This document shows positions 1 through 64,000 of a stretch of 64,000 nucleotides of DNA, piece after piece; within the stretch, counting starts at the first letter, position 1, and every line of letters starts with the position of its first letter. A program made the position numbers and the translations under genes. The notes under the pieces are model-generated. The model was not told the origin of the DNA. It searched no databases and saw nothing but the letters and a program-made list of their open reading frames with translations. The stretch is from Minisyncoccota bacterium (GTDB taxonomy: Bacteria; Patescibacteriota; Minisyncoccia; Minisyncoccales; JAGOPM01). The DNA lies in the NCBI GenBank assembly GCA_041651395.1, contig JBAZJI010000001.1, positions 891,920-955,919 on the forward strand. Reading direction: 5' to 3'.

Positions 1-1
1 T

Positions 2-1267
2 GGCCGCGCATTTGACGAATTGCGCCAGCTCACCGCCAAGGTAGCGGTTTTGCCGCGGGCCCATGGCTCGGGCTTTTTTGCCCGTGGGCAAACCCAGGCG
101 CTTTCTATTTGTACCCTGGGAGCTCCCGGAGATCAACAACTTTTGGAAGATATCGATTTTCAAGGCAAGAAGCGCTACATGCACCACTATAACTTCCCGC
201 CATATTGCTCAGGCGAAGTAAAACGCTTGGGTCCGCCGGGCAGGCGTGAAATCGGCCACGGACAATTAGCGGAAAACGCTTTAATACCCTTAATCCCGGA
301 TGTCGACCAATTTCCATACACTATCCGTGTGGTAACCGAGATACTTTCTTCTAATGGCTCCACCTCTATGGCCTCGGTTTGCGGCTCGACGCTTTCTTTA
401 ATGGATGCGGGCGTGCCGATTAAAAGACCTTGCGCCGGTATTTCTATTGGTTTGATGCACGGCTCAAAATTAGGACCAAATTCCACCGACCAAAGATTCA
501 AACTTTTAACTGATATCCAAGGTCCCGAAGACCACTACGGGGATATGGACTTCAAAGTTGCCGGCACCTCTGAGGGTATTACCGCCATCCAATTAGATGT
601 AAAGCTTGATGGCTTAACTCAAGAGATAATTGAAGGGGCTTTAAGCGCAGCCAAAACCGCCAGAACGCAGCTTCTTGGTTTAATTACCGCCACTATTAGC
701 GAACCCCGCAAAGAGCTTTCTCCCTACGCACCGGTTATTGTCAATTTCCAGATAAACCCAGAAAAGATTGGCGAAGTTATTGGCCCGAAAGGCAAAACTA
801 TCAATGAGATTGTAGCCAAATACGAGGTGACGGTTGATATTGAAGATGATGGTAAAGTTTTTGTCACTGGTACCGACAGGGCCAAAGCTCAAGCCGCCAT
901 TGAAGCCATCAAATCCATTGTTAAAGAATTCCAAGTGGGAGAAATTATCAAAGGCAAAGTCGTTAATATTATGGACTTTGGCGCCTTTGTGGAGCTTAGC
1001 CCTTCTACTGACGGCCTGATACACATCTCTAACTTAGCCAACCATCGGGTAGCGAAGGTGACTGATGTGGTAAAGGAAGGCGATATTGTGGATGTAAAAA
1101 TTATCGGTATCGAAGATAATGGGAAAATAAAACTTTCCCTTAAAGATCTTACACCCGGCGCGCCAGCCGAAGAAAGCGAACCCGCTCGCGAACGCGCACC
1201 AAGGTTTAATCCTCGGGGTGGCTCCCGCGACAGGGGAGGCGACCGCCGCCACGATCGTAGACGCTAA
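2..1267 (+). CDS. pnp: Polynucleotide phosphorylase (PNPase), 5'-truncated by the window edge: second RNase PH domain + KH + S1, with an Arg/Gly-rich C-terminal tail
   Basis: The frame is open from base 2 (GRAFDELRQL...). Motifs: LPRAHGSGFFARGQTQAL and SSNGSTSMASVCGSTLSLMDAGVP (RNase PH-2), GEVIGPKGKTINEI (KH), GKVVNIMDFGAFVEL..DGLIHIS (S1). The tail is PRGGSRDRGGDRRHDRRR. Confidence 0.92.
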   Translation, partial: GRAFDELRQLTAKVAVLPRAHGSGFFARGQTQALSICTLGAPGDQQLLEDIDFQGKKRYMHHYNFPPYCSGEVKRLGPPGRREIGHGQLAENALIPLIPDVDQFPYTIRVVTEILSSNGSTSMASVCGSTLSLMDAGVPIKRPCAGISIGLMHGSKLGPNSTDQRFKLLTDIQGPEDHYGDMDFKVAGTSEGITAIQLDVKLDGLTQEIIEGALSAAKTARTQLLGLITATISEPRKELSPYAPVIVNFQINPEKIGEVIGPKGKTINEIVAKYEVTVDIEDDGKVFVTGTDRAKAQAAIEAIKSIVKEFQVGEIIKGKVVNIMDFGAFVELSPSTDGLIHISNLANHRVAKVTDVVKEGDIVDVKIIGIEDNGKIKLSLKDLTPGAPAEESEPARERAPRFNPRGGSRDRGGDRRHDRRR

Positions 1268-1282
1268 ATTGCAAATAAGCAG

Positions 1283-1320
1283 AAAAGCCCCATACCGATA
1301 ATATTGGTGTGGGGCTTTTC
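1283..1320 (+). terminator. Intrinsic terminator after pnp
   Basis: Long hairpin: aaaagcccca(t)acc / ggt(g)tggggctttt, loop gataatatt, ending in a short T run. Confidence 0.6.
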
Positions 1321-1380
1321 CACTGATATTAATTCCCAAACCTTGCGCAATTTGTTAAAATATTGTTGACGTTAAAAACC

Positions 1381-3579
1381 ATGGCGCAACAATTACGCGG
1401 CCAAGATTTTGTTGTAGATACACAGGGGCCCCAAATTAATCCCAATAATATCCGGACAATGAAAAAGGACATCGCATTGTCCAAAGGTTTAGCAGAGCCG
1501 CAAAAAACATTTGTTGCCCCGGAGCTGTGGCCGCAAAAGCAGCCACAGCAAGCACCCCCAAAAACAATTTCCGCCAACGCGGGGCAAAGCAAGCCGGTAA
1601 AACAAAACACTCCCGCACCCGCTCAACCAACTTCCCCGGGAGAATTCAAAATTATTACCGGGGGCTCCTCTATTAAAACCGCAGCTAAACAAACACCCTC
1701 TCCAGAACCTCTGGAGCAACCGCTTAAGCCCAGCAAGCCCGTAAAATTAAAAGAGGGCGATGTTGTCATTCTGGAAGCTTGGGAAGTCGGAGCCGGCTCA
1801 GGAGCTATAGGCAATTATGATCAATCCGGCTCGCCTGAAATCCCGTCAGCCGGCCAAAACGGTAATGGAAAAAACGGGGAAATGAAAACCCTTAAGGTCA
1901 ATTTGGGCCTCAAAGAAAATAAGCCGGCCCAAAACGGGGCAACCGCGACAAACCCTGCTACTCTCAATCAGAACCAAAACCAAACTCCAGTAAATCCCAA
2001 TTCTCAACCTCAAGCCCAAATCCCCATTACCCCTAAACCAGAACCTAAACCCGTAAGTGTCACGATAAATAAACCCGAGACTAGCCAAGCCCAAACACCC
2101 CCTAAACAAATTATTCCCGCACCTAAACCCGAAGAACAACTCCAAAAGGCTAAAGAAAAAGAAGAGTTCGAAAAGAAAGAGCAGATTTTCGGTTTCAATC
2201 CTGAGGTCCAGCTAATGATAAAAAAGGGCGCTGCGCCCGCCAAGCCCGTTGAGAAAAAAACCATTCCCCAACCAGTAACCAAACAAGCAGCCCCGCCTTT
2301 AATGGCTCAGATTCCTCCCGACATGGTTCCGCCTCCGCCGCCAAGCATGGCCGCCTCTAAAATGGCCAGCGCCTCCCAAGAGGAGGCAAGCATAAAGATG
2401 CCAACACCCAAAGAAGGGGGTAAGCCTTTGCATTTAGATGAATATGAACCGCAAGAATTACCCGGCTACGAATGGATCGAGCCGGTCGATGTGCCTGGAC
2501 GCAAAAAAACACCGCCACCCAAAGATAAATTCACGCAAGAAATAGAAAAAGTTATTAAAGCGGGCAAACAAGCTTTTGCCCAGACAGCGCCGGAAAGGCT
2601 GCCACTAAAACCGCCATCACAAAGCGCTCAAGCCTTGCCAAACAAACCCCCAGTTACTCCTGAGCCGGAAAAACCCAAGGATGCCAGAACGCAGCTTCGG
2701 GAGACTTTGGCGGAAATTCATAAACAAAAATCCATACTTTCGACCGAGAAAGACGCCATCTTAAAAAATATTGATCTGCAAGCCAAGGAAATCAGAAATT
2801 CCACCCAAACCCTGCAAAGCGGCCTCACGGAACTTTTACGGAAAAAAGAAAATTTGGAAAACACAATTTTGGCTGATGCAATGGCGCACGAATCCCAAGT
2901 TGAAGAAAAATTACGCCAAATAATCGCCAGCCAACGGACGGCCCGGGGCCTGCTCCAAGAAGAAGAATTGGAGCGTCAAAGGGAAGAAAAAGAAACCGAA
3001 CGGAAAATGGCAGAAAAAACCCGCTGGGATATTGAAGACAAAATCCTTAAGCTCATAGACCAAATGGAGGCCAATAAGCTCCAATACCAAGCGATGCTGG
3101 CCCAAGAGGAAAGGCTGCACGAAAAAAAACTGGACATGCTCCATCGCGAAGAAACCATTGATCTGGAGGAGCAAAAAATAAATTGCGAGTTAGAACTCTT
3201 GGATATTGATAGCAAACAAAAAGATCTTTCCTCGCAATATTCCGCGCTGTTGCCTGCAAAAAATATTATCAATAAATCCCTCCACGAACTTTCCGGCGAA
3301 AAGCTCGCTATTGACCAAGAATTGGTTTCTTTAGAGAGTAAAGAGAAGGAAGTTGAGGGGGCTGACAAGCGCAAAACTGAAGAAACCCGTCAAAATATTG
3401 AAAATAAACGGCGAGTAGCGGCCCAAGCTTATTTGCAAAAAGTAAAAGAAAAGGACAAAATAGAACAAGAGCTAACCGCGGTTACAAAGTCGGTGCAAGA
3501 ATTTTCAAGTAAAGAACAAAAACTTAAAGATAAAATCATTTCTCTTGAGCGACAAATAAAATCAAAGAGAAAAAAATAA
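1381..3579 (+). CDS. Hypothetical protein: P/Q/K-rich low-complexity N-terminal ~470 aa plus a C-terminal ~260 aa coiled coil
   Basis: Long uninterrupted ORF. The first ATG is at 1381 (the track start at 1363 is TTG). No TM segment, no signal peptide and no recognisable family. The C-terminus is E/K/Q/L heptad-like. Confidence 0.6.
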   Translation: MAQQLRGQDFVVDTQGPQINPNNIRTMKKDIALSKGLAEPQKTFVAPELWPQKQPQQAPPKTISANAGQSKPVKQNTPAPAQPTSPGEFKIITGGSSIKTAAKQTPSPEPLEQPLKPSKPVKLKEGDVVILEAWEVGAGSGAIGNYDQSGSPEIPSAGQNGNGKNGEMKTLKVNLGLKENKPAQNGATATNPATLNQNQNQTPVNPNSQPQAQIPITPKPEPKPVSVTINKPETSQAQTPPKQIIPAPKPEEQLQKAKEKEEFEKKEQIFGFNPEVQLMIKKGAAPAKPVEKKTIPQPVTKQAAPPLMAQIPPDMVPPPPPSMAASKMASASQEEASIKMPTPKEGGKPLHLDEYEPQELPGYEWIEPVDVPGRKKTPPPKDKFTQEIEKVIKAGKQAFAQTAPERLPLKPPSQSAQALPNKPPVTPEPEKPKDARTQLRETLAEIHKQKSILSTEKDAILKNIDLQAKEIRNSTQTLQSGLTELLRKKENLENTILADAMAHESQVEEKLRQIIASQRTARGLLQEEELERQREEKETERKMAEKTRWDIEDKILKLIDQMEANKLQYQAMLAQEERLHEKKLDMLHREETIDLEEQKINCELELLDIDSKQKDLSSQYSALLPAKNIINKSLHELSGEKLAIDQELVSLESKEKEVEGADKRKTEETRQNIENKRRVAAQAYLQKVKEKDKIEQELTAVTKSVQEFSSKEQKLKDKIISLERQIKSKRKK

Positions 3580-3588
3580 CAGAAAATT

Positions 3589-3981
3589 ATGGACAGTGAA
3601 TTTTTAGCCAAACAAAAAGAAGCGCTCTTGGCAGAAAAAAAATCCTTAGAAAAGGAATTGGGAACATTTGCCCAGCCCGACAAAAATATTAAAGGCGACT
3701 GGGATACCAAATTTCCGGAAATGTCTGGAGGCGAAGCAGGGAATGCAGGTGAGGGGAGCCTTGATACCGAAGCCGATGAGGTTGAAGCTTACGAGGCCGA
3801 TCTTTCCGTGGAGCACACCCTCGAGGACCGACTAGCCGAAACCAACAAAGCTTTGGCAAGAATGGAAAAGGACCAATATGGGAAATGCACTTCCTGTGGG
3901 ACAGAGATCCCAAAAGAAAGATTGGAAATAAAACCTGAGGCTGAGCTTTGTATGGAATGCGAGGCCAAAGAAATTCACTAA
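3589..3981 (+). CDS. DksA/TraR-family C4 zinc-finger protein
   Basis: C-terminal CTSCGTEIPKERLEIKPEAELCMEC (CxxC-x17-CxxC), preceded by an acidic coiled-coil region. This is the typical DksA/TraR architecture. Confidence 0.8.
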   Translation: MDSEFLAKQKEALLAEKKSLEKELGTFAQPDKNIKGDWDTKFPEMSGGEAGNAGEGSLDTEADEVEAYEADLSVEHTLEDRLAETNKALARMEKDQYGKCTSCGTEIPKERLEIKPEAELCMECEAKEIH

Positions 3982-3990
3982 TAGATAATT

Positions 3991-5535
3991 ATGGCTGTCA
4001 AAATCTTTTCAGCGGCAATTGTAGGTTTTGGCGGGCGCATTATTGAAATTGAAGTGGAGGCTACACACGGCCTCCGCTCTTTTGATATTGTCGGCCTACC
4101 GGATAAATCCGTGCAAGAATCCAAAGACCGCACGTGTGCGGCCATAAAAAGCTCAGGTTATTCTCCGGCCTTTGCCCAAGCCAAAAAAGTTCTAGTCAAT
4201 TTAGCGCCGGCTGATCTGAAAAAGGAAGGTAGTTTTTACGATTTGCCCATTGCTTTGGGTTATTTGCTAAAAACCGAACAAATAAAATTTGACCCACGAG
4301 GAAAAATTTTCATCGGCGAGCTTTCGCTTAATGGCGAGCTCAAGCCGGCGCGGGGAGTTTTGGCTCTTTGTTTAGCTATCAGGGAAAATAAAGAGATTGC
4401 CAATATTATTGTGCCGCAGGCTAATGCCAAAGAATGCGCCCTGGCCTTTTTGGACACACCACAAAAAATCAATATTATCCCAGTTAATAGCCTTAAACAA
4501 ACCATAAACTGGCTGCAAGGCAAAGAAAAAATCGAAAATTACCAAATAGATAAAGAAATATTTTTAGGGGAGATTAATGACAAAGAGGGTATAGATATCG
4601 GCTGGATAAAAGGGCAGGAAACCGCTAAACGCGCCCTAGAAATTTGCGCCTCCGGCGGGCATAATCTTTTAATGGTTGGCCCACCCGGTGGAGGCAAAAG
4701 CCTTTTGGCCAAAGCCTTGCCCTCGATTATGCCGCCACTGGCTCTAAATGAAATGGTGGAAGTAACAAAAATTTATAGTTTGGCGGGGTTGTTGACTCCG
4801 GAAAACCCATTCATGGGCAGCCGGCCGTTTCGCTCACCTCACCATACTGCCAGCCCCTCAGCCATTGTGGGCGGGGCCGGAACAGCTAATCCGGGCGAAA
4901 TCACTTTGGCTCACCGGGGTATCTTATTTTTAGATGAATTTCCCGAATTCCACCGCGATGTTTTAGAATCTTTAAGACAACCGATGGAAGATGGCACTAT
5001 CACCATTTCGCGCGCCAAGCAGCGCGCCACTTTTCCTTGCCGTTTTACACTCTTGGCCGCGGCCAATCCCACACCCGGGGGATATTTTGAAAATGACGAT
5101 GGGCCAAATTATACCTCGGGGCAACTAGCCAAATATAAACGCAAACTTTCCGGCCCCATCGTCGACCGTATTGATTTATATGTAGAATTACCTCAAGTAA
5201 AATACGACAACCTTATCGACCAGACGCGGCAAGCCCAAAGCCAAAAAATCAAATTAAAAGTATTGGAGGCCAGAAAAATCCAAGTGGCCAGATTTGCCGG
5301 GCAGGGGATTCTGCTCAATAGCGAAATGCAGGTGCCGCAAATTGAAAAATATTGCCAGTTGGATACAGCGTCCCATAATTTGGCCAGAAAATTTGTCGAT
5401 TCAGGCGCGCTCTCGGCCCGCGGCTATCACCGAGTTTTGAAAGTTGCCCGCACTATTGCCGATTTAGCCAGTGAGCCCAATATTAAACAAGAACATTTAA
5501 GCGAAGCTCTAATGTTTAGGCAAAAAAATAATTAA
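3991..5535 (+). CDS. comM: YifB/ComM-family Mg-chelatase-like AAA+ ATPase
   Basis: N-terminal Lon-like domain, Walker A LLMVGPPGGGKSLLAK, Walker B GILFLDEFPEF, and the C-terminal motif SARGYHRVLKVARTIADL typical of ComM/YifB. Confidence 0.9.
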   Translation: MAVKIFSAAIVGFGGRIIEIEVEATHGLRSFDIVGLPDKSVQESKDRTCAAIKSSGYSPAFAQAKKVLVNLAPADLKKEGSFYDLPIALGYLLKTEQIKFDPRGKIFIGELSLNGELKPARGVLALCLAIRENKEIANIIVPQANAKECALAFLDTPQKINIIPVNSLKQTINWLQGKEKIENYQIDKEIFLGEINDKEGIDIGWIKGQETAKRALEICASGGHNLLMVGPPGGGKSLLAKALPSIMPPLALNEMVEVTKIYSLAGLLTPENPFMGSRPFRSPHHTASPSAIVGGAGTANPGEITLAHRGILFLDEFPEFHRDVLESLRQPMEDGTITISRAKQRATFPCRFTLLAAANPTPGGYFENDDGPNYTSGQLAKYKRKLSGPIVDRIDLYVELPQVKYDNLIDQTRQAQSQKIKLKVLEARKIQVARFAGQGILLNSEMQVPQIEKYCQLDTASHNLARKFVDSGALSARGYHRVLKVARTIADLASEPNIKQEHLSEALMFRQKNN

Positions 5536-5540
5536 CCAAA

Positions 5541-5566
5541 AACCTCCCCGACCTGGGGAGGTTTTT
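5541..5566. terminator. Bidirectional intrinsic terminator between convergent comM and the M23 peptidase gene
   Basis: aacctcccc-gacct-ggggaggtt hairpin (9 bp), flanked by an A run upstream and a T run downstream. Confidence 0.8.
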
Positions 5567-5576
5567 ATATTTTTGA

Positions 5577-6680
5577 TTATCGAAGCGGATTGCGCGGGGC
5601 GGCCCCGGAAATGCTGCCAACCTCAAAGTGCACATGGCAGCCCGTAACACCGATGGTTCTGCCTGTATTGCCGATCAAGCCAATGGTTTGGCCAGTGACC
5701 ACATCTTCACCCTCTTTAACGTTTACTCTTCCCATGTGGGCATAAAGGGTGGTTAAACCCGAAGGATGTTGGATTTTAACATAGCTGCCAAATCCGCCAT
5801 TATATCCGGAAGTCCGGACTTTCAAAACTTTTCCGCTAGCCGCAGCAAAAACCGGCTGGCCGCAAGAGCCCATACCCGGTGCTAAATCAACCGCATTGCG
5901 GAAGTGTAAACCTTGCGTCTTTTTGCAAACTCCACTCACGCGCGGAATTGGGCAGATAAAATAACTGTCGGGCACGATATTGTCTGCATATTGGCCTTGG
6001 GCAGAATAAGTCGGAGCTTTAGCTGGCATCTTCGCATTGGGCAAAATCAAAATATCCCCAGGGTAAAGCTTTTCGCTATCCAATTCATTAAAGGCAATAA
6101 TTTTATCCTTTCCTGACTGATAAATTTTAGCGATTTTATCCAAAGAGTCGCCATTTTGAACTGTATAAACCAAGCCATCGACCGGTAAAATTATCAAAGA
6201 CATTCCTTCTTTGATGGCGCTCTTAGCGCTTAAATCATTAGCCCAATAAATGGTTTGCGGCTTAATATCGTATTTATCAGCGATAGACTGGAAGGTATCG
6301 CCCTTTTGAACAATATATTCCACAATTTCCTTACCTGTAATACTTTGGGCTTCGGGCCTCTGCTCCTGGTAGTCATCTTCAATATTGGCAAAAGTTCTTA
6401 TTCTGGCGTTTTCCGGAGAGCAAACCGGCGCCAAACTATTGCCTTGGATAATATTCTGGTCGTAAACAGCCGCATCTTCGTTGCGCTGGGTGAGGTAAGG
6501 GGTTTGGCAATCCGCGATGTTTTCCGCCTTCACGGCAAAACGGGTGGCATCTGAAGTATTGTCGGGTAGTAAAAGCAAGCCAGTGGTTATGGCCAATAGT
6601 ATAGTTCCGATGCTAAAATAAGCTTTTTTATGCACCCCCTGAAGAAAAAATTCCTTCTTTAAGTGTCGAAATCTGGACAA
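5577..6680 (-). CDS. Secreted/membrane-anchored peptidoglycan endopeptidase: 2x LysM + M23 peptidase domain
   Basis: LysM repeats (YIVQKGDTFQSIADKYDI.., YTVQNGDSLDKIAKIY). M23 core: GGFGSYVKIQHPSGLTTLYAHM..GQTIGLIGNTGRTIGVTGCHVHFEV. The track start (6680) is TTG. A GTG at ~6635 giving MHKKAYFSIGTILLAITTG (signal/anchor) is an equally plausible start. Confidence 0.88.
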   Translation of the reverse strand: MSRFRHLKKEFFLQGVHKKAYFSIGTILLAITTGLLLLPDNTSDATRFAVKAENIADCQTPYLTQRNEDAAVYDQNIIQGNSLAPVCSPENARIRTFANIEDDYQEQRPEAQSITGKEIVEYIVQKGDTFQSIADKYDIKPQTIYWANDLSAKSAIKEGMSLIILPVDGLVYTVQNGDSLDKIAKIYQSGKDKIIAFNELDSEKLYPGDILILPNAKMPAKAPTYSAQGQYADNIVPDSYFICPIPRVSGVCKKTQGLHFRNAVDLAPGMGSCGQPVFAAASGKVLKVRTSGYNGGFGSYVKIQHPSGLTTLYAHMGRVNVKEGEDVVTGQTIGLIGNTGRTIGVTGCHVHFEVGSISGAAPRNPLR

Positions 6681-6750
6681 AATAGGATTTCCAGCCCTGC
6701 TTAAGCCCTAAGTAGGCCTTCCCAAGAGCCGGTTTTTTAGGCTATTTATG

Positions 6751-6779
6751 ATTATGGCACCCCTTCAAGGGCCGGTCAA
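6751..6779 (-). promoter_or_regulatory. Sigma70-like promoter for the M23 peptidase gene (TTGACC-17-CATAAT)
   Basis: On the minus strand, TTGACC lies at 6779-6774 and CATAAT at 6756-6751, with a 17-nt spacer. Confidence 0.45.
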
Positions 6780-6922
6780 GGCATTTTTGACTTATTTATT
6801 TTACGATCATAAAACAAAAACAACCTTAAAAATTGCCGTTTTAGAGGAAATTTTACACATTTTATCCACAAGCCATTAAAAACTAGTGATTTTCCCGGAC
6901 TTTTTGCTATACTGCCTGTATT

Positions 6923-7750
6923 ATGGAATATGACTTATTTGATCCAAGCCAGATAGAGCTGCTACTCTCCAGTCATGGGTTAAAACCGGCCAAAAGATTC
7001 GGACAAAATTTTATTATGGACCCAGAGGCTGTTGGGGCCATCATTGCCAGCGCACAAATAACAAAAAAAGATACGGTTTTAGAAATCGGCCCGGGCCTTG
7101 GAACCCTAACAGGGGCACTTTGCAAAACGGCCAAAAATGTCCTGGCTATTGAAAAAGACCCCAATATGGTGGGTATTCTGAGAAAAACCTGTGCCAAGTT
7201 CAAAAATTTACAAATCATCCATGCTGACGCTCTAAAATTTGATTGGGCAACAATTAAGTCTCCGTATAAAATTGCCTCTAATCTGCCTTATAACGTCGCC
7301 TCCCACTTAATCAGGCAAATCTTGGAAAGCTCCAACCGGCCGCAACTAATGGCCTTAATGGTTCAAAAAGAAGTAGGGGAGAGAATTGTCGCCCAGGCCC
7401 CGGATGCAAACATTTTGGGCCTTTCGGTCCAAATATACGCAAATGCCTCTCTAGAACTCATCGTACCCAGCACTGCTTTCTATCCCGAGCCAAAGGTAGA
7501 TAGCGCCATTGTCAGAATAGAACCAAAAAATGACGCACCGAGCGCTCAAAAAACTGCCGATATTTTCCGTTTGATAAAAATTGGCTTTTCCAGCCCCAGA
7601 AAAAAACTTTCTAACAATCTTAGCACTGGTCTTAATAGGCCTAAAAATGAAATTGAAGCCCTAATGGCCAAAGAAAATATCGATCTTTTGAGCCGCCCGG
7701 AAAACCTTTCTTTACATGACTGGGAAGTGTTAATAAAACATTTGGGATAA
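6923..7750 (+). CDS. rsmA: 16S rRNA (adenine1518/1519-N6)-dimethyltransferase RsmA/KsgA
   Basis: KRFGQNFIMDP, SAM motif VLEIGPGLGTLT, and NLPYNVAS. Length is typical. Confidence 0.92.
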   Translation: MEYDLFDPSQIELLLSSHGLKPAKRFGQNFIMDPEAVGAIIASAQITKKDTVLEIGPGLGTLTGALCKTAKNVLAIEKDPNMVGILRKTCAKFKNLQIIHADALKFDWATIKSPYKIASNLPYNVASHLIRQILESSNRPQLMALMVQKEVGERIVAQAPDANILGLSVQIYANASLELIVPSTAFYPEPKVDSAIVRIEPKNDAPSAQKTADIFRLIKIGFSSPRKKLSNNLSTGLNRPKNEIEALMAKENIDLLSRPENLSLHDWEVLIKHLG

Positions 7751-7762
7751 GCCTTGCGCGCG

Positions 7763-7771
7763 TGGTAAAAT
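7763..7771 (+). promoter_or_regulatory. Candidate extended -10 element (TGgTAAAAT) upstream of the T4SS-like operon
   Basis: TGGTAAAAT lies 25 nt upstream of the 7796 ATG. No clear -35 element. Confidence 0.3.
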
Positions 7772-7795
7772 AGTCGTGTAACAACAAATACGCGC

Positions 7796-10294
7796 ATGCA
7801 AAATAAATTGCGTTCTTTTTTCCAAAATTTTGGCAACTTTTTTAATCGTCAAAATGCGCTTTTGGCATTTGGTTTAGTAGCCATTCTCATTTTGCCAACC
7901 CATTTTGCCCATGCGGGTTTATTGGATTGGATTTTGAAGGGCGTAATTGCCGCGGTTATGTGGGTTGTTGCCCAAATAGTTTTAGGCCTCTCTCAGGCCT
8001 TGTTGGGAGTTTCCGCCTCATTAATGATGACAATTGCCGACCCCTCATTTGTTTGTGTGCGCTGGGAGGGTAATCAGTGTATGAGCTCACGCTACACCGA
8101 AATTTCCTTTGTGCGCGACGGCATCATCTTATGCCGCGACTTAGCGGGAATATTTTTGGTCATGGCCCTTATCAGTATCGGCATCGGCGTTGCTCTTAAA
8201 TTATTAGATGCCAAACAATCGCTGACCAAATTCGCCGTTTCGGCCATTTTGGTTTTTATTACCCCTATTATTACCGGCCCTATAATTGATTTTTCCAATG
8301 TCTTCATGTTTTCTTTCTTAAAAACCGGGGCAGCTTCTGGGGTCTTGGGACAAATTCAGCTTGTGGATGCCTTTATGGATATTTTCGGCAAATCTTGGAG
8401 CCAAGACGCTTCCTTTGCCTCATTTTTCCTGACGGTAATTTCAGCGCTTTTGGCACTTTTGGCTTTTGCGCTCTTTGCCGCCTATACAATGTTTCGGATT
8501 GCCATTTTACTTTTGAGCCGCTATGTCGCCTTATGGCTTTTAATTATGCTGGCGCCCTTGGCCTTTGCCATGCAAGCCTTGGGGCAACTGCGAGGGCAAC
8601 CCTATTTCAAATTTTTTGAACAAATGGGCCAGTATTATGAAAGATGGTGGCGAGAATTTATCGCTTGGTGTTTTACCGGTATCAATGTCGCTCTATTTAT
8701 TTATATTGCCGGCCGGGTTTCCTTGGCTTTAGCAGGAAGCGAATCAAAACTATTTAGGAGCTCCCCGATTGGCGGAGAAGTTTTTTACATCATTAATATT
8801 TCGGCGGATTTCGGCAATATCATTTCCATAATTATGCCCATTCTTATCCCACTTATCATTCTACATATGGGCTATAAACTTTCTTTGGAGTGGGGAGCTT
8901 CAGGCGCCACCGCTGTCATCGGGGCGGCTGACGGAATGGTAAATCTTGGCAAAACCGCCTTATTGGGTGTGGGCGGGGCCGCAGGGGGCGCCATGATGGG
9001 CAAGGCTTTGGCGAGCGGAGCAGGGCAAAAAGCTTTAACGGGAATACAAGGCATGACAACAGCTACAGCCAAAGATTCCAAATTCGGCAAGTGGCTCAAA
9101 AATACCAGTCTCTCGCAATCAATTAATGCCGCAGCTTCGCGCGGCCTAGAGAAAGGCGACAAAGTTATTGGCCAAAGGCAAAAAGCCGCCGACGAAAAAA
9201 TTACCCGGGCCAAGAAACTCGACGAACGCATGGAAGCCCAGGGTCGGGAAGGAAAATATATGGAAAACTTGGCAACAGTGGCGCCTATGTTTGAACCTAA
9301 CTATCAAGAAAGAGCTAAGCTAATCGAACTAGCCAAGAAAGGAAAAATTCCCGGGCTTAAAGACGAAGAGAAACAAAAAATTCTCTCCAATAAAAGCATT
9401 GATACTAAGACCAGAAAGGCTATGGTTGAGGCCGATCAATTTATTCTTAATGATCCTATTTTGGGCGAACAGTTCTTGAATGTTTATAACACCAAGGATG
9501 TTAAGGATGCCGGCAGCATTGCCATGAACGAAGCCATAAATAAAGCTGGTGTTGATTTGACCGGCGGGCAAGGCGAAAAACGCAAGAGCCTGCTTAAAGA
9601 AATTTTCAAATCCGCCAACTTTGGCCGCAGTTACGATTCCGAGATGACTGCTCTGGGCCTTACCGATGCCCAGCAACAAGATATCAGAGAGGCGCGCCAG
9701 AAATTCTATGACAAGGTCAAAGAACAGGCAGTCAAAGATGCTATCGGCTCACTCAACAAAGAAAAATTGGATAATCTCAGCCATGAAGATTTGATGAAGC
9801 CGGATTTGATTGAAAAAATTGCCAAGTATAGCAAAGACAAAGATGTTATTATGGGCGCAGCCAAGAGAGGCGGCAGCCAATGGTTCGAGCAGTACGTGCA
9901 AGCTATTCCTCCCGACAAGATTAATAGAACTATTGGAATGTTTTCGGCTGATGATTTCAAATCAATGGGAGCAAGCACCTTATCGGCTCCTGCTACTTTG
10001 CAACCCATGATGGCCAATATCTCCAAGCCTGATGCTTTTGGCGCCTATATGTCCCAATTACCTGACGACCCGCAGATCAATCAACAGATACAACAAATCA
10101 TTAATGACCCAGCCTGGCAAGCTAATGCCTTAAAAAATAATAATACCGCGGGCTTTAATTGGGCTGCAACGCTTGGCGCCAGAAACAGGCAAATCAAACT
10201 TAATGATATTCACGGAAATCCGATTGATTTTACTTCCGATACAAAAGCCGCCAAGCAGAAGATACAAGAATTAATTAATGCTCGCGTCCCGTAA
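7796..10294 (+). CDS. Polytopic membrane protein, VirB6/TrbL-like, with a long hydrophilic K/E/Q-rich C-terminal extension
   Basis: About 8-10 hydrophobic helices in the first ~400 aa, including the TrbL-like segment RYVALWLLIMLAPLAFAMQ. It is the first gene of an operon containing a VirB4 ATPase. The C-terminal ~400 aa is soluble. Confidence 0.55.
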   Translation: MQNKLRSFFQNFGNFFNRQNALLAFGLVAILILPTHFAHAGLLDWILKGVIAAVMWVVAQIVLGLSQALLGVSASLMMTIADPSFVCVRWEGNQCMSSRYTEISFVRDGIILCRDLAGIFLVMALISIGIGVALKLLDAKQSLTKFAVSAILVFITPIITGPIIDFSNVFMFSFLKTGAASGVLGQIQLVDAFMDIFGKSWSQDASFASFFLTVISALLALLAFALFAAYTMFRIAILLLSRYVALWLLIMLAPLAFAMQALGQLRGQPYFKFFEQMGQYYERWWREFIAWCFTGINVALFIYIAGRVSLALAGSESKLFRSSPIGGEVFYIINISADFGNIISIIMPILIPLIILHMGYKLSLEWGASGATAVIGAADGMVNLGKTALLGVGGAAGGAMMGKALASGAGQKALTGIQGMTTATAKDSKFGKWLKNTSLSQSINAAASRGLEKGDKVIGQRQKAADEKITRAKKLDERMEAQGREGKYMENLATVAPMFEPNYQERAKLIELAKKGKIPGLKDEEKQKILSNKSIDTKTRKAMVEADQFILNDPILGEQFLNVYNTKDVKDAGSIAMNEAINKAGVDLTGGQGEKRKSLLKEIFKSANFGRSYDSEMTALGLTDAQQQDIREARQKFYDKVKEQAVKDAIGSLNKEKLDNLSHEDLMKPDLIEKIAKYSKDKDVIMGAAKRGGSQWFEQYVQAIPPDKINRTIGMFSADDFKSMGASTLSAPATLQPMMANISKPDAFGAYMSQLPDDPQINQQIQQIINDPAWQANALKNNNTAGFNWAATLGARNRQIKLNDIHGNPIDFTSDTKAAKQKIQELINARVP

Positions 10295-10298
10295 TATT

Positions 10299-10739
10299 AT
10301 GGTTAACTCTTCCGATGTTGATTTTGAAAAAATGTATAAAGCTCTGCCGCCAGACTTAAAGGAAATTTTGAATTCTTCGGAAGTCAATGATACTATAATT
10401 TCCGTTTGCGAGGGATATGGTTTTGCAGAAAAATTTGCCGAAGTTCAAAAAAATGTCGGACTGGTTTTAGCCGGAGCGCTCTCTGTGGAAGATTTCAAAA
10501 ATTACATTCAGATGCTTTCCGAGCAGGGTGGGGTGGCGGCCTATAATAAAATTTATGTTGTCGCCTTTGCGCCGGTGGAGCGCTACCAAATTTTGGAGAA
10601 CGGTCAAACATTTTTTGGCAGCATGCCTGCCCCCTTACCCAAGGATACCCCCAATGAACCACTTAAAACATCTTGGGCGCCCCCAAAGCCCTCCCAAGAA
10701 GAGGATGGAATCGACCCCTATCGGGAAAAACCAGAATAA
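10299..10739 (+). CDS. Hypothetical soluble protein in the T4SS-like operon
   Basis: ORF with an ATG 4 nt after the upstream stop (the track start at 10278 would overlap the upstream gene). No family recognised. Pro-rich tail. Confidence 0.5.
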   Translation: MVNSSDVDFEKMYKALPPDLKEILNSSEVNDTIISVCEGYGFAEKFAEVQKNVGLVLAGALSVEDFKNYIQMLSEQGGVAAYNKIYVVAFAPVERYQILENGQTFFGSMPAPLPKDTPNEPLKTSWAPPKPSQEEDGIDPYREKPE

Positions 10740-10742
10740 TTT

Positions 10743-11138
10743 ATGGATTATCCTGTACCACAAATACAACACGAAACCAAAATTGGCGGTCTAACCTTTT
10801 CGCAGCTTATTTTTGTCGGGGGTGGGGTAGCTTTAGCTTCTATATTGTATTTTATTATTCCCCAATATTCCCACATTGTTTTCCCGATTATTGCCCTAGT
10901 AACTTTAGGTTTGGCTTTTGGCAGCGTGCACGGTATGAGCATTCCGACTTTTGTCGGTAAAACCATTTCTTATTTTTTTATCGGTCACACCTATATTTGG
11001 AAGAGTAAACGTTACGAGATATTTTCTCAACAAAACAAATTGCCCACAGAAAAAAAAGATACCGCCATGCCCGAATTGCCCAAGTCATCTATTACCAGAA
11101 GGCAAAGCAAAATTTCAGACTTAAATAAAATGATATGA
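10743..11138 (+). CDS. Small 2-TM protein, PrgI/VirB3-like
   Basis: ETKIGGLTFSQLIFVGGGVALASILYFI followed by a second TM segment. Its size and its position immediately upstream of VirB4 match Gram-positive-type T4SS PrgI/VirB3. Confidence 0.55.
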   Translation: MDYPVPQIQHETKIGGLTFSQLIFVGGGVALASILYFIIPQYSHIVFPIIALVTLGLAFGSVHGMSIPTFVGKTISYFFIGHTYIWKSKRYEIFSQQNKLPTEKKDTAMPELPKSSITRRQSKISDLNKMI

Positions 11139-11782
11139 TTGAAAGGCCTAAAAAAAATAATACTTTAGCCGCCCAAGACTTTTTAGGAATTTTAGACATC
11201 CGCGAAAGTACAATAATTCTAAAAGATAAAAGTCTCCGAGGGCTGCTTTATGTCACTTCCCAAAATTTCGGGCTCAAGTCCGGTGAAGAACAAGACGCCA
11301 TTATTTTTCAATTTCAACAATTTCTCAATTCTTTGGATTTCCCTTGCCAGATAGTTGTACAGTCGCGCAAATTGAATATGCAACGGTATTTTGATGACCT
11401 CAGAGCCCTAGAAGAGCAACAACAAAATCCCTTGCTGAAAATCCAAATGCAAGAATATCTGAAATTTATTGAAGGCTTGGTCAAATCTGGAACGATTATG
11501 ACAAAAAACTTCTTTGTTGCCGTACCTTTTTACCTGACGGAAATATCGGGTATCTCAGTAAGCAAAAAACTCGTCAATGATTTGACTGAAGAAAATTTCC
11601 AAAGGGCTAAGAATCAACTTTGGCAACGTTTGGAATTTGTCGCCTTAGGCCTGAAACGCTCCGGCCTGCAAGCTGCCGCCTTGAGCACCGAAGAGATAAT
11701 TGACTTGCTTTGGTCGCTCTATCACACCCGCGAAGCTGAACAGGGGTATTACCCAGAGCTTCCGCCAGAATTAATCAAATAA
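11135..11782 (+). CDS. T4SS-associated protein resembling the N-terminal region of VirB4/TraC-type ATPases
   Basis: ATGA overlap with the upstream gene. The segment ILKDKSLRGLLYVTSQNFGLKSGEEQDAIIFQFQQFLNSLDFPCQIVVQSRKL resembles the N-terminal module of conjugative ATPases. No NTP-binding motif. Confidence 0.4.
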   Translation: MIERPKKNNTLAAQDFLGILDIRESTIILKDKSLRGLLYVTSQNFGLKSGEEQDAIIFQFQQFLNSLDFPCQIVVQSRKLNMQRYFDDLRALEEQQQNPLLKIQMQEYLKFIEGLVKSGTIMTKNFFVAVPFYLTEISGISVSKKLVNDLTEENFQRAKNQLWQRLEFVALGLKRSGLQAAALSTEEIIDLLWSLYHTREAEQGYYPELPPELIK

Positions 11783-11786
11783 TATT

Positions 11787-13586
11787 ATGGGATTGCTCGA
11801 CTTCTTAAAAAAATCCAACCAGGATTCACCCCCCGTGCCACCGGGCTTCGATAATTTCCAAACTGTAACCCCGATGGATATCATCGTCCCCAACGAAATC
11901 GATGTTAAACCGACTATGTTAAGCTTGGGCGGGAGGCTTTCGCGAACTTATTTTATTTTTTCCTATCCCCGATATCTTAATGTCGGCTGGCTTTCCCAGG
12001 TGATAAATATGGATACAGCCTTAGACATTTCGCTCTATATCCACCCCATGGATACAGCTAATACGCTCAAAGAATTACGCCGCAAAGTTACGGATATTGA
12101 AGCTGAAATGATGGATCGGGACCAAAAGGGACTCATTCGCGACCCTGGCCTGGAAACCGCTTATAAGGATTTGGAAGCCTTGCGCACCAATCTCCAAACA
12201 GGACAGGAGAGAATATTTAATCTTGGCCTTTATATCACCGCTTATGCTGACCAAGAAGCCGAGCTCAACGAAATTGAATTACAGTTGCGCCAAGCCTTGG
12301 AGGCCCGCCTCAGCTACATCAAGCCGGCTTATTACGAACAAAAAGAGGGCTTTATTTCTACTTCTCCATATTGCTGGGATTTACTGGTTAAGCACAGCCC
12401 CATGAATACCCAAACTTTAGCCACGAGCTTTCCCTTTATCTCCTTTGATTTAAGTTCCAATGAGGGCATCTTATACGGCATTAATAAACACAATAATTCC
12501 TTAGTGCTTTTTGACCGTTTTGGCCTACAAAATGCCAATGAGGTTATTTTTGCCACGGCTGGTTCGGGAAAATCATATTTTGCCAAATTAGAAATTCTGC
12601 GCCATTTGATGTTTGGTGTCGATATTATTGTTATTGACCCGGAAAACGAATATAAATTCCTCTCTGAGGCGGTTGGCGGATCATTCTTTAATATCTCCTT
12701 ATCGTCGCAGGATCACGTTAATCCATTCGATATCTCTTGGAGTAACCCCGATGAAAATCCCGAGGATGTTTTACGCAGTAGCATTATCAGTTTGGTCGGG
12801 CTTTTTCGGATTATGTTGGGGGGGTTAACACCCGAAGAAGATTCTATTATCGACCAAGCGATAACCGAAACCTACGCCGCCAAAGATATCACCATTAAAA
12901 GCGATCCGACCCTCTGGGCGGAAAATGTGCCCACAATGAGCGATTTCGAATCAGTTCTGGAGAATATGCAGGGAGCCGAGCACCTTTTGGCCAAAATCAG
13001 AAAATACACCCAGGGAACTTTTGCTCAATTCTTTAACCAAAAAACCAATATTACCCTCGATAATAATCTAGTGGTTTTTGGCATCCGCGACATGGAAGAT
13101 TCATTGCGCCCCATCGCCATCTATATGGTAATGAAATACGTTTGGAATATGGTGCGCAGCTCGCTTAAAAAAAGAATTCTGGTTATTGATGAGGCTTGGT
13201 GGCTGATGCAAAACGAGGATTCGGCCTCTTTCTTATTTGGCATCGTCAAACGCGCCCGCAAATATTGGTTAGGCGTTTCCACTATTACTCAAGACGTTGA
13301 AGACTTCATGAAGTCAGAATATGGCAAACCGGTAGTCACCAATTCTTCCATTGTTTTTTTAATGAAGCAATCCAGCGCCACTATTGAAACCGTTCAGCAA
13401 ACTTTTAACCTGACAGACGGAGAAAAAATGCTCCTCTTGGAATCTCCAGTAGGAGAGGGGATATTCTTTGCGGGACAAAAACACGTTGTTATGCGCGCGA
13501 TGGCCTCTTACGCCGAAAACCAATTCATCACCACTAGTCCCGATGAGGTTAAAAAAATCATTGCGGCCAAAAAATTTGGGGGATGA
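11787..13586 (+). CDS. VirB4/TrbE/PrgJ-type T4SS ATPase
   Basis: N-terminal motifs LGGRLSRTYFIFSYPRYLNVGWL..ISLYIHP. Walker A VIFATAGSGKSYFAK (~12554-12577). Walker B ILVIDEAWWLM (~13171-13200). Also ITQDVEDF. Confidence 0.88.
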   Translation: MGLLDFLKKSNQDSPPVPPGFDNFQTVTPMDIIVPNEIDVKPTMLSLGGRLSRTYFIFSYPRYLNVGWLSQVINMDTALDISLYIHPMDTANTLKELRRKVTDIEAEMMDRDQKGLIRDPGLETAYKDLEALRTNLQTGQERIFNLGLYITAYADQEAELNEIELQLRQALEARLSYIKPAYYEQKEGFISTSPYCWDLLVKHSPMNTQTLATSFPFISFDLSSNEGILYGINKHNNSLVLFDRFGLQNANEVIFATAGSGKSYFAKLEILRHLMFGVDIIVIDPENEYKFLSEAVGGSFFNISLSSQDHVNPFDISWSNPDENPEDVLRSSIISLVGLFRIMLGGLTPEEDSIIDQAITETYAAKDITIKSDPTLWAENVPTMSDFESVLENMQGAEHLLAKIRKYTQGTFAQFFNQKTNITLDNNLVVFGIRDMEDSLRPIAIYMVMKYVWNMVRSSLKKRILVIDEAWWLMQNEDSASFLFGIVKRARKYWLGVSTITQDVEDFMKSEYGKPVVTNSSIVFLMKQSSATIETVQQTFNLTDGEKMLLLESPVGEGIFFAGQKHVVMRAMASYAENQFITTSPDEVKKIIAAKKFGG

Positions 13587-15517
13587 AAAATCCAATAATC
13601 AAAAAACTGTTTTGGCTTTCTTGGCTAGCCGCTTTGGCGGTTATTCTTTTTCCTTGCGCGACCTTTGCCCAAGTTAAAGCAGTACCTACACCGGTTATAC
13701 CGAGTAATGAAGGTATAGTTACCCCGGTTATACCGAGCAATGACTTTCGAAATTGGTGCCAAGTAAATTATCCGAATTTTAATTGCAATAGCGTTCCGGA
13801 TTTAGGCCAATATATTGCCTACTTATATCGCTTGGCTGTTTATGCCGCCGCCATAATCGTAATTTTTATAATCGTCCGGGAGGGCTTTGCTTATTTTTTA
13901 GCCTCGGGCAATCCCGGCAAATCTAATGAAGCCAAAGGAAAAATTTATTCGGCTTTTTTGGGTTTGATTATTCTTTTGGCCGGTTCATTAATTTTAAGCA
14001 CCATCAGTCCGAACCTAAACTCCTTGGACTTAAATTTGAAGCCCTTAGCTTACAATTTTAAGGCCCTGCAGGGCAAAGAACGCACTGTTACCACCCGCTA
14101 TCTGGCTATCCCGCTGGGAGAAATAATCACTGAAGCTTCTTTTAGCGAAAATTTCATGAAATCCATTACCGGGACAGCTGACCGGGCGGAGAAGCTAAAA
14201 AAAAATAATAAAGAAATCCAGGCGCTGGTTGAAGAATTTTATAGCACGATGCAGGCCTGCACCTGCGGGCAATCGCGCTGCTTAGATAATGTTTCTCCTT
14301 GCAGTAACGCTATTTGCACCAATGGGTCTTGTGACAAAGAAAAACTCGCCGCGCTAAAAAGCCAAATCACGGAAAAAATTTCCGCGCAAAAAGATAATAT
14401 CGCCGCCGTCCGCTCGGAAATGAAAAAACAGGGCAAAGGATTTGAAACACCTAAAAGCTCGCTACGCCAATTAAGCGCAGTTAATACCTTACTTAATTTG
14501 ACCGACGGGATAAACGTTATTGGCTATTATGACTTTTTGGCTTTGCGTGAAGACGCGGGCAAAAACATAATTATCGAATACGACACCAATCCTTTCCCGG
14601 AGTGGAAGCCTCTTTTCGACAGAAAAACTTTTGACCCGACCGTTTTTTATATCAATAAAGAAGAGGCCGGGCTTGCAATTATTCAAGCCCAACATTCTAT
14701 GAAGAATATGAATGTTGACCCCATTACCGATGCAGAACGTTACAGCCATGGAGCCGCTAGCGGCACAAAAGACCCCAACTTTGACCCGGGAGACGATAGT
14801 GATCAGCCTTTGCCCGAACCGCCAAGCGATACCAATAAATTACCCAGAAACTACCCCATGTGGTATCAAGGTGATGGCGCTTGGGGAAACTGCCTGCGCG
14901 GCATAGGTGGAGCAGCGCCTTTATGGAAAAGCGGCTGCGCCGACACTTCTTTGTCTATGGCTATCGGCTATTGGTATAAATTTAATGCTATCACTCGCCG
15001 CAGCTGGCTCTCTTACATCCGCAGCAACCCTCCGTCTTCCAGTATGGATACGGCTGGAGGGTCTTGTTTGCGCCCGGAAGGTGATGCTCCGGACCCTTAC
15101 CGGGTGCTTTATTATATGAATTACTACGGCGGCAACCTTGCCGACGGCACTTGGGACGAGGAGGCTTTAGGAAATTGGCTAGAAAAAATCAATCTGACTT
15201 TACAACCACTCTACAGAAAATCTTTTGATGCAATCGCACACCAATCTAATGATTTAGGTAAAAGCGTTTTGCTATTTTGCGATCATTTTGGTTTAGGGCG
15301 TTCATATCGCGCCAATAAAACCCGCTGCTCTTGGGAAGGGGATTTTGCCTGTAACCACTATGTTTTAGTAACAAAAGTCGAGGGGGATAAAATGTATATC
15401 AATGACCCGGGTTTTGGGGAACCCTATCTCACCAGGGGAGAATTTTCCTATTTTTCTTGCGGCGAGGTAGTAAATGAAGATATGTCTTTTGCGGTTTATC
15501 CAATAAAATGGAAATAA
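13583..15517 (+). CDS. Fusion protein: signal peptide + VirB2/TrbC-like (T4SS-pilin-like) TM hairpin + Cys-rich coiled linker + C-terminal C39-like papain-fold cysteine peptidase
   Basis: TM hairpin AVYAAAIIVIFIIV-REGFAYFLASGNPGKSNEAKGK-IYSAFLGLIILLAGSLILSTISPNL (~13805-14018). The C-terminal motifs YQGDGAWGN...SGCADTSLSMAIGYW (Cys codon 14936-14938) and CNHYVLVTKVEGDKMYINDPGFG (His codon 15356-15358) match the C39_2-type catalytic layout. Confidence 0.65.
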   Translation: MKNPIIKKLFWLSWLAALAVILFPCATFAQVKAVPTPVIPSNEGIVTPVIPSNDFRNWCQVNYPNFNCNSVPDLGQYIAYLYRLAVYAAAIIVIFIIVREGFAYFLASGNPGKSNEAKGKIYSAFLGLIILLAGSLILSTISPNLNSLDLNLKPLAYNFKALQGKERTVTTRYLAIPLGEIITEASFSENFMKSITGTADRAEKLKKNNKEIQALVEEFYSTMQACTCGQSRCLDNVSPCSNAICTNGSCDKEKLAALKSQITEKISAQKDNIAAVRSEMKKQGKGFETPKSSLRQLSAVNTLLNLTDGINVIGYYDFLALREDAGKNIIIEYDTNPFPEWKPLFDRKTFDPTVFYINKEEAGLAIIQAQHSMKNMNVDPITDAERYSHGAASGTKDPNFDPGDDSDQPLPEPPSDTNKLPRNYPMWYQGDGAWGNCLRGIGGAAPLWKSGCADTSLSMAIGYWYKFNAITRRSWLSYIRSNPPSSSMDTAGGSCLRPEGDAPDPYRVLYYMNYYGGNLADGTWDEEALGNWLEKINLTLQPLYRKSFDAIAHQSNDLGKSVLLFCDHFGLGRSYRANKTRCSWEGDFACNHYVLVTKVEGDKMYINDPGFGEPYLTRGEFSYFSCGEVVNEDMSFAVYPIKWK

Positions 15518-16401
15518 AAATCCACCAATTTATATTCTTCCTGTTATTAATTTTGCCCTTGCGTAGTTGCGGGGCAGCAGTTTCCGTTACTCCGGCACCC
15601 GATGCTTCAACGATCGTAGAATATACTTCCAGCGGAAATCAAAATGAAGCTTATTTGCGCGACGCCATCCCGATCGGAGATGCCTTTTTCCATGCAATAA
15701 GGTTTTTAACCGATATCAGCAATGAAATTGGCGGGATGACCGACGATTCGGAGGATTATCTTAATTCTGTCCAAAGTTTGCTGAAACTCTCCGATTCTTG
15801 CAGCCCCTCCTCATGCAAGGCTCGCTGCGAATTTGATTGCCCCTCCAATGCCAATGGCCCGCAGGATTGTTATTGTAAGCCTCTGCCTCCCGAACCTAAA
15901 ACTATGTGTAATATGGAAGCGGCCGAGGAGAACTACAAACTCCTAACAGAAAAATTTGAAACCGCTACTCGCAGCAGCCAAAACTATTTGGACCTTATCG
16001 AGAAGGCTAAGCCGCCCACCGATGATATCGAAAGGGTTAGCGGCACCAGTTTAAGGGATATAATTATTGCTAGCCGCTCAATAGATCCTTATCGAACATT
16101 TTACCAAAACTATAACCAAATATTCCGGGGTAAAATTAATACCAGTTTACCGGTAGTTTATCCGTCAAATTATGTCGTGGAAATGGAATATATAAAAAGA
16201 AAACTTGATCTTTCCCGGTTGGGATTTTTGCGCTGTAATACCCCCACCGCCAAAGAAGAAGATGTTATAGCCATTGGGGAGGGGGATATGGAATATAAAG
16301 GCCCCCTGCGGATAGATTTTATTCTGCAAAGTTATGGCACGCTGCCAGATGAACCGACCAACCATTTAGATTATTTTTGTTATTCTTATCAAAATATTTA
16401 A
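15508..16401 (+). CDS. Secreted Cys-containing hypothetical protein (T4SS-like operon)
   Basis: N-terminal signal-like segment FIFFLLLILPLRSCGAAVS. Cys cluster CSPSSCKARCEFDCPSNANGPQDCYC. Overlaps the upstream gene by 10 nt. Confidence 0.55.
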   Translation: MEIKIHQFIFFLLLILPLRSCGAAVSVTPAPDASTIVEYTSSGNQNEAYLRDAIPIGDAFFHAIRFLTDISNEIGGMTDDSEDYLNSVQSLLKLSDSCSPSSCKARCEFDCPSNANGPQDCYCKPLPPEPKTMCNMEAAEENYKLLTEKFETATRSSQNYLDLIEKAKPPTDDIERVSGTSLRDIIIASRSIDPYRTFYQNYNQIFRGKINTSLPVVYPSNYVVEMEYIKRKLDLSRLGFLRCNTPTAKEEDVIAIGEGDMEYKGPLRIDFILQSYGTLPDEPTNHLDYFCYSYQNI

Positions 16402-16406
16402 TCTTT

Positions 16407-17894
16407 ATGAAAAAATCTCTTCTTTTATATTTAACGCTCTTGGCGGGATTATGGGGTAGCACCGCTTTAGCTCAAACCGTCCGAACTTCCGGGCAAATTA
16501 ATTATCCAAAAACTTTTAATGGGCTAACAATTTTCCAAGGCAACCGCGCCCCACTGCTGCCCGATTATATCCAGTATATCTTTACCCTGATTATTATGGC
16601 CGCCGGATTAATCATTCTTTGGGTGATAATTTCTTCGGGATTCGAATGGTATATTTCCGCGGGTAATGCCGGAAAGGTCAAAGAATCAAAAGATCGGATT
16701 TTTGCCGCCTTTGTCGGAGTTATTATTTTATTTTTAGCCTATTTAATCTTGCAAACCATTAATCCGGCTTTAACAACCATGAATTTAACGACTTATTCTA
16801 CCGGGATAAGTATCGAAAATTCTATGCAGGATAAAATAATGGCTCCCTATTATGTAGCCGATTTAACCACCCTTGATCCGCCGGGCAATACTATTAAAAT
16901 CCCTCAAGAACGAATCACTTCAACTAAAATTTACTTTTTTACCGGGCGCAACTTTTCGGGAGAACCAACGGAAGCCGCTTATAATTGGTCATGCCCAGCA
17001 CCTAAAGCCGGCGGCGAAGACCAGAGGGCGGTAGAATGCAGCATGCCACTCCCTGAAATATATAATAAAGGCTCTTTAATTACTTACGAATTAAAGCCCG
17101 GGGTTTATATTTATAAAAGAGTAGGGCAATCGCAAATAAACCAACCATCTAAAGCTGTTATACCTTTTTATATCTCCGGCGATATCGCCAATATCGAATA
17201 TATGAATGATTACAGCAATATTCCGGGGAAAATAATCGGTTTTAGAATTTATAATGGCGCTGACCCCAGGCGCCGAATCGGGATAGTGGCTTGGGAAGGA
17301 AAAAACTATGAGGGCAAAGGTGTTGTTTTCGCCCCGCCCTATCACCAAGGCTGGTCGCCGCAGGGAACCGAAGATAATCCTTCTGGTATTGCCACATTTC
17401 CTTGGGCTGATAGTGAGGGTAAACAATTAGATATCAAATCAATTAAAGTTTTAGAAGTAGGCAACCGCCAACCTGCCGATGTAGAAGTTTATTCAGAAGG
17501 AGAATATTTCCCGGACAGCCTTTGCGAATTAATCGACAAATCCAGTGAGAATGAGACCGCGATGAAACAGCAATATCTGGAAATCAACTGCTCTCCGACC
17601 AGCAACAACTTTCCTAAATCAGTTAGGGTGCGTAACGGTATTGCGGTCATGATCTCCCAGTTTTATAACGGCCAAGACATGTCGCTTGTTTATGGCGGCA
17701 ATCCTCATATAGCCGATAAATATTATTTGGGCTTTATTAAAGGAGAAGTTTTTAAGGGCAATGACCCCAACCTAAACGATAACAGGGAGATAGGGGAGTG
17801 CGTCTGCTCCAACCGTAATTGGTGGACCTTGGGAATCGCATGCGCCATCTGGCAATCTTGTGGCACACATCTTATGACCTTTCCAATTCTTTAA
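16407..17894 (+). CDS. Second T4SS-pilin-like fusion protein: signal peptide + TM hairpin paralogous to 13583-15517 + ~370-aa C-terminal domain with beta/gamma-crystallin-like Greek-key signatures
   Basis: ATG at 16407 gives MKKSLLLYLTLLAGLWGSTALAQ. Hairpin AAGLIILWVIISSGFEWYISAGNAGKVKESKDRIFAAFVGVIILFLAYLILQTINPAL (~16554-16773). FTGRNFSG and WEGKNYEG fit the [YFW]xxxx[YF]xG signature. Confidence 0.6.
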   Translation: MKKSLLLYLTLLAGLWGSTALAQTVRTSGQINYPKTFNGLTIFQGNRAPLLPDYIQYIFTLIIMAAGLIILWVIISSGFEWYISAGNAGKVKESKDRIFAAFVGVIILFLAYLILQTINPALTTMNLTTYSTGISIENSMQDKIMAPYYVADLTTLDPPGNTIKIPQERITSTKIYFFTGRNFSGEPTEAAYNWSCPAPKAGGEDQRAVECSMPLPEIYNKGSLITYELKPGVYIYKRVGQSQINQPSKAVIPFYISGDIANIEYMNDYSNIPGKIIGFRIYNGADPRRRIGIVAWEGKNYEGKGVVFAPPYHQGWSPQGTEDNPSGIATFPWADSEGKQLDIKSIKVLEVGNRQPADVEVYSEGEYFPDSLCELIDKSSENETAMKQQYLEINCSPTSNNFPKSVRVRNGIAVMISQFYNGQDMSLVYGGNPHIADKYYLGFIKGEVFKGNDPNLNDNREIGECVCSNRNWWTLGIACAIWQSCGTHLMTFPIL

Positions 17895-17897
17895 TCT

Positions 17898-17928
17898 AAA
17901 AATCCCCGCCTTTAAGCGGGGATTTTTT
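17898..17928. terminator. Bidirectional intrinsic terminator between the T4SS-like operon and jag
   Basis: aaaaatccccgc-ctttaa-gcggggatttttt: GC-rich stem flanked by an A run and a T run. Confidence 0.85.
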
Positions 17929-18382
17929 ATATTTTCTGAGTGGGTTTTATTACCAAGATACGCCTAGGTTCTTCTCCTTTACTTTCGCTAGCCACGCCGG
18001 CGAATTTTTTTAACTCTGTATGGATAACCTTGCGTTCATAAGCCGAAAACCCATCTACTTCCTTAGTTAAGCCACTACCCAAAACCTGTTGGGCATAATG
18101 CTTGGCCAAACCCTTCAAAAATTGCGCTTTCTGGCCCTTATAATCATTAACGTCCAAATCAATAAATATATTCTCGGTTGTGCGACGGCGCGCCACTTTA
18201 TTTAAGAGGGCCTGCAAATCCATTAAAACCTCACCATTGCGCCCTATCAAAAATTTAGAGTCGGGGCTTTGCACTTTTACAAAGGCATTTTCTTCCGGGC
18301 CGAGCTCGACATTTACCTCACCGATAAATCCCATTTTTTCCAAAAACTCCGCTACTATCACTTTTATTTCTTCTGCTTTCAT
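17927..18382 (-). CDS. jag: Jag/KhpB-type RNA-binding protein (KH + R3H domains; lacks the Jag_N domain)
   Basis: KH-like N-terminus (IVAEFLEKMGF..V) and R3H-like ERKVIHTELKKFAGV. Conserved position downstream of yidC. Confidence 0.8.
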   Translation of the reverse strand: MKAEEIKVIVAEFLEKMGFIGEVNVELGPEENAFVKVQSPDSKFLIGRNGEVLMDLQALLNKVARRRTTENIFIDLDVNDYKGQKAQFLKGLAKHYAQQVLGSGLTKEVDGFSAYERKVIHTELKKFAGVASESKGEEPRRILVIKPTQKI

Positions 18383-18386
18383 AAAT

Positions 18387-19106
18387 TTACGACTTACTTA
18401 ATATTGTTTTTTGCACAATTAATGAAGCGATGATGGAAACGAGAAAATACAAACTCAGGGCAGAGGGGAGGCGGACTAAGATCAAGACAAAGGAAGCCAT
18501 GAAAAATATATTCATATTTTTCATCATTCTTTCCTCAGGGTTTTTAGCTTTTTTGAAAACATTAACTCCAGAAACCAAGCTCATTTGAATAATTTGCAGA
18601 ATAACCACCCCAAAAGCTAAATATAAGTTTGTTTTACTCAAATCTAAAATGCTGAGAAAATTGTAATTGATAGCGGCGGGTAATGCAATCCCTGGGTATA
18701 AAAAGGGAGTTTGGGCCCATTTCCCAGTCGCGAAATGTTGAGCAAATAGATTAAACATTTGGAATATTGCCCATAAAAACGGCAACTGAATAAATAGCCC
18801 CGAGATACTGGCAAAGGGGTTTAATTTCTCTTGTTGGTATAAATCCATCAAAGCTTTGGCCTGAACCTCCTTATCATCTTTGAACTTTTTTTGTATCTCT
18901 TCTACTTTGGGCTGAATATCCTTCATTTTTTTCTGCTGCTTCTGAGCGCCGGTTTCAAATGGCAATAAAATAGCCTTAACAATTAAAGTAATTAAAATCA
19001 CTACAATACCAAAATCCTTAATCGGCAAACTGTTATATATCCAAAGAGATAAATTAAACAGCGGATAGAATAAAATTGTATTGTAGGCTTCGATAAAGAA
19101 ATTCAT
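18387..19106 (-). CDS. yidC: Membrane protein insertase YidC (short form)
   Basis: ILLPFETGAQKQQKKMKDIQPKVEEIQKKFKDDKEVQAKALMDLYQQEKLNPF, multiple TM segments, and rnpA-yidC-jag synteny. Confidence 0.9.
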   Translation of the reverse strand: MNFFIEAYNTILFYPLFNLSLWIYNSLPIKDFGIVVILITLIVKAILLPFETGAQKQQKKMKDIQPKVEEIQKKFKDDKEVQAKALMDLYQQEKLNPFASISGLFIQLPFLWAIFQMFNLFAQHFATGKWAQTPFLYPGIALPAAINYNFLSILDLSKTNLYLAFGVVILQIIQMSLVSGVNVFKKAKNPEERMMKNMNIFFMASFVLILVRLPSALSLYFLVSIIASLIVQKTILSKS

Positions 19107-19453
19107 TTGAGTGTTTTGATTCTAGCAAAGCAGGATTGTAAATCAATATTCAATTGTTGATAGGTCGCCTGAGCGCAAGTGGGAAGGGCAATCACTAAAA
19201 TGTCTTTATGGTCAGTGAAAGTCTTGGCTTGCTTTCGGGCAATATCCCTTAAAATCCTTTTTACTTTATTTCGGATTACCGCTTTTTTAGAAACCTTCAA
19301 GGAAGTGATAAAACCAAACCTGCTGTTAGGCAGGTTATTGGTTACGATTTTAATAATAAGATATTTTCCTTTTATAGCTATTCCGGATTTAAGCACTCTA
19401 CCGATATCATTATTGCGCTTTAATCGCAATGATCTTGGGAACATAGTTATCAA
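19103..19453 (-). CDS. rnpA: Ribonuclease P protein component
   Basis: [16 protein letters not shown]... and [10 protein letters not shown], basic, ~115 aa, directly downstream of rpmH. The track start (19453) is TTG overlapping the rpmH stop. An ATG at 19444 (MFPRSLRL) is the alternative start. Confidence 0.88.
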
Positions 19454-19584
19454 ACGGCTAAGCGTTTGCGGCCACGGCTCCGGCGGGCATTGATGAGCTT
19501 TTTACCTCCCTTAGTCTTCATTCTTTTAAGAAAACCATGGGTTCTGGCTCTTTTTTTCTTTTTTGGTTGGTATGTAAACGACAT
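19450..19584 (-). CDS. rpmH: 50S ribosomal protein L34 (not in the supplied ORF track; 44 aa)
   Basis: Manual minus-strand translation gives [47 protein letters not shown]. This is the canonical L34 sequence and the canonical position upstream of rnpA. Confidence 0.95.
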
Positions 19585-19600
19585 ATTTTTTACTAAACGC

Positions 19601-19643
19601 ATAGTAACAAAATTTGACTCTTTAGTCAAACTATTTTTATATT
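19601..19643. promoter_or_regulatory. Back-to-back divergent promoters sharing a palindromic -35 (TTTGACT-cttt-AGTCAAA)
   Basis: Minus strand: TTGACT (19629-19624)-17-TACTAT (19606-19601), 10 nt upstream of the rpmH ATG. Plus strand: TTGACT (19614-19619)-18-TATATT (19638-19643), a distal dnaA promoter. Confidence 0.45.
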
Positions 19644-19663
19644 ACCAACATCCTATTAACAGC

Positions 19664-19695
19664 TTTTCCACAGGATGTTAACTTTCTGTGGAAAA
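19664..19695. promoter_or_regulatory. Inverted pair of DnaA-box-like sites upstream of dnaA
   Basis: TTTTCCACAG (19664-19673) and CTGTGGAAAA (19686-19695) form a perfect 10-bp inverted repeat. Each carries a 1-mismatch DnaA box (TTWTNCACA type). Confidence 0.55.
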
Positions 19696-19716
19696 ATGTT
19701 CTGATATTTGATTTCA

Positions 19717-19744
19717 TTGACATTATTCAAGGCGCGAATAAAAT
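19717..19744 (+). promoter_or_regulatory. Proximal dnaA promoter (TTGACA-16-TAAAAT)
   Basis: TTGACA at 19717-19722 and TAAAAT at 19739-19744. The ATG is at 19773. Confidence 0.45.
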
Positions 19745-19772
19745 AAGAACAAGAATTGAACAACATAACAAC

Positions 19773-21125
19773 ATGACTAATGAAGAACTTTGGCAAGCTG
19801 TCCTTGCTCAAATACAATTAGCCATCACTCAGGCGCAATTTGCGACTTGGTTTACTAAGACATCGATATTTACCAGAACAGAAAAAGGGGTAATAGTTTC
19901 TATTCCAAACAGCTTCTCAAAGGAATGGATCCAGAATAAATACCATAAACAAATACTTAAGATCTTAAACTCCCTTGATAACTCTATTAAAGATATTGAA
20001 TATCAGGTTAATCCTATCCAGCAACCTAAACCAAAAGAGGAGGATAATTATTTAATACCTACTTCTACCGCACCGCTCTTTGACCAGATTAATGCCGATA
20101 AAGAGACAAACTTAAATCCTAAATATAAATTTGAAAATTTCGTTGTCGGTGCTTTTAATGAGCTTACCTTTGCTGCCGCTCAAGCAATTTGTAAAAATCC
20201 GGGCACAGTTTACAACCCCTTCTTTATTTATGGGGGAACAGGTCTTGGTAAAACCCACCTCCTCCAGGCGATTGGCAATCAGGTTGCTAAAGATTTTCCG
20301 TTAAAAAAGATTAAATATATTCCTTCTGAAACTTTGACTAGTGATATTATTAATTCCATCCATAATCAGACGATAGAAGAGTTAAAGGCTAATTATAAGA
20401 AGGTTGATATTTTAATTGTAGATGATATCCAATTTTTATCTGGAAAGGAAAAAACTCAAGAGGAGTTTTTTAATGTTTTTAATGCTTTATACGAAAAAAA
20501 TAAACAGATAATTCTTTCCTCGGATCGGCCACCTAAAGCTATTGCCGCCCTTGAAGATAGGCTCCGCTCCCGCTTTGAAGGGGGGATGATTGCTGATATT
20601 GCTATCCCAGACTTCGAGACCCGAATCGCTATTTTAATGGAGAAAGCTAATGAAAAGGGGGTGGATTTACCTAAAGATGTTTATGAATATATTGCCACAA
20701 ACATTCAGCGTAATGTGCGCGAATTAGAGGGAGCGCTTAATAAAATAATCGCTAATTATAAACTGACAGGGCAGCAGATTGATCTGGAGGGGGCAAAGAA
20801 AATACTAAAAACCATTATCTCTCCAACCTTAAAACAAAAAAATCCTGAGAGGATAGTGCAAGTTGTGGCCGAATTTTATAACTTAAAAGAAAAAGATATT
20901 TATAGCGAATCAAGGAAAAAGGAAATTGTCCGGCCGCGCCAAATCGCAATGTATTTATTGAGGTTGGAATTAAAAAAATCCTTCCCGGAGATAAGTCGTT
21001 TTTTAGGTGGTAAAGACCATACAACTGCTATTTATGCTTGTAAAAAGGTTGAATCTGCTATTAAAGACGTTGATGGTTTTTCTGATGAAATAGACACGAT
21101 AAAACAGATGATCTATTCTTGTTGA
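19773..21125 (+). CDS. dnaA: Chromosomal replication initiator protein DnaA
   Basis: Walker A FIYGGTGLGKTHLLQAIG, LIVDDIQFLSGKEKTQEEFF, the RSRFEGG sensor, and C-terminal DNA-binding motifs RPRQIAMYL...GGKDHTTAIYACKK. Confidence 0.97.
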   Translation: MTNEELWQAVLAQIQLAITQAQFATWFTKTSIFTRTEKGVIVSIPNSFSKEWIQNKYHKQILKILNSLDNSIKDIEYQVNPIQQPKPKEEDNYLIPTSTAPLFDQINADKETNLNPKYKFENFVVGAFNELTFAAAQAICKNPGTVYNPFFIYGGTGLGKTHLLQAIGNQVAKDFPLKKIKYIPSETLTSDIINSIHNQTIEELKANYKKVDILIVDDIQFLSGKEKTQEEFFNVFNALYEKNKQIILSSDRPPKAIAALEDRLRSRFEGGMIADIAIPDFETRIAILMEKANEKGVDLPKDVYEYIATNIQRNVRELEGALNKIIANYKLTGQQIDLEGAKKILKTIISPTLKQKNPERIVQVVAEFYNLKEKDIYSESRKKEIVRPRQIAMYLLRLELKKSFPEISRFLGGKDHTTAIYACKKVESAIKDVDGFSDEIDTIKQMIYSC

Positions 21126-21388
21126 TTGTTAATAAGTTTGTGGATTTTTTGTTGGGATATTATTAATTTCTTTGTTGATATTATGGTATTAAAAATGGAA
21201 GAATTGTGGATATAAAAACAAAAAGATTAATTATTGAGATTTCACTTGTATAATTACGAATAGGCACAGATTTGTTCAGATATTTATCCACAATAAAAAC
21301 CATTGATTTGAAAGAGAATAATTCCAAATTCGCTAATTATCCACACATATAACAACAACAATAATTTTATTAATTATATTACTCGCTT
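21126..21388. promoter_or_regulatory. Putative oriC (dnaA-dnaN intergenic, AT-rich, DnaA-box cluster)
   Basis: Perfect TTATCCACA boxes at 21284-21292 and 21337-21345. TGTGGATAT at 21205-21213 (1 mismatch, opposite orientation). TGTGGATTT at 21139-21147. Duplicated TTTGTTG(GG)ATATTAT at 21148-21163 and 21171-21184. The surrounding sequence is very AT-rich. Confidence 0.7.
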
Positions 21389-22507
21389 ATGAAAATTTTA
21401 ATTTTGAAGGAAAATCTAAAAAAAGCATTATCTGTTGTAGAAAAGATAGTTTCCAAAAACCTTACTTTACCAATCTTAAATAACATCCTCTTAAAAACAG
21501 AAAAGAATTTTTTATGTCTAGTTAGTACTAATTTGGAAATCGGGATAAAGTATTGGGTATTGGCTAAAATAAATGAAGAAGGGTCGTTAGTAGTGCCCTC
21601 AAGGCTATTTTCCGGATTTATTTCTACGATTAATAATGAAAAGGTTAATATCGACTCCAAGGGTAATTCAATCGATATAAAGAGTGATGATTATAAAGCG
21701 CAAATCAAAGGGTTTGATTCTCAAGAATTTCCTTTAATACCGGAAATTGATAATCAAGATACGATTGAAATCAATGCGAAGGAATTTTGCGAGGCTTTGG
21801 CGCAGATTATAAATTTTTGTTCAATAAACCAGTCTCGCCCAGAGATTTCCGGTGTTTATCTGAATTTTCAAAAAGAGAAATTAAGCTTGGTCGCAACTGA
21901 TAGTTTCCGTTTGGCGGAAAAAAATATATTTATTAAGGAAGGGTTCAAAAAAGATCATTCTTTTATAATTCCCCAAAAAACCGCCCAAGAGATAATAAAT
22001 ATATTTGCAGGGGAGGAGAGTGTAAAGATATATTTTAATACCAATCAAATTTTATTGGAATCTTATTATAGAGAAGTTAATCATCCGAAGGTCCAATTAA
22101 CCTCTACCCTTATTCAGGGTGATTTCCCGAATTATAAAGACATTATTCCTAAACAAAACGAAACAAAAGTGATAGTGGTAACTGACGATTTTGCAAACAA
22201 ATTAAAAATTGCCAGTTTATTTTCCAATAAAACTAATGAGATTAGGGTTGATATTAATTGTGATGGTGGGATAGATATCTCTTCACAAAATACCGATATT
22301 GGTGAAAATCAATCACATATTCAAGCTCAGGTTGAAGGTAAAGAACAATCGATTTGCTTTAATTATAAATATTTAACTGATGGTGTTTTAAGCCCTCAAT
22401 CAAAAAGTATTATATTCGAGGTGAATGGCGATAGTGGTCCCTCAGTTATTAAATCAATAAGTGATCCTAATTACCTTTATTTGGTAATGCCAATCAAAAA
22501 TACCTAA
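21389..22507 (+). CDS. dnaN: DNA polymerase III beta sliding clamp
   Basis: 372 aa, directly after dnaA. LPILNNILLK, ATDSFRLAEK and LIQGDFPNYKDIIP are typical clamp motifs. Confidence 0.95.
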   Translation: MKILILKENLKKALSVVEKIVSKNLTLPILNNILLKTEKNFLCLVSTNLEIGIKYWVLAKINEEGSLVVPSRLFSGFISTINNEKVNIDSKGNSIDIKSDDYKAQIKGFDSQEFPLIPEIDNQDTIEINAKEFCEALAQIINFCSINQSRPEISGVYLNFQKEKLSLVATDSFRLAEKNIFIKEGFKKDHSFIIPQKTAQEIINIFAGEESVKIYFNTNQILLESYYREVNHPKVQLTSTLIQGDFPNYKDIIPKQNETKVIVVTDDFANKLKIASLFSNKTNEIRVDINCDGGIDISSQNTDIGENQSHIQAQVEGKEQSICFNYKYLTDGVLSPQSKSIIFEVNGDSGPSVIKSISDPNYLYLVMPIKNT

Positions 22508-22530
22508 GCTTAATCGAGAAAGAAATAAAA

Positions 22531-22556
22531 ATACCCACTTGAGTGGGTATTTTTTT
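22531..22556. terminator. Bidirectional intrinsic terminator between dnaN and the PBP gene
   Basis: aaaaatacccac-ttga-gtgggtattttttt. Confidence 0.8.
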
Positions 22557-24477
22557 AAGGCTTAGTAAATTCTTTATCAGGTGGGTATAAGTAGAGGCAA
22601 TACTGCATAATTTGATGGAAGGCTGGACCCGCCATCGTTTCACCAAGTTTTTTAATGGCAGCATTATTATTATTTCCTACCCAAACCCCTATAGCTGTTT
22701 TAGGGGTATAGCCAATAGTCCAACCATCCTTAAAGTCATTAGTAGTACCGGTTTTAGCCGCTACCGCGTAATTATCGAAGTAAAGATTGGATCTTGGCCC
22801 AAACATAGGCGAACGGGCGATATTATCGGAGAGGATATTATTAATCAGTCTGGCATCTTTTTCACTAAGAACGCGCTTAGGGGTAAGAGAATATTTTTTA
22901 ATTACTTCTCCACTGGTATTTTCTACCCTCAGTATAGGGTGGGGGTCAACCCTCATTCCTTCAGTGGCAAATACCCCAAAGGCCGAAGTAATTTCTAGGG
23001 GCTTAACTTCCCAGCCTCCAAGCACAATTGATGGCCCATAAGGTGGTTTAAGCGTGTTTATACCCATATCTTGAGCGGTTTTGACCGAATCTTGAAGCCC
23101 GGCTAAATACATTAAGGTTTTAACTGCGGGAATATTTAATGACATAGCTAAAGCTGAGCGGATAGTAACCGCCCCTCTAAATAAACCATCATAATTGGTT
23201 GGGGTATAATCCTTGCCGCCCCAATTCCCAAAATTAGTCGGTTCGTCCACAACTATTGTTTTATCATTATAGCCTTTCTTAAAAGCTGTGACATAAATGA
23301 AAGGCTTAAAAGTTGAACCAGGTTGCCGCCCATTGCCATAAACAGTCATATTTACTTGCGGGTCAAATAAACAATTACTAGTGCAATCTTGAGGTGCTGT
23401 TTGGCCCCAATAATCCTTAGAGCCAACCATAGAAAGTATTTCCCCGGTATTTGGGTCAACTACAACCGCGGCTGCATTATAGGCATTAAATTTTTCATTA
23501 TAAGTTCCTTTTTCTTTAATAATTCTTTCAACCTCCTTTTGTAAATCCCAATTCAGGGTAGTATAAACTTTTAAGCCGTTTTCATTGATAAAATCTTCAC
23601 CATATTCATTAATAAGTAATTGTTTGACATATAAAGAGAAGTGGGGAGCTAAAATACTGTCTTTATTTTTAACAAAACCAACAGGCTCTTTTATATATTT
23701 TTCATATTCCTCCCTGGAGATAAATTTCTCATCTAACATTCTCTTTAACACGTAATCATTCTTCCGCTTCATTAATTCATCAACATGAGAGCCAAAAGGG
23801 CTGAAGTATGAAGGCCGTTGTATTAAGGCGGCTAATAAAGCGCTTTCATTAATAGAGAGATCTTTAGCGGGTTTTCCAAAATAAACTTTGGCTGCCTGTT
23901 GAACGCCATAAATATTGCCGGAGTAGGGGACCCTATTAAGATACCATTCAAATATCTGATCTTTAGAATAGCGCCGCTCTAATTGTAAGGAAAGGGTGAT
24001 TTCTTTAATTTTCCTTCCGATGCTTTTTTCAGTCGATAAAAAAGTAGTTCTGATTAATTGTTGGGTTAAAGTTGAGCCACCACCACATTGGCCAAAACAA
24101 ACTACCACTCTCACTAAACCATTAATATCTACCCCAGGGTGTTCATAAAAATGAGAATCTTCGGTAGCTAATATGGCATTTTTTAAGTGTTGAGGTACTT
24201 GGTCTAAAGTGATTAACTCCCTATCTTCTGGGCCTAATTTGTAAAGTAAAACCTTTCCAGTGCGGTCGTAAATTTCAGTACTTTGAGTGGTTTGGATTTC
24301 GTTAAAAATTTCAGGCTGCGGTAAGTCTTTCGTAAAGTAAATCATCAATAAAACAACCCCAATTAAACCAATTAGAATCAAAATTGCTGCCGATCGTAAA
24401 ATTAGCCAAATATTTTCAACAATCCACGACCATAAACGTTTAATTCCGATATATTTAGTCATTTTGACAAGTTTCAA
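22555..24477 (-). CDS. Class A penicillin-binding protein (GT51 transglycosylase + transpeptidase), PBP1A-type
   Basis: N-terminal TM anchor. GT51 motifs ATEDSHFYEHPGVD and GGSTLTQQL. Transpeptidase motifs STFKPF (SxxK) and KTGTT. Confidence 0.92.
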   Translation of the reverse strand: MKLVKMTKYIGIKRLWSWIVENIWLILRSAAILILIGLIGVVLLMIYFTKDLPQPEIFNEIQTTQSTEIYDRTGKVLLYKLGPEDRELITLDQVPQHLKNAILATEDSHFYEHPGVDINGLVRVVVCFGQCGGGSTLTQQLIRTTFLSTEKSIGRKIKEITLSLQLERRYSKDQIFEWYLNRVPYSGNIYGVQQAAKVYFGKPAKDLSINESALLAALIQRPSYFSPFGSHVDELMKRKNDYVLKRMLDEKFISREEYEKYIKEPVGFVKNKDSILAPHFSLYVKQLLINEYGEDFINENGLKVYTTLNWDLQKEVERIIKEKGTYNEKFNAYNAAAVVVDPNTGEILSMVGSKDYWGQTAPQDCTSNCLFDPQVNMTVYGNGRQPGSTFKPFIYVTAFKKGYNDKTIVVDEPTNFGNWGGKDYTPTNYDGLFRGAVTIRSALAMSLNIPAVKTLMYLAGLQDSVKTAQDMGINTLKPPYGPSIVLGGWEVKPLEITSAFGVFATEGMRVDPHPILRVENTSGEVIKKYSLTPKRVLSEKDARLINNILSDNIARSPMFGPRSNLYFDNYAVAAKTGTTNDFKDGWTIGYTPKTAIGVWVGNNNNAAIKKLGETMAGPAFHQIMQYCLYLYPPDKEFTKP

Positions 24478-24490
24478 AATTTACGATTAA

Positions 24491-24499
24491 TGATATAAT
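24491..24499 (+). promoter_or_regulatory. Extended -10 (TGaTATAAT) placed for a leaderless tyrS mRNA
   Basis: TATAAT lies at 24494-24499, preceded by TGa. The A of the tyrS ATG (24506) is exactly 7 nt after the hexamer. Confidence 0.5.
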
Positions 24500-24505
24500 A
24501 AATTT

Positions 24506-25699
24506 ATGAAAATTGCCACTGATTTAAGCAAAATTGAGGAGTTACTGTCAAGGGGGGTGGAAGAATTGGTTGATGAAAAAAACCTTAAGGAAGCTCTTTT
24601 ATCTGGTAAGCAATTACGAGTGAAATTAGGTATTGATCCAACTGGTAAAAAAATCCACCTTGGCCGCGCCACTCAGTTATGGAAGTTAAAAGATTTCCAG
24701 GATTTAGGGCATAAAATTATTTTAATTATTGGTGATTTTACCGCTACCATCGGAGATGCTTCCGATAAGGAGGCGATGCGTAAAGTTTTAAGCAAGGAAG
24801 AGGTAGAGGAAAATATGGTGGGGTATTTAGAGCAGCTAGGAAAGATAATTAATCTAAGGGAGGCAGAGGTTCATTATAATAGTGAATGGCATGATAAGCT
24901 TTCCGTCCGGGAATTAATTTCTATTACCCAAAAATATACCGCCCAACAGATGATTCAGCGTCGGAATTTCAAAGAGCGTTGGGAACAAGAAAAGCCAATC
25001 GGTTTACATGAAATTTTTTATCCGATATTTCAAGGTTACGATTCGGTTGCTATTAAAGCCGATGTGGAGCTTGGTGGCCAGGATCAGCTTTTTAATTTGC
25101 AGGCTGGGAGATTTATACAGGAGCTTTATAAACAAAAACCCCAAAATATTATGATGTTAAAAATGATTTGGGGTTTAGATGGCCGTAAAATGTCGACTTC
25201 TTGGGGGAATGTTATTAATATTACCGACGAGCCTAATGATATGTTTGGCAAGATTATGTCTATGCGTGATGAATATATTATTGATTATTTTATCACCTGC
25301 ACCCGCTATCCCTTTGAAAAAATAAAGGTTCTAGAAGATGGTATAAAAAACGGCCAAAATCCCCGAGACACCAAAGCTTTATTGGCCCAAGAAATCGTTT
25401 CCTTGTATTATGGCCAAGAAACAGCTCTAAAGGCTTTGGGGGAGTTTGAAAATATATTCAAAAATAAAGAAATCCCCCAAGACATTCCTGAAGTGGAGGT
25501 CACTCAAAACAAGATTAATATTGTTGATTTGATTATTTTGGCTAAATTAGCCGAATCTAAACAAGAAGCCCGGCGGCTTATTGAACAAGGGGGGGTTAGA
25601 TTAAAATCCACCGTAATTGAAAATTATAAACAAGAGGTAGATGTTGTAGCTGGTGATATTTTACAGGTAGGAAAGCGTCGGTTTATAAAGATTAAATAA
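24506..25699 (+). CDS. tyrS: Tyrosine--tRNA ligase
   Basis: GIDPTGKKIHLGRA (HIGH-type), IIGDFTATIGDAS, KMSTS (KMSKS), and a C-terminal S4-like domain (ESKQEARRLIEQGGVRL). Confidence 0.9.
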   Translation: MKIATDLSKIEELLSRGVEELVDEKNLKEALLSGKQLRVKLGIDPTGKKIHLGRATQLWKLKDFQDLGHKIILIIGDFTATIGDASDKEAMRKVLSKEEVEENMVGYLEQLGKIINLREAEVHYNSEWHDKLSVRELISITQKYTAQQMIQRRNFKERWEQEKPIGLHEIFYPIFQGYDSVAIKADVELGGQDQLFNLQAGRFIQELYKQKPQNIMMLKMIWGLDGRKMSTSWGNVINITDEPNDMFGKIMSMRDEYIIDYFITCTRYPFEKIKVLEDGIKNGQNPRDTKALLAQEIVSLYYGQETALKALGEFENIFKNKEIPQDIPEVEVTQNKINIVDLIILAKLAESKQEARRLIEQGGVRLKSTVIENYKQEVDVVAGDILQVGKRRFIKIK

Positions 25700-25706
25700 C
25701 AAAAAA

Positions 25707-25734
25707 ACCATCCGGGTAGCCGGATGGTTTTTTT
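25707..25734. terminator. Bidirectional intrinsic terminator shared by tyrS and the acidic-protein gene
   Basis: aaaaaaaccatccgg-gtag-ccggatggttttttt. Confidence 0.85.
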
Positions 25735-25933
25735 ATATATCGTCGTCGTGGTCGTTACTACTCTCTTCTTCCTCTTCTTTTTCCTCTAATTCTTCAGAAC
25801 CCTCTCCCAGATCTTCCTCGATACCTAAATCCTCCCCATCTTCTTCTGAGCCATATTCCGTATCGTCATCTTCTTCGTTAGTCATATCCCCCCAGAAAGA
25901 GTATATTTTATTTTCTTCTTCTTGGAAAAACAT
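25733..25933 (-). CDS. Hyper-acidic 66-aa protein (32 of 66 residues are D/E)
   Basis: The ORF is bracketed by a consensus promoter and a strong terminator. Sequence: MFFQEEENKIYSFWGDMTNEEDDDTEYGSEEDGEDLGIEEDLGEGSEELEEKEEEEESSNDHDDDI. No family recognised. Confidence 0.55.
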   Translation of the reverse strand: MFFQEEENKIYSFWGDMTNEEDDDTEYGSEEDGEDLGIEEDLGEGSEELEEKEEEEESSNDHDDDI

Positions 25934-25984
25934 ATTTTTATGTATGCAAAAATATTATTTACTTATTTTTGTTATTCTTATGGG

Positions 25985-26012
25985 ATTATAGAAATTCTAA
26001 AAGCGCTGTCAA
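25985..26012 (-). promoter_or_regulatory. Consensus sigma70-type promoter TTGACA-16-TATAAT for the acidic-protein gene
   Basis: On the minus strand, TTGACA lies at 26012-26007 (overlapping the ruvC stop codon) and TATAAT at 25990-25985. Confidence 0.6.
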
Positions 26013-26521
26013 GTGTTTTTTAACAGTTTCTTAAGGTTGTAAGCATTAGCTAGGCAAATTGCGGCACATAAGGCATCAGCCGCGTCGTCGGGGGAGGGTA
26101 TAGATTTCAAGCCTAAAGCTAATTGGGCCATCCTTTGGATTTGTTTTTTATTAGCCCGTCCATAACCAGTTAGAGCCATTTTAACTTGGTTGGGGGTAAA
26201 TTCCTCGTAAGTAATATTATAATTAGCGCAAGCCAAAAGGGTCATACCTCGGGCTTGAGCTACCGTCATAGCGGTCTTGGCATTATTCTGAAAAAAAAGC
26301 TTTTCCACGGAGATAGCGTCTGGTTTATGTTTTTCGATTAAATAAACCAACCCTTCGTAAATTTCCTTCAAGCGTAAAGCGTGATCGGTTTTGGCTGAAG
26401 TTAAAATTACGCCACAATCAATGTAGCGTATTTTTTTAGTCGATTTTTTTGTTTGGGGTTCGAATTCTATTAAGCCAAATCCAGTCGTGGCGGTACCCGG
26501 GTCAATCCCAAGGATTAACAT
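26009..26521 (-). CDS. ruvC: Holliday junction resolvase RuvC
   Basis: MLILGIDPGTATTGFGLIE, GYGRANKKQIQ and DDAADALCAAIC are the catalytic acidic motifs. Confidence 0.93.
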   Translation of the reverse strand: MLILGIDPGTATTGFGLIEFEPQTKKSTKKIRYIDCGVILTSAKTDHALRLKEIYEGLVYLIEKHKPDAISVEKLFFQNNAKTAMTVAQARGMTLLACANYNITYEEFTPNQVKMALTGYGRANKKQIQRMAQLALGLKSIPSPDDAADALCAAICLANAYNLKKLLKNT

Positions 26522-26524
26522 ATT

Positions 26525-27244
26525 TTAGAAGTTGACATTAGTATAAAGCTCTTGAACATCGTCGTTATCATCAAGGGCTTCAAAAAGTTTTTCCAAAGAA
26601 GCTTGTTGTTCTGGAGTGATACTTTTTTCTTCGTTAGTAATCCAAATAATTGAAAATGATTTAACTTTTAATCCGCTAGCCTCTAAAGCCTTACGTACTG
26701 TATCGATGTTTTCCGGGGAGGTATAAATTGTCATGGAGTTTTCTCCAAATTCAATATCATCGGCTCCAGCCTCGATAGCGGTCATTTCCAATTCTTCCTT
26801 TTTGGTTAAATCCGCCTCTATTTCTATCATGCCCTTTTTAGAAAATTGCCATTTTAAGGCACCTTCACCAACCAATTTAGCGTCAAATTTAGTAGTAATC
26901 CTTTTTAATTCTCCCAGGGTGCGGTTTTTATTATCAGTAATACCTTCAATCAAAATGGCTGCCTCTCCAGGCCCAATCATTTCAAATAAAAATGATTCTA
27001 AAATCTCCGCCTCTTCACCGCCACTAATTTTCTTAATAATGCGCTCAATATTATCTTTAGGCATATTGTATTGGCGCGCCTTTTCTATCAACATCCGCAG
27101 CTTGGTATTATGGTCGGGGTTAGGCCCGCCTTCCCGGACAGCCACACTGACTTCTCGATTCAATTTAGAAAAAATCTTACCGCGTTTTGCGTCTTCTAAG
27201 CCTTTTTTATGTTTTACTGTTGCCCAATGGGAATGACCTGACAT
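26525..27244 (-). CDS. yebC: YebC/PmpR-family DNA-binding regulatory protein
   Basis: MSGHSHWATVKHKKG..AKRGKIFSKL signature. 239 aa. Confidence 0.92.
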   Translation of the reverse strand: MSGHSHWATVKHKKGLEDAKRGKIFSKLNREVSVAVREGGPNPDHNTKLRMLIEKARQYNMPKDNIERIIKKISGGEEAEILESFLFEMIGPGEAAILIEGITDNKNRTLGELKRITTKFDAKLVGEGALKWQFSKKGMIEIEADLTKKEELEMTAIEAGADDIEFGENSMTIYTSPENIDTVRKALEASGLKVKSFSIIWITNEEKSITPEQQASLEKLFEALDDNDDVQELYTNVNF

Positions 27245-27295
27245 GATATTAGTAAATAATTTTCAAAATAGTTATTACAAGAAAATCGATTTTTG

Positions 27296-28306
27296 TCAAA
27301 CTAAAGTTGAGCCGATTTTTTTCATTTTCAGGTAATCATAAGCTAAGTTCGTAACCTTTCTACCCCTGGCGGTTCTTTCTAAGAATCCTAATTGTAATAA
27401 ATAGGGTTCATAAATATCAATAATGCAATCCTCGTCCTCAATAGTGGCGGCGGCTAAAGTTTTTAAGCCAACCGGGCCACCATCAAAAGCCTTAATAATG
27501 GTGGTGAGGATTTTGCGATCCTCTGGTCCTAAGCCGCGCGAATCTATTTCCATAAAATCAAAAACTTCTTTTACAGTTTGCGGCTCAATAATATCCAGAT
27601 TGTTAACTTGGGCAAAATCCCGAACTCTTTTAAGCAAATGATTGGCAATCCTGGGGGTGGCCCGCGAGCTTTGGGCAATAAGTTGGGCAGCCTGAGCGGT
27701 AATAGTAATATTAAGTATTTGAGCGGACTTTAGAATTATTTCCGACAATTCTTGTTCTGCATAAGGGTTTAATTGAAAGGTAGCCCCAAATCTTGAGCGT
27801 AAAGGGGAGGAGAGGTTGGCAATACGGGTGGTGGCGGCAATAAGGGTAAATTTTGGGAGATTAATTTCCATATTTTGTGCCATTGGCCCGCTGCCTACTA
27901 TCAAATCAAGCTTGAAATCTTCCATAGCAGGATAGATTAATTCTTCGCAGATAGTATTAAGCCTATGGATTTCATCAATAAATAAAACATCCCCCTCGCT
28001 TAAATTGCTTAAAATACTAGCCAAATCTCCGCTTTTACGCAGTGCTGGCCCGGAAGTCACATGGATATTGACATCGCGTTGTTTTGCGATAATATAGGAG
28101 AGCGTAGTTTTACCTAGACCGGGATTGCCATAAAGGAGGATGTGGTCTAAAGCTTCAGATCTCTTCTTAGAGGCCCCTATCATTATTTGTAGGGTTTTTT
28201 TAACCTTTTCTTGGCCAATATAATCACTCCAATTTTTCGGTCTTAATTGGTTATCAAGAGCGGGGAGGGCTGATGTGTGGTTTTGGGTATTACTATTGAC
28301 AAACAT
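27296..28306 (-). CDS. ruvB: Holliday junction branch-migration helicase RuvB
   Basis: LRPKNWSDYIGQEKVK, Walker A LLYGNPGLGKTTL, Walker B VLFIDEIHRL, and TTRIANLSSPLRSRF. Confidence 0.96.
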   Translation of the reverse strand: MFVNSNTQNHTSALPALDNQLRPKNWSDYIGQEKVKKTLQIMIGASKKRSEALDHILLYGNPGLGKTTLSYIIAKQRDVNIHVTSGPALRKSGDLASILSNLSEGDVLFIDEIHRLNTICEELIYPAMEDFKLDLIVGSGPMAQNMEINLPKFTLIAATTRIANLSSPLRSRFGATFQLNPYAEQELSEIILKSAQILNITITAQAAQLIAQSSRATPRIANHLLKRVRDFAQVNNLDIIEPQTVKEVFDFMEIDSRGLGPEDRKILTTIIKAFDGGPVGLKTLAAATIEDEDCIIDIYEPYLLQLGFLERTARGRKVTNLAYDYLKMKKIGSTLV

Positions 28307-28324
28307 TATAATATAGGTTATAGT
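28296..28324 (+). promoter_or_regulatory. Candidate plus-strand promoter TTGACA-17-TATAGT (overlaps the first ruvB codons on the opposite strand)
   Basis: TTGACA at 28296-28301 and TATAGT at 28319-28324, with an exact 17-nt spacer. It points into the ruvB/pilB-like intergenic region. Confidence 0.4.
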
Positions 28325-28330
28325 ATGTCA

Positions 28331-28487
28331 GCAGCAAGAGAATTGCGGAAAGTGGCTCTTGAGCTGGGGAAATAGGGATTATTCTTAGAAATGGACGTTT
28401 TGGCTTCGGCTGGAGCGCTCCTCGGAATAATTTCGAACTTTGAGCTTCAAGCTAAAGTAAATCCCCCCAGCTCAAGGGCTGTTTTTT
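28331..28487 (+). ncRNA. Candidate structured small RNA (~155 nt), family unknown
   Basis: A 16-bp closing stem (28354-28369 / 28465-28480, with a perfect 12-bp core cttgagctgggg/ccccagctcaag) is followed by GTTTTTT. Inner helices lie at 28375-28384/28425-28434 and 28438-28457, with a C(UUCG)G hairpin at 28403-28410. The G-U pairs only work on the plus strand. Confidence 0.35.
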
Positions 28488-29784
28488 ATTGTCCCACAAC
28501 TCTTTGCACTTCCTCTAAGGAGGTTATACCCTCTATAACTTTTAAGATCCCGTCTTGGCGCATAGTTATTAAACCTTTATCTTGCGCCATTTTTTTAATT
28601 TTAATTGTAGAGTTTTCCTTGACGATATAATCCTTCATTTCATTATCCAAGAAAAACATTTCATAAAGTCCTATGCGGCCAATATATCCGGTGTTATTAC
28701 ACTTTGGGCAGCCCACAGGGTGGGGGAGTTTTAGCTCTTTGCTAAAATTTTTCGGTTCAATATTATGAGGTAATTCTTTAATCTCTTCTTTAAGTATATC
28801 GTATTCTTGGGTAGAGATTTTTTGTTTTTTGGCGCAAGCCGGGCAAATTTTTCGCGCTAAACGTTGAGCCACAACCAAATTAAGTGCCGGGGCGATATTT
28901 TGTGGCAAAGCCCCTAAAGCCATAAGACGATTAATAGCGCCAACGGAATCATTAGTGTGTAAAGTAGCTAAAACCAAATGCCCGGTCAGGGCAGCCTGGA
29001 TAGCCGTCTGGCAAGTTTCGTTGTCGCGGATTTCACCGACTAGGATAACATCAGGGTCTTGCCGAACAATGGCCTTCAAGCCTTCAGCAAAAGAATAACC
29101 TTTTTCCAAGTCTATTTGGGTTTGAGTAATATCCTCCAGGCGGTATTCGATTGGATCTTCAATAGTAATTATTTTGACCGTGGGGTCTTGGAGGCGTTTT
29201 AATATTGCATAAAGCGTGGTGGTTTTACCTGAGCCGGTCGGACCAGTGACTAAAATCAGCCCATTAGGCTGGGCAATGGCCTTTTCGAAATTTTTCAAAA
29301 TATCCGGGCGGATGCCTAAGTCAATTAAATCAAGAATATTTTCGGAGTTTAATATTCTAATAACAATTGAGTCGCCGTAATTAGAGGGGATAAGGGAGAC
29401 GCGGGCCTCAATCTGCTTTTTCCCGACACTTATAGCGAAGCGTCCATCCTGGGGTTTATTAGTTACGTTAAATTTAATACCGGAAAGAAGTTTGATGCGG
29501 GAATAAATAGTTTTGGCCACCTCTGGGTTTATTTGAGCTGCGTCTTGAAGTAGGCCATCTACTCGAAAGCGGATTTTTGAATCAGACTCTTCTGGCTCAA
29601 TATGGATATCGGAGACACGCAAGGCAATTGCCGTCGCCAAAAGCGAGGCCAGTAAGAGTGTGATATCATGGCCTTTTTCTGCTTCAAAAAAATTCTTAAA
29701 ATCACCAATACTACTAATAACAGAAGAGAGCCGGTTAAAATAATTCTCTTCTATAATAAACTCTTCGGTGATTTTTGAATTCAT
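28486..29784 (-). CDS. GspE/PilB-family secretion/type IV pilus assembly ATPase (short form)
   Basis: Walker A LVTGPTGSGKTTTLYA, ITIEDPIEY, Walker B ILVGEIRD, LTGHLVLATLHTN, and the tetracysteine cluster CPACAKK...CPKCNNTGYIGRIGLYE. Confidence 0.9.
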   Translation of the reverse strand: MNSKITEEFIIEENYFNRLSSVISSIGDFKNFFEAEKGHDITLLLASLLATAIALRVSDIHIEPEESDSKIRFRVDGLLQDAAQINPEVAKTIYSRIKLLSGIKFNVTNKPQDGRFAISVGKKQIEARVSLIPSNYGDSIVIRILNSENILDLIDLGIRPDILKNFEKAIAQPNGLILVTGPTGSGKTTTLYAILKRLQDPTVKIITIEDPIEYRLEDITQTQIDLEKGYSFAEGLKAIVRQDPDVILVGEIRDNETCQTAIQAALTGHLVLATLHTNDSVGAINRLMALGALPQNIAPALNLVVAQRLARKICPACAKKQKISTQEYDILKEEIKELPHNIEPKNFSKELKLPHPVGCPKCNNTGYIGRIGLYEMFFLDNEMKDYIVKENSTIKIKKMAQDKGLITMRQDGILKVIEGITSLEEVQRVVGQ

Positions 29785-30869
29785 AATATATTAGTGATTA
29801 TTGTTTTGGCTTGGTTTTCGTCTTTATTACTTATACTGCAAAGTAAAACATTTCCCTTAGTCTCTCCGCCCAAAATTCGCCACGCATTTTTGATTTTTTC
29901 CGGTTTTTGGAAGTAGAGAAGTATATCAAAGCTGTCTTTATTATTAGGTTTTTGCCACATTATGGCAAATCCCGGAAAATTGAACCTGGGATTTTGTTTG
30001 ATTAAGGTTGCCACCTCAGCCACATTTTTTACATTTGAGCCCGTTGCCAAAAAGTCTTCCGCACTTATGTAAAATAGAGGAATATTTGATTTTAGGTCAA
30101 TTTCCATGTTTTGCATTGCCCGAGTCACAAATCTTGTCCTCTGGTTGCGCTCCTCCGCTTGGGCTAAATCGGCAAAGGCTGGTTTTAAGGTTGGCTCTTC
30201 GTCTGGGCTGGGGGAATTTTTTTTCCCGGCTAAAAATTCCAATATCTCTAACAGCTTTTCTTGACTGCCGCCTTTTTGAGCAAAACAAACCGCACTCTCT
30301 TTTAAGAGATTAATAGCTTTTTCGTCGAGTAAAGTTTTATCTAAAAATGAAGCAATAATGATTTGGGCTAAAGGGTTATCTTTAAGAATGTTAACTTGCC
30401 CAAAGGTTTCTGCCTCTAAATTATTATTAATATTAATAATAGGTTTCTCGTAAAAAAGTTTGAAATTATCTTCGGCAAAATCCTCCAAAGTGGCTAAATT
30501 ATCAACCCCGATTGTGATTAATAAATCAAATTCCGGCGGTTGGATTTCATTTGCCAAGGAGATATCTTCGGGAGAAATAGAACCGTTTTTGTAATCAATA
30601 AAAATATTGAGCTTATCCCTGTCTTTTTCATAATATATCTGGGAAATGTCGCGTCCGCTGGTATTGATAGTCAGGTGCGCCTTGCATTCCGAGGATTCCA
30701 AGGGTGGTAGAATATTTTCTTTTACAATATTTGCATTCTTACCCATATTATTTAGAATATGGGCAAGCGCTAAGGCCGCATTAAAGCTTTCCGGCTCATT
30801 GGGGTTAGCCGGAACGATTAGGATAGTCTCTGAGCGCGAGATGAGGTTTTTTATCCTCTCCTCCTGCAT
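29781..30869 (-). CDS. Degenerate DHH-family (NrnA-like) protein with catalytic motifs substituted
   Basis: TILIVPANPNEPESFNAALALAHILNNMGK aligns by eye to the NrnA H-x-x-PDGDAxGS motif. PIININNNLEAETFG aligns to IDHHxxNxxFG (DHH replaced by NNN). ATGA overlap with the PilB-like gene. Confidence 0.45.
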   Translation of the reverse strand: MQEERIKNLISRSETILIVPANPNEPESFNAALALAHILNNMGKNANIVKENILPPLESSECKAHLTINTSGRDISQIYYEKDRDKLNIFIDYKNGSISPEDISLANEIQPPEFDLLITIGVDNLATLEDFAEDNFKLFYEKPIININNNLEAETFGQVNILKDNPLAQIIIASFLDKTLLDEKAINLLKESAVCFAQKGGSQEKLLEILEFLAGKKNSPSPDEEPTLKPAFADLAQAEERNQRTRFVTRAMQNMEIDLKSNIPLFYISAEDFLATGSNVKNVAEVATLIKQNPRFNFPGFAIMWQKPNNKDSFDILLYFQKPEKIKNAWRILGGETKGNVLLCSISNKDENQAKTIITNIL

Positions 30870-30885
30870 AAATCCCTGAAATTAT

Positions 30886-31365
30886 ATGGCAAAAAAGGCC
30901 AAAAGTCAATTAAAGAAAAAAAAGGAATTTTCTTCCAAATCTTTAGCTCAGACTAAAAAAATAGCTGAGCGGCTGTTAAGAGAGGTAATCCAAGATAAAC
31001 CAAAGGCTGGGGCGGCTTGTTTGGCTCTTTTTGGAGATTTGGGTAGCGGAAAAACTACTTTCGTTAAAAGCTTAGCTAAGAAATTGGGGGTAAAACAAAA
31101 TATAAACAGCCCGACTTTTGTAATTTTTCGAAAATATTTAATTCCCGCCAAAAGGGGTTTCTCCCATCTTTTCCATTTTGACTGCTATCGGTTAAAAACG
31201 GCCCAAGAGGCGGAAGCTTTGGGATTTTCCGAAATAATTTCTAATCCAAGTAATTTTGTGGTTTTGGAGTGGCCGGAGAATATCCAGTCATTATTGCCGC
31301 CCTCCTGCAAACAAGCTTTTTTTGAGTATATCGATCCCAAGACAAGAAAGATTACTATTCATTAA
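30886..31365 (+). CDS. tsaE: tRNA t6A37 biosynthesis ATPase TsaE
   Basis: LFGDLGSGKTTFVK, SPTFVI, HFDCYRL and VVLEWPE motifs. Confidence 0.9.
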   Translation: MAKKAKSQLKKKKEFSSKSLAQTKKIAERLLREVIQDKPKAGAACLALFGDLGSGKTTFVKSLAKKLGVKQNINSPTFVIFRKYLIPAKRGFSHLFHFDCYRLKTAQEAEALGFSEIISNPSNFVVLEWPENIQSLLPPSCKQAFFEYIDPKTRKITIH

Positions 31366-31366
31366 A

Positions 31367-32242
31367 ATGAAATCCGATCGCCTAATAATTTTAGATTCTA
31401 ATTCTTTGGTGCATAGAAGCTATCACGCTTTACCGCCTTTAACCTTGAGTAATGGGGAAGCGGTGCAGGCGGTTTATGGTTTTATGGCTATGTTTTTGAA
31501 GGCGATTAAGGATTTAGACCCGCAATACGTTTTGGCTTGCTTTGATGTGGCAGGTAAAAATTTTCGCCACGAGGCTTATCAAGAATATAAAGCGCACCGG
31601 GCCAAAGCACCAGACGATTTGTATTCCCAAATTCCTCACGTGCAAAAAATTTTGAAAGTGTTTGGCGTGCCCGTTCTGGGGGTCTCAGGTTTTGAGGCTG
31701 ATGATCTAATTGCCACACTCGCCGTGCAGGCGCAAGGGGAGGGGTGCGAAGTTTATATTGTCAGCGGGGACTTAGATAATACCCAATTAGTAAACGATAA
31801 AATAAAAGTTTACGGCTTGGGCGGTAAGGGCATTAAAGACACCCTAATTTATGATGCGTTAAAAGTTCGGGAGAGGTTTGGCGTTAATCCCGATCAAGTT
31901 ATTGATTATAAATCGATAGCCGGGGATGCTTCAGATAATATTCCCGGCGGTAAGGGCCTAGGACCCAAATTTGCTCAAGAGTTATTGGGGCAATATAAAG
32001 GCATTAAGGAAATATTCGCTTTGATTGAAAGTGGCGAGGCTTGGGATTTGAATCAAAAAACCAAAGATTTACTGCTCAAAAATAAAAATTTAATCGAGCT
32101 TTCTTATAAGTTGGCCGCTGCGCGGCTCGATGCGCCGGTTACCTTCAAAAAAGAAGATTGCATTTGGGGGAAATTTGAAAAAGCTAAAGTTGAAGCGATA
32201 TTTAAGGAGTATAAGTTTTTTAGCTTAATTAACAGGCTTTAA
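31367..32242 (+). CDS. Stand-alone 5'-3' exonuclease (PolI N-terminal / FEN-like PIN + H3TH domains)
   Basis: ATG at 31367 gives MKSDRLIILDSNSLVHRSYHAL. Also FDVAGKNFRHEAYQEYKAHR, GFEADDLIATLA, SGDLD and GDASDNIPGGKGLGPK. The track's upstream extension (31256) overlaps tsaE. Confidence 0.9.
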   Translation: MKSDRLIILDSNSLVHRSYHALPPLTLSNGEAVQAVYGFMAMFLKAIKDLDPQYVLACFDVAGKNFRHEAYQEYKAHRAKAPDDLYSQIPHVQKILKVFGVPVLGVSGFEADDLIATLAVQAQGEGCEVYIVSGDLDNTQLVNDKIKVYGLGGKGIKDTLIYDALKVRERFGVNPDQVIDYKSIAGDASDNIPGGKGLGPKFAQELLGQYKGIKEIFALIESGEAWDLNQKTKDLLLKNKNLIELSYKLAAARLDAPVTFKKEDCIWGKFEKAKVEAIFKEYKFFSLINRL

Positions 32243-32288
32243 TGGTGCCAAGGGCGACAACTTATGGTAAGATTTAATCGACCACACC

Positions 32289-33464
32289 ATGCAGGTCGAT
32301 TTTGAATTAATTAATAAGCTGATAATTGGCGTTATTAATCTAGCCGGGCTCACTCTGGCACTGGCTGTTTTTCTTTCTAATAAGAAAGAAAAGAAAAATA
32401 TAGTATTTTTTTGGTGGGTAGCATCCCTTTTGCTTTGGATTGATGCGGACTTTGCTTCAGGCTTTGGCAGATATATTTTCCCTCCAGAGAATGCGGCTTT
32501 TTATTCCTTATGGGCTGGAAGAATTTGTTGGGTTTTCGTCTCAATATTTTTTATTGCGACATATTATTTTATTTCGTATTTTCCTAAAGAGGGCAAGCGC
32601 AACAAGATAGTGGATTGGTTTTATACTATAAGTTGGTTGATCTGGTTGGTAATTTCTTTAACTCCATTAATAGTATCGGAAGTTGATATTGCCGGGCGGT
32701 TTTCCGTGCAAAAAGGCGGAATTCTTCAGATTCCGGTTTTAATTTGGGCCGCCGCTTCTTTGATATATTATTATTATGTTTTATTCAAAAAATACCCGGA
32801 ATTAGAGCGGCAGGACAAACTCAAAGTCCAATATTTTTTAATCGGCTCCGCTATCTTCGGAGCGGCTGCGACAGTTTTTAATATTATTCTTCCCATTGTG
32901 GCCGGGGGCAATTACCAGAATGCTTATTATATTTATGGCGAGTATTCCAGTATTTTTTTATTAGGGTTTACGGCTTTCGCCATAATCAAGCAACAGCTGT
33001 TTGGTATCAAAGTTATTTTAACCCAAGCTTTGGTGGTGGCTATCGGGCTTATTCTTTTTTTGGTGCCGTTTTTAATCAGCGAAACCGGGTGGCTGAAAAT
33101 TCTGCTTTGGGCGGTATTTTTTGCCTACTGTATTATTGCTTATACCTTGATCAGGAGCATGTCTTTTGAATATTTACAGCGCGCTCTTTTGCAAGATGAA
33201 GTTAAGGCCCAAGTGGCGGAATTGGAAAAAGCCAAAAAGACCCTTGAGGACGCTAAAGTAGTTTTAGAAATCAGGGTTAAGGCGCGCACGCGAGAATTGG
33301 AAGAACTGACTAATAACCTCGATCAACAAGTGAAAAATAGAACCCAGGAGCTGCAAAAAAAGGTAGAAGAATTGGAGCGCGCCAATAAGCTAATGGTTGG
33401 CCGGGAGGTGCGGATGTTGGAAATTAAAAAAGAGCTGGATAAATTAAAGTCGAAAGAGACTTAA
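32289..33464 (+). CDS. Polytopic (about 7-9 TM) membrane protein with a C-terminal signalling-type coiled coil; possible sensor module
   Basis: Hydrophobic N-terminal ~290 aa, then KARTRELEELTNNLDQQVKNRTQELQKKVEELERANKLMVGREVRMLEIKKEL. A histidine kinase gene starts 3 nt downstream. Confidence 0.6.
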   Translation: MQVDFELINKLIIGVINLAGLTLALAVFLSNKKEKKNIVFFWWVASLLLWIDADFASGFGRYIFPPENAAFYSLWAGRICWVFVSIFFIATYYFISYFPKEGKRNKIVDWFYTISWLIWLVISLTPLIVSEVDIAGRFSVQKGGILQIPVLIWAAASLIYYYYVLFKKYPELERQDKLKVQYFLIGSAIFGAAATVFNIILPIVAGGNYQNAYYIYGEYSSIFLLGFTAFAIIKQQLFGIKVILTQALVVAIGLILFLVPFLISETGWLKILLWAVFFAYCIIAYTLIRSMSFEYLQRALLQDEVKAQVAELEKAKKTLEDAKVVLEIRVKARTRELEELTNNLDQQVKNRTQELQKKVEELERANKLMVGREVRMLEIKKELDKLKSKET

Positions 33465-33466
33465 AA

Positions 33467-35410
33467 ATGCCTTCAAGTCTTAGATACAAATTATTGGTAT
33501 TTTTAATCGGCTTTGTTTTGGTGGCGGTTTTAGCCCAAGTGGCGGCCGGGGTTTATGTTTTTCGCAATCAATTAATAGCCAAGGAAAACGATAAGATAAA
33601 GAATTATGCGGAATTTTCCGCCAATAGTTTTCTTGACGCTTACACTAAATACTACCTTAATGATTTCGAAAATTTTCAAACGGCCTCGAAAAAATTATTA
33701 GCCACCATGCCGGTCGTTGAATCGGTGAAAATGGTTGATATTAAAGGTAATATTTTATTTGATACTAAAGATGTTTCGCGTAAAGACTTTCGCACCCTAA
33801 GCGGCTCAGACAAGGATGTTTTAGATGTTATTACTCAGTCTAAAGTTAAAACCATTAACCAAGGGGAGTTGGTTATTAAATTGGTTTATCCGATTATTGA
33901 GGAGTTGGGTTTTCACAAATATACTCTTATTTATTATATTTCTTATGGGCCGGTCATGGATCAGGTAGTGAGCAGCACTATTAAAACTTTTTCTTTTATT
34001 ATCCCGGCCATGATCTTGCTCTTTATTTTAGCGGTCATTTTTATCTTTAGGATTTTAGGGCCGATTTCCGAATTAGATAAAGGGGTAAAAAAGATTAATT
34101 CGGGAAATTTGGATTACAAATTACGTATTGAGGGCGGGGACGAAATCGCGCAGATTGCTCTCGGATTTAATAAGATGGCACAGGATTACAAATACGCCAT
34201 GATTAAATCTCAGCGCGTGGGCCTTTTGGAAGGGGAGGTTAAAGCCCGCCAAAAGGAACTGGAAGACCAATTTAAGGATCTGCAGCTTAAGTCTGAAGAG
34301 ATTGAAAATTTCAAAAAAGCTCTTCTAAATCTTTCTGAAGATGCCACTAATTCCCGCGATTTGGCAATTTCTGAGCGCGATAAGACTTTAGCTATTATTA
34401 ATGGGTTTGCCGATGGAGTGGTTGTCTTTGATAAAGACGACAAAGTCTCTTTGGTAAATCCGCAATTCGAAATTTTTTTTGAACTGAAAAAAGAGGCCAT
34501 TTTGGAGAAAAAACTTTCACAATTAACCCAAGAACCCGCTTTGAATTTTTTAAGCCAGATTTTCCCTAAAGGGGTGGAGTCTTTTTACCGCAAAGAAGTG
34601 CCAATTAGGGAGAGTTTAATTTTGGAAGTTTCTTCCATATATATTAAGAAGGGTGAGGAGATTGGGGCCAAGCTGGTATCTTTTCATGATATTACCAGAG
34701 AGAAGATGGTTGAGCGCACTAAGAGTGAATTTGTTTCTATTGCTGCCCACCAGTTGCGCACGCCGCTCTCGGCTATTAAATGGATTTTTCAAATGATGCG
34801 CGATGGTGATTGGGGAAAAGTTACCAAAGAGCAAGAGGAGTATTTGAATAAAGGCTTTATCTCGACTGAACGGCTTATCCGAGTGGTTAATGATTTGCTT
34901 AATGTCTCTCGTATCGAAGAGGGACGCTTTACGCAAAAAATGGAAAAGATTCAGCTGGAGGACATTGCCAAGAGTGTTTTTGAACAACATTCAAGCTTAG
35001 CGGAAACTAAGAAACTAAAATTCGTTTTTCATAAGCCGGAAAAGGTCTTGCCTTTGATTTCCTTGGATAAGGAACAAATCGGGATCGCCTTGGAGAATTT
35101 AGTAGAAAACGCCATGAATTATACGCCCGAGGGCGGGCTAGTGGAAATGTTCTTAAAATTCAACTCAAGCGCCAAGGAGATAGAGTGCTCTGTCCGGGAT
35201 TCGGGTATCGGCATTCCCCAAGAGCAGCAGAGCAGGATTTTCACGAAATTCTACCGCTCATCCAATGCTTTGCGTCGCGAAACTTCCGGTTCAGGCCTGG
35301 GATTGTTTGTAACTAAAAATATCATTGAAGCGCATGGCGGCCGGATTTGGTTTGATTCTATCGAAGGACAGGGGACAACCTTTTATTTCACTCTGCCGGC
35401 GAATTCCTAA
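33467..35410 (+). CDS. Sensor histidine kinase (2 TM + periplasmic domain, HAMP, PAS, HisKA, HATPase_c)
   Basis: HAMP (ISELDKGVKKINSGNLDYKL..DEIAQIALGFNKM), H-box FVSIAAHQLRTPL, N box LENLVENAMNYTP, and G boxes DSGIGIP, GSGLGLF. Confidence 0.92.
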   Translation: MPSSLRYKLLVFLIGFVLVAVLAQVAAGVYVFRNQLIAKENDKIKNYAEFSANSFLDAYTKYYLNDFENFQTASKKLLATMPVVESVKMVDIKGNILFDTKDVSRKDFRTLSGSDKDVLDVITQSKVKTINQGELVIKLVYPIIEELGFHKYTLIYYISYGPVMDQVVSSTIKTFSFIIPAMILLFILAVIFIFRILGPISELDKGVKKINSGNLDYKLRIEGGDEIAQIALGFNKMAQDYKYAMIKSQRVGLLEGEVKARQKELEDQFKDLQLKSEEIENFKKALLNLSEDATNSRDLAISERDKTLAIINGFADGVVVFDKDDKVSLVNPQFEIFFELKKEAILEKKLSQLTQEPALNFLSQIFPKGVESFYRKEVPIRESLILEVSSIYIKKGEEIGAKLVSFHDITREKMVERTKSEFVSIAAHQLRTPLSAIKWIFQMMRDGDWGKVTKEQEEYLNKGFISTERLIRVVNDLLNVSRIEEGRFTQKMEKIQLEDIAKSVFEQHSSLAETKKLKFVFHKPEKVLPLISLDKEQIGIALENLVENAMNYTPEGGLVEMFLKFNSSAKEIECSVRDSGIGIPQEQQSRIFTKFYRSSNALRRETSGSGLGLFVTKNIIEAHGGRIWFDSIEGQGTTFYFTLPANS

Positions 35411-35454
35411 AGACATTTGCAAACCAGACGCATTTTCATTAAAATGAAACAAAT

Positions 35455-35829
35455 ATGCCCAAAAAGGTATTAATAATCGAAGATGAGGAAATCCTTTCTA
35501 AGCTGCTAAAAAACAAATTACAAGATGAAGGATATGAAGCGGAGGTAGCTTTGGATGGGCAGGAGGGTTTAGCTAAGGCTAAAAGTTTTAAGCCCGATTT
35601 GATTTTGCTTGATATTATAATGCCTAAGGTAAACGGTTTTGAAGTTTTGGAAAAAATAAAAGTTGATTCTGAGCTTAATAAGATTCCGATTATTATTGTT
35701 TCTAATTCCGGGCAACCGGTGGAGTTGGAAAGGGCGCAAAAATTAGGCGCAGTAGACTGGTTGGTTAAAACCGAATTTGATCCCGAGGAAGTAATCGATA
35801 AAGTAATCCGCCAAATAGGAAAAGTTTAA
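35455..35829 (+). CDS. Single-domain response regulator (receiver only)
   Basis: VLIIEDEE.., phospho-acceptor LILLDIIMP, and IIIVSN..K. 124 aa with no output domain. Confidence 0.9.
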   Translation: MPKKVLIIEDEEILSKLLKNKLQDEGYEAEVALDGQEGLAKAKSFKPDLILLDIIMPKVNGFEVLEKIKVDSELNKIPIIIVSNSGQPVELERAQKLGAVDWLVKTEFDPEEVIDKVIRQIGKV

Positions 35830-35839
35830 TTACAAAAAT

Positions 35840-36211
35840 ATGGCAAAAATTTTAATCATAGAAGACGATAGTTTTTTACGGGAGCTTATTGTCAAAAAGC
35901 TGTTTAATGAAGGATTTGAAGTGATTGAAGGAGTTGATGGGGAAGAGGGGTTAAAAAAAGCCCAAGAAGAACCCGGTATCGATATTGTGCTTTTGGACTT
36001 AATTTTGCCGGGCATCGGCGGCTTTGATGTTTTAGCCAAGATGAAGGAAGATGCTAAAACTGCTGCCATTCCTGTTGTTATTTTGTCTAATCTGGGGCAA
36101 AAGGAGGATATTGAGAAAGGCTTGAAACTTGGCGCCATTGATTTTATGATCAAAGCGCACTTTACGCCTTCGGAAATCATTGAGAAGGTAAAGGGCATTT
36201 TGAAAAAATAA
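35840..36211 (+). CDS. Single-domain response regulator (receiver only), paralog of the upstream gene
   Basis: ILIIEDDS.., VLLDLILPG and VVILSNLG..K. 123 aa. Confidence 0.9.
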   Translation: MAKILIIEDDSFLRELIVKKLFNEGFEVIEGVDGEEGLKKAQEEPGIDIVLLDLILPGIGGFDVLAKMKEDAKTAAIPVVILSNLGQKEDIEKGLKLGAIDFMIKAHFTPSEIIEKVKGILKK

Positions 36212-36217
36212 TTTTCT

Positions 36218-37093
36218 ATGCCTGAACTTCCTGAAGTTCAAACAATAGTGACTCAGCTCAATCACAAGGTCCTTCGCAGGACCTTTGTTGATATTTGGAC
36301 TGACGCTCCTAAACTTTTTAAGAATCCAAAATTTGAAAGATTCAAAAAAGAGTTAAAGGGTAAAAAAATAAATAAAATAGAGCGGCTGGGTAAAAATATT
36401 TTGTTTTATTTAAGCGGGGGCAAGATTATGCTGGCGCATATGAAAATGACCGGGCATTTGCTTTACGGGCAATGGGAGCTAAAAAATGGGAAGTGGCTGT
36501 CATTAAATGTCGGTCCGCTTCAAGATGATTGGACAAACCAATTTATTCACGTAATGTTTTTTTTGGATAAAAAAGGCATGCTGGCCTTAACAGATATCCG
36601 GAAATTTGCTAAATTAGAAATTTTTAATGCCCAAGATTTAGCCGAGCAAAAGGGTTTGCAGCTCGGACCCGATCCCCTTAAGCCCGGGTTTACTTTGGCG
36701 GTTTTCCAAAATGTTTTAAGCCGGAAACCACAAGGCAAAATAAAGCAAGTGTTGATGGATCAAAATATTATTGCCGGGATCGGCAATATCTATTCAGACG
36801 AAATCCTGTGGGCGGCCAGAGTTCACCCCTTGGCAAAAATTTCAACCCTATCCAAAGTTCAGCTGAAAAATTTATATAAATATTGCATCGCCATTCTAAA
36901 AAAAGCAGTGGAGCTTAGAGGCGAAAGTTTTTCGGATTACCGCGACACCTCGGGGGAGAAGGGTAATTTCGATATAGCTAGAAAAGTCTACGGTCGGGAC
37001 AAATTGATTTGCTTTCGTTGCAAAAATAAATTAAATACAGTTAAGGTGGGCGGGCGGACGGCCCGGTTTTGTCCGCGTTGTCAAAAACCGTAA
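36218..37093 (+). CDS. mutM: Formamidopyrimidine-DNA glycosylase (Fpg/MutM)
   Basis: MPELPEVQT N-terminus, H2TH motif GIGNIYSDEILW, and C-terminal zinc finger CFRCKN...CPRCQ. Confidence 0.93.
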   Translation: MPELPEVQTIVTQLNHKVLRRTFVDIWTDAPKLFKNPKFERFKKELKGKKINKIERLGKNILFYLSGGKIMLAHMKMTGHLLYGQWELKNGKWLSLNVGPLQDDWTNQFIHVMFFLDKKGMLALTDIRKFAKLEIFNAQDLAEQKGLQLGPDPLKPGFTLAVFQNVLSRKPQGKIKQVLMDQNIIAGIGNIYSDEILWAARVHPLAKISTLSKVQLKNLYKYCIAILKKAVELRGESFSDYRDTSGEKGNFDIARKVYGRDKLICFRCKNKLNTVKVGGRTARFCPRCQKP

Positions 37094-37098
37094 TAAAT

Positions 37099-38043
37099 AT
37101 GATTTATCTGATTTTTGGAGAAAATAATTTTGAGGCCAAGAGGGAGCTTTTCGCCCTTGTTTCCAAGTTACAGGCTAAAAATAAAAATTTACCTTTAGAG
37201 ATTTTAGATTTTTCTAAAAAAATAGATTTCAAATATTTCAAAGAAATTTTGCGCAGTGACTCACTTTTTAGCTCTAAAAAATTGTGCGTGGCTTACGATT
37301 TGATAGCTAATATTGATGCTGATTTTAAGGAGAAATTTCAAAAAGAGCGCAAGAATATTTTAGAGAATACGGATAATATCGTGGTGTTTTTCGAATCGCA
37401 GATGCCACGCAAAAATGATGCTATTTTAACTTATTTGCAAAAAATCGGTGAAGCCAAGGAATGCAAGCAGCTTTCCGGTTCGGCTTTAGAAAAGTGGATT
37501 ATCGCAGAACTAAAGGAAATGGGCGCCAAGGCCGAAAGCTTGGCCGTGAAATTTCTCGCGGTTAACTGCGGTCATGATACTTGGTTGCTCTATCACGAGT
37601 TGCAAAAATTAGCGGCCTATAAAGATGGCCAAGGGATTTCTCTTCAAGATTGCCAGAAAATGGTTAAGGTCAATGTACAGTTAAATATTTTTCAAACCAT
37701 GGATGCGCTGCTGGGAGGGGATAAGGCCCAGGCTATGTCTTTATTGCGCCGCCATTTGAAAAACGGCGAAAACCCACAGGCCATGCTTGGTATGATTGCC
37801 TCCCAAATCCGCAACGTATTGGTTGTAAAAGATTTACAGGAGCGCGGTTTGGGCCAGCGCGAAGCCGCTACCGAGCTTAAAATGCACCCCTTTGTTGCCC
37901 AAAAAGCCGCCCAGAAAGCGCACGACTATAGTCTTTTGCAATTAAAAGATATTTACAAAAAATTGCTCGACTTGGATATTCAAGCTAAAACCGGGCAGAT
38001 AGACCCGGAGTTAGTGCTGGAATTGGTTGTTAATATGGTCTAA
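37099..38043 (+). CDS. holA: DNA polymerase III delta subunit
   Basis: ATG at 37099 gives MIYLIFGENNFEAKREL. Typical holA length, with a LQKLAAY..IFQTMDAL.. helical C-terminal domain. Confidence 0.8.
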   Translation: MIYLIFGENNFEAKRELFALVSKLQAKNKNLPLEILDFSKKIDFKYFKEILRSDSLFSSKKLCVAYDLIANIDADFKEKFQKERKNILENTDNIVVFFESQMPRKNDAILTYLQKIGEAKECKQLSGSALEKWIIAELKEMGAKAESLAVKFLAVNCGHDTWLLYHELQKLAAYKDGQGISLQDCQKMVKVNVQLNIFQTMDALLGGDKAQAMSLLRRHLKNGENPQAMLGMIASQIRNVLVVKDLQERGLGQREAATELKMHPFVAQKAAQKAHDYSLLQLKDIYKKLLDLDIQAKTGQIDPELVLELVVNMV

Positions 38044-38046
38044 AAA

Positions 38047-38076
38047 ATCCCTCTGCCGGTTGGCGGAGGGATTTTT
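38047..38076. terminator. Bidirectional intrinsic terminator between holA and rpsT
   Basis: atccctctgcc-ggtt-ggcggagggat hairpin followed by TTTTT, with an A run upstream. Confidence 0.85.
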
Positions 38077-38085
38077 AGTTTGAAG

Positions 38086-38337
38086 TTATTTGAGCTTTTT
38101 GGCGATGCGCGCCTTTTTGCGGGCTGCAGCATTTTTGGCAATAATATTCCTTTTAGCCATCTTGTCGGCAAGCTTCATGTATTTAGGAAAGAGTTTTTTG
38201 GCCTCATCCTTGTTGGCGGAGCATAAATCAATGATTTCTTTTTCTAAATCATGGAGCTCACGCTTTTGCTTGGCATTAACGAGCTTAGCCTTCAAGTTTT
38301 GCCTCAGAGCCTTTTTGGCTGAAGTTGTAATCGGCAT
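38086..38337 (-). CDS. rpsT: 30S ribosomal protein S20
   Basis: MPITTSAKKALRQNLKAKLVNAKQKR..; 83 aa, basic and helical. Confidence 0.93.
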   Translation of the reverse strand: MPITTSAKKALRQNLKAKLVNAKQKRELHDLEKEIIDLCSANKDEAKKLFPKYMKLADKMAKRNIIAKNAAARKKARIAKKLK

Positions 38338-38395
38338 ATCTGTTTACCAATAAAATAACATATAAATTGAAATTTAGCAAGAGGGGAAGAGGAGA

Positions 38396-38425
38396 TTGCT
38401 TTTAGGGCGTAAACTTTATTATAAT
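38396..38425 (+). promoter_or_regulatory. ruvA promoter TTGCTT-18-TATAAT placed for a leaderless mRNA
   Basis: TATAAT lies at 38420-38425. The A of the ruvA ATG (38432) is exactly 7 nt downstream. Confidence 0.5.
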
Positions 38426-38431
38426 TAAGCC

Positions 38432-39001
38432 ATGATTTCTTACCTGAAGGGCAAAATCATTTCTAAGGGCTTGAACTATGCTGTTTTGGAGGCTAATGGT
38501 ATTGGTTTTAAGGTTTTTATGCCCGAAAGGGATCTAAATAAGCTCTCGCGAGGCACGCAAACCGAGCTTTATACGAGCTTGGAAATTAAGCGGGATGGCT
38601 TTGAATTATATGGCTTTTGTGAGGAGAGTGGTTTGGAGCTTTTTGAAACTCTAAGCAGTATTTCCGGCTTTGGCCCTAAAGCCTCCTTAAAAGTTGCCTC
38701 ACTTGGGACTCTTGATGATTTGCGCCAAGCGATTGAGTGTAACGATGAGGGTTTTTTTGCTCAAATCAAAGGAGTGGGGACTAAAAAAATTCAGAAAGTT
38801 ATTTTGGAATTAAGCGGTAAAATCAGTTCTTTGAAGGCGGGCCAAAAAGCGTTTTCTCCGGAAGAAAAAAAGATAATCGATACGCTTGTCTCTTTGGGTT
38901 TTGAAGCCAAAGATGCCGGAGAGCTGGTGAAGAATATTCCCAAAGAAGTTGAGGGCATAAAAGATAAAGTGAAATGGTGTTTGAAAAATATCGGTAAATA
39001 A
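38432..39001 (+). CDS. ruvA: Holliday junction DNA helicase subunit RuvA
   Basis: MISYLKGKI.., GIGFKVFMP, HhH motifs ISGFGPKASLKV and IKGVGTKKIQKV, and a C-terminal domain III. Confidence 0.93.
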   Translation: MISYLKGKIISKGLNYAVLEANGIGFKVFMPERDLNKLSRGTQTELYTSLEIKRDGFELYGFCEESGLELFETLSSISGFGPKASLKVASLGTLDDLRQAIECNDEGFFAQIKGVGTKKIQKVILELSGKISSLKAGQKAFSPEEKKIIDTLVSLGFEAKDAGELVKNIPKEVEGIKDKVKWCLKNIGK

Positions 39002-39002
39002 G

Positions 39003-40265
39003 ATGACTATCAGCAAATATTTTCCCAAATCCTTGGTGAATTTTTATCATTTTTGTTTGGCTTGGATTGGTTCGCGCCTTTATGGTAGTCCTTCGCAGGA
39101 GCTCAAAGTAATCGGCGTAACTGGGACCAATGGCAAAACAACAGTGGTGGAAATGCTTTCTTTTGCGCTTAAAGAGGCCGGCTTTCGCGTGGCTAGCGCC
39201 TCTTCTATCCAATTCCGCTTAGGGGATAATTTTCGTTCTAATAAAACCCGCATGACCATGCCGGGTAGGTTTTTTGTGCAAAAATTTTTAAGCGAAGCCC
39301 AGGAACAAAATTGCCAGTATGCGGTTTTAGAAATTACATCGCAGGGGATAGAGCAAAGCCGCCACTCTTTTATTGATTTTGATGCGGTTATTTTTACGAA
39401 TTTGAGCCCTGAACATATTGAAGCGCACGGTGGATTTGAAAATTATAAGAACGCCAAAGGGCGCCTCTTCAAAGAAACGCCTCGGGCTATCCATATAGTC
39501 AACACTGACGACAAAGAGGCAAAATATTTTTTGGATTTTGCGGCCAGGCAAAAGATTGGCTACTGCGTGGATGATAAAAACGAAAAGCCCGCTATTGATA
39601 AAATAATCAAAGCTGATGATTTTAAGGTTGGGACTATGGGAGTAGAGTTCAAAGTAAAAGGGCAGCAGTTTGACGTTAACTTAGTCGGGGAATATAACGG
39701 CTATAATGCCTTGGCTGTTGTCGCTTATTTGTTAGAGCAGGGTGTTGATTTGCCGCGTTTGAGTAATATTTTATTTAAGTTCAAAAAGATTGATGGCCGG
39801 GGAGAAGAGGTGATGGATAGTCCTTTTCGGGTGATTGTTGATTATGCGTTTACGCCTATTGCTTTGGAACTTTTATATAAAACCTTAAAGCCGCAGGCCA
39901 AAAAATTGATTGCGGTTTTGGGCTCGGCGGGGGGCGGGCGCGATAAATGGAAGCGCCCGGCTCTTGGGGAAATTGCCGATAGATACGCTGAAGAAATTAT
40001 TATCACCAATGAAGATCCTTTTGATGAGGATCCTATGCAGATAATCGAGGATGTGGCCAAAGGGGTTAAAGCGCGCGAAGCTAAAAAAATATACGATCGC
40101 CGCGAAGCCATCAGGATGGCTCTATCCCTAGCGCAACCTGGCGACATAGTGGTTATTACGGGCAAAGGTTGCGAGCCAAGCATTGAAGAAAAGGGCAAAA
40201 AAATCCCTTGGGACGACAGGGAAGTAGTAAAGCAGGAATACAAAAAGTTAAGGAATGATTTATAA
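39003..40265 (+). CDS. murE: Mur ligase family protein, MurE-like (short N-terminus)
   Basis: VIGVTGTNGKTTV, LEITSQGIEQSRH, IFTNLSPEHIEAHGGFENYKNAKGRLF, and C-terminal GSAGGGRDKWKRP. The exact substrate cannot be assigned. Confidence 0.7.
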   Translation: MTISKYFPKSLVNFYHFCLAWIGSRLYGSPSQELKVIGVTGTNGKTTVVEMLSFALKEAGFRVASASSIQFRLGDNFRSNKTRMTMPGRFFVQKFLSEAQEQNCQYAVLEITSQGIEQSRHSFIDFDAVIFTNLSPEHIEAHGGFENYKNAKGRLFKETPRAIHIVNTDDKEAKYFLDFAARQKIGYCVDDKNEKPAIDKIIKADDFKVGTMGVEFKVKGQQFDVNLVGEYNGYNALAVVAYLLEQGVDLPRLSNILFKFKKIDGRGEEVMDSPFRVIVDYAFTPIALELLYKTLKPQAKKLIAVLGSAGGGRDKWKRPALGEIADRYAEEIIITNEDPFDEDPMQIIEDVAKGVKAREAKKIYDRREAIRMALSLAQPGDIVVITGKGCEPSIEEKGKKIPWDDREVVKQEYKKLRNDL

Positions 40266-41831
40266 TTCCTTAATCATATAAGTCCCTGAAAGCTTGTAGT
40301 CGAATTTGCGATAATAGTCGCGGACTCCCACTCCGGAGATAACCGCGATTTTTTTATAGCCGTTCTTTTTGGCGATTTGCTCGGCAATCTCTAAAAGTTT
40401 TCTACCCAGGCCCTGGTGCTGGCTGGCCGACTTTTCTTTTTTAGAAACCTCTAATTGCTGGCCATAGGTATGGACTTCGCGGATAAGGGCGGCATCTTTT
40501 AATTCTGGCAAAATAGCTTCGCCAAATGGCAGGCGCAGCCTTAAAAGGCTTATCAGCTTAGTGCGTTCTTTATTCTCAAAAGATAAAAAGAATTCTTGCC
40601 CTTCGCCGGCTTGGTATTTTTCGATAAAAAGTTCCAAGGAGTTTTCTTTAAGCTTTTCTCCTTTGATTTCCCGGCAGCGGATACAATGGCAGGCTTTATT
40701 TGCTTTCTTTAAGTCTTCTAAAATATGCTGGCGCAAGTTAGTGACTTTAGCTGCCTCATTAAGAGCATACTGTGAGGGAATGTCGCGGATAACGCGCTCC
40801 ACTCTAACATAGTAGGGAAGGCTGCATTTTATTTGGGCCAAGAGAGCGCTTAGTTCTTCAAGGGTATAAGACTTAAATTTTTTGTTTTTCCAGAGTTTAT
40901 AAAGTGGCGCTTCTTTCAAGACGGCCAAGGGGTAGATTTTCAAAAAGTCTGGTTGGAAGCGGCTATCGTTAAAAAGAATTTCAAACATTTCTAAATCTTT
41001 GCAGAAATTCGAACCGGGGAGGTTGGGCATTATTTGATAGGCGATTTTGAAACCGGCATTGCGTAAAAGTTTTGTAGCTAAAATTGTTTTGTCGCTTAAA
41101 TGCCCGCGTTTGTTTAGTTCTAAAACATTATCGAAAATGGACTGGACGCCTAATTCTACCTTAGTGACGCCCAATTCACGCAAGAATTTGATTTCTTTTA
41201 TATCAATGCAATCTGGCCTAGTTTCAACGGCAATACCGATAATCCTGTGCTTGGCTTTTTCGTTCTTTTTTTGCTCTTGGGCTAAGGTAGCAACTTTTGT
41301 TTTAGACAAATTACAAGCAGCAAAACAATCGCGAATAAATTTGGTTCTATATTGTTTAGGGTATGCGCTCCAAGTGGCGCCGATTATGCGCAGATCGATT
41401 TTATCCGTGGCGTGCCCGCTTTGGCTTAAAACTTCCAGGCGCTGGGCAACTTGCTTGGTTGCGTCAAATTTCAAATCAAAAGCGCGCTGGGCCGCCGGCT
41501 CGCCTTTAAGATAGCTTTTGGGCATGCCGCTTTGCTGTGGGCAATAAAGGCAGCGCCCCGGGCACTCATAAGGCTTGGTTAAAACCGAAATATTAACAAT
41601 GCCGGAAAGCGAGCGCACTGGGCGTTTGATAAAAAGTTTTCTAATGGCTGGGTTATCCTTAATTTTGCCAGTTTTAAGCAGTTTATGGTATGCTGAAAGC
41701 AGGGAAACGTTAGAGATGTTTTGAAGTTTGAATTTTTTGCTGAATTCGCGCTTAAAGCGTGCCAAATCCTCCGCAGTATTGGGCTGGGATTTGATGAACT
41801 CTATGACTGCTTGCTCAATTAAGTTTTTCAT
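40260..41831 (-). CDS. elp3: Elp3-type radical-SAM + GNAT enzyme (tRNA U34 carboxymethylation family)
   Basis: Radical-SAM cluster motif CPGRCLYCP, TIM-barrel core (RIIGIAVETRPD, ELGVQS), and C-terminal GNAT QHQGLGRKLLEIAEQIAKKNGYKKIAVISGVGVRDYYRKFDY. 523 aa, the canonical Elp3 architecture. Confidence 0.85.
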   Translation of the reverse strand: MKNLIEQAVIEFIKSQPNTAEDLARFKREFSKKFKLQNISNVSLLSAYHKLLKTGKIKDNPAIRKLFIKRPVRSLSGIVNISVLTKPYECPGRCLYCPQQSGMPKSYLKGEPAAQRAFDLKFDATKQVAQRLEVLSQSGHATDKIDLRIIGATWSAYPKQYRTKFIRDCFAACNLSKTKVATLAQEQKKNEKAKHRIIGIAVETRPDCIDIKEIKFLRELGVTKVELGVQSIFDNVLELNKRGHLSDKTILATKLLRNAGFKIAYQIMPNLPGSNFCKDLEMFEILFNDSRFQPDFLKIYPLAVLKEAPLYKLWKNKKFKSYTLEELSALLAQIKCSLPYYVRVERVIRDIPSQYALNEAAKVTNLRQHILEDLKKANKACHCIRCREIKGEKLKENSLELFIEKYQAGEGQEFFLSFENKERTKLISLLRLRLPFGEAILPELKDAALIREVHTYGQQLEVSKKEKSASQHQGLGRKLLEIAEQIAKKNGYKKIAVISGVGVRDYYRKFDYKLSGTYMIKEL

Positions 41832-41833
41832 TT

Positions 41834-42544
41834 ATGGATAAGAAATTGCAGGAGAAAATCCTCAAAGATACCCAGAAAAGTTATGACCTTATTGCTCCTG
41901 ATTATGCAAGAACAAGGCTTAACTTGTCAACCTATCTTAAAGGCGCGATTGCGCAGTTAGGGCCTAGCGGGAAAATATTGGATTCGGGGTGCGGTTCGGG
42001 TGCGGTTTTTGAGGCATTAATTTCGTATGGTATTGATTATTACGGTTTGGATATTTCTAAAAAATTAATTGAATTGGCAACGGAAAAATATCCGCAAGGC
42101 CGTTTTTATGAGGGGGATGTTTTGCGTTTACCCTTTGAGGATAATTATTTTGATAATTTGCTTTCCATTTCAGTAGCTCATCATATTCCCGGCAATGATT
42201 TACGCTCGCGCTTTATTAAAGAGCAAATGAGGGTCTTAAAACCCGGGGGTAAAATGCTTTTTCGGGTATGGGATTTGAAAATAATCCCGGAGGCCGCTTC
42301 GATTTTAGCCAAAAATACTTTTTGGAAATTTCTGGGGCAAAATAAAATGGATTTCGGGGATATTATGTTTCCTTGGAAAAATTCTGAACAAAAAGTCGTG
42401 GCTCATCGTTATTTTCATTGCTTTACAGAAAATGAGCTGGCCAATCTTTTGAAAAAAAGCGGCTTAGAGATTGTAAAAGTTTGGAAGGAGGGCAAGCCGC
42501 CAAAGGCCATGAGTATTTTTGCCATTGCTAAAAAAATTAAATAA
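41834..42544 (+). CDS. Class I SAM-dependent methyltransferase, Trm9/ALKBH8-MT-like
   Basis: SAM motif ILDSGCGSGAV. LPFEDNYFDNLLSISVAHHIP..R, LKPGGKMLFRVW, and C-terminal AHRYFHCFTENELANLL resemble the Trm9 pattern (..RYYHLFxxGEL..). Its start codon is 2 bp from the divergent elp3 start. Confidence 0.6.
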   Translation: MDKKLQEKILKDTQKSYDLIAPDYARTRLNLSTYLKGAIAQLGPSGKILDSGCGSGAVFEALISYGIDYYGLDISKKLIELATEKYPQGRFYEGDVLRLPFEDNYFDNLLSISVAHHIPGNDLRSRFIKEQMRVLKPGGKMLFRVWDLKIIPEAASILAKNTFWKFLGQNKMDFGDIMFPWKNSEQKVVAHRYFHCFTENELANLLKKSGLEIVKVWKEGKPPKAMSIFAIAKKIK

Positions 42545-42548
42545 AAAT

Positions 42549-42875
42549 ATGGCTATAAAAAAGAAAGTTAAAAAGCCGGCAAAGAAAGCCAAAAAAATAA
42601 TTAAAAAACTTAAGCCCGCTCCTTTGAAAGGGGAGAAGCTGGTGGGTATTGTCACGCATTATTTTGATAAGCTAAAAGTGGCGGTTGTAAAAGCCAAGAA
42701 AGATTTGAAGTTAAAAGATAAACTGCATTTTGTGGGCGGAGAGGATACGGATTTTAAGCAGATTATCACCTCTATGCAATTTAATCACGAAAAGATTAAA
42801 AAGGCACTCAAGGGCAAAGAATTCGGTATGAAAGTTTCTAAGGTGGTGCGGGAAGGGTATAAGATATTCAAGTAA
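42549..42875 (+). CDS. Translation-elongation-factor-like small beta-barrel protein with a Lys-rich N-terminal tail
   Basis: ATG at 42549 gives MAIKKKVKKPAKKAKKIIKK. The core VGIVTHYFDKLKVAVVKA..DKLHFVGGEDTDFKQIITSMQFNHEKIKKALKGKEFGMKV..REGYKIFK matches the EF-Tu-domain-2-like family of small proteins. Confidence 0.65.
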   Translation: MAIKKKVKKPAKKAKKIIKKLKPAPLKGEKLVGIVTHYFDKLKVAVVKAKKDLKLKDKLHFVGGEDTDFKQIITSMQFNHEKIKKALKGKEFGMKVSKVVREGYKIFK

Positions 42876-42902
42876 TGAGCAACTAAAGGAAAAATTAGGC
42901 TT

Positions 42903-43901
42903 ATGGACAGGAAAGCTGAGAAAAAAAATAGGGCACCAAGGAATAGAACTATTAATTTGAGCCAAGGAGATATTTTGAAACTGCGTCAACGCCTATTAAC
43001 CATAAATAGGCCAGTTAGTGTGCGCGAAATTGAAAATAAAACCATTCATCAGGATGCTTTTGAGGTGCTGCAACACCTTCCTGAGAATTTTGTGGATTTA
43101 GTTTTTGCCGATCCACCATATAATCTGCAAAAGAATTTTAACGCTACGACATTTAAGAAACTTAGTCCAAAACAATATGAGGAATGGCTCGATTCTTGGA
43201 TGTCGAAATTAGTACGCATTCTCAAGCCCGAGGCCTCTGTTTATATTTGCGGTGATTGGCGAACCTCCGGAGCAATTTTTAACGTTGCGAAAAAATATTT
43301 TCAAATTCAAAACCGCATAACCTTCGAAAGAGAAAAGGGCAGGGGGGCTAACAATAATTGGAAAAATTGTTCTGAGGATATTTGGTTTTGCACCCTTTCC
43401 AATAAATATTATTTTAATGTTGATGAGGTAAAAATGAAGCGAAAGGTTTTAGCGCCTTACAAGGATAATAATGGCGGGGCCAAAGATTGGCAGGCTACTG
43501 CTGATGGGAATTATCGAATAACTTTTCCTTCCAACATTTGGACCGATATAACCATCCCGTTTTGGTCTATGCCGGAAAATACAGACCATCCAACCCAAAA
43601 GCCGGAAAAGTTAGTTGCTAAGGTTATTTTGGCCAGCTCTAAACCAAACGATATAGTTTTTGACCCTTTTTTAGGTTCGGGCACAACTTCTGTAGTAGCT
43701 CGCAAACTTGGCCGCCGGTTTGTCGGTATTGAAATTGATGAAAAATATTGTTGCCTTGCAGAAAAAAGGTTAGATATGGCTAAAGACAATAAAAATATCC
43801 AGGGATATGAGGATAATATTTTTTGGGAACGAAATACCCTCAATGAACGGTTAAGCAGTAAGAAGGATAAACTAAGCAAAGCCAAGGGTGCATTATTATG
43901 A
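42903..43901 (+). CDS. Beta-class DNA methyltransferase (DPPY; N6-adenine, or less likely N4-cytosine)
   Basis: Motif IV FADPPYNL precedes motif I DIVFDPFLGSGTTSVVA. The HPTQKPEKL motif is present. The permuted order is the beta class. Confidence 0.88.
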   Translation: MDRKAEKKNRAPRNRTINLSQGDILKLRQRLLTINRPVSVREIENKTIHQDAFEVLQHLPENFVDLVFADPPYNLQKNFNATTFKKLSPKQYEEWLDSWMSKLVRILKPEASVYICGDWRTSGAIFNVAKKYFQIQNRITFEREKGRGANNNWKNCSEDIWFCTLSNKYYFNVDEVKMKRKVLAPYKDNNGGAKDWQATADGNYRITFPSNIWTDITIPFWSMPENTDHPTQKPEKLVAKVILASSKPNDIVFDPFLGSGTTSVVARKLGRRFVGIEIDEKYCCLAEKRLDMAKDNKNIQGYEDNIFWERNTLNERLSSKKDKLSKAKGALL

Positions 43902-44566
43902 AAGAACAAAGTCCGATATTTTATACTAATACTCATAAAGAGTTAGCTCAAAAGGTAAAAGATTTTTTGAATAAGCAAAATAATTTTTTATCACAGAGGA
44001 CGCAAAATAGTCCTCGAGCCGTCGGAGATGCTATTGAGAGTATTGTTTCTGATAATTTTAAGGATATTATCGGTGATATTGCCGGTCAGTATTTTGCAAA
44101 TTTTGCCCGTCGTTCTTTGGCAGATTTGGCTTTTATTGATAACCAAGGATTCTATTATGCTGTTGATGTAAAAACGCATCGTTTGGATACGGTATTTAAC
44201 ATGCCAAATTTAACTTCGGTGCAGAGGTTATCGAAATTCTACGAGAACGACAAAAATTATTTTTGCATTCTCAAAATAGACTACAGGGTTGCTGTTTCAA
44301 AGGTTATTATTGAAAATGTAACTTTTGTCCCGATTGAGTTTCTTGATTGGGATTGTTTAACGGTAGGCGCTCTAGGATGGGGGCAAATTCAAATTGCTAA
44401 TGCTAATACTGTGACTATAATCTCCTCGAATAGCCGCAAAAAATGGATGCTCAATTTATGCAACAGGCTGCTTGAGTTTTACCCTGCAGAGATGAATAAA
44501 ATTAAAAAAAGGATTAGCTATTTTGAAAAAGCTAAAGAGTTTTGGGAGAAAAAAGAAAATAAGTAA
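43898..44566 (+). CDS. Putative Type II restriction endonuclease cognate to the upstream methyltransferase
   Basis: ATGA overlap with the MTase stop. 222 aa. Candidate PD-(D/E)xK core (..ADLAFID..YAVDVKTH..). No family recognised. Confidence 0.5.
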   Translation: MKEQSPIFYTNTHKELAQKVKDFLNKQNNFLSQRTQNSPRAVGDAIESIVSDNFKDIIGDIAGQYFANFARRSLADLAFIDNQGFYYAVDVKTHRLDTVFNMPNLTSVQRLSKFYENDKNYFCILKIDYRVAVSKVIIENVTFVPIEFLDWDCLTVGALGWGQIQIANANTVTIISSNSRKKWMLNLCNRLLEFYPAEMNKIKKRISYFEKAKEFWEKKENK

Positions 44567-44567
44567 C

Positions 44568-44596
44568 AAAAAAAGCAGACGAAAGTCTGCTTTTTT
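44568..44596. terminator. Bidirectional intrinsic terminator between the R-M pair and ino1
   Basis: aaaaaaagcagac-gaaa-gtctgctttttt. Confidence 0.85.
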
Positions 44597-44599
44597 GTT

Positions 44600-45700
44600 T
44601 TAGCGTTCGCGTTTGTCGAGAATAAACTCTTCGATCATTTCGCGCGCCTTTTCGTCGGAAATTTGTTGGGGCGGGTGCTTCATGAAGTAAGCCGACCCGG
44701 AAAGTATTGGGCCTCCCACTTTGCGGTCTTTAGCAATTTTAAGCAGCCGGACGGCGTCAATTACTACGCCTGCAGAATTCGGGGAATCTTCCACCGAGAG
44801 GCGCAGTTCTAATTCTATCGGGATATTGCCGAATTTGCGGCCTTCCATTCTGATAAAGCAGACTTTATTGTCTTTAAGGAAGGGAACATAATCTGATGGG
44901 CCGATGTGTAAATCGTCGTAAGAGAGGCGTTGGGAAAGCTCGGCTTCTACGGCTTCGGTCTTGGAAAGCTTTTTAGTTTTTAACCTGGCGCGCTCAAGCA
45001 TGTTTAAGAAATCAGTGTTGCCTCCGACATTGAGCTGGTAAGAGCGGTCAATTTTTACTCCACGTTGAGCGAAGAGGTGGGAAAGAACCCGGTGGGTGAT
45101 AGTAGCGCCGACTTGGGATTTGATGTCATCTCCAATGCAGGGGAGCCCGGCTTTTTCGAATTTTTCCGCCCACTTCTGATCAGAAACAATAAAGACTGGC
45201 ATACAATTTACAAAGGCACAGCCAGCTTTGAGCGCGGCGTTGGCATAATATTCGGTGGCTTGTTGGCTGCCCACGGGCATATAATTAATAAGCACGTCAG
45301 CCTTGGATTTTTTAAGCATGGCCGCCACATTAACCGGTTTGGCCTTAGCTACTACAAAGCGTCTTTCTTCCGGGTAGTTCTTCATGTGGTCAGCGACACC
45401 ATCAAGAACCGGTCCCATTTGGACTTTGACCCCCATTTTAGGAATGTCTTTACAAATTGTTTTAGTGCAATTCGGCAAGGCAAATATGGCTTCAGAAACA
45501 TCTTTGCCGACTTTGCGGGCATCAATATCAAAAGCGGCCACGATTTTAATGTCGCCGACTTTGTATGGCCCGACCACGTTGTGCATCAAACCCGGAACGA
45601 GCTCATCGTCATTTTTTATGTTCTTATAATAATATATGCCTTGGATTAAACTGGAAGAGCAATTGCCCAAACCAGAAATCGCCACTTTTATTTCTTTCAT
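44600..45700 (-). CDS. ino1: myo-Inositol-1-phosphate synthase (bacterial/actinobacterial Ino1 type)
   Basis: IKVAISGLGNCSSSLIQGIYYY, PGLMH, AAFDIDARKVG, GDDIKSQVGATITHRVL, LNVGGNTDFLNMLER and DSPNSAGVVIDAVR are collinear with mycobacterial Ino1. Confidence 0.9.
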   Translation of the reverse strand: MKEIKVAISGLGNCSSSLIQGIYYYKNIKNDDELVPGLMHNVVGPYKVGDIKIVAAFDIDARKVGKDVSEAIFALPNCTKTICKDIPKMGVKVQMGPVLDGVADHMKNYPEERRFVVAKAKPVNVAAMLKKSKADVLINYMPVGSQQATEYYANAALKAGCAFVNCMPVFIVSDQKWAEKFEKAGLPCIGDDIKSQVGATITHRVLSHLFAQRGVKIDRSYQLNVGGNTDFLNMLERARLKTKKLSKTEAVEAELSQRLSYDDLHIGPSDYVPFLKDNKVCFIRMEGRKFGNIPIELELRLSVEDSPNSAGVVIDAVRLLKIAKDRKVGGPILSGSAYFMKHPPQQISDEKAREMIEEFILDKRER

Positions 45701-45769
45701 AAATTGTGTTAATTTAGAAGTATATTATGTTTATATTTTACGGCTGTAAAACATACTGTCAACATTGAC

Positions 45770-46744
45770 ATGCGAAAAACTTGGTTGATAATTTTTTTTA
45801 CTATTTTGGGTTTGGCCCTATTTTGGTCTTTAGCCTCTTTTTCGGGTTGGGCGGAAATTTGGAGTGATCTTAAGCGTATAAGTATTTGGGGCTGGCTAAC
45901 AGTAGTCGGTTTGAATTTAGGCATTATTTCTTTCGGGGCCTTGCGCTGGAAATTAATTCTGAAATCATATGATATTAAAATTCCTTACCGCCATTTATTA
46001 GAAGCTTATTTTGGCAGTTATGCCATCGGATTTTTTGCCCCGGCCATGGGCCTCTGGGGAGAGATTGCTAAAGCTTATACGGTAGAAACCCGAATTAAGC
46101 GTTCGCGCGAGGAGATAATACCCAGTATTTTAATAGAAAAAAGTTTTATTCTCTTCCTTAATATTTTTATTATTTTGGGCGGGATCATGTATTACTTTTG
46201 GTTAGATGGCAAGGAGAACGTGTTTTATTTCATCCTGCTGATTTTAATCTTAGGCTTTGCTTTAATGCGTACGTCCCGTAAGGCTAAATGGTTGCATAAA
46301 GAGATTAAAGTTGAAATTAATCCGGAAAAGCATAAGGTGGCTTTTTCGGTTATCGAGCGGTTTAATAATTTTGTTGAGTTTTTGAAAACAAATAAGCATA
46401 TCAAAAGATTTTTCTTCGTTGCTTGTCTGGAGGCTAGTTGTTCTCTAATTCAAACTTGGGCTACAATTTATTTTTTAACCGGTAAGATTTTGACTCTGGG
46501 TCAAACAATTTTCGTGCAAGGCTTTTCCTATATATCTATGATGGCTTTAATTCCGGGAGCTTTGGGGAGCATGGAAGTGGCGCAGATTTTTACCCTTGGG
46601 GCTTTGGGTTTACCGCCCGGCATTGCTGTGGCCTTTTCTATCGTTTTGCGCATTTCAGAGTTGTTATTGGCTTGCGTGGGCGTCTATGTTTATATTAAAC
46701 TGGGAGCAAAAGCCTTATTAAATTATTTATTTAGCGAGCAATGA
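45770..46744 (+). CDS. Flippase-like / LPG-synthase-TM-type (UPF0104) polytopic membrane protein
   Basis: About 8 TM helices. The early motif FGALRWKLIL.. is typical of the family. Confidence 0.55.
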   Translation: MRKTWLIIFFTILGLALFWSLASFSGWAEIWSDLKRISIWGWLTVVGLNLGIISFGALRWKLILKSYDIKIPYRHLLEAYFGSYAIGFFAPAMGLWGEIAKAYTVETRIKRSREEIIPSILIEKSFILFLNIFIILGGIMYYFWLDGKENVFYFILLILILGFALMRTSRKAKWLHKEIKVEINPEKHKVAFSVIERFNNFVEFLKTNKHIKRFFFVACLEASCSLIQTWATIYFLTGKILTLGQTIFVQGFSYISMMALIPGALGSMEVAQIFTLGALGLPPGIAVAFSIVLRISELLLACVGVYVYIKLGAKALLNYLFSEQ

Positions 46745-47016
46745 AAAATCAGGAGATAGCCAAAATATTTTTTGAAATAGGGGAGATGCTCGAAATCCAG
46801 GGCGTGGCCTTTAAGCCGCAAACTTATCAGCAAGCGGCCATTACGATAGATGAAATGGCCGAGGATATCGAAGAAGTTTATAGGCAGGGTGGCATAAAAC
46901 TTTTGATGGATTTACCCTCTATTGGCGATAGTATGGCTGCTAAAATAGAGGAGTATTTGTTGTCCGGCAGGGTTTGTCTCTATGAAGAATTAAAAAACAA
47001 CCGATCCGAGGGCTAA
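46741..47016 (+). CDS. Stand-alone PolX N-terminal (8-kDa HhH) domain; truncated remnant or mini-protein
   Basis: MKNQEIAKIFFEIGEMLEIQGVAFKPQTYQQAAITIDEMAEDIEEVY..LMDLPSIGDSMAAKIEEYLLSG is collinear with the first ~85 aa of bacterial family X polymerases. The ORF stops after 91 aa, followed by a terminator. Confidence 0.6.
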   Translation: MKNQEIAKIFFEIGEMLEIQGVAFKPQTYQQAAITIDEMAEDIEEVYRQGGIKLLMDLPSIGDSMAAKIEEYLLSGRVCLYEELKNNRSEG

Positions 47017-47036
47017 AAATCTGATAGTATTTTTAT

Positions 47037-47064
47037 AACCGCCTTATTTAAGGGCGGTTTTTTT
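47037..47064 (+). terminator. Intrinsic terminator after the PolX-fragment gene
   Basis: aaccgcc-ttatttaag-ggcggttttttt. Confidence 0.75.
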
Positions 47065-47066
47065 GT

Positions 47067-47096
47067 TTGACAGAGTGGGTCTTTATGGTGTAAAGT
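47067..47096 (+). promoter_or_regulatory. pyk promoter TTGACA-18-TAAAGT
   Basis: TTGACA at 47067-47072 and TAAAGT at 47091-47096. A leader of about 90-95 nt contains the hairpin 47109-47139. Confidence 0.45.
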
Positions 47097-47194
47097 TCAA
47101 CTAGGTTCCGCCTTTATCCGTTAAATAACGGTTGAGGCGAGACAATCTCAAAATACTTCCTATAGAAGGGGAGAAAAAAATCCTAATTTTTATT

Positions 47195-48649
47195 ATGAAA
47201 AAATTAAGCAAAGAAGAAATTATCTCAAAGAGGGTTGACTGTCGTGCCAATATCATTGCGACTATGGGCCCGGCCTGTATGCAAAAAGAGCAGATCGCCA
47301 AAATCGTGGAGTCAGGTGCCTTTATTTTTCGTTTGAATTTTTCGCATGGAGATTATTTGGAAAAACAGCAGATGATTGATAATGTGCGTGCCATAGAAAA
47401 ATCTGCGGGCACGATTTTGACAATTTTCCAAGATTTACAAGGCCCCAAAATCCGTTTGGGTAAAATTAAAGATGGTTATGCCAAGCTTAAGATGGGGCAG
47501 AATTTCATTTTAACTACGGAAAAAATCGAGGGAGACGAAAATATCGCCTCTATCAGCCACGCGCAAATTCTTAAAGATATAGAAGCGGGAAAGGAAATTT
47601 ATATCAATGATGGTTTAGTTAAATTAATCGCCACAAAAATCGAAGGGGATAAAATTCATTGTAAGGTGGTTGATGATGGTGAAATCAGCACGGGCAGGGG
47701 AGTAAATTTTCCGGGAACCTCGGTGCGCATTCCGGCCATTACCGAAAAAGATAAAAAAGATTTGGCCTTCGCTTTGGGCGCGGGCATTGATATGGTGGCG
47801 CTTTCTTTTGTGCGCTCCGCCAAAGATATCGAAGATCTCCGCGGTTTAATGAAAAAAAATGGCCGGATTGTGCCTATTATCGCCAAGATTGAAAAATGGG
47901 AAGCGGTTGAAGGCATTGACGAGATCATTGATGCCTCCGATGTGATAATGGTTGCTCGTGGTGATCTGGGTGTGGAATTGCCGGTAGAACAGGTGCCGGT
48001 AATCCAAAAGCGGATTATCGCCGCTTGTCGTAAAAAAGGCAAACCGGTTATTACCGCTACCCAGATGCTTATCTCTATGGTAGAAAATCCTACGCCCACC
48101 CGCGCTGAAGTGAGCGATATCGCTAATGCAGTTTTTGATGGCACCGATACAGTTATGCTTTCCAATGAAACGGCCGTGGGCAAGTATGGGCCTCGCGCCG
48201 TGGAAACCATGATTAAAGTGATTAAAAATACTGAGCAGAATGAGCGATTTATGGATCTTATCGAAAAATATGCCGTGACGCCGGGTAGTAGCTCGACTGA
48301 GTCTATTGCTGACGCAGCTTGCAAGATTGCTCAGAATTTGAATGCCAAAGTAATCGTTTGCGCTACTGAAAGTGGCTCCTCCGCCCGCCTGATTTCTAAG
48401 CATCGGCCCGAAGCTTATGTTATTGCTATGACTAGCCAAGAGGACACTTTGCGCAAATTATCTTTTAGCTGGGGAGTGATGCCGGTAAAGGTTAAGCCAT
48501 TTACCTCCAGCCAGCAAACCATAAATAAAGCCGTTGAAGTTGTTAAGGCTATGGGTGTGGCTAAAGCCGGAGATACTATTGTAGTGACGTGCGGGACTAT
48601 TACTCAGCAGGCCGGGACAACTAATCTTATTAAGGTGGAAAAGATTTGA
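47195..48649 (+). CDS. pyk: Pyruvate kinase
   Basis: ATG at 47195 gives MKKLSKEEIISKRVDCRANIIATMGPA. Also FRLNFSHG, DLQGPKIRLG, MVARGDLGVELP and ATQMLISM. Confidence 0.95.
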   Translation: MKKLSKEEIISKRVDCRANIIATMGPACMQKEQIAKIVESGAFIFRLNFSHGDYLEKQQMIDNVRAIEKSAGTILTIFQDLQGPKIRLGKIKDGYAKLKMGQNFILTTEKIEGDENIASISHAQILKDIEAGKEIYINDGLVKLIATKIEGDKIHCKVVDDGEISTGRGVNFPGTSVRIPAITEKDKKDLAFALGAGIDMVALSFVRSAKDIEDLRGLMKKNGRIVPIIAKIEKWEAVEGIDEIIDASDVIMVARGDLGVELPVEQVPVIQKRIIAACRKKGKPVITATQMLISMVENPTPTRAEVSDIANAVFDGTDTVMLSNETAVGKYGPRAVETMIKVIKNTEQNERFMDLIEKYAVTPGSSSTESIADAACKIAQNLNAKVIVCATESGSSARLISKHRPEAYVIAMTSQEDTLRKLSFSWGVMPVKVKPFTSSQQTINKAVEVVKAMGVAKAGDTIVVTCGTITQQAGTTNLIKVEKI

Positions 48650-48650
48650 T

Positions 48651-49106
48651 ATGCCTTTGGAGCATTCGGCTGGAGCAGTAATATTTCGTCGAGAAGGTAA
48701 AAAAATTTATTACCTGCTTTTACATTACACTAACCAGCCGGGTAAAAAGCGCAAAGATTATTGGGATTTTTCCAAGGGTCACATTGAGTCCGGAGAAAAT
48801 GCGAAAATGGCTTGTATTAGGGAAGTAAAAGAGGAAACAGGCATTGATGATCTTCAGTTTGTCAGAGGTTTTAAGCGCCATATCAAATATTTTTTCGTTG
48901 TCGAAGGTAAAAAGATTTTTAAGGTGGTTACTCTGTTTTTGGCAAGAACGCGGACGGCCAATGTGGTAATATCTGACGAACACGAGGGGTATATGTGGCT
49001 CGAATTTATTCCCGCCTTAAAGGCTATGAAGTTTAAGAACGCCAAGAATACCCTAACAGCCGCTCATCGTTATTTGACTGCCAAGCGACCTCACGGCGCC
49101 CAGTAA
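48651..49106 (+). CDS. NUDIX hydrolase
   Basis: Nudix box GHIESGENAKMACIREVKEETGI. Confidence 0.85.
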   Translation: MPLEHSAGAVIFRREGKKIYYLLLHYTNQPGKKRKDYWDFSKGHIESGENAKMACIREVKEETGIDDLQFVRGFKRHIKYFFVVEGKKIFKVVTLFLARTRTANVVISDEHEGYMWLEFIPALKAMKFKNAKNTLTAAHRYLTAKRPHGAQ

Positions 49107-49124
49107 ATCTGGGCTTTATTTTTT
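49098..49124 (+). terminator. Intrinsic terminator overlapping the NUDIX stop codon
   Basis: gcccag-taaat-ctgggc followed by tttatttttt. Confidence 0.6.
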
Positions 49125-49235
49125 GATATTTTGTAGCTCTTGCTAACAGTAGCTAACTTTCCCACAGGTTATGGGGGTTTTTGCATTCCAATTTTACCTT
49201 AAAGGCTTTATAATAAGGGCACATAATAAATAATT

Positions 49236-50915
49236 ATGCAAAGAAAAAAGGCAGTTCTTTGCTTTTTTGCTGTATTGTTTGCATTCTTGGCAACGATTGT
49301 TTTTAGTGTGTCTGCGGCTACTAAAAAACCACTCGCAACCAAATCGGCAACAAGTCAGCAAAATGAAGGAACGGTTACAAATCAAAGCGGGGGAGGTATG
49401 GCTTCTCCAATAAATTGTTTTGCATACTTTAAGCCTGATACTGTACTTATCAGTCTTAGTGCTTCCTCTCCTGATTATAAAGTCGGCGATGAGATTAAAT
49501 TAACCGCCAAAGTCAGCAATGCAAACAATTTTCCTATCGCTCAAGGTAATTTGTTCATACAGATTTATCGCCAATCGGGTGAAGGTGGTGCCCCGGATTA
49601 TCTAGTTGATGAATTTTTTGTCCAAGATGTAGCGCTTAATGCCCGCGAAATCCGTAATATTGATTTTGCTTGGCGAGCCCCCTCGGGAATTTCTGGCGGA
49701 AAATATACCGTTGGAGCATTTTTTACTCTGAATAAAAGTATTTATATTTCCGGAGCTCCATTTAATGAAAAAGCTTATGATAAGGCCTTTACGACTTTTA
49801 ATATCCGCTCCATTGATGACGCCAGCGAGGTAGCGGTAGACAAGAAAAATATTATTTTTAACGGCCAGACATATAATTATTTTTCCTTAATTCCGGTAGT
49901 TAAGGCTGGCCAGCCGATCGAAGTTGTTTCTACAGCCAAAAATCTTTCCAATAAATCCCAAGAAATAAAGATATCAAAAAAAATATATTTTTGGGATAAT
50001 TTAAGCGAGGACGCGATAGTCCAAAAAGAAACAGAAAAGGCTACGCTAAATGCCGGCGGTTCGCTGAATTTGTATTATTCGACCAAAGGTCTTAATAGTG
50101 GGGCTTATTTGTATGAATTAGTGGTCGAAAGCCAGAGTGGAGTTAAATCTATTGCCAAAGTCCGTTTTCAAGTAAAAGGAGACAAGCCTGTGGCCCATAT
50201 TAAGTTTTTAGCCTTAAGTAGTTGGCCGATTAAAAAGGATCAAAACATGTTTATCTTTAATTGTTTTGAGTCCATTGTCCCGGGGGATAGGGTAGATGGA
50301 AAGGTTTATTTAACTTTGCGCGATGCCTCTGACAATAGCGTTTTGCAGCGGGTAGAATATAGTGGTCCAATCGGTTATAGCCCTATTGCTATTAAAAACG
50401 ATTTTAAGGCGGACAAGGAAAGGTATGCGGTAATTTTGGAATCACAAATTTACGATCGGGGTGGAAATTTACTCGACCAAGAAACGATAAAATATGATTG
50501 TTCATCTTTTGATAATGAGGTCCGGGATGTGAAAATAGAAGTCAACGAAAAGGAAAACACAATCAAGGCTTTCGGAGTTAATTCTTGCGGCTCGCAGGTA
50601 AAGGGGAGAATTAGTTTAGAAGTGATAAAAATCAGTGGAGCCAACAAGAAGATATTTTTGGAGAAGGATTTTCAAGGCGACGAATTGTCAAAAAATATTT
50701 CTTTGAAAGGTGGGCAAACCTACAAAATTACGGCAAAAGTTAATGCGGTTTTGCGCTCCATTGAATATAAATCGACCAAGCCAAATTATGATTGGATTTG
50801 GTGGGTCGTCGGCTTTGGTCTTATTGCTTTAATTATATTTTTCTTTATTAAGCGCCAAATGGACAAAGCTTCCGCGGCTCCTGTCCAGTTTCATCAATCA
50901 ACATTCCAACAATGA
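49236..50915 (+). CDS. Surface protein A1: signal peptide, multi-domain beta-rich ectodomain (CARDB/Ig-like by eye), C-terminal TM anchor
   Basis: N-terminal VLCFFAVLFAFLATIVFSVSA. C-terminal WIWWVVGFGLIALIIFFFIKRQ. Clear paralog of 60910-62481, for example LFIQIYRQ..YLVDEFFVQD..FAWRAPSGISGGKY versus IVVQIYRL..YLLDEFVLEK..FRWQIPNGLNSGAY. Confidence 0.75.
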   Translation: MQRKKAVLCFFAVLFAFLATIVFSVSAATKKPLATKSATSQQNEGTVTNQSGGGMASPINCFAYFKPDTVLISLSASSPDYKVGDEIKLTAKVSNANNFPIAQGNLFIQIYRQSGEGGAPDYLVDEFFVQDVALNAREIRNIDFAWRAPSGISGGKYTVGAFFTLNKSIYISGAPFNEKAYDKAFTTFNIRSIDDASEVAVDKKNIIFNGQTYNYFSLIPVVKAGQPIEVVSTAKNLSNKSQEIKISKKIYFWDNLSEDAIVQKETEKATLNAGGSLNLYYSTKGLNSGAYLYELVVESQSGVKSIAKVRFQVKGDKPVAHIKFLALSSWPIKKDQNMFIFNCFESIVPGDRVDGKVYLTLRDASDNSVLQRVEYSGPIGYSPIAIKNDFKADKERYAVILESQIYDRGGNLLDQETIKYDCSSFDNEVRDVKIEVNEKENTIKAFGVNSCGSQVKGRISLEVIKISGANKKIFLEKDFQGDELSKNISLKGGQTYKITAKVNAVLRSIEYKSTKPNYDWIWWVVGFGLIALIIFFFIKRQMDKASAAPVQFHQSTFQQ

Positions 50916-53900
50916 AAAGGCATATTTTCTTATTTTTAACTCTTGCGCTTTTGGCTGTATTTTTGGATATGGCTGCTCCGCAGATTATCAAAATTAAAGC
51001 CGCGCAAACTTTTTATGCTTGTCGCAAAGCCCCTTCAACCGGCTGCGGCTCTTTGACGGCTCAAGATATTGATGATTGTCAAAGGCAAGTTCAAGGGACT
51101 TGTTATACTGACCCAAATTGCAATGGCGCCTGTAACGCAACTTTGGATCGTAATGTTTATGCTTGCGTCGGGGGAAATAATTCCTGTGCGCTCTTAGGTC
51201 AAACTACCGATTCTTTGGCCACCTGCCAATCCAAAGTTGGCAAGCCGTGTTTTGAGGATTCTAATTGTTCCGGATCGTGCAGCTCTGGAAGTGGTGCGGG
51301 TTGTAACAAGAATTTTTATTGCGATTCGGGCGAAACAAATGCTAATTGTCCCAGTGATTGCCCATGCAACAATAATGCTGTTTGCGAAGCATATTTAGGG
51401 GAAACGGATAAAAATTGTTCCAGCGATTGCGGTTGCAATAATAATGGGAATTGCGAATCGCAGAGGGGGGAAGATAAAACTAATTGTGCCGCCGATTGTG
51501 ACCGGGGTATAGGCTGTAATAATAATGGCCGCTGCGAAACCGGGGAAAATTCTACAAATTGTCCGAACGACTGTAAGTCCGGCGATTATAGTAAGAATGT
51601 TTACGCATGCGAAACCGGAAAGTGCGTGTATAAGGCTAATTGTATGAGCTACACAGGAATCAGCTGTTATCCCGACCCCGATTGTTACGGGGCGTGCAGT
51701 GGCTCTGGGGCGAGGGTTTTATACGGGTGCCGCGATAATAGCTGTATTGATTTGGGTGCGGCAACGACCGATACATTGCAACAATGTCAGCAGCGGTGGG
51801 GCTTTGCGTGTTTTGAAAACATGGATTCCTGTCGGGCGTCTTGTGGTCCGGCTAAAAAAACTTTTTATTATTGCCCGGCAAGCGGGGGAGCATCTTGCCA
51901 GCCAACTAATGATTTTTCCGATGCGACAGATTGCAGCCAGACGCTTTGGTTAAAAAATATCGCCAAAAATGGGATTTGGTGCCAAGAATCCCAATTTAAG
52001 GGTGCCTGTGATTATGATTGTTCGAAAAATGCTTGTAATAATGACAGAACATGTCAGCCGCAAAATGGCGAATCTAGGCAAAATTGCGTTGACTGTATTT
52101 GCAATAAAGATTTTAATTGTGAATTTTCTGCGGGTGAGAATTATTCTAATTGCCCCAGTGATTGTCCGTGTAATTTTAATGGCACTTGTGAGACATATTT
52201 AGGGGAAAATTCCACAAATTGCATTCAAGATTGTTCATGTAATAAGAATAATATTTGCGAATCCCAGAGAGGGGAAAGCTATTCGAATTGTTCAAGCGAT
52301 TGCAAATATACCTCAGGGAAAATTATTGTGAATACTTTGCCCTTTGAGCTTAATAATCCCCCCGGAGGCTTGATGATGAATGGCGAGCTTGCAGATCTGG
52401 GAGGAATTGCCGTGTTGGACGTGGGTTTTATAATTTATCCCGAAGGAAGCACGCCGATAATGAGCGATCCGAACAATACTTATAGTATTGTTCGTGCAAA
52501 TGTTCTCAATGGGGCGGCGCGCTTTGCCCTTCCTGCGCAAAATGCATTTTTTTACGGTTTTCCAATATTACCTAAGTTTCAAGGGAAAAATCGCCTTTGC
52601 TATAAGGCGTATGCAATGGATGCCAATGGCGGGACTATTGATAAAAATCAAACAGTGGCATTTGGAGGCGAGGTTTGTTTTACCGTACCCCAAAAACAAG
52701 AGATTGTCTGTGGCAACGGCAGTTGTGAGAGCGGAGAAAGCTATCAAAATTGTCCTGCGGATTGCCCCAAATCATCAGTTTGCGGGGATGGTAAATGTGA
52801 AAGCGATGAAATCCTTAATTGTCCTAAAGATTGTAATTCGGCAGTCTGTGCGATACATACCGCGGGAGTTGGAGGCTCAACGAATGCTTATGGGTTTTCT
52901 TTAAGAGGGAGGGTTGATGATCCGAACAATACGATATATAAAGATGCAATTTTTGGATTTGAAATTTATAACTTGCGCAACGGGAAGAATATTTTTTCTG
53001 GCGATTACCAAAATGTGGCGGTAACTTGTGATGCTACAGGGGGGAGGGATATCCCGAAGTATTGCGATCTTTCTCAAAAAGAGTTTGTCGTATTTTTAAC
53101 TAATGGTGTGCTGTTAAATAGCTCAATGCTTTCCAATGCGGCGCTGGGCGATACCGTTTGTGCGAGGGCTTTTATGTCTTCTTCGGTCAAAGATTATAGG
53201 AAAATTGAAAATAGGATATACGCGAATTCTTCCGAGGATATATGTTGGGTTTTGAGCGATAAGCAAGTCAGTTGGGATAAATATGGTTTTAGCACTTGCG
53301 GTTCAAAGTGTTCCAATGTCGAGCGCCCTGGTTGTTCGGGAACATATACTCCCCCAGTTCAAGAAAGACAGATGAATTGCGTTAATTCCGGTTTAGGCAC
53401 GGCGGCAGGAGTAGTGGAGATTTGCTCTAGTGTTATTCCGGCTGCCGGCTGTAATAGGGGAGATGTATTGATTGCGCTTGAGCCTTCCGATGGAGCAACT
53501 GTAAATTATGCCAAAGTTTATTTAACACTTTATAGCGGCCGAGGGATTAAGTTTATTTCTGATTATTCTGATTCTGATTACAAGGCGCAAGTATCCGGGG
53601 AAAATGTTTTTTGGGATGTTGGTAAATTTTCTCAAAAAGTTCAGCTGAGGTTTCAAGTCAGTTTTCCCGATGGCCAAATCAACCAAATGGTTAATTATAC
53701 TTTCGGGAAAAATAAAGTTTATCACGGGTGTAATGCCGCGGGCTGTAATGGTGAAGCTACCATTTACGATATGATTTTGAGCCCGAAGTGCGGAGTTGAT
53801 ATTTGCAGGGTAGACGGGATTTGTGATGTGGCGGTCGGAGAAACTTTGGAAAACTGTTCTAGTGACTGCAAAAATCAAGTTTGCAATTCTGATGGTAAAT

Positions 53901-56650
53901 GCGATCTTGGCAAGGGAGAAACTTTTCTTAATTGTCCGAAAGATTGTGGGCAATTTAAGAATTTTTCCATAATCACTTTGGATGCCAATGATGTCAGTGA
54001 TCACTCTGCCACTATCCGGGGAACAATCCCGGGTATGGGTGATGTTAAGACCGCCCAGTATTATCTCTCTTATTATATTTGCGACGAGAAGGCTAGAGAT
54101 AATTTGCATTTAGGACAAAGCTATATTGCTGCTTTCGGGCAGACGAAGGCCGGAGGGCTTTTTGAAGCCAAACTCGATTATCTTTTCCCCGGGATGAAGT
54201 ATTGTTTCGAGGCCTCGGCTTATGATGTGGACAATAAAAATAATATGCTCACCGGCGGGCAAAAAGAGTTTACGACTTTAGCTCCTTCTAGCGGTATTAA
54301 TTGTCCGAATTTATCTTCTCCGATTAATAGCACTAAAATTCAAACCCTGACTCCTGAACTTAAATGGACAAGCGTCTCTGGTGCCACTTATTATCGTTAT
54401 GCGATTTTTAAGGATTTTTGGAACATGTCTGCACCCTCTGAGGCCAATGGTGTTATTATTCCTAATGCCAAAGTGGCGCCCAATTCTCTCATTTGGGCTC
54501 GGCAATATATTTGGGCGGTTAATGCTTGTAAAGACAGTACAATGAAAGAATGCTCTGGTTGGTGCATGCCTTCGTCTTTTATTACCGGAGATTTATTGGC
54601 CGCGCCTAAAATTATTAGGCCCAGTGGCGACATTACCTCTACTCAACCTTTGATTGAATGGGAATATGTTTCTGGCGGGAATTATTATGAGTGGGTCATA
54701 GAGAGGGAAAGTCCCGCTTTAGGTATTCCCAAGGTAGCCGAAAGCGGACTGACCAAAGAAAAAACCGCTTCAGCCACCAAGAATTTGGCCTTGGGAAATT
54801 ATTTGATAAAAGTTCGCGCCTGCTCTGACCAGCAAATGGTGATTTGTGGCGAGTATGCAGAGGTCAAATTTTCAGTTAAAACCGATGAGCAACTTAAGGC
54901 CAAATGCGGCACATTGCGGATTTCTAGTGACAATAAAAAGGAAGGGTATTTTATGATGTGTGCCAACGGTAAAACTTGGCCTTGTGATGATGGTGCCCTT
55001 TCTCCCGATTATCCTATTAATAATAAGAGCGATTATTTATACGACAAGGCGGTTGATTTAGGCTTAACACCCGGAGAATTCCAAGCAGACTATTATGTTA
55101 ATACTGCCCAATATGATATCTATCTGCAAGACAAAGTAAATGGTACTAAATATCCCACTAATTCCGCTCTACCTTCCAATCATAAAGAATATAAGTTGAT
55201 AGTCGATCCGTTAAAAGTCCCCAATAATACTTTAGTCGAAAAGAGTCGGGCTGGGGGAGGAACATATAATATCCCAGCTGATATGGCTCAAGACGTGCTT
55301 TCCCTTTACCAATCGGCTACTCCGGCAATTGAGGCTAAAGTTGCTGATCAGCTGCCGATTTATGATGGTGACAGAGAGCTTGAATGGAATTTGGATGAAA
55401 TGTTTTTCGGATTCATTATGGATAATCCGTTATTTAAGCCAGGATTAACCGTCGATGGAGGAAATTACTTTGAAATCAAAAAAGATTCCGGTAGTGGGGA
55501 AATTTCGGTTACTATCAAAGATAGTGCCTTGGGCGGGTCAGAATTGGATAAAATGCAGTTGTCGGTAGCTATTCCTCAGCTTAATACTTTTCAAACTATA
55601 AATAATCTGTGGTATAACCAAGGCTGTCTCGACGCTCAAGAGGTGCCGCAAGTTTTAGAATTTACCATCGGTCCGCCGGTGGAAGATTGCAAAGCGCTTA
55701 ATTGTGCCAGCTTACAGTGCGCCGTGGAGCCAACCTGTTCCTATGAGGGCGGCGAGAGTGTTGCAGCCAGTAAAGATCAGAAGACTGAATATAAATGGAA
55801 TCTTTATCCAGATACTCCAGCTAAGGGCCGATCTTTAATTTGCCAATATTCTGGAATAAGCCTGACCATGCCGCCTTGCGATTCAAATGCCCCACCAAAA
55901 CAAGTTTTTTCTTTGACGGAAATAGATTATTGCTCTTATCCTGTGATTCTTAATTTCAGCTGGAAGCCAAGCCAAGAAACATCTCATACGCAAATAGCCT
56001 ATACCATTAATATCGAGAGGCAAACCAAGGATGGTTGGGAACAGATCATGAGTTATGAAAATAATGACCCTGTTACGGGCGGATCAAATGTAAAAAGCAT
56101 CAAAGTATTTGGAAAGGGTTTGGCTGTTGGGAGTAAAGGGGAGATTGATTTCACAAACAGAGATGATTCTGATAGGGACAATTTAAGAGCTTCGGTAATT
56201 GTTAAAGCGGAAAATGGGTTAACTTCGGAATCTTCAGACCCAGTTGAATTTATTTTACCGGCCAAGCCGCGGCCCATTCCAGTTATCCCTGTTAGCGGTC
56301 CTAAAAAATATGTGGCTAATCCGGAAACGCGCCAAATTACATTTTATGGTGAGCTAAATGCCGACCAGCAGAGTATTGGTATGAGCGCCCCCGATGCTAA
56401 TTCTTGGTATTGGTATAAGGGTTTGGGGGAAGCTGTTATAGCCGAAAGAGGGGAGCCAATTTACGGTGATGAGGATGCTATTATTGGATATAAGCCGGAA
56501 AAAACTTACCCCTTCAGACTGCGCGAACCGATAGAAGTCCGTTTGGAATTTACACACTCCGATACTGTCGATAACAAAAATTGTTCTGCGCCCATCAAGC
56601 TTATTGAGGGGACGGATGTTATCTTTAGGAGCAAAGGCCCGCAAATATAA
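50912..56650 (+). CDS. Giant secreted Cys-rich protein B1 (1912 aa) with several repeat families
   Basis: Signal peptide. Five copies of a ~45-aa six-Cys module. Twelve copies of a ~22-aa C-x4-C-x(4-7)-[GE]-x(3-4)-C-x2-DC repeat in four blocks (~51302-51574, 52034-52303, ~52707-52845, ~53797-53950), each block followed by an Ig/FN3-like domain. Two W..V.GA.YY.Y modules. The C-terminal ~900 aa is collinear with B2. Confidence 0.8.
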   Translation: MKRHIFLFLTLALLAVFLDMAAPQIIKIKAAQTFYACRKAPSTGCGSLTAQDIDDCQRQVQGTCYTDPNCNGACNATLDRNVYACVGGNNSCALLGQTTDSLATCQSKVGKPCFEDSNCSGSCSSGSGAGCNKNFYCDSGETNANCPSDCPCNNNAVCEAYLGETDKNCSSDCGCNNNGNCESQRGEDKTNCAADCDRGIGCNNNGRCETGENSTNCPNDCKSGDYSKNVYACETGKCVYKANCMSYTGISCYPDPDCYGACSGSGARVLYGCRDNSCIDLGAATTDTLQQCQQRWGFACFENMDSCRASCGPAKKTFYYCPASGGASCQPTNDFSDATDCSQTLWLKNIAKNGIWCQESQFKGACDYDCSKNACNNDRTCQPQNGESRQNCVDCICNKDFNCEFSAGENYSNCPSDCPCNFNGTCETYLGENSTNCIQDCSCNKNNICESQRGESYSNCSSDCKYTSGKIIVNTLPFELNNPPGGLMMNGELADLGGIAVLDVGFIIYPEGSTPIMSDPNNTYSIVRANVLNGAARFALPAQNAFFYGFPILPKFQGKNRLCYKAYAMDANGGTIDKNQTVAFGGEVCFTVPQKQEIVCGNGSCESGESYQNCPADCPKSSVCGDGKCESDEILNCPKDCNSAVCAIHTAGVGGSTNAYGFSLRGRVDDPNNTIYKDAIFGFEIYNLRNGKNIFSGDYQNVAVTCDATGGRDIPKYCDLSQKEFVVFLTNGVLLNSSMLSNAALGDTVCARAFMSSSVKDYRKIENRIYANSSEDICWVLSDKQVSWDKYGFSTCGSKCSNVERPGCSGTYTPPVQERQMNCVNSGLGTAAGVVEICSSVIPAAGCNRGDVLIALEPSDGATVNYAKVYLTLYSGRGIKFISDYSDSDYKAQVSGENVFWDVGKFSQKVQLRFQVSFPDGQINQMVNYTFGKNKVYHGCNAAGCNGEATIYDMILSPKCGVDICRVDGICDVAVGETLENCSSDCKNQVCNSDGKCDLGKGETFLNCPKDCGQFKNFSIITLDANDVSDHSATIRGTIPGMGDVKTAQYYLSYYICDEKARDNLHLGQSYIAAFGQTKAGGLFEAKLDYLFPGMKYCFEASAYDVDNKNNMLTGGQKEFTTLAPSSGINCPNLSSPINSTKIQTLTPELKWTSVSGATYYRYAIFKDFWNMSAPSEANGVIIPNAKVAPNSLIWARQYIWAVNACKDSTMKECSGWCMPSSFITGDLLAAPKIIRPSGDITSTQPLIEWEYVSGGNYYEWVIERESPALGIPKVAESGLTKEKTASATKNLALGNYLIKVRACSDQQMVICGEYAEVKFSVKTDEQLKAKCGTLRISSDNKKEGYFMMCANGKTWPCDDGALSPDYPINNKSDYLYDKAVDLGLTPGEFQADYYVNTAQYDIYLQDKVNGTKYPTNSALPSNHKEYKLIVDPLKVPNNTLVEKSRAGGGTYNIPADMAQDVLSLYQSATPAIEAKVADQLPIYDGDRELEWNLDEMFFGFIMDNPLFKPGLTVDGGNYFEIKKDSGSGEISVTIKDSALGGSELDKMQLSVAIPQLNTFQTINNLWYNQGCLDAQEVPQVLEFTIGPPVEDCKALNCASLQCAVEPTCSYEGGESVAASKDQKTEYKWNLYPDTPAKGRSLICQYSGISLTMPPCDSNAPPKQVFSLTEIDYCSYPVILNFSWKPSQETSHTQIAYTINIERQTKDGWEQIMSYENNDPVTGGSNVKSIKVFGKGLAVGSKGEIDFTNRDDSDRDNLRASVIVKAENGLTSESSDPVEFILPAKPRPIPVIPVSGPKKYVANPETRQITFYGELNADQQSIGMSAPDANSWYWYKGLGEAVIAERGEPIYGDEDAIIGYKPEKTYPFRLREPIEVRLEFTHSDTVDNKNCSAPIKLIEGTDVIFRSKGPQI

Positions 56651-56657
56651 TAAAGTT

Positions 56658-59600
56658 ATGAGCCAGAAGTCTAAATTTGTAATATTTTCTATTATTAGTC
56701 TATTTATCATAGGAGTAATCAGTTTGGCTTTAGCTCAAACCGGTGAAGGCTCTTTGCAGGTAACGGCTAAAATGGCCTGCAATTCTCAGACGTTTGCCAA
56801 GGTGCAAATTCAGATAAAATGTCTTTCCGGCTCAAAAATTGATTGCAAGAAAGAGAATATTTTGAAGTTTAGCAATGTTTCGGCCAATGTTACTTTGCAG
56901 GATGGCACGCCCTATCCTAGCGTCAGTTCGCAGGCCAATTCTGGCGGACAGACAATGTATGAGGACATTTGGAAAAAAATAATTTTTGCCAATGATAACG
57001 ATTCCAGATATTTTTCTTTTCTGACTCCTTTATGTGGCAAGCGCTCGGCTGAACTTACGTATTATGATTTATTGCAGCAAAAAAATATTACCGTTCCCAT
57101 AAAAATAAATAGTCAGGCCTCCCTTGTCTGTTGGCAATGTCCGAGCGGTGAAGAATACAGTACGGTGATCGGCAACGGTTTATCTGCCGGTGGGGCAAAT
57201 ACTGCAACAACGAGTACTCCGGAAAATCCTAGCTTAAATGAAGGCGTAAAAATGCCCTACCTTTATTGTCCTTCCGGTTTAGAGCAGTATTGCCGCCCCA
57301 GCATTGAATTATTTGCAAGCGAAGAGGAGTGTGAGGCTAATATGGCGCAATTTATTCCGCCCTCTATCTCTGGCTCGAAATGTTTTAGTTTAGAAAATGC
57401 TCAGGCTTGCAACACAGCGTGTCAAAATTTTTCTCAGCCTTTTATTCCAACAAGCACACCCCCAAACAACGCTTGTGCCAAGGAAGGGGAGAAGGTAGGC
57501 CAATGCCAAAACCGGCAGTGCTGTGAGGGTTTAGTGCCGCGCCCGCCGCTGGGCCCGGTTTGCCAGGCTTGTGATGTTTGCGAGGCCTTCACTTGCGTGA
57601 AGCCCGATACCCCTCCTACCATCGGTAATGTTAAATGGTGGTATTGCCAAAGTGATGGCAACGGGCAATGTCAACTGAGCGTGGAAAATTTTTCTGAACC
57701 ACAAGCCTGCCTGGATAAATATGCCAGCCAAATTTGTTTTCCTAATGTGAGCGGCTTAGAATCGCAAATGCAAGCCACTTGTAATAACTCGTGCAATACT
57801 TTAGTTAATGGATCTTTATCAGTTCACCCTTTTATTAGCAGCGACGCTTCCTGCAATAAGATTATTAAATTTCAAATAACCTGTTTGCCCGGGAAAAAAA
57901 TAATCTGTTCGGGTATTGATTTGCAATACGAATATTCTCCGGCTGCAGAGTCTTATGTTAGTTCCAAACCTTCCGCCGAGCGATTTGATTTTGGCTATTC
58001 GACTGGTGGCATTATCCATAGCTGGCTATGGCGTGGCATAGAAATAAAGGCCACCAGTTCAGATTATATCATCACTATGAGGCCGGGATCATTTACCAGC
58101 ACTTATGCCGCGACAATTTATCATATTAATCCGACAACCAAAGAGCGTTTGACTACTAGAATTAATATGCCTTGGGTGGAAAAATGTGCTACTGGAGATG
58201 GTGGGATAACAGTGGTTAATCCTGATGATGGGAAAAATAGCCCTTCTTGCGGTAATGCCAGTTGTGAGCCGGCTTTAGGTGAAAATAATTCTTCCTGCCC
58301 TCAAGATTGCCAACAGTGCAATTTGGATAAAATTTGCCAAGCAGCTAGAGGAGAAACAATTGATAATTGTGCTGATTGCGCCAACGGTCAAACATTGGAA
58401 TTTTCCGTAGCCAGCAAGCCCGCCTCAGACATTTCCGAGCAATCAATGGTGCTTAACGGCGAGCTTATGGGGCTAGGCGAAAATAAAAATGTTCTTTACG
58501 GGTTTCAATATTATCCTTGTGCCTTTCCCGAGATGCTCTCGCAGACAAAGTGGCAAACCGCTACTTCGCCCGTGGCCTTTAGCTTTGATTTATTAGAGCT
58601 TCCACCCGATACGGAAATTTGTTTTAAGGCACTAGCTCAAGCCTCAAGCACGGTATTACAAGGCGATTTATTAAAGGCAAAAACTCTATCCAGTAAATCA
58701 GGATTAGTGTGCCCAATGCCGCTTAGCCCCAAGATCGATGAGAATATTACTTCGCTTTCTACTCAACTTAGTTGGTCAATGGTTAATGGGGGGAAATATT
58801 ATCAGTATGCCCTTTATGAAACGACTTTAGGCGGGGCTATGATAAAAGAAGGGGATACTAATAGTAATGCCGTCAATGTCGGGCCTTTGGTTTGGGGCAA
58901 ACATTATTATTGGCGAGTTAATGCCTGCGCTGATTCGACTTTGAAAAATTGTTCTAATTGGTGTCCGGCTTGGCATTTCATAACCGGGGTAATTTTGAAT
59001 CCGCCCGTTATTACTAGCCCATCTTCAACTTCCATTTCTGAGAAAAAACCGTTGTTCTCTTGGGATTATGTATCTGGGGCGCAATATTACGAATATGTTT
59101 TATTGAGCGGTTCGACAGAAATTGTTCGGGACACCATTTCTTCCAATCGGGCCTACCCAGCTAACGAATTGCCTTTGGGCGATTATATTTTGAATGTCCG
59201 GGCTTGCCGCGACCAACAAAAACAAAATTGCAGCGAATATGCAGAGCGCGCCTTTTCTTTGAAAGATGAAGAGACCATTCTGGCTAATTGCAGCGCATTA
59301 AGGATTGGCAGCAAAAAATTCGCCTCCGGGGATCCAAATTATATTTATTTGGAAAAATGTTCAGCAGCCAATTGCCCTTCGCCTTATAAGGAACCTAATA
59401 TTGATCTGAAGGCGAGTTATGTTGTAAATCCAGAATATAAAATTTATTTATTAGACGAAAACCGGGGAATAAAATATGAATCCGGGTCTAGCGAGCCGCT
59501 GCCGCAAGGTCAGACGTTGCGCTTAGTTATCGAACCATTAGTATTGCCAAGCACTAATTTTGGCAATGGCGGCTACAATAATACTGGCGGGCAAAAAATA

Positions 59601-60905
59601 GTTTATTCGGATAACGCCCAAGCCGACTTTGAAAATAATGAAAAATTAATTATTAGTCAGGCTTACGATGATAATGGCGTGCCATTCCAATTAGGTGCCG
59701 TGGCAGATAATCCAGTTAATTTGCCAGATTTTCATGTTTCGCTGAGTAGCCATTTTGAATTAGTTAAAAAGAGCGCCGGGATTTATGTCAAAGCTGCTAA
59801 CCCAACTCTTTCCGAACTTAGCCCCGAGGCTGAAATAAATGTTACCGTTCCTCAGCTCAATTCTTATCAAACTGCCGATAATATTTATTTGAATCAAGGC
59901 TGTATTGCCGCCAGCGCCCCGCAAAAACTCCTTTTTAATATTAAAGCTTTGCAACAGTTAAAAGTTTCCGCCAAATACGAGGGTCGGGGATATGTGAAAA
60001 TTGATGCGGACCCGGCAAAGAGTAATTTGGAATATAAAATGAAGTGCTTTTCGACCTCGCAGGGTAAGCAGGTGGAATTAAGTGTTAGCCAGCAAAGCGA
60101 GGCATCAAGATTTTTGGTGTCAGTAGCCACCGGAATTACTTTGGATAGTAGTGTGCGTTGCGAGTATTCCGTGACCGATCCCGATATTAACGTGGACTTT
60201 TTCGGTTCAATCGAATTTGAAGTTAAGGATATTATGCCAGAAAAGCCGGCGACTCCGATATTTAAGTCGACCAGCGTTGATTATTGCCAATATCCGGCCA
60301 AAATCACTTTTAATTGGGAAAGCCCCTCGCCGCAAAAAGGATATAATTTGGTAGTTTACCAGCAGGAAAATCTTTTAACCGATCATAAAGAGGGAACGGC
60401 TGTGCCTATGGCTGTTAAAAATATTCCCGGAGACGGTGTGGAAAATAAGTTGCGTTTTACCGGCTCGCCTGAGCGGTATTTTGCCGTTGTTTCCGTTCAA
60501 GGAGACAATGGGCTTTGGTCAGAGCCTTCTGATCCTTTCGAATTTTCCATTGAACGCCGCCCCGCCGCCCAACCAATGATAGAGGTGGAGCGCGTGAACA
60601 CGGTTAGGAAGTATATTGAATTCAAGGGTTTCGGAAAAGAATTAATCGATGAAGCTGGCAAACCAGTTGAGGTAACCGTTCCGCCTTCGCAGCTTTGGGA
60701 GTGGTATAGCGATCCGCAACAAGTTGCCCCGGAAAAGGGGATTAATGAAGGCTCGGCATATTTCCGGATTCCTTTTGAAAAGGCTCAGGATATTTATTTG
60801 AAATTGCGCTTTCATGACGAGGATTTGAACGTCTCCTGTGATTATGTCACTACTACAAAATTCAATATTAATGTAGAATTTAAGAATACGGGAACCACAT
60901 TCTAA
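56658..60905 (+). CDS. Giant secreted Cys-rich protein B2 (1415 aa), paralog of B1
   Basis: ATG at 56658 gives MSQKSKFVIFSIISLFIIGVISLALAQ. It shares with B1 the six-Cys modules, 2 CxxDC-type repeats (~58246-58385), an Ig-like domain, 2 YY.Y modules (~58720-59270) and the C-terminal region (PQLN[ST][FY]QT..NQGC, [IV]DYC.YP). Confidence 0.8.
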   Translation: MSQKSKFVIFSIISLFIIGVISLALAQTGEGSLQVTAKMACNSQTFAKVQIQIKCLSGSKIDCKKENILKFSNVSANVTLQDGTPYPSVSSQANSGGQTMYEDIWKKIIFANDNDSRYFSFLTPLCGKRSAELTYYDLLQQKNITVPIKINSQASLVCWQCPSGEEYSTVIGNGLSAGGANTATTSTPENPSLNEGVKMPYLYCPSGLEQYCRPSIELFASEEECEANMAQFIPPSISGSKCFSLENAQACNTACQNFSQPFIPTSTPPNNACAKEGEKVGQCQNRQCCEGLVPRPPLGPVCQACDVCEAFTCVKPDTPPTIGNVKWWYCQSDGNGQCQLSVENFSEPQACLDKYASQICFPNVSGLESQMQATCNNSCNTLVNGSLSVHPFISSDASCNKIIKFQITCLPGKKIICSGIDLQYEYSPAAESYVSSKPSAERFDFGYSTGGIIHSWLWRGIEIKATSSDYIITMRPGSFTSTYAATIYHINPTTKERLTTRINMPWVEKCATGDGGITVVNPDDGKNSPSCGNASCEPALGENNSSCPQDCQQCNLDKICQAARGETIDNCADCANGQTLEFSVASKPASDISEQSMVLNGELMGLGENKNVLYGFQYYPCAFPEMLSQTKWQTATSPVAFSFDLLELPPDTEICFKALAQASSTVLQGDLLKAKTLSSKSGLVCPMPLSPKIDENITSLSTQLSWSMVNGGKYYQYALYETTLGGAMIKEGDTNSNAVNVGPLVWGKHYYWRVNACADSTLKNCSNWCPAWHFITGVILNPPVITSPSSTSISEKKPLFSWDYVSGAQYYEYVLLSGSTEIVRDTISSNRAYPANELPLGDYILNVRACRDQQKQNCSEYAERAFSLKDEETILANCSALRIGSKKFASGDPNYIYLEKCSAANCPSPYKEPNIDLKASYVVNPEYKIYLLDENRGIKYESGSSEPLPQGQTLRLVIEPLVLPSTNFGNGGYNNTGGQKIVYSDNAQADFENNEKLIISQAYDDNGVPFQLGAVADNPVNLPDFHVSLSSHFELVKKSAGIYVKAANPTLSELSPEAEINVTVPQLNSYQTADNIYLNQGCIAASAPQKLLFNIKALQQLKVSAKYEGRGYVKIDADPAKSNLEYKMKCFSTSQGKQVELSVSQQSEASRFLVSVATGITLDSSVRCEYSVTDPDINVDFFGSIEFEVKDIMPEKPATPIFKSTSVDYCQYPAKITFNWESPSPQKGYNLVVYQQENLLTDHKEGTAVPMAVKNIPGDGVENKLRFTGSPERYFAVVSVQGDNGLWSEPSDPFEFSIERRPAAQPMIEVERVNTVRKYIEFKGFGKELIDEAGKPVEVTVPPSQLWEWYSDPQQVAPEKGINEGSAYFRIPFEKAQDIYLKLRFHDEDLNVSCDYVTTTKFNINVEFKNTGTTF

Positions 60906-60909
60906 ATAT

Positions 60910-62481
60910 ATGGCTAAAAATAAATTTATAATTACAATATTGCTTTCTTTGTTTTTCCTATCTGGGGTAGCGATAGCCCAAGAGGCAAAAACAGACAATG
61001 CAGGAGCGATACCTTCTTACGAAACGGATAATTGCCTGAAGTATTATAAAATGGATAGTGTCAGGATGACCGTTCAACCCTCGGCCAAAGATTATTCGAC
61101 TGGGCAGACGGTTTCCTTTTCGGGCGCTCTCGAGAATACTAATCAGTTTCCTGTCACCGGAGGCAATATTGTCGTTCAAATTTATCGGCTTAATCCCGAA
61201 GACCAGCGGGTGCGCTATCTTTTAGATGAATTTGTTTTGGAGAAGAATTTTAATTTAATTCCGGAATCTAAAGCCGATTTCGATTTCCGATGGCAGATTC
61301 CCAACGGCTTGAATAGCGGTGCGTATGCAGCGGCCGCCAGTTTGGTTTTAGATAAAAAGATTTATATGGTGGGGCTGCCATTTAGTGATGCTTATGCGGG
61401 CACTTACGCATTTTTTAATATTCGAAATTCCGGGGACGTCCGGGAGGTTTATGTCGACAAGGCTAATGTGAAACTCAATGGTAAAACAATATCACCGACC
61501 GGCTCGATGCCATATGTCGAGAAGGATAAAGATGTAGCTATTGGATATGTATTAGTTAATTCCGGAAAGGATTCGCAAAAAGTTCGGGTAACTAAGCATA
61601 TTTATAATTGGGATCAGCTCCAAAGCGAAAGGGGACAGGCTATTGTTGAGGAAAAGGAAGTTCCTGGAGCTGGAACTATCGAGATTTCTGATAAAATAAG
61701 CGGTTTGGGAGAGGGGGTTTATGTTTATTCTGTTGAGGTTGTGGGCCAAGGCGGAATCAAATCTATTTTCCGTTTGCGTTTTGGTATGGGCGGGAAGGGG
61801 CCACAAGCCAAAGTGGCTTTCTTGGCTCTGGAAAAATTTCCCGTTTCCAAAGATGCTGCTTCTTATATTGTTGGTTGTTTTCATTCCACTTCCTATGAAA
61901 AATCATTTAAGGGAAAAGTTTATATTACCTTGAAAGACAAGGATAATAATATTATTGAGAGGATTGATTATGGCGGAGAAATTTCTCCATTGGTCATGGC
62001 CCTTAGGCGAGATTTTGTTTTTTCTAATAATTATGACGAATTGAAATTGGAATCGCAGGTTTATGACAAAAACGGCAATTTAGTTGATCGGGTTGAGCTG
62101 ATATATAATTGTGATGCTTTTAAGGATCAGCCCGATAGTATGGCAATCTCTGTGGAAAAAGGCGGATTGATAAAGGTAAAATTATTAAATAAATGTAATT
62201 CGGCCGCTAAAGCTAATGTGGCGGTAGAAGTTTTGGACGATAAGGGTAAGGTTGTATTTTACGATCCGGGATATGTGACTCAAGAATATTCCAAAAAAGC
62301 CAAATTCAAATATAATAATCATTATAAAATAACAGCCCAGGCCGGTGGGGTCACTCGTTCCATAGAATATATACATATGGAAAAGGATTACACCTGGGCT
62401 TGGATTCTAGGGGCAGTCTTATCCGCTGTTTTAATCGCTGCCTATTTTGCCTGGAGAGCTAAAAAGCAACAACCATTATGA
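60910..62481 (+). CDS. Surface protein A2 (paralog of A1): signal peptide, beta-rich ectodomain, C-terminal TM anchor
   Basis: N-terminal IITILLSLFFLSGVAIAQ. C-terminal WAWILGAVLSAVLIAAYFAWRAKKQ. Collinear with 49236-50915 over its full length. Confidence 0.75.
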   Translation: MAKNKFIITILLSLFFLSGVAIAQEAKTDNAGAIPSYETDNCLKYYKMDSVRMTVQPSAKDYSTGQTVSFSGALENTNQFPVTGGNIVVQIYRLNPEDQRVRYLLDEFVLEKNFNLIPESKADFDFRWQIPNGLNSGAYAAAASLVLDKKIYMVGLPFSDAYAGTYAFFNIRNSGDVREVYVDKANVKLNGKTISPTGSMPYVEKDKDVAIGYVLVNSGKDSQKVRVTKHIYNWDQLQSERGQAIVEEKEVPGAGTIEISDKISGLGEGVYVYSVEVVGQGGIKSIFRLRFGMGGKGPQAKVAFLALEKFPVSKDAASYIVGCFHSTSYEKSFKGKVYITLKDKDNNIIERIDYGGEISPLVMALRRDFVFSNNYDELKLESQVYDKNGNLVDRVELIYNCDAFKDQPDSMAISVEKGGLIKVKLLNKCNSAAKANVAVEVLDDKGKVVFYDPGYVTQEYSKKAKFKYNNHYKITAQAGGVTRSIEYIHMEKDYTWAWILGAVLSAVLIAAYFAWRAKKQQPL

Positions 62482-64000
62482 ACGGGAAAAAAATATTTTA
62501 TTTTTTAATATCGGCCGCCTTCCTCTTTGCCACCCAGGTGGTTTGGGCTGCAACCTGTGATTGTCCGAAATTTGGGACGCCCACTTCTCCCTATATCAAA
62601 GGGGAGGGATGCGAATCGTCTATTGCGGCGGATAATACCTGCGCTTCTTATACTGACGGTGTTTTTAGTATAAAATATTACGTCGATCCGGCCGCCAAGG
62701 GGTATACAAATTGTGATGGCCCCGTCACTACGGAAAGTATTTATTTTCACCTCAATAAAAGCGGTTCGCCCAGGATAAATTTACCTCCGCCATATTTTGA
62801 TGGCCTGCGCTATAACCAGCAATCCATTCCCGGGCCCTTGCCCTATCAGCAGGGCGAGAAGGCAACCTATTCGACCACAACTTGTCTGACCGAGGGCTAC
62901 TATGATATTTACGGGGGAATTTGCGAAAACGCTTATGGCCGTTGCGATGGGAATAAAATTAATTCCAGTTGTGGCTATAAACATGTCGGTTATTTGTATG
63001 TCAGTAAAGAACAGGAAAAAGCCGGGTGTAATGCTGGGAATAGTTGTGGTAATGGGAAATTGGATAGTGGTGAGGAGTGCGATCCTTCGGTTTCTGGCAC
63101 AACGTGCTGCCTTTCAACGTGCAAAAAGGATACAAATTGCGGCGGCCGCTGCGGGGACGGGATTTTGCAATTATCCAATGGGGAGCAATGCGAGACCGGG
63201 TATGCTTGCACGGGATATGGCTCAGCCACGGAATGTAATCTTTCAACTTGTAAATGTGTGATTCCGGCGAGTAAGTGCGGCAATGGCGCCCTTGATAGTG
63301 GTGAGGAGTGCGATCCATCAATTTCGGGCACAACTTGTTGTACAAACCAATGCAAATATGACACTTCAGCGTTATGTTTGTGCGGCAATAAAAAACTGGA
63401 CGCAGGTGAGGATTGCGACTCTTCAGCTAATGCTTCATGTTCTGCCGGGTATGACTGCCAAACTTGCAAATGCGTGCAAAAGCCGACAGTGACCTGCCAA
63501 GCGAGCTTAGATGTCGTATGTAATAGCGGCCTTAATGATGGTTGTAGCAGTGGTGGTGGGACAGGGGGTGGCAGCGATCCGGGCTGCGGCGGGACAGGGA
63601 CGTCAAATACCTACGCCGATATTGTTATTGCAATGGACAGGACCGGTTCAATGCAGTCAGTCGATTATTCGCGCGTCCGCTCCGAGCTGAAGAATTTTAT
63701 CGACAAGCTTTCCAAAATAAGCGCTAATGTCCGGATAGGGATAGTAACTTTCCCGTATCGGTATAATGACAACCAACCGACTTGCCGGCTTTCATTCCCG
63801 CAGGCTATAGAGCCTACTAATGATTTCAATAAGCTTAAAAATTATGTCGACCAAGTGACCTACGTTGGTGAGGTTAAAGAAAATTTATACTGGACTGATG
63901 TTAATGCCAATAAAAGCCCTTGCGAACAGTCTACTACCAATTTAGGCGGGGCAATTATGAGTGCCTCTTCTATTCTTGATAAAGGTAGCGCTAAAAAGAA
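62478..64000 (+). CDS. Secreted Cys-rich-repeat + von Willebrand factor A domain protein (3'-truncated by the window; absent from the supplied ORF track)
   Basis: Manual translation from ATG 62478 (ATGA overlap with the A2 stop) runs 507 codons with no stop to the window end. It has a signal peptide MNGKKIFYFLISAAFLFATQVVWA, four CG[ND][GK]xLxxGExC[DE] repeats, a Gly-rich linker, then the vWA start ADIVIAMDRTGSM (MIDAS DxTxS) ..VRIGIVTF. Confidence 0.8.
   Translation, partial: MNGKKIFYFLISAAFLFATQVVWAATCDCPKFGTPTSPYIKGEGCESSIAADNTCASYTDGVFSIKYYVDPAAKGYTNCDGPVTTESIYFHLNKSGSPRINLPPPYFDGLRYNQQSIPGPLPYQQGEKATYSTTTCLTEGYYDIYGGICENAYGRCDGNKINSSCGYKHVGYLYVSKEQEKAGCNAGNSCGNGKLDSGEECDPSVSGTTCCLSTCKKDTNCGGRCGDGILQLSNGEQCETGYACTGYGSATECNLSTCKCVIPASKCGNGALDSGEECDPSISGTTCCTNQCKYDTSALCLCGNKKLDAGEDCDSSANASCSAGYDCQTCKCVQKPTVTCQASLDVVCNSGLNDGCSSGGGTGGGSDPGCGGTGTSNTYADIVIAMDRTGSMQSVDYSRVRSELKNFIDKLSKISANVRIGIVTFPYRYNDNQPTCRLSFPQAIEPTNDFNKLKNYVDQVTYVGEVKENLYWTDVNANKSPCEQSTTNLGGAIMSASSILDKGSAKK
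63045..63475 (+). repeat. Intragenic tandem duplication, 231-bp (77-codon) unit, encoding paired Cys-rich repeats
   Basis: CGNG motif codons start at 63045 and 63276 (231 bp apart). Secondary motifs start at 63150 and 63381. An exact 23-bp repeat gatagtggtgaggagtgcgatcc occurs at 63063-63085 and 63294-63316. Confidence 0.8.

Follow-up and report, generated by a model that had tools for sequence, protein, structure and literature searches.

Two cysteine-rich repeat families without a curated description in paired giant, probably secreted proteins of a Candidatus Paceibacterota bacterium

Introduction

Cultivated CPR bacteria (Patescibacteria) depend on attachment to host cells, and the proteins by which they recognise those hosts are mostly unannotated 'hypotheticals'. 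Among short extracellular modules in general, EGF/cbEGF, Notch LNR and LDLR class A units span ~20–40 aa, have little secondary structure, are held by disulfides and often bind Ca2+ via Asp, Asn or Glu; in tandem they form stiff extracellular spacers. In a cultivated patescibacterium, adhesins are required for epibiotic growth (PMC10633639), and large, Cys-rich, strain-variable extracellular proteins have been reported from CPR Peribacteria (Anantharaman et al. 2016, PMC4736985). The latter exceed 1000 aa, carry a signal peptide, contain ~6–7% Cys and are encoded by clustered genes, and a role in attachment was proposed for them; only 'very weak' likeness to known repeats was seen, and the study did not define repeat families or a consensus, nor a distribution or partner gene. 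Here we describe a locus in a 64-kb stretch of DNA (the window) that encodes two giant Cys-rich proteins, and compare its repeat modules with these and other described systems.

Results

Two giant genes, A and B, lie on the same strand in a tightly packed gene run, together with partner genes for membrane-anchored proteins of ~520–560 aa. Giant A (50912–56650, + strand), already reported as a 1912-aa ORF by a first-pass annotation and present as described, has 1912 aa with 114 Cys (6.0%), begins with a signal peptide and lacks a C-terminal anchor; its sequence is identical to NCBI MFA5166544.1, labelled 'hypothetical protein [Candidatus Paceibacterota bacterium]'. Giant B (56604–60905, +; 3.8% Cys) has 1433 aa when read from a TTG start, while gene callers place its start at 56616 and the Met encoded at 56658 is the first residue of its signal peptide. 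Upstream lies the partner small1 (49236–50915, +), a 559-aa protein that carries a C-terminal TM helix besides its signal peptide; its gene and that of A share 4 nt, where the stop codon of small1 runs into the start of A. A paralogue of small1, small2 (33% identity, E = 9e-97), lies downstream of B (60910–62481, +; 523 aa). Signal peptides were present in all giants examined and a C-terminal anchor in none. These data suggest that A and B, both from one CPR bacterium (Candidatus Paceibacterota), are secreted and surface-associated. When the class described in PMC4736985 is taken as CPR proteins of >1000 aa with a signal peptide, ~5–10% Cys, clustered genes and strain variability, A and B fit it descriptively as adjacent, strain-variable genes for proteins of 1912 and 1433 aa with signal peptides and 6.0% and 3.8% Cys, the organism here being a Candidatus Paceibacterota and not one of the Peribacteria.

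Module (a) has four Cys in ~20–24 aa (~22), with the consensus C-G/N-[ND]-G-x-C-[DE]-x(1-3)-G-E-x3-[NST]-C-P-x-D-C. Twelve such units had been proposed for A, arranged as 4+4+2+2, with two more in B, and a regular expression and an HMM each recovered exactly these. All are encoded on the + strand: block 1 (51302–51574) holds four units (aa 131–221) and is followed by (b) modules without an Ig-like domain; block 2 (52034–52303) holds four (aa 375–464), block 3 (52709–52834) two of C-x4-C type (aa 600–641) and block 4 (53804–53947) two (aa 965–1012), and the two units of B (58248–58379, aa 549–592) precede a beta domain. No further copy of (a) or (b) was found in any other ORF of the 64-kb window. 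In leave-one-out HMM searches, each (a) unit scored 8.4–35.7 bits, whereas none of 400 shuffled proteins exceeded 5.5 bits. In a set of 1,089 units, conservation is ~100% at the four Cys, the Glu and the Asp, and the non-Cys positions G, E, N, P and D are conserved as well. A predicted model of four tandem units (pLDDT 79) is almost devoid of helix and strand. Three units in two proteins are natural variants that have lost a pair of Cys, C1 and C3 in two cases and C2 and C4 in one, with no other pair lost.

Module (b) has six Cys in ~41–53 aa, and the five copies expected in A and two in B were recovered. In A, b1 and b2 (51011–51280, +; aa 34–74 and 82–123, six Cys apiece) precede (a) block 1, and b3 to b5 (51599–52021, +; aa 230–262, 270–311 and 318–370) follow it; the two modules of B (57258–57794, +; aa 219–273 and 345–397) have an unrelated 8-Cys cluster between them. 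Within the window the leave-one-out HMM for (b) was weak, with three of the seven modules not above shuffles. When the training set comprised A, B, P0001, P0006 and P0008, the HMM recovered five modules apiece from three relatives outside that set, at 16–26 bits, the best of 600 locally shuffled controls reaching 8.5 bits. Module (b) is confined to positional orthologues of giant A in this lineage and sits where the protein differs most from strain to strain. In its predicted model (pLDDT 58–84), the terminal C-x3-C lies in a short helix, accompanied by a beta-hairpin and a strand. Compared with the cysteine-stabilised alpha-beta or defensin-like fold and its families, the module had AtDEF-like (E = 4.7) as its sole match, and the Foldseek matches of a (b)-containing construct were dominated by the Ig domain of that construct.

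The domain that follows (a) blocks 2–4 is, on the predicted model, an Ig/FN3-like beta-sandwich. After block 2 (52307–52705, +; aa 466–598) the model has seven strands, and its top Foldseek matches in the PDB were the FN3 domain of IL-12R beta1, the Ig-like domain of PPAD and nanobodies (probability 0.99–1.0, E ~5e-4); despite this similarity of fold, the Pfam fn3 HMM did not match the beta-sandwich domain of A. Alignment places homologous beta domains after block 3 (52835–53281, +; ~aa 642–790, the end being approximate) and block 4 (53951–54286, +; aa 1014–1125). The expectation that such a domain follows every (a) block therefore holds for blocks 2–4 of A and for the block of B, and fails at block 1, where (b) modules follow. 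Next come two FN3-like 'W..V.G..YY' modules (54287–54871, +; aa 1126–1225 and 1226–1320), collinear with B; these paired modules, noted earlier in both giants, are visible in both translations. The remaining C-terminal region (54872–56647, +; aa 1321–1912) is an orphan region common to A and B, and searches with these C-terminal ~590 aa of A gave no family match. The long collinear stretch at the C-terminal ends that had been pointed out is borne out by alignment of A 957–1835 with B 546–1368 (28% identity, E = 2.5e-75).

Searches of the whole proteins and of the modules returned no curated family. No Pfam or NCBIfam family matched giant A at E <= 1; TIGR02232 and PF13948 matched neither A nor B at E <= 1, nor the isolated repeat blocks at E <= 10; and Big, fn3, RTX, LPXTG and SLH models had no match in A or B. 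Against Pfam, NCBIfam/TIGRFAM, PDB sequences and Foldseek (PDB, BFVD), (a) and (b) had no significant match, so that the first-pass view of both as uncharacterised was upheld, and the repeat HMMs retrieved their own and foreign copies significantly. Both Cys modules are genuine repeat families without a curated description, new families of a kind already known.

An exhaustive search retrieved (a) from at least 1,418 protein clusters, counted as cluster representatives at E <= 1e-3; 34 representatives reach E <= 1e-30, and up to 21 units occur in one protein. The 433 confirmed genomic loci lie in Myxococcota, DPANN, CPR, Nitrospirota, Chloroflexota, Bacteroidota and Acidobacteriota, a taxonomic spread biased by the peptide patterns used in that genome scan. 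The resemblance of (a) to repeats of archaeal and CPR surface proteins, suspected from the window, is borne out by its occurrence in genomes of DPANN, CPR and Myxococcota, among others. About 63% of family matches have a hydrophobic N-terminus. Domains that co-occur with (a) in other proteins include the extracellular SLH, trypsin, PPC, fn3, prepilin N-methyl and NosD, and also proteases, Hint and pretoxin-HINT.

The pair of a small gene and a giant gene occupies the same chromosomal position in five genomes, and the giant is the divergence hotspot of its locus. Compared with a sister strain, giant A is 76.6% identical, while three flanking housekeeping genes are 97.7–98.4% and small1 95% identical. 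Variation of the repeat arrays between strains, raised by the first-pass annotation, took the form of shuffled N-terminal modules in A relative to the sister strain and of a ~310-aa module indel between L085 and L087; the best-conserved part of A between strains is aa 643–1320 (96%). Since dN/dS is well under 1 throughout (0.03–0.24), the variation is attributed to module indels and mosaic recombination, with no demonstrable positive selection.

Discussion

We read A and B as secreted surface or adhesin-like proteins in which (a) units, stabilised by disulfides, serve to space the Ig/FN3-like domains rigidly and (b) modules form a variable distal array, and give this reading a probability of about 60%. 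It is consistent with what the analysis shows, namely the repeats and their spread, the absence of curated matches, the secretion signals, the beta-sandwich fold, the synteny and the strain variability. In tandem, (a) units would make up stiff, non-globular spacers, resistant to proteases, which hold the Ig/FN3-like domains apart and project them, and the N-terminal (b) array, presumed to be cell-distal and reshuffled between strains, would be the most plausible recognition or contact surface. The giants would be anchored through the small partner protein and may serve as adhesins or in host contact; neither a binding domain nor a host was identified. Like giant Ig/FN3 adhesins (Big, fn3), A combines a signal peptide and very large size with serial beta-sandwiches and strain-level variation in module number. 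It differs from them in that its spacers are Cys mini-modules, not more Ig domains, and presumably in being anchored via a separate membrane protein.

Each (a) unit is most likely locked by two disulfides, C1–C3 and C2–C4, and its invariant Glu and Asp may coordinate a cation or take part in a network of hydrogen bonds. The proposed 'disulfide-knotted spacer' is made plausible by the extracellular targeting, the confident but unstructured model and the three variants with paired Cys loss. Many CPR bacteria inhabit anoxic settings, which makes extracellular disulfides less obvious. In its invariant E and D and its conserved N/D positions, (a) recalls EGF, LNR and LDLR-A modules; those have six Cys (EGF-like ~40 aa), whereas (a) has four in 20–24 aa and lacks a Pfam, PDB-profile or Foldseek match to them.

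Four other explanations bear on this reading. That the patterns simply reflect a composition rich in Cys, Asn and Gly, as the three (b) modules lost among shuffles might suggest, is hardly credible: every (a) unit outscores all shuffles, both HMMs retrieve copies in unrelated or untrained proteins far over locally shuffled controls, and non-Cys positions are conserved across the (a) units; the leave-one-out (a) scores, the exhaustive (a) search and the (b) modules of untrained relatives refute it. We also find it very doubtful that (a) is a divergent or shortened curated repeat (TIGR02232/PF13948 DUF4215, LNR or EGF-like) missed by thresholds. The Myxococcus cysteine-rich repeat (TIGR02232 'cysteine-rich acidic repeat'; PF13948 DUF4215) is, like (a), a short, acidic, Cys-rich tandem unit of secreted bacterial proteins, with function unknown; (a) and DUF4215 share a 'CGNG...GE' opening (C-G-[ND]-G...G-E), inhabit the same phyla and the same proteins, and stand together in P0028, P0069, P0104 and P0125. 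However, the DUF4215 core is E-x-C-D-D-G-N...D-G-C-x3-C, whereas in (a) the second Cys comes five or six residues past the first and the unit ends N-C-P-x-D-C; the CDDGN core is absent from (a), which does not show the DUF4215 pattern C-G-[DN]-G-x(4-8)-E-x-C-D-D-G-N-x(3-6)-G-C-x3-C. Of 94 (a)-rich proteins, no more than 2 are matched by TIGR02232 and 2 by DUF4215, in places that coincide with separate CDDGN-type repeats (by regular expression), and hhalign of the (a) alignment against repeats of this type gave 2% probability over 7 aligned columns. Searches of (a) profiles against all PDB chains, including Notch LNR, PAPP-A, EGF and LDLR-A chains, returned nothing at E <= 10 except an AN1 zinc finger (E = 0.19, two-unit profile). 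EGF-like families (PF00008, PF07645, PF07974) did not match (a), the best Pfam hit being EGF_2 (E = 0.52; 11 bits against a cut-off of 22).

That AN1 finger, the best PDB sequence match of (a), would suit a different chemistry, in which the four Cys of (a) or the six of (b) bind Zn, or Fe if conditions are anoxic, and the arrays are metal-stabilised or metal-sequestering. Each (a) unit offers four invariant Cys plus invariant acidic residues, and a scan of 34 window ORFs, giants and partners included, turned up no gene of Dsb, VKOR or thioredoxin-like type (64 kb of ~957 kb). Yet the AN1 match is not significant, the spacings of (a) (C-x4/5-C and C-x3-C) are unlike the CxxC of usual zinc knuckles, and the loss of Cys as 1+3 or 2+4 with the rest of the unit kept is more readily explained by pairwise bonds than by a site with four ligands. 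The giants bear secretion signals, and (a) is abundant in Myxococcota, which are mostly aerobic; we regard metal binding as quite improbable. A testable biochemical question arises here: how are >100 extracellular Cys per protein oxidised, or otherwise stabilised, by an organism with a ~1-Mb genome? Unlikely too, in our estimate, is a role of the giants as an envelope structure (an S-layer or sheath-like coat) or in carrying a C-terminal domain of unrecognised enzymatic or toxic activity, the Cys modules being only a stabilising scaffold. The orphan C-terminal region, the strong conservation of the middle of A and the presence of SLH, proteases, Hint and pretoxin-HINT among the partner domains of the (a) family would fit such a role. 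Against it, A and B lack an SLH, anchor or lattice-type domain, no catalytic motif was detected, and a modular Ig/FN3 build with a strain-variable tip appears typical of adhesin-like proteins.

On the adhesin-like reading, the syntenic pair of membrane partner and giant, with an N-terminal array that differs between otherwise ~98% identical strains, is a candidate locus for host interaction or strain specificity in Paceibacterota. A broader and distinctly speculative extension, which we think unlikely to hold as a whole, is that (a) is an ancient extracellular mini-fold of Bacteria and Archaea, without a solved relative, recruited mainly by organisms whose way of life depends on cell-to-cell contact (episymbionts of CPR and DPANN, and predatory Myxococcota); the run of membrane partners and giants in Paceibacterota would then be a host-recognition locus in which the specificity for hosts or phages is reset by shuffling of (b) and (a) at the tip. 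With neither a Pfam/NCBIfam model nor a solved or Foldseek-detectable structure, (a) provides a new annotation handle for thousands of secreted proteins. It also occurs in genomes of Peribacteria and Peregrinibacteria.

Cysteine-rich modules of two adjacent giant proteins

The 1912-aa giant A (ORF 50912-56650, + strand) contains 114 cysteines (6.0%), and a regular-expression search located within it 12 copies of the four-cysteine unit (a), each of ~20-24 aa. These form four blocks, at aa 131-221 (51302-51574), aa 375-464 (52034-52303), aa 600-641 (52709-52834) and aa 965-1012 (53804-53947), and two further units lie in the neighbouring 1433-aa giant B (58248-58379), all on the + strand, in agreement with the counts and positions of the first-pass annotation. 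On alignment of the window's units, C, C, C, D and C were invariant and G-E and N near-invariant. In a leave-one-out HMM analysis all (a) units scored 8.4-35.7 bits versus a maximum of 5.5 in 400 shuffled proteins. The six-cysteine module (b), reported as five copies in A and two in B, was likewise recovered, the seven copies being alignable on their six cysteines and on an aromatic pair preceding the first; leave-one-out scores inside the window were weak (3 of 7 modules at shuffle level), and support for the family comes from giants elsewhere. A six-frame scan of the window found no other copies of either family.

The proposed collinearity of the two C-terminal regions was borne out, with A 957-1835 matching B 546-1368 at 28% identity (E = 2.5e-75). 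An Ig/FN3-like domain had been described behind every (a) block; a homologous beta domain does come directly after B's block and after blocks 2, 3 and 4 in A, whereas block 1 precedes (b) modules. Separately, an eight-cysteine cluster, CAKEGEKVGQCQNRQCCEGLVPRPPLGPVCQACDVCEAFTC, lies between the two (b) modules of B (57474-57596, aa 291-331) and fits neither family, and A aa 643-963 (52838-53800) holds 11 irregularly spaced cysteines (aa 778-960) belonging to no module.

Unit (a) is a large cross-domain family

Neither Pfam nor NCBIfam gave a significant match to A, to B or to the repeat blocks taken alone; DUF7107 (E = 0.033) and EGF_2 (E = 0.52) came closest, both far below their cut-offs. 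Comparison with every PDB chain, by sequence and by profile, was equally without a significant match to (a) or (b). Both module families, which are unrelated to each other, are uncurated. A protein with 17 (a) units (P0002) had no Pfam match covering the repeat, and none of 94 (a)-rich proteins had a repeat-covering model, the models matched among them being RET_CRD (4 proteins), DUF4215 (2), TIGR02232 (2) and, weakly, TIGR04201 (2). An alternative, that (a) is a cryptic member of DUF4215 or LNR, is unlikely: repeats of the DUF4215/TIGR02232 type are distinct CDDGN-type units that some of these proteins also carry, and their profile-profile comparison with (a) gave a probability of 2%.

When 1.84 billion cluster representatives were searched exhaustively with a two-unit HMMER profile, 1,418 (a) proteins were identified at E <= 1e-3, of which 376 reached E <= 1e-10 and 34 reached E <= 1e-30; the 155 proteins examined had a median of 6.5 and a maximum of 21 units. 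Across 1,089 units the consensus was C-G-[ND]-G-x-C-[DE]-x(1-3)-G-E-x3-[NST]-C-P-x-D-C, with ~100% conservation of all four Cys and of the Glu and Asp; the 'CNNNGxC' (C-x5-C) form of the window is a minority variant. Scanning one genome per species confirmed 433 (a) loci, and Myxococcota dominated the best 80, proportions that are biased by the peptide patterns of the scan. Further carriers included DPANN archaea (Nanobdellati, Iainarchaeum) and CPR bacteria (Peribacteria, Peregrinibacteria, Patescibacteria), consistent with the resemblance to archaeal and CPR surface proteins noted at first pass, as well as Nitrospirota, Chloroflexota, Bacteroidota and Acidobacteriota. Among viral contigs, only one has the repeat. 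Thus (a) is a large cross-domain family for which no structural homologue was found.

Lineage-restricted module (b) marks a syntenic locus

By contrast, the (b) HMM matched only A, B, the sister-strain orthologue of A (P0001) and two further relatives (P0006 and P0008); the remaining ~150 (a)-rich proteins gave no match. In giants on which it had not been trained (L084, L085 and L087), it recovered five modules each, scoring 16-26 bits, whereas none of 600 locally shuffled sequences exceeded 8.5 bits. The family is thus genuine, though specific to one Paceibacterota lineage, in which it marks a hypervariable, syntenic surface-protein locus. P0006, P0008, L084 and L087 also contain a four-cysteine module (c), [WY]-x-C-[NDS]-x(2-6)-C-x(12-18)-C-x3-C, which appears to be related to (b) but shorter. 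Neither A nor B has it, whereas members of the P0008 clade carry 6-8 copies behind their (a) run (P0006 aa 436-910, P0008 aa 589-1095).

A is identical to MFA5166544.1 (WC449_04615), a 'hypothetical protein' on a 957,374-bp contig of a Candidatus Paceibacterota bacterium, Paceibacterota being the present-day phylum Minisyncoccota within the CPR, and the gene content of the window is bacterial (PBP1A, WalK-like kinases, PilB/GspE ATPase, VirB4-like CD1110 ATPase). The giants lie within a + strand series, small1 (559 aa), A, B, small2 (523 aa) and a third Cys-rich VWA protein, whose junctions overlap or are spaced by 4 nt. The paralogous small1 and small2 (33% identity, E = 9e-97) bracket both giants (49236-50915 and 60910-62481); both combine a signal peptide with a C-terminal TM helix and gave no family match. 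The window's gene neighbourhood recurs in a distant relative, around P0008 (Elp3, Ino1, HHH_8, pyruvate kinase, NUDIX, a ~516-529-aa protein followed by the giant), and again in L084, L085 and L087. In all syntenic relatives examined (L002, L083, L084, L085 and L087), the giant is directly preceded by a small-protein homologue, a conserved pairing that argues for a functional unit in which the small protein may be an anchor or assembly partner.

The giants vary between strains by module rearrangement

Relative to the sister strain (L002), the flanking housekeeping proteins Ino1, PK and NUDIX were 97.7-98.4% identical and small1 95.0%; the giant was 76.6% identical (BLAST), with 305 gap columns in global alignment. 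The module order in A is b1 b2 a1-a4 b3 b4 b5 a5-a8 and in P0001 b1 b5 b2 b1 b5 a1 a7 a8. Divergence is mosaic: aa 1-373 are rearranged, aa 643-1320 retain 92-96% identity (dS 0.27-0.79), with aa 643-963 among the best-conserved segments (96%, lowest dS 0.27), and aa 1321-1912 (54872-56647) fall to 82-88% (dS 1.15-1.44). The higher C-terminal dS suggests that this third of A was imported by recombination from a more divergent allele. As dN/dS was 0.03-0.24 throughout, with no positive selection detectable along the protein against the sister strain, the pattern points to recombination and module indels in a protein kept under purifying selection. L085 and L087 (P0008 clade) are 96.6% identical at the C-terminus and differ in a ~310-aa module-bearing segment. 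Recent expansion or slippage of the (a) array is ruled out by the DNA identity of its units, which is only 40-68%.

Structure and possible role

In a structure model of A 226-600 (mean pLDDT 68.6), (b) formed a beta-hairpin, a strand and a short helix across the terminal C-x3-C, (a) units were coil with short turns, and aa 466-598 formed a seven-strand sandwich matching FN3 and Ig-like PDB structures (Foldseek probability ~1.0, E ~5e-4). The cysteines might bind metal; however, the three natural (a) variants with paired cysteine loss lacked C1+C3 (twice, P0055) or C2+C4 (once, P0113) and never another pair, which speaks weakly for disulfides joining C1 to C3 and C2 to C4 and against a metal site with four Cys ligands.

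The giants have signal peptides and no anchor, indicating secretion, are co-encoded with a membrane protein, and are modular, in part Ig/FN3-like and variable by strain. We propose that (a) units are two-disulfide, possibly cation-assisted mini-modules acting as stiff spacers that would project beta-sandwich domains, that the N-terminal (b)/(a) array would offer an exposed, variable contact surface, and that the small partner would anchor or assemble the giant. The giants could alternatively, but less probably, be a structural coat or toxin carrier; the proposed contact role fits the large, Cys-rich, strain-variable extracellular proteins of CPR Peribacteria, for which attachment was proposed (PMC4736985) and whose description the window's giants match, and the adhesin requirement of a cultivated patescibacterium (PMC10633639). 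Cys-rich tandem repeats of giant secreted CPR proteins are already known as a general kind. The first-pass finding is real and its interpretation essentially right; it would supply a sound annotation of new families and a candidate locus for host interaction rather than a new principle.

Other features of the window

The third secreted Cys-rich protein (62478-64000, + strand; N-terminus MNGKKIFYFLISAAFLF...) overlaps the small2 stop by ATGA and runs past the window end. It has four 'CGNGxLDxGEECD'-type, DUF4215-like repeats, without a DUF4215 match at E <= 0.01, and behind them a VWA domain (PF00092, E = 5.6e-5) cut by the window end. A minus-strand ORF at 62990-63469 is probably its shadow, and a 195-aa antisense ORF within A (53522-54109, - strand) is most likely spurious in the same way. 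The start of B is ambiguous: a TTG at 56604 gives a 47-nt overlap with A, the public gene call is 56616, and the signal peptide proper starts at the Met encoded at 56658 (MSQKSKFVIF...).

Amid unannotated ORFs, a type IV secretion-like cluster (10278-17894) includes a PrgI-family protein (10743-11138) and a VirB4-like CD1110-family ATPase (11787-13586), and matches the monoderm-type T4SS reported for Patescibacteria (PMC12102498). G+C is 33-37% at 18001-26000 versus 42-48% in the first 17 kb and ~40-43% elsewhere. A full-length Elp3-type radical-SAM/GNAT tRNA-modification enzyme (40260-41831, - strand; TIGR01211, E = 2e-157) keeps its synteny in the distant relative L083.
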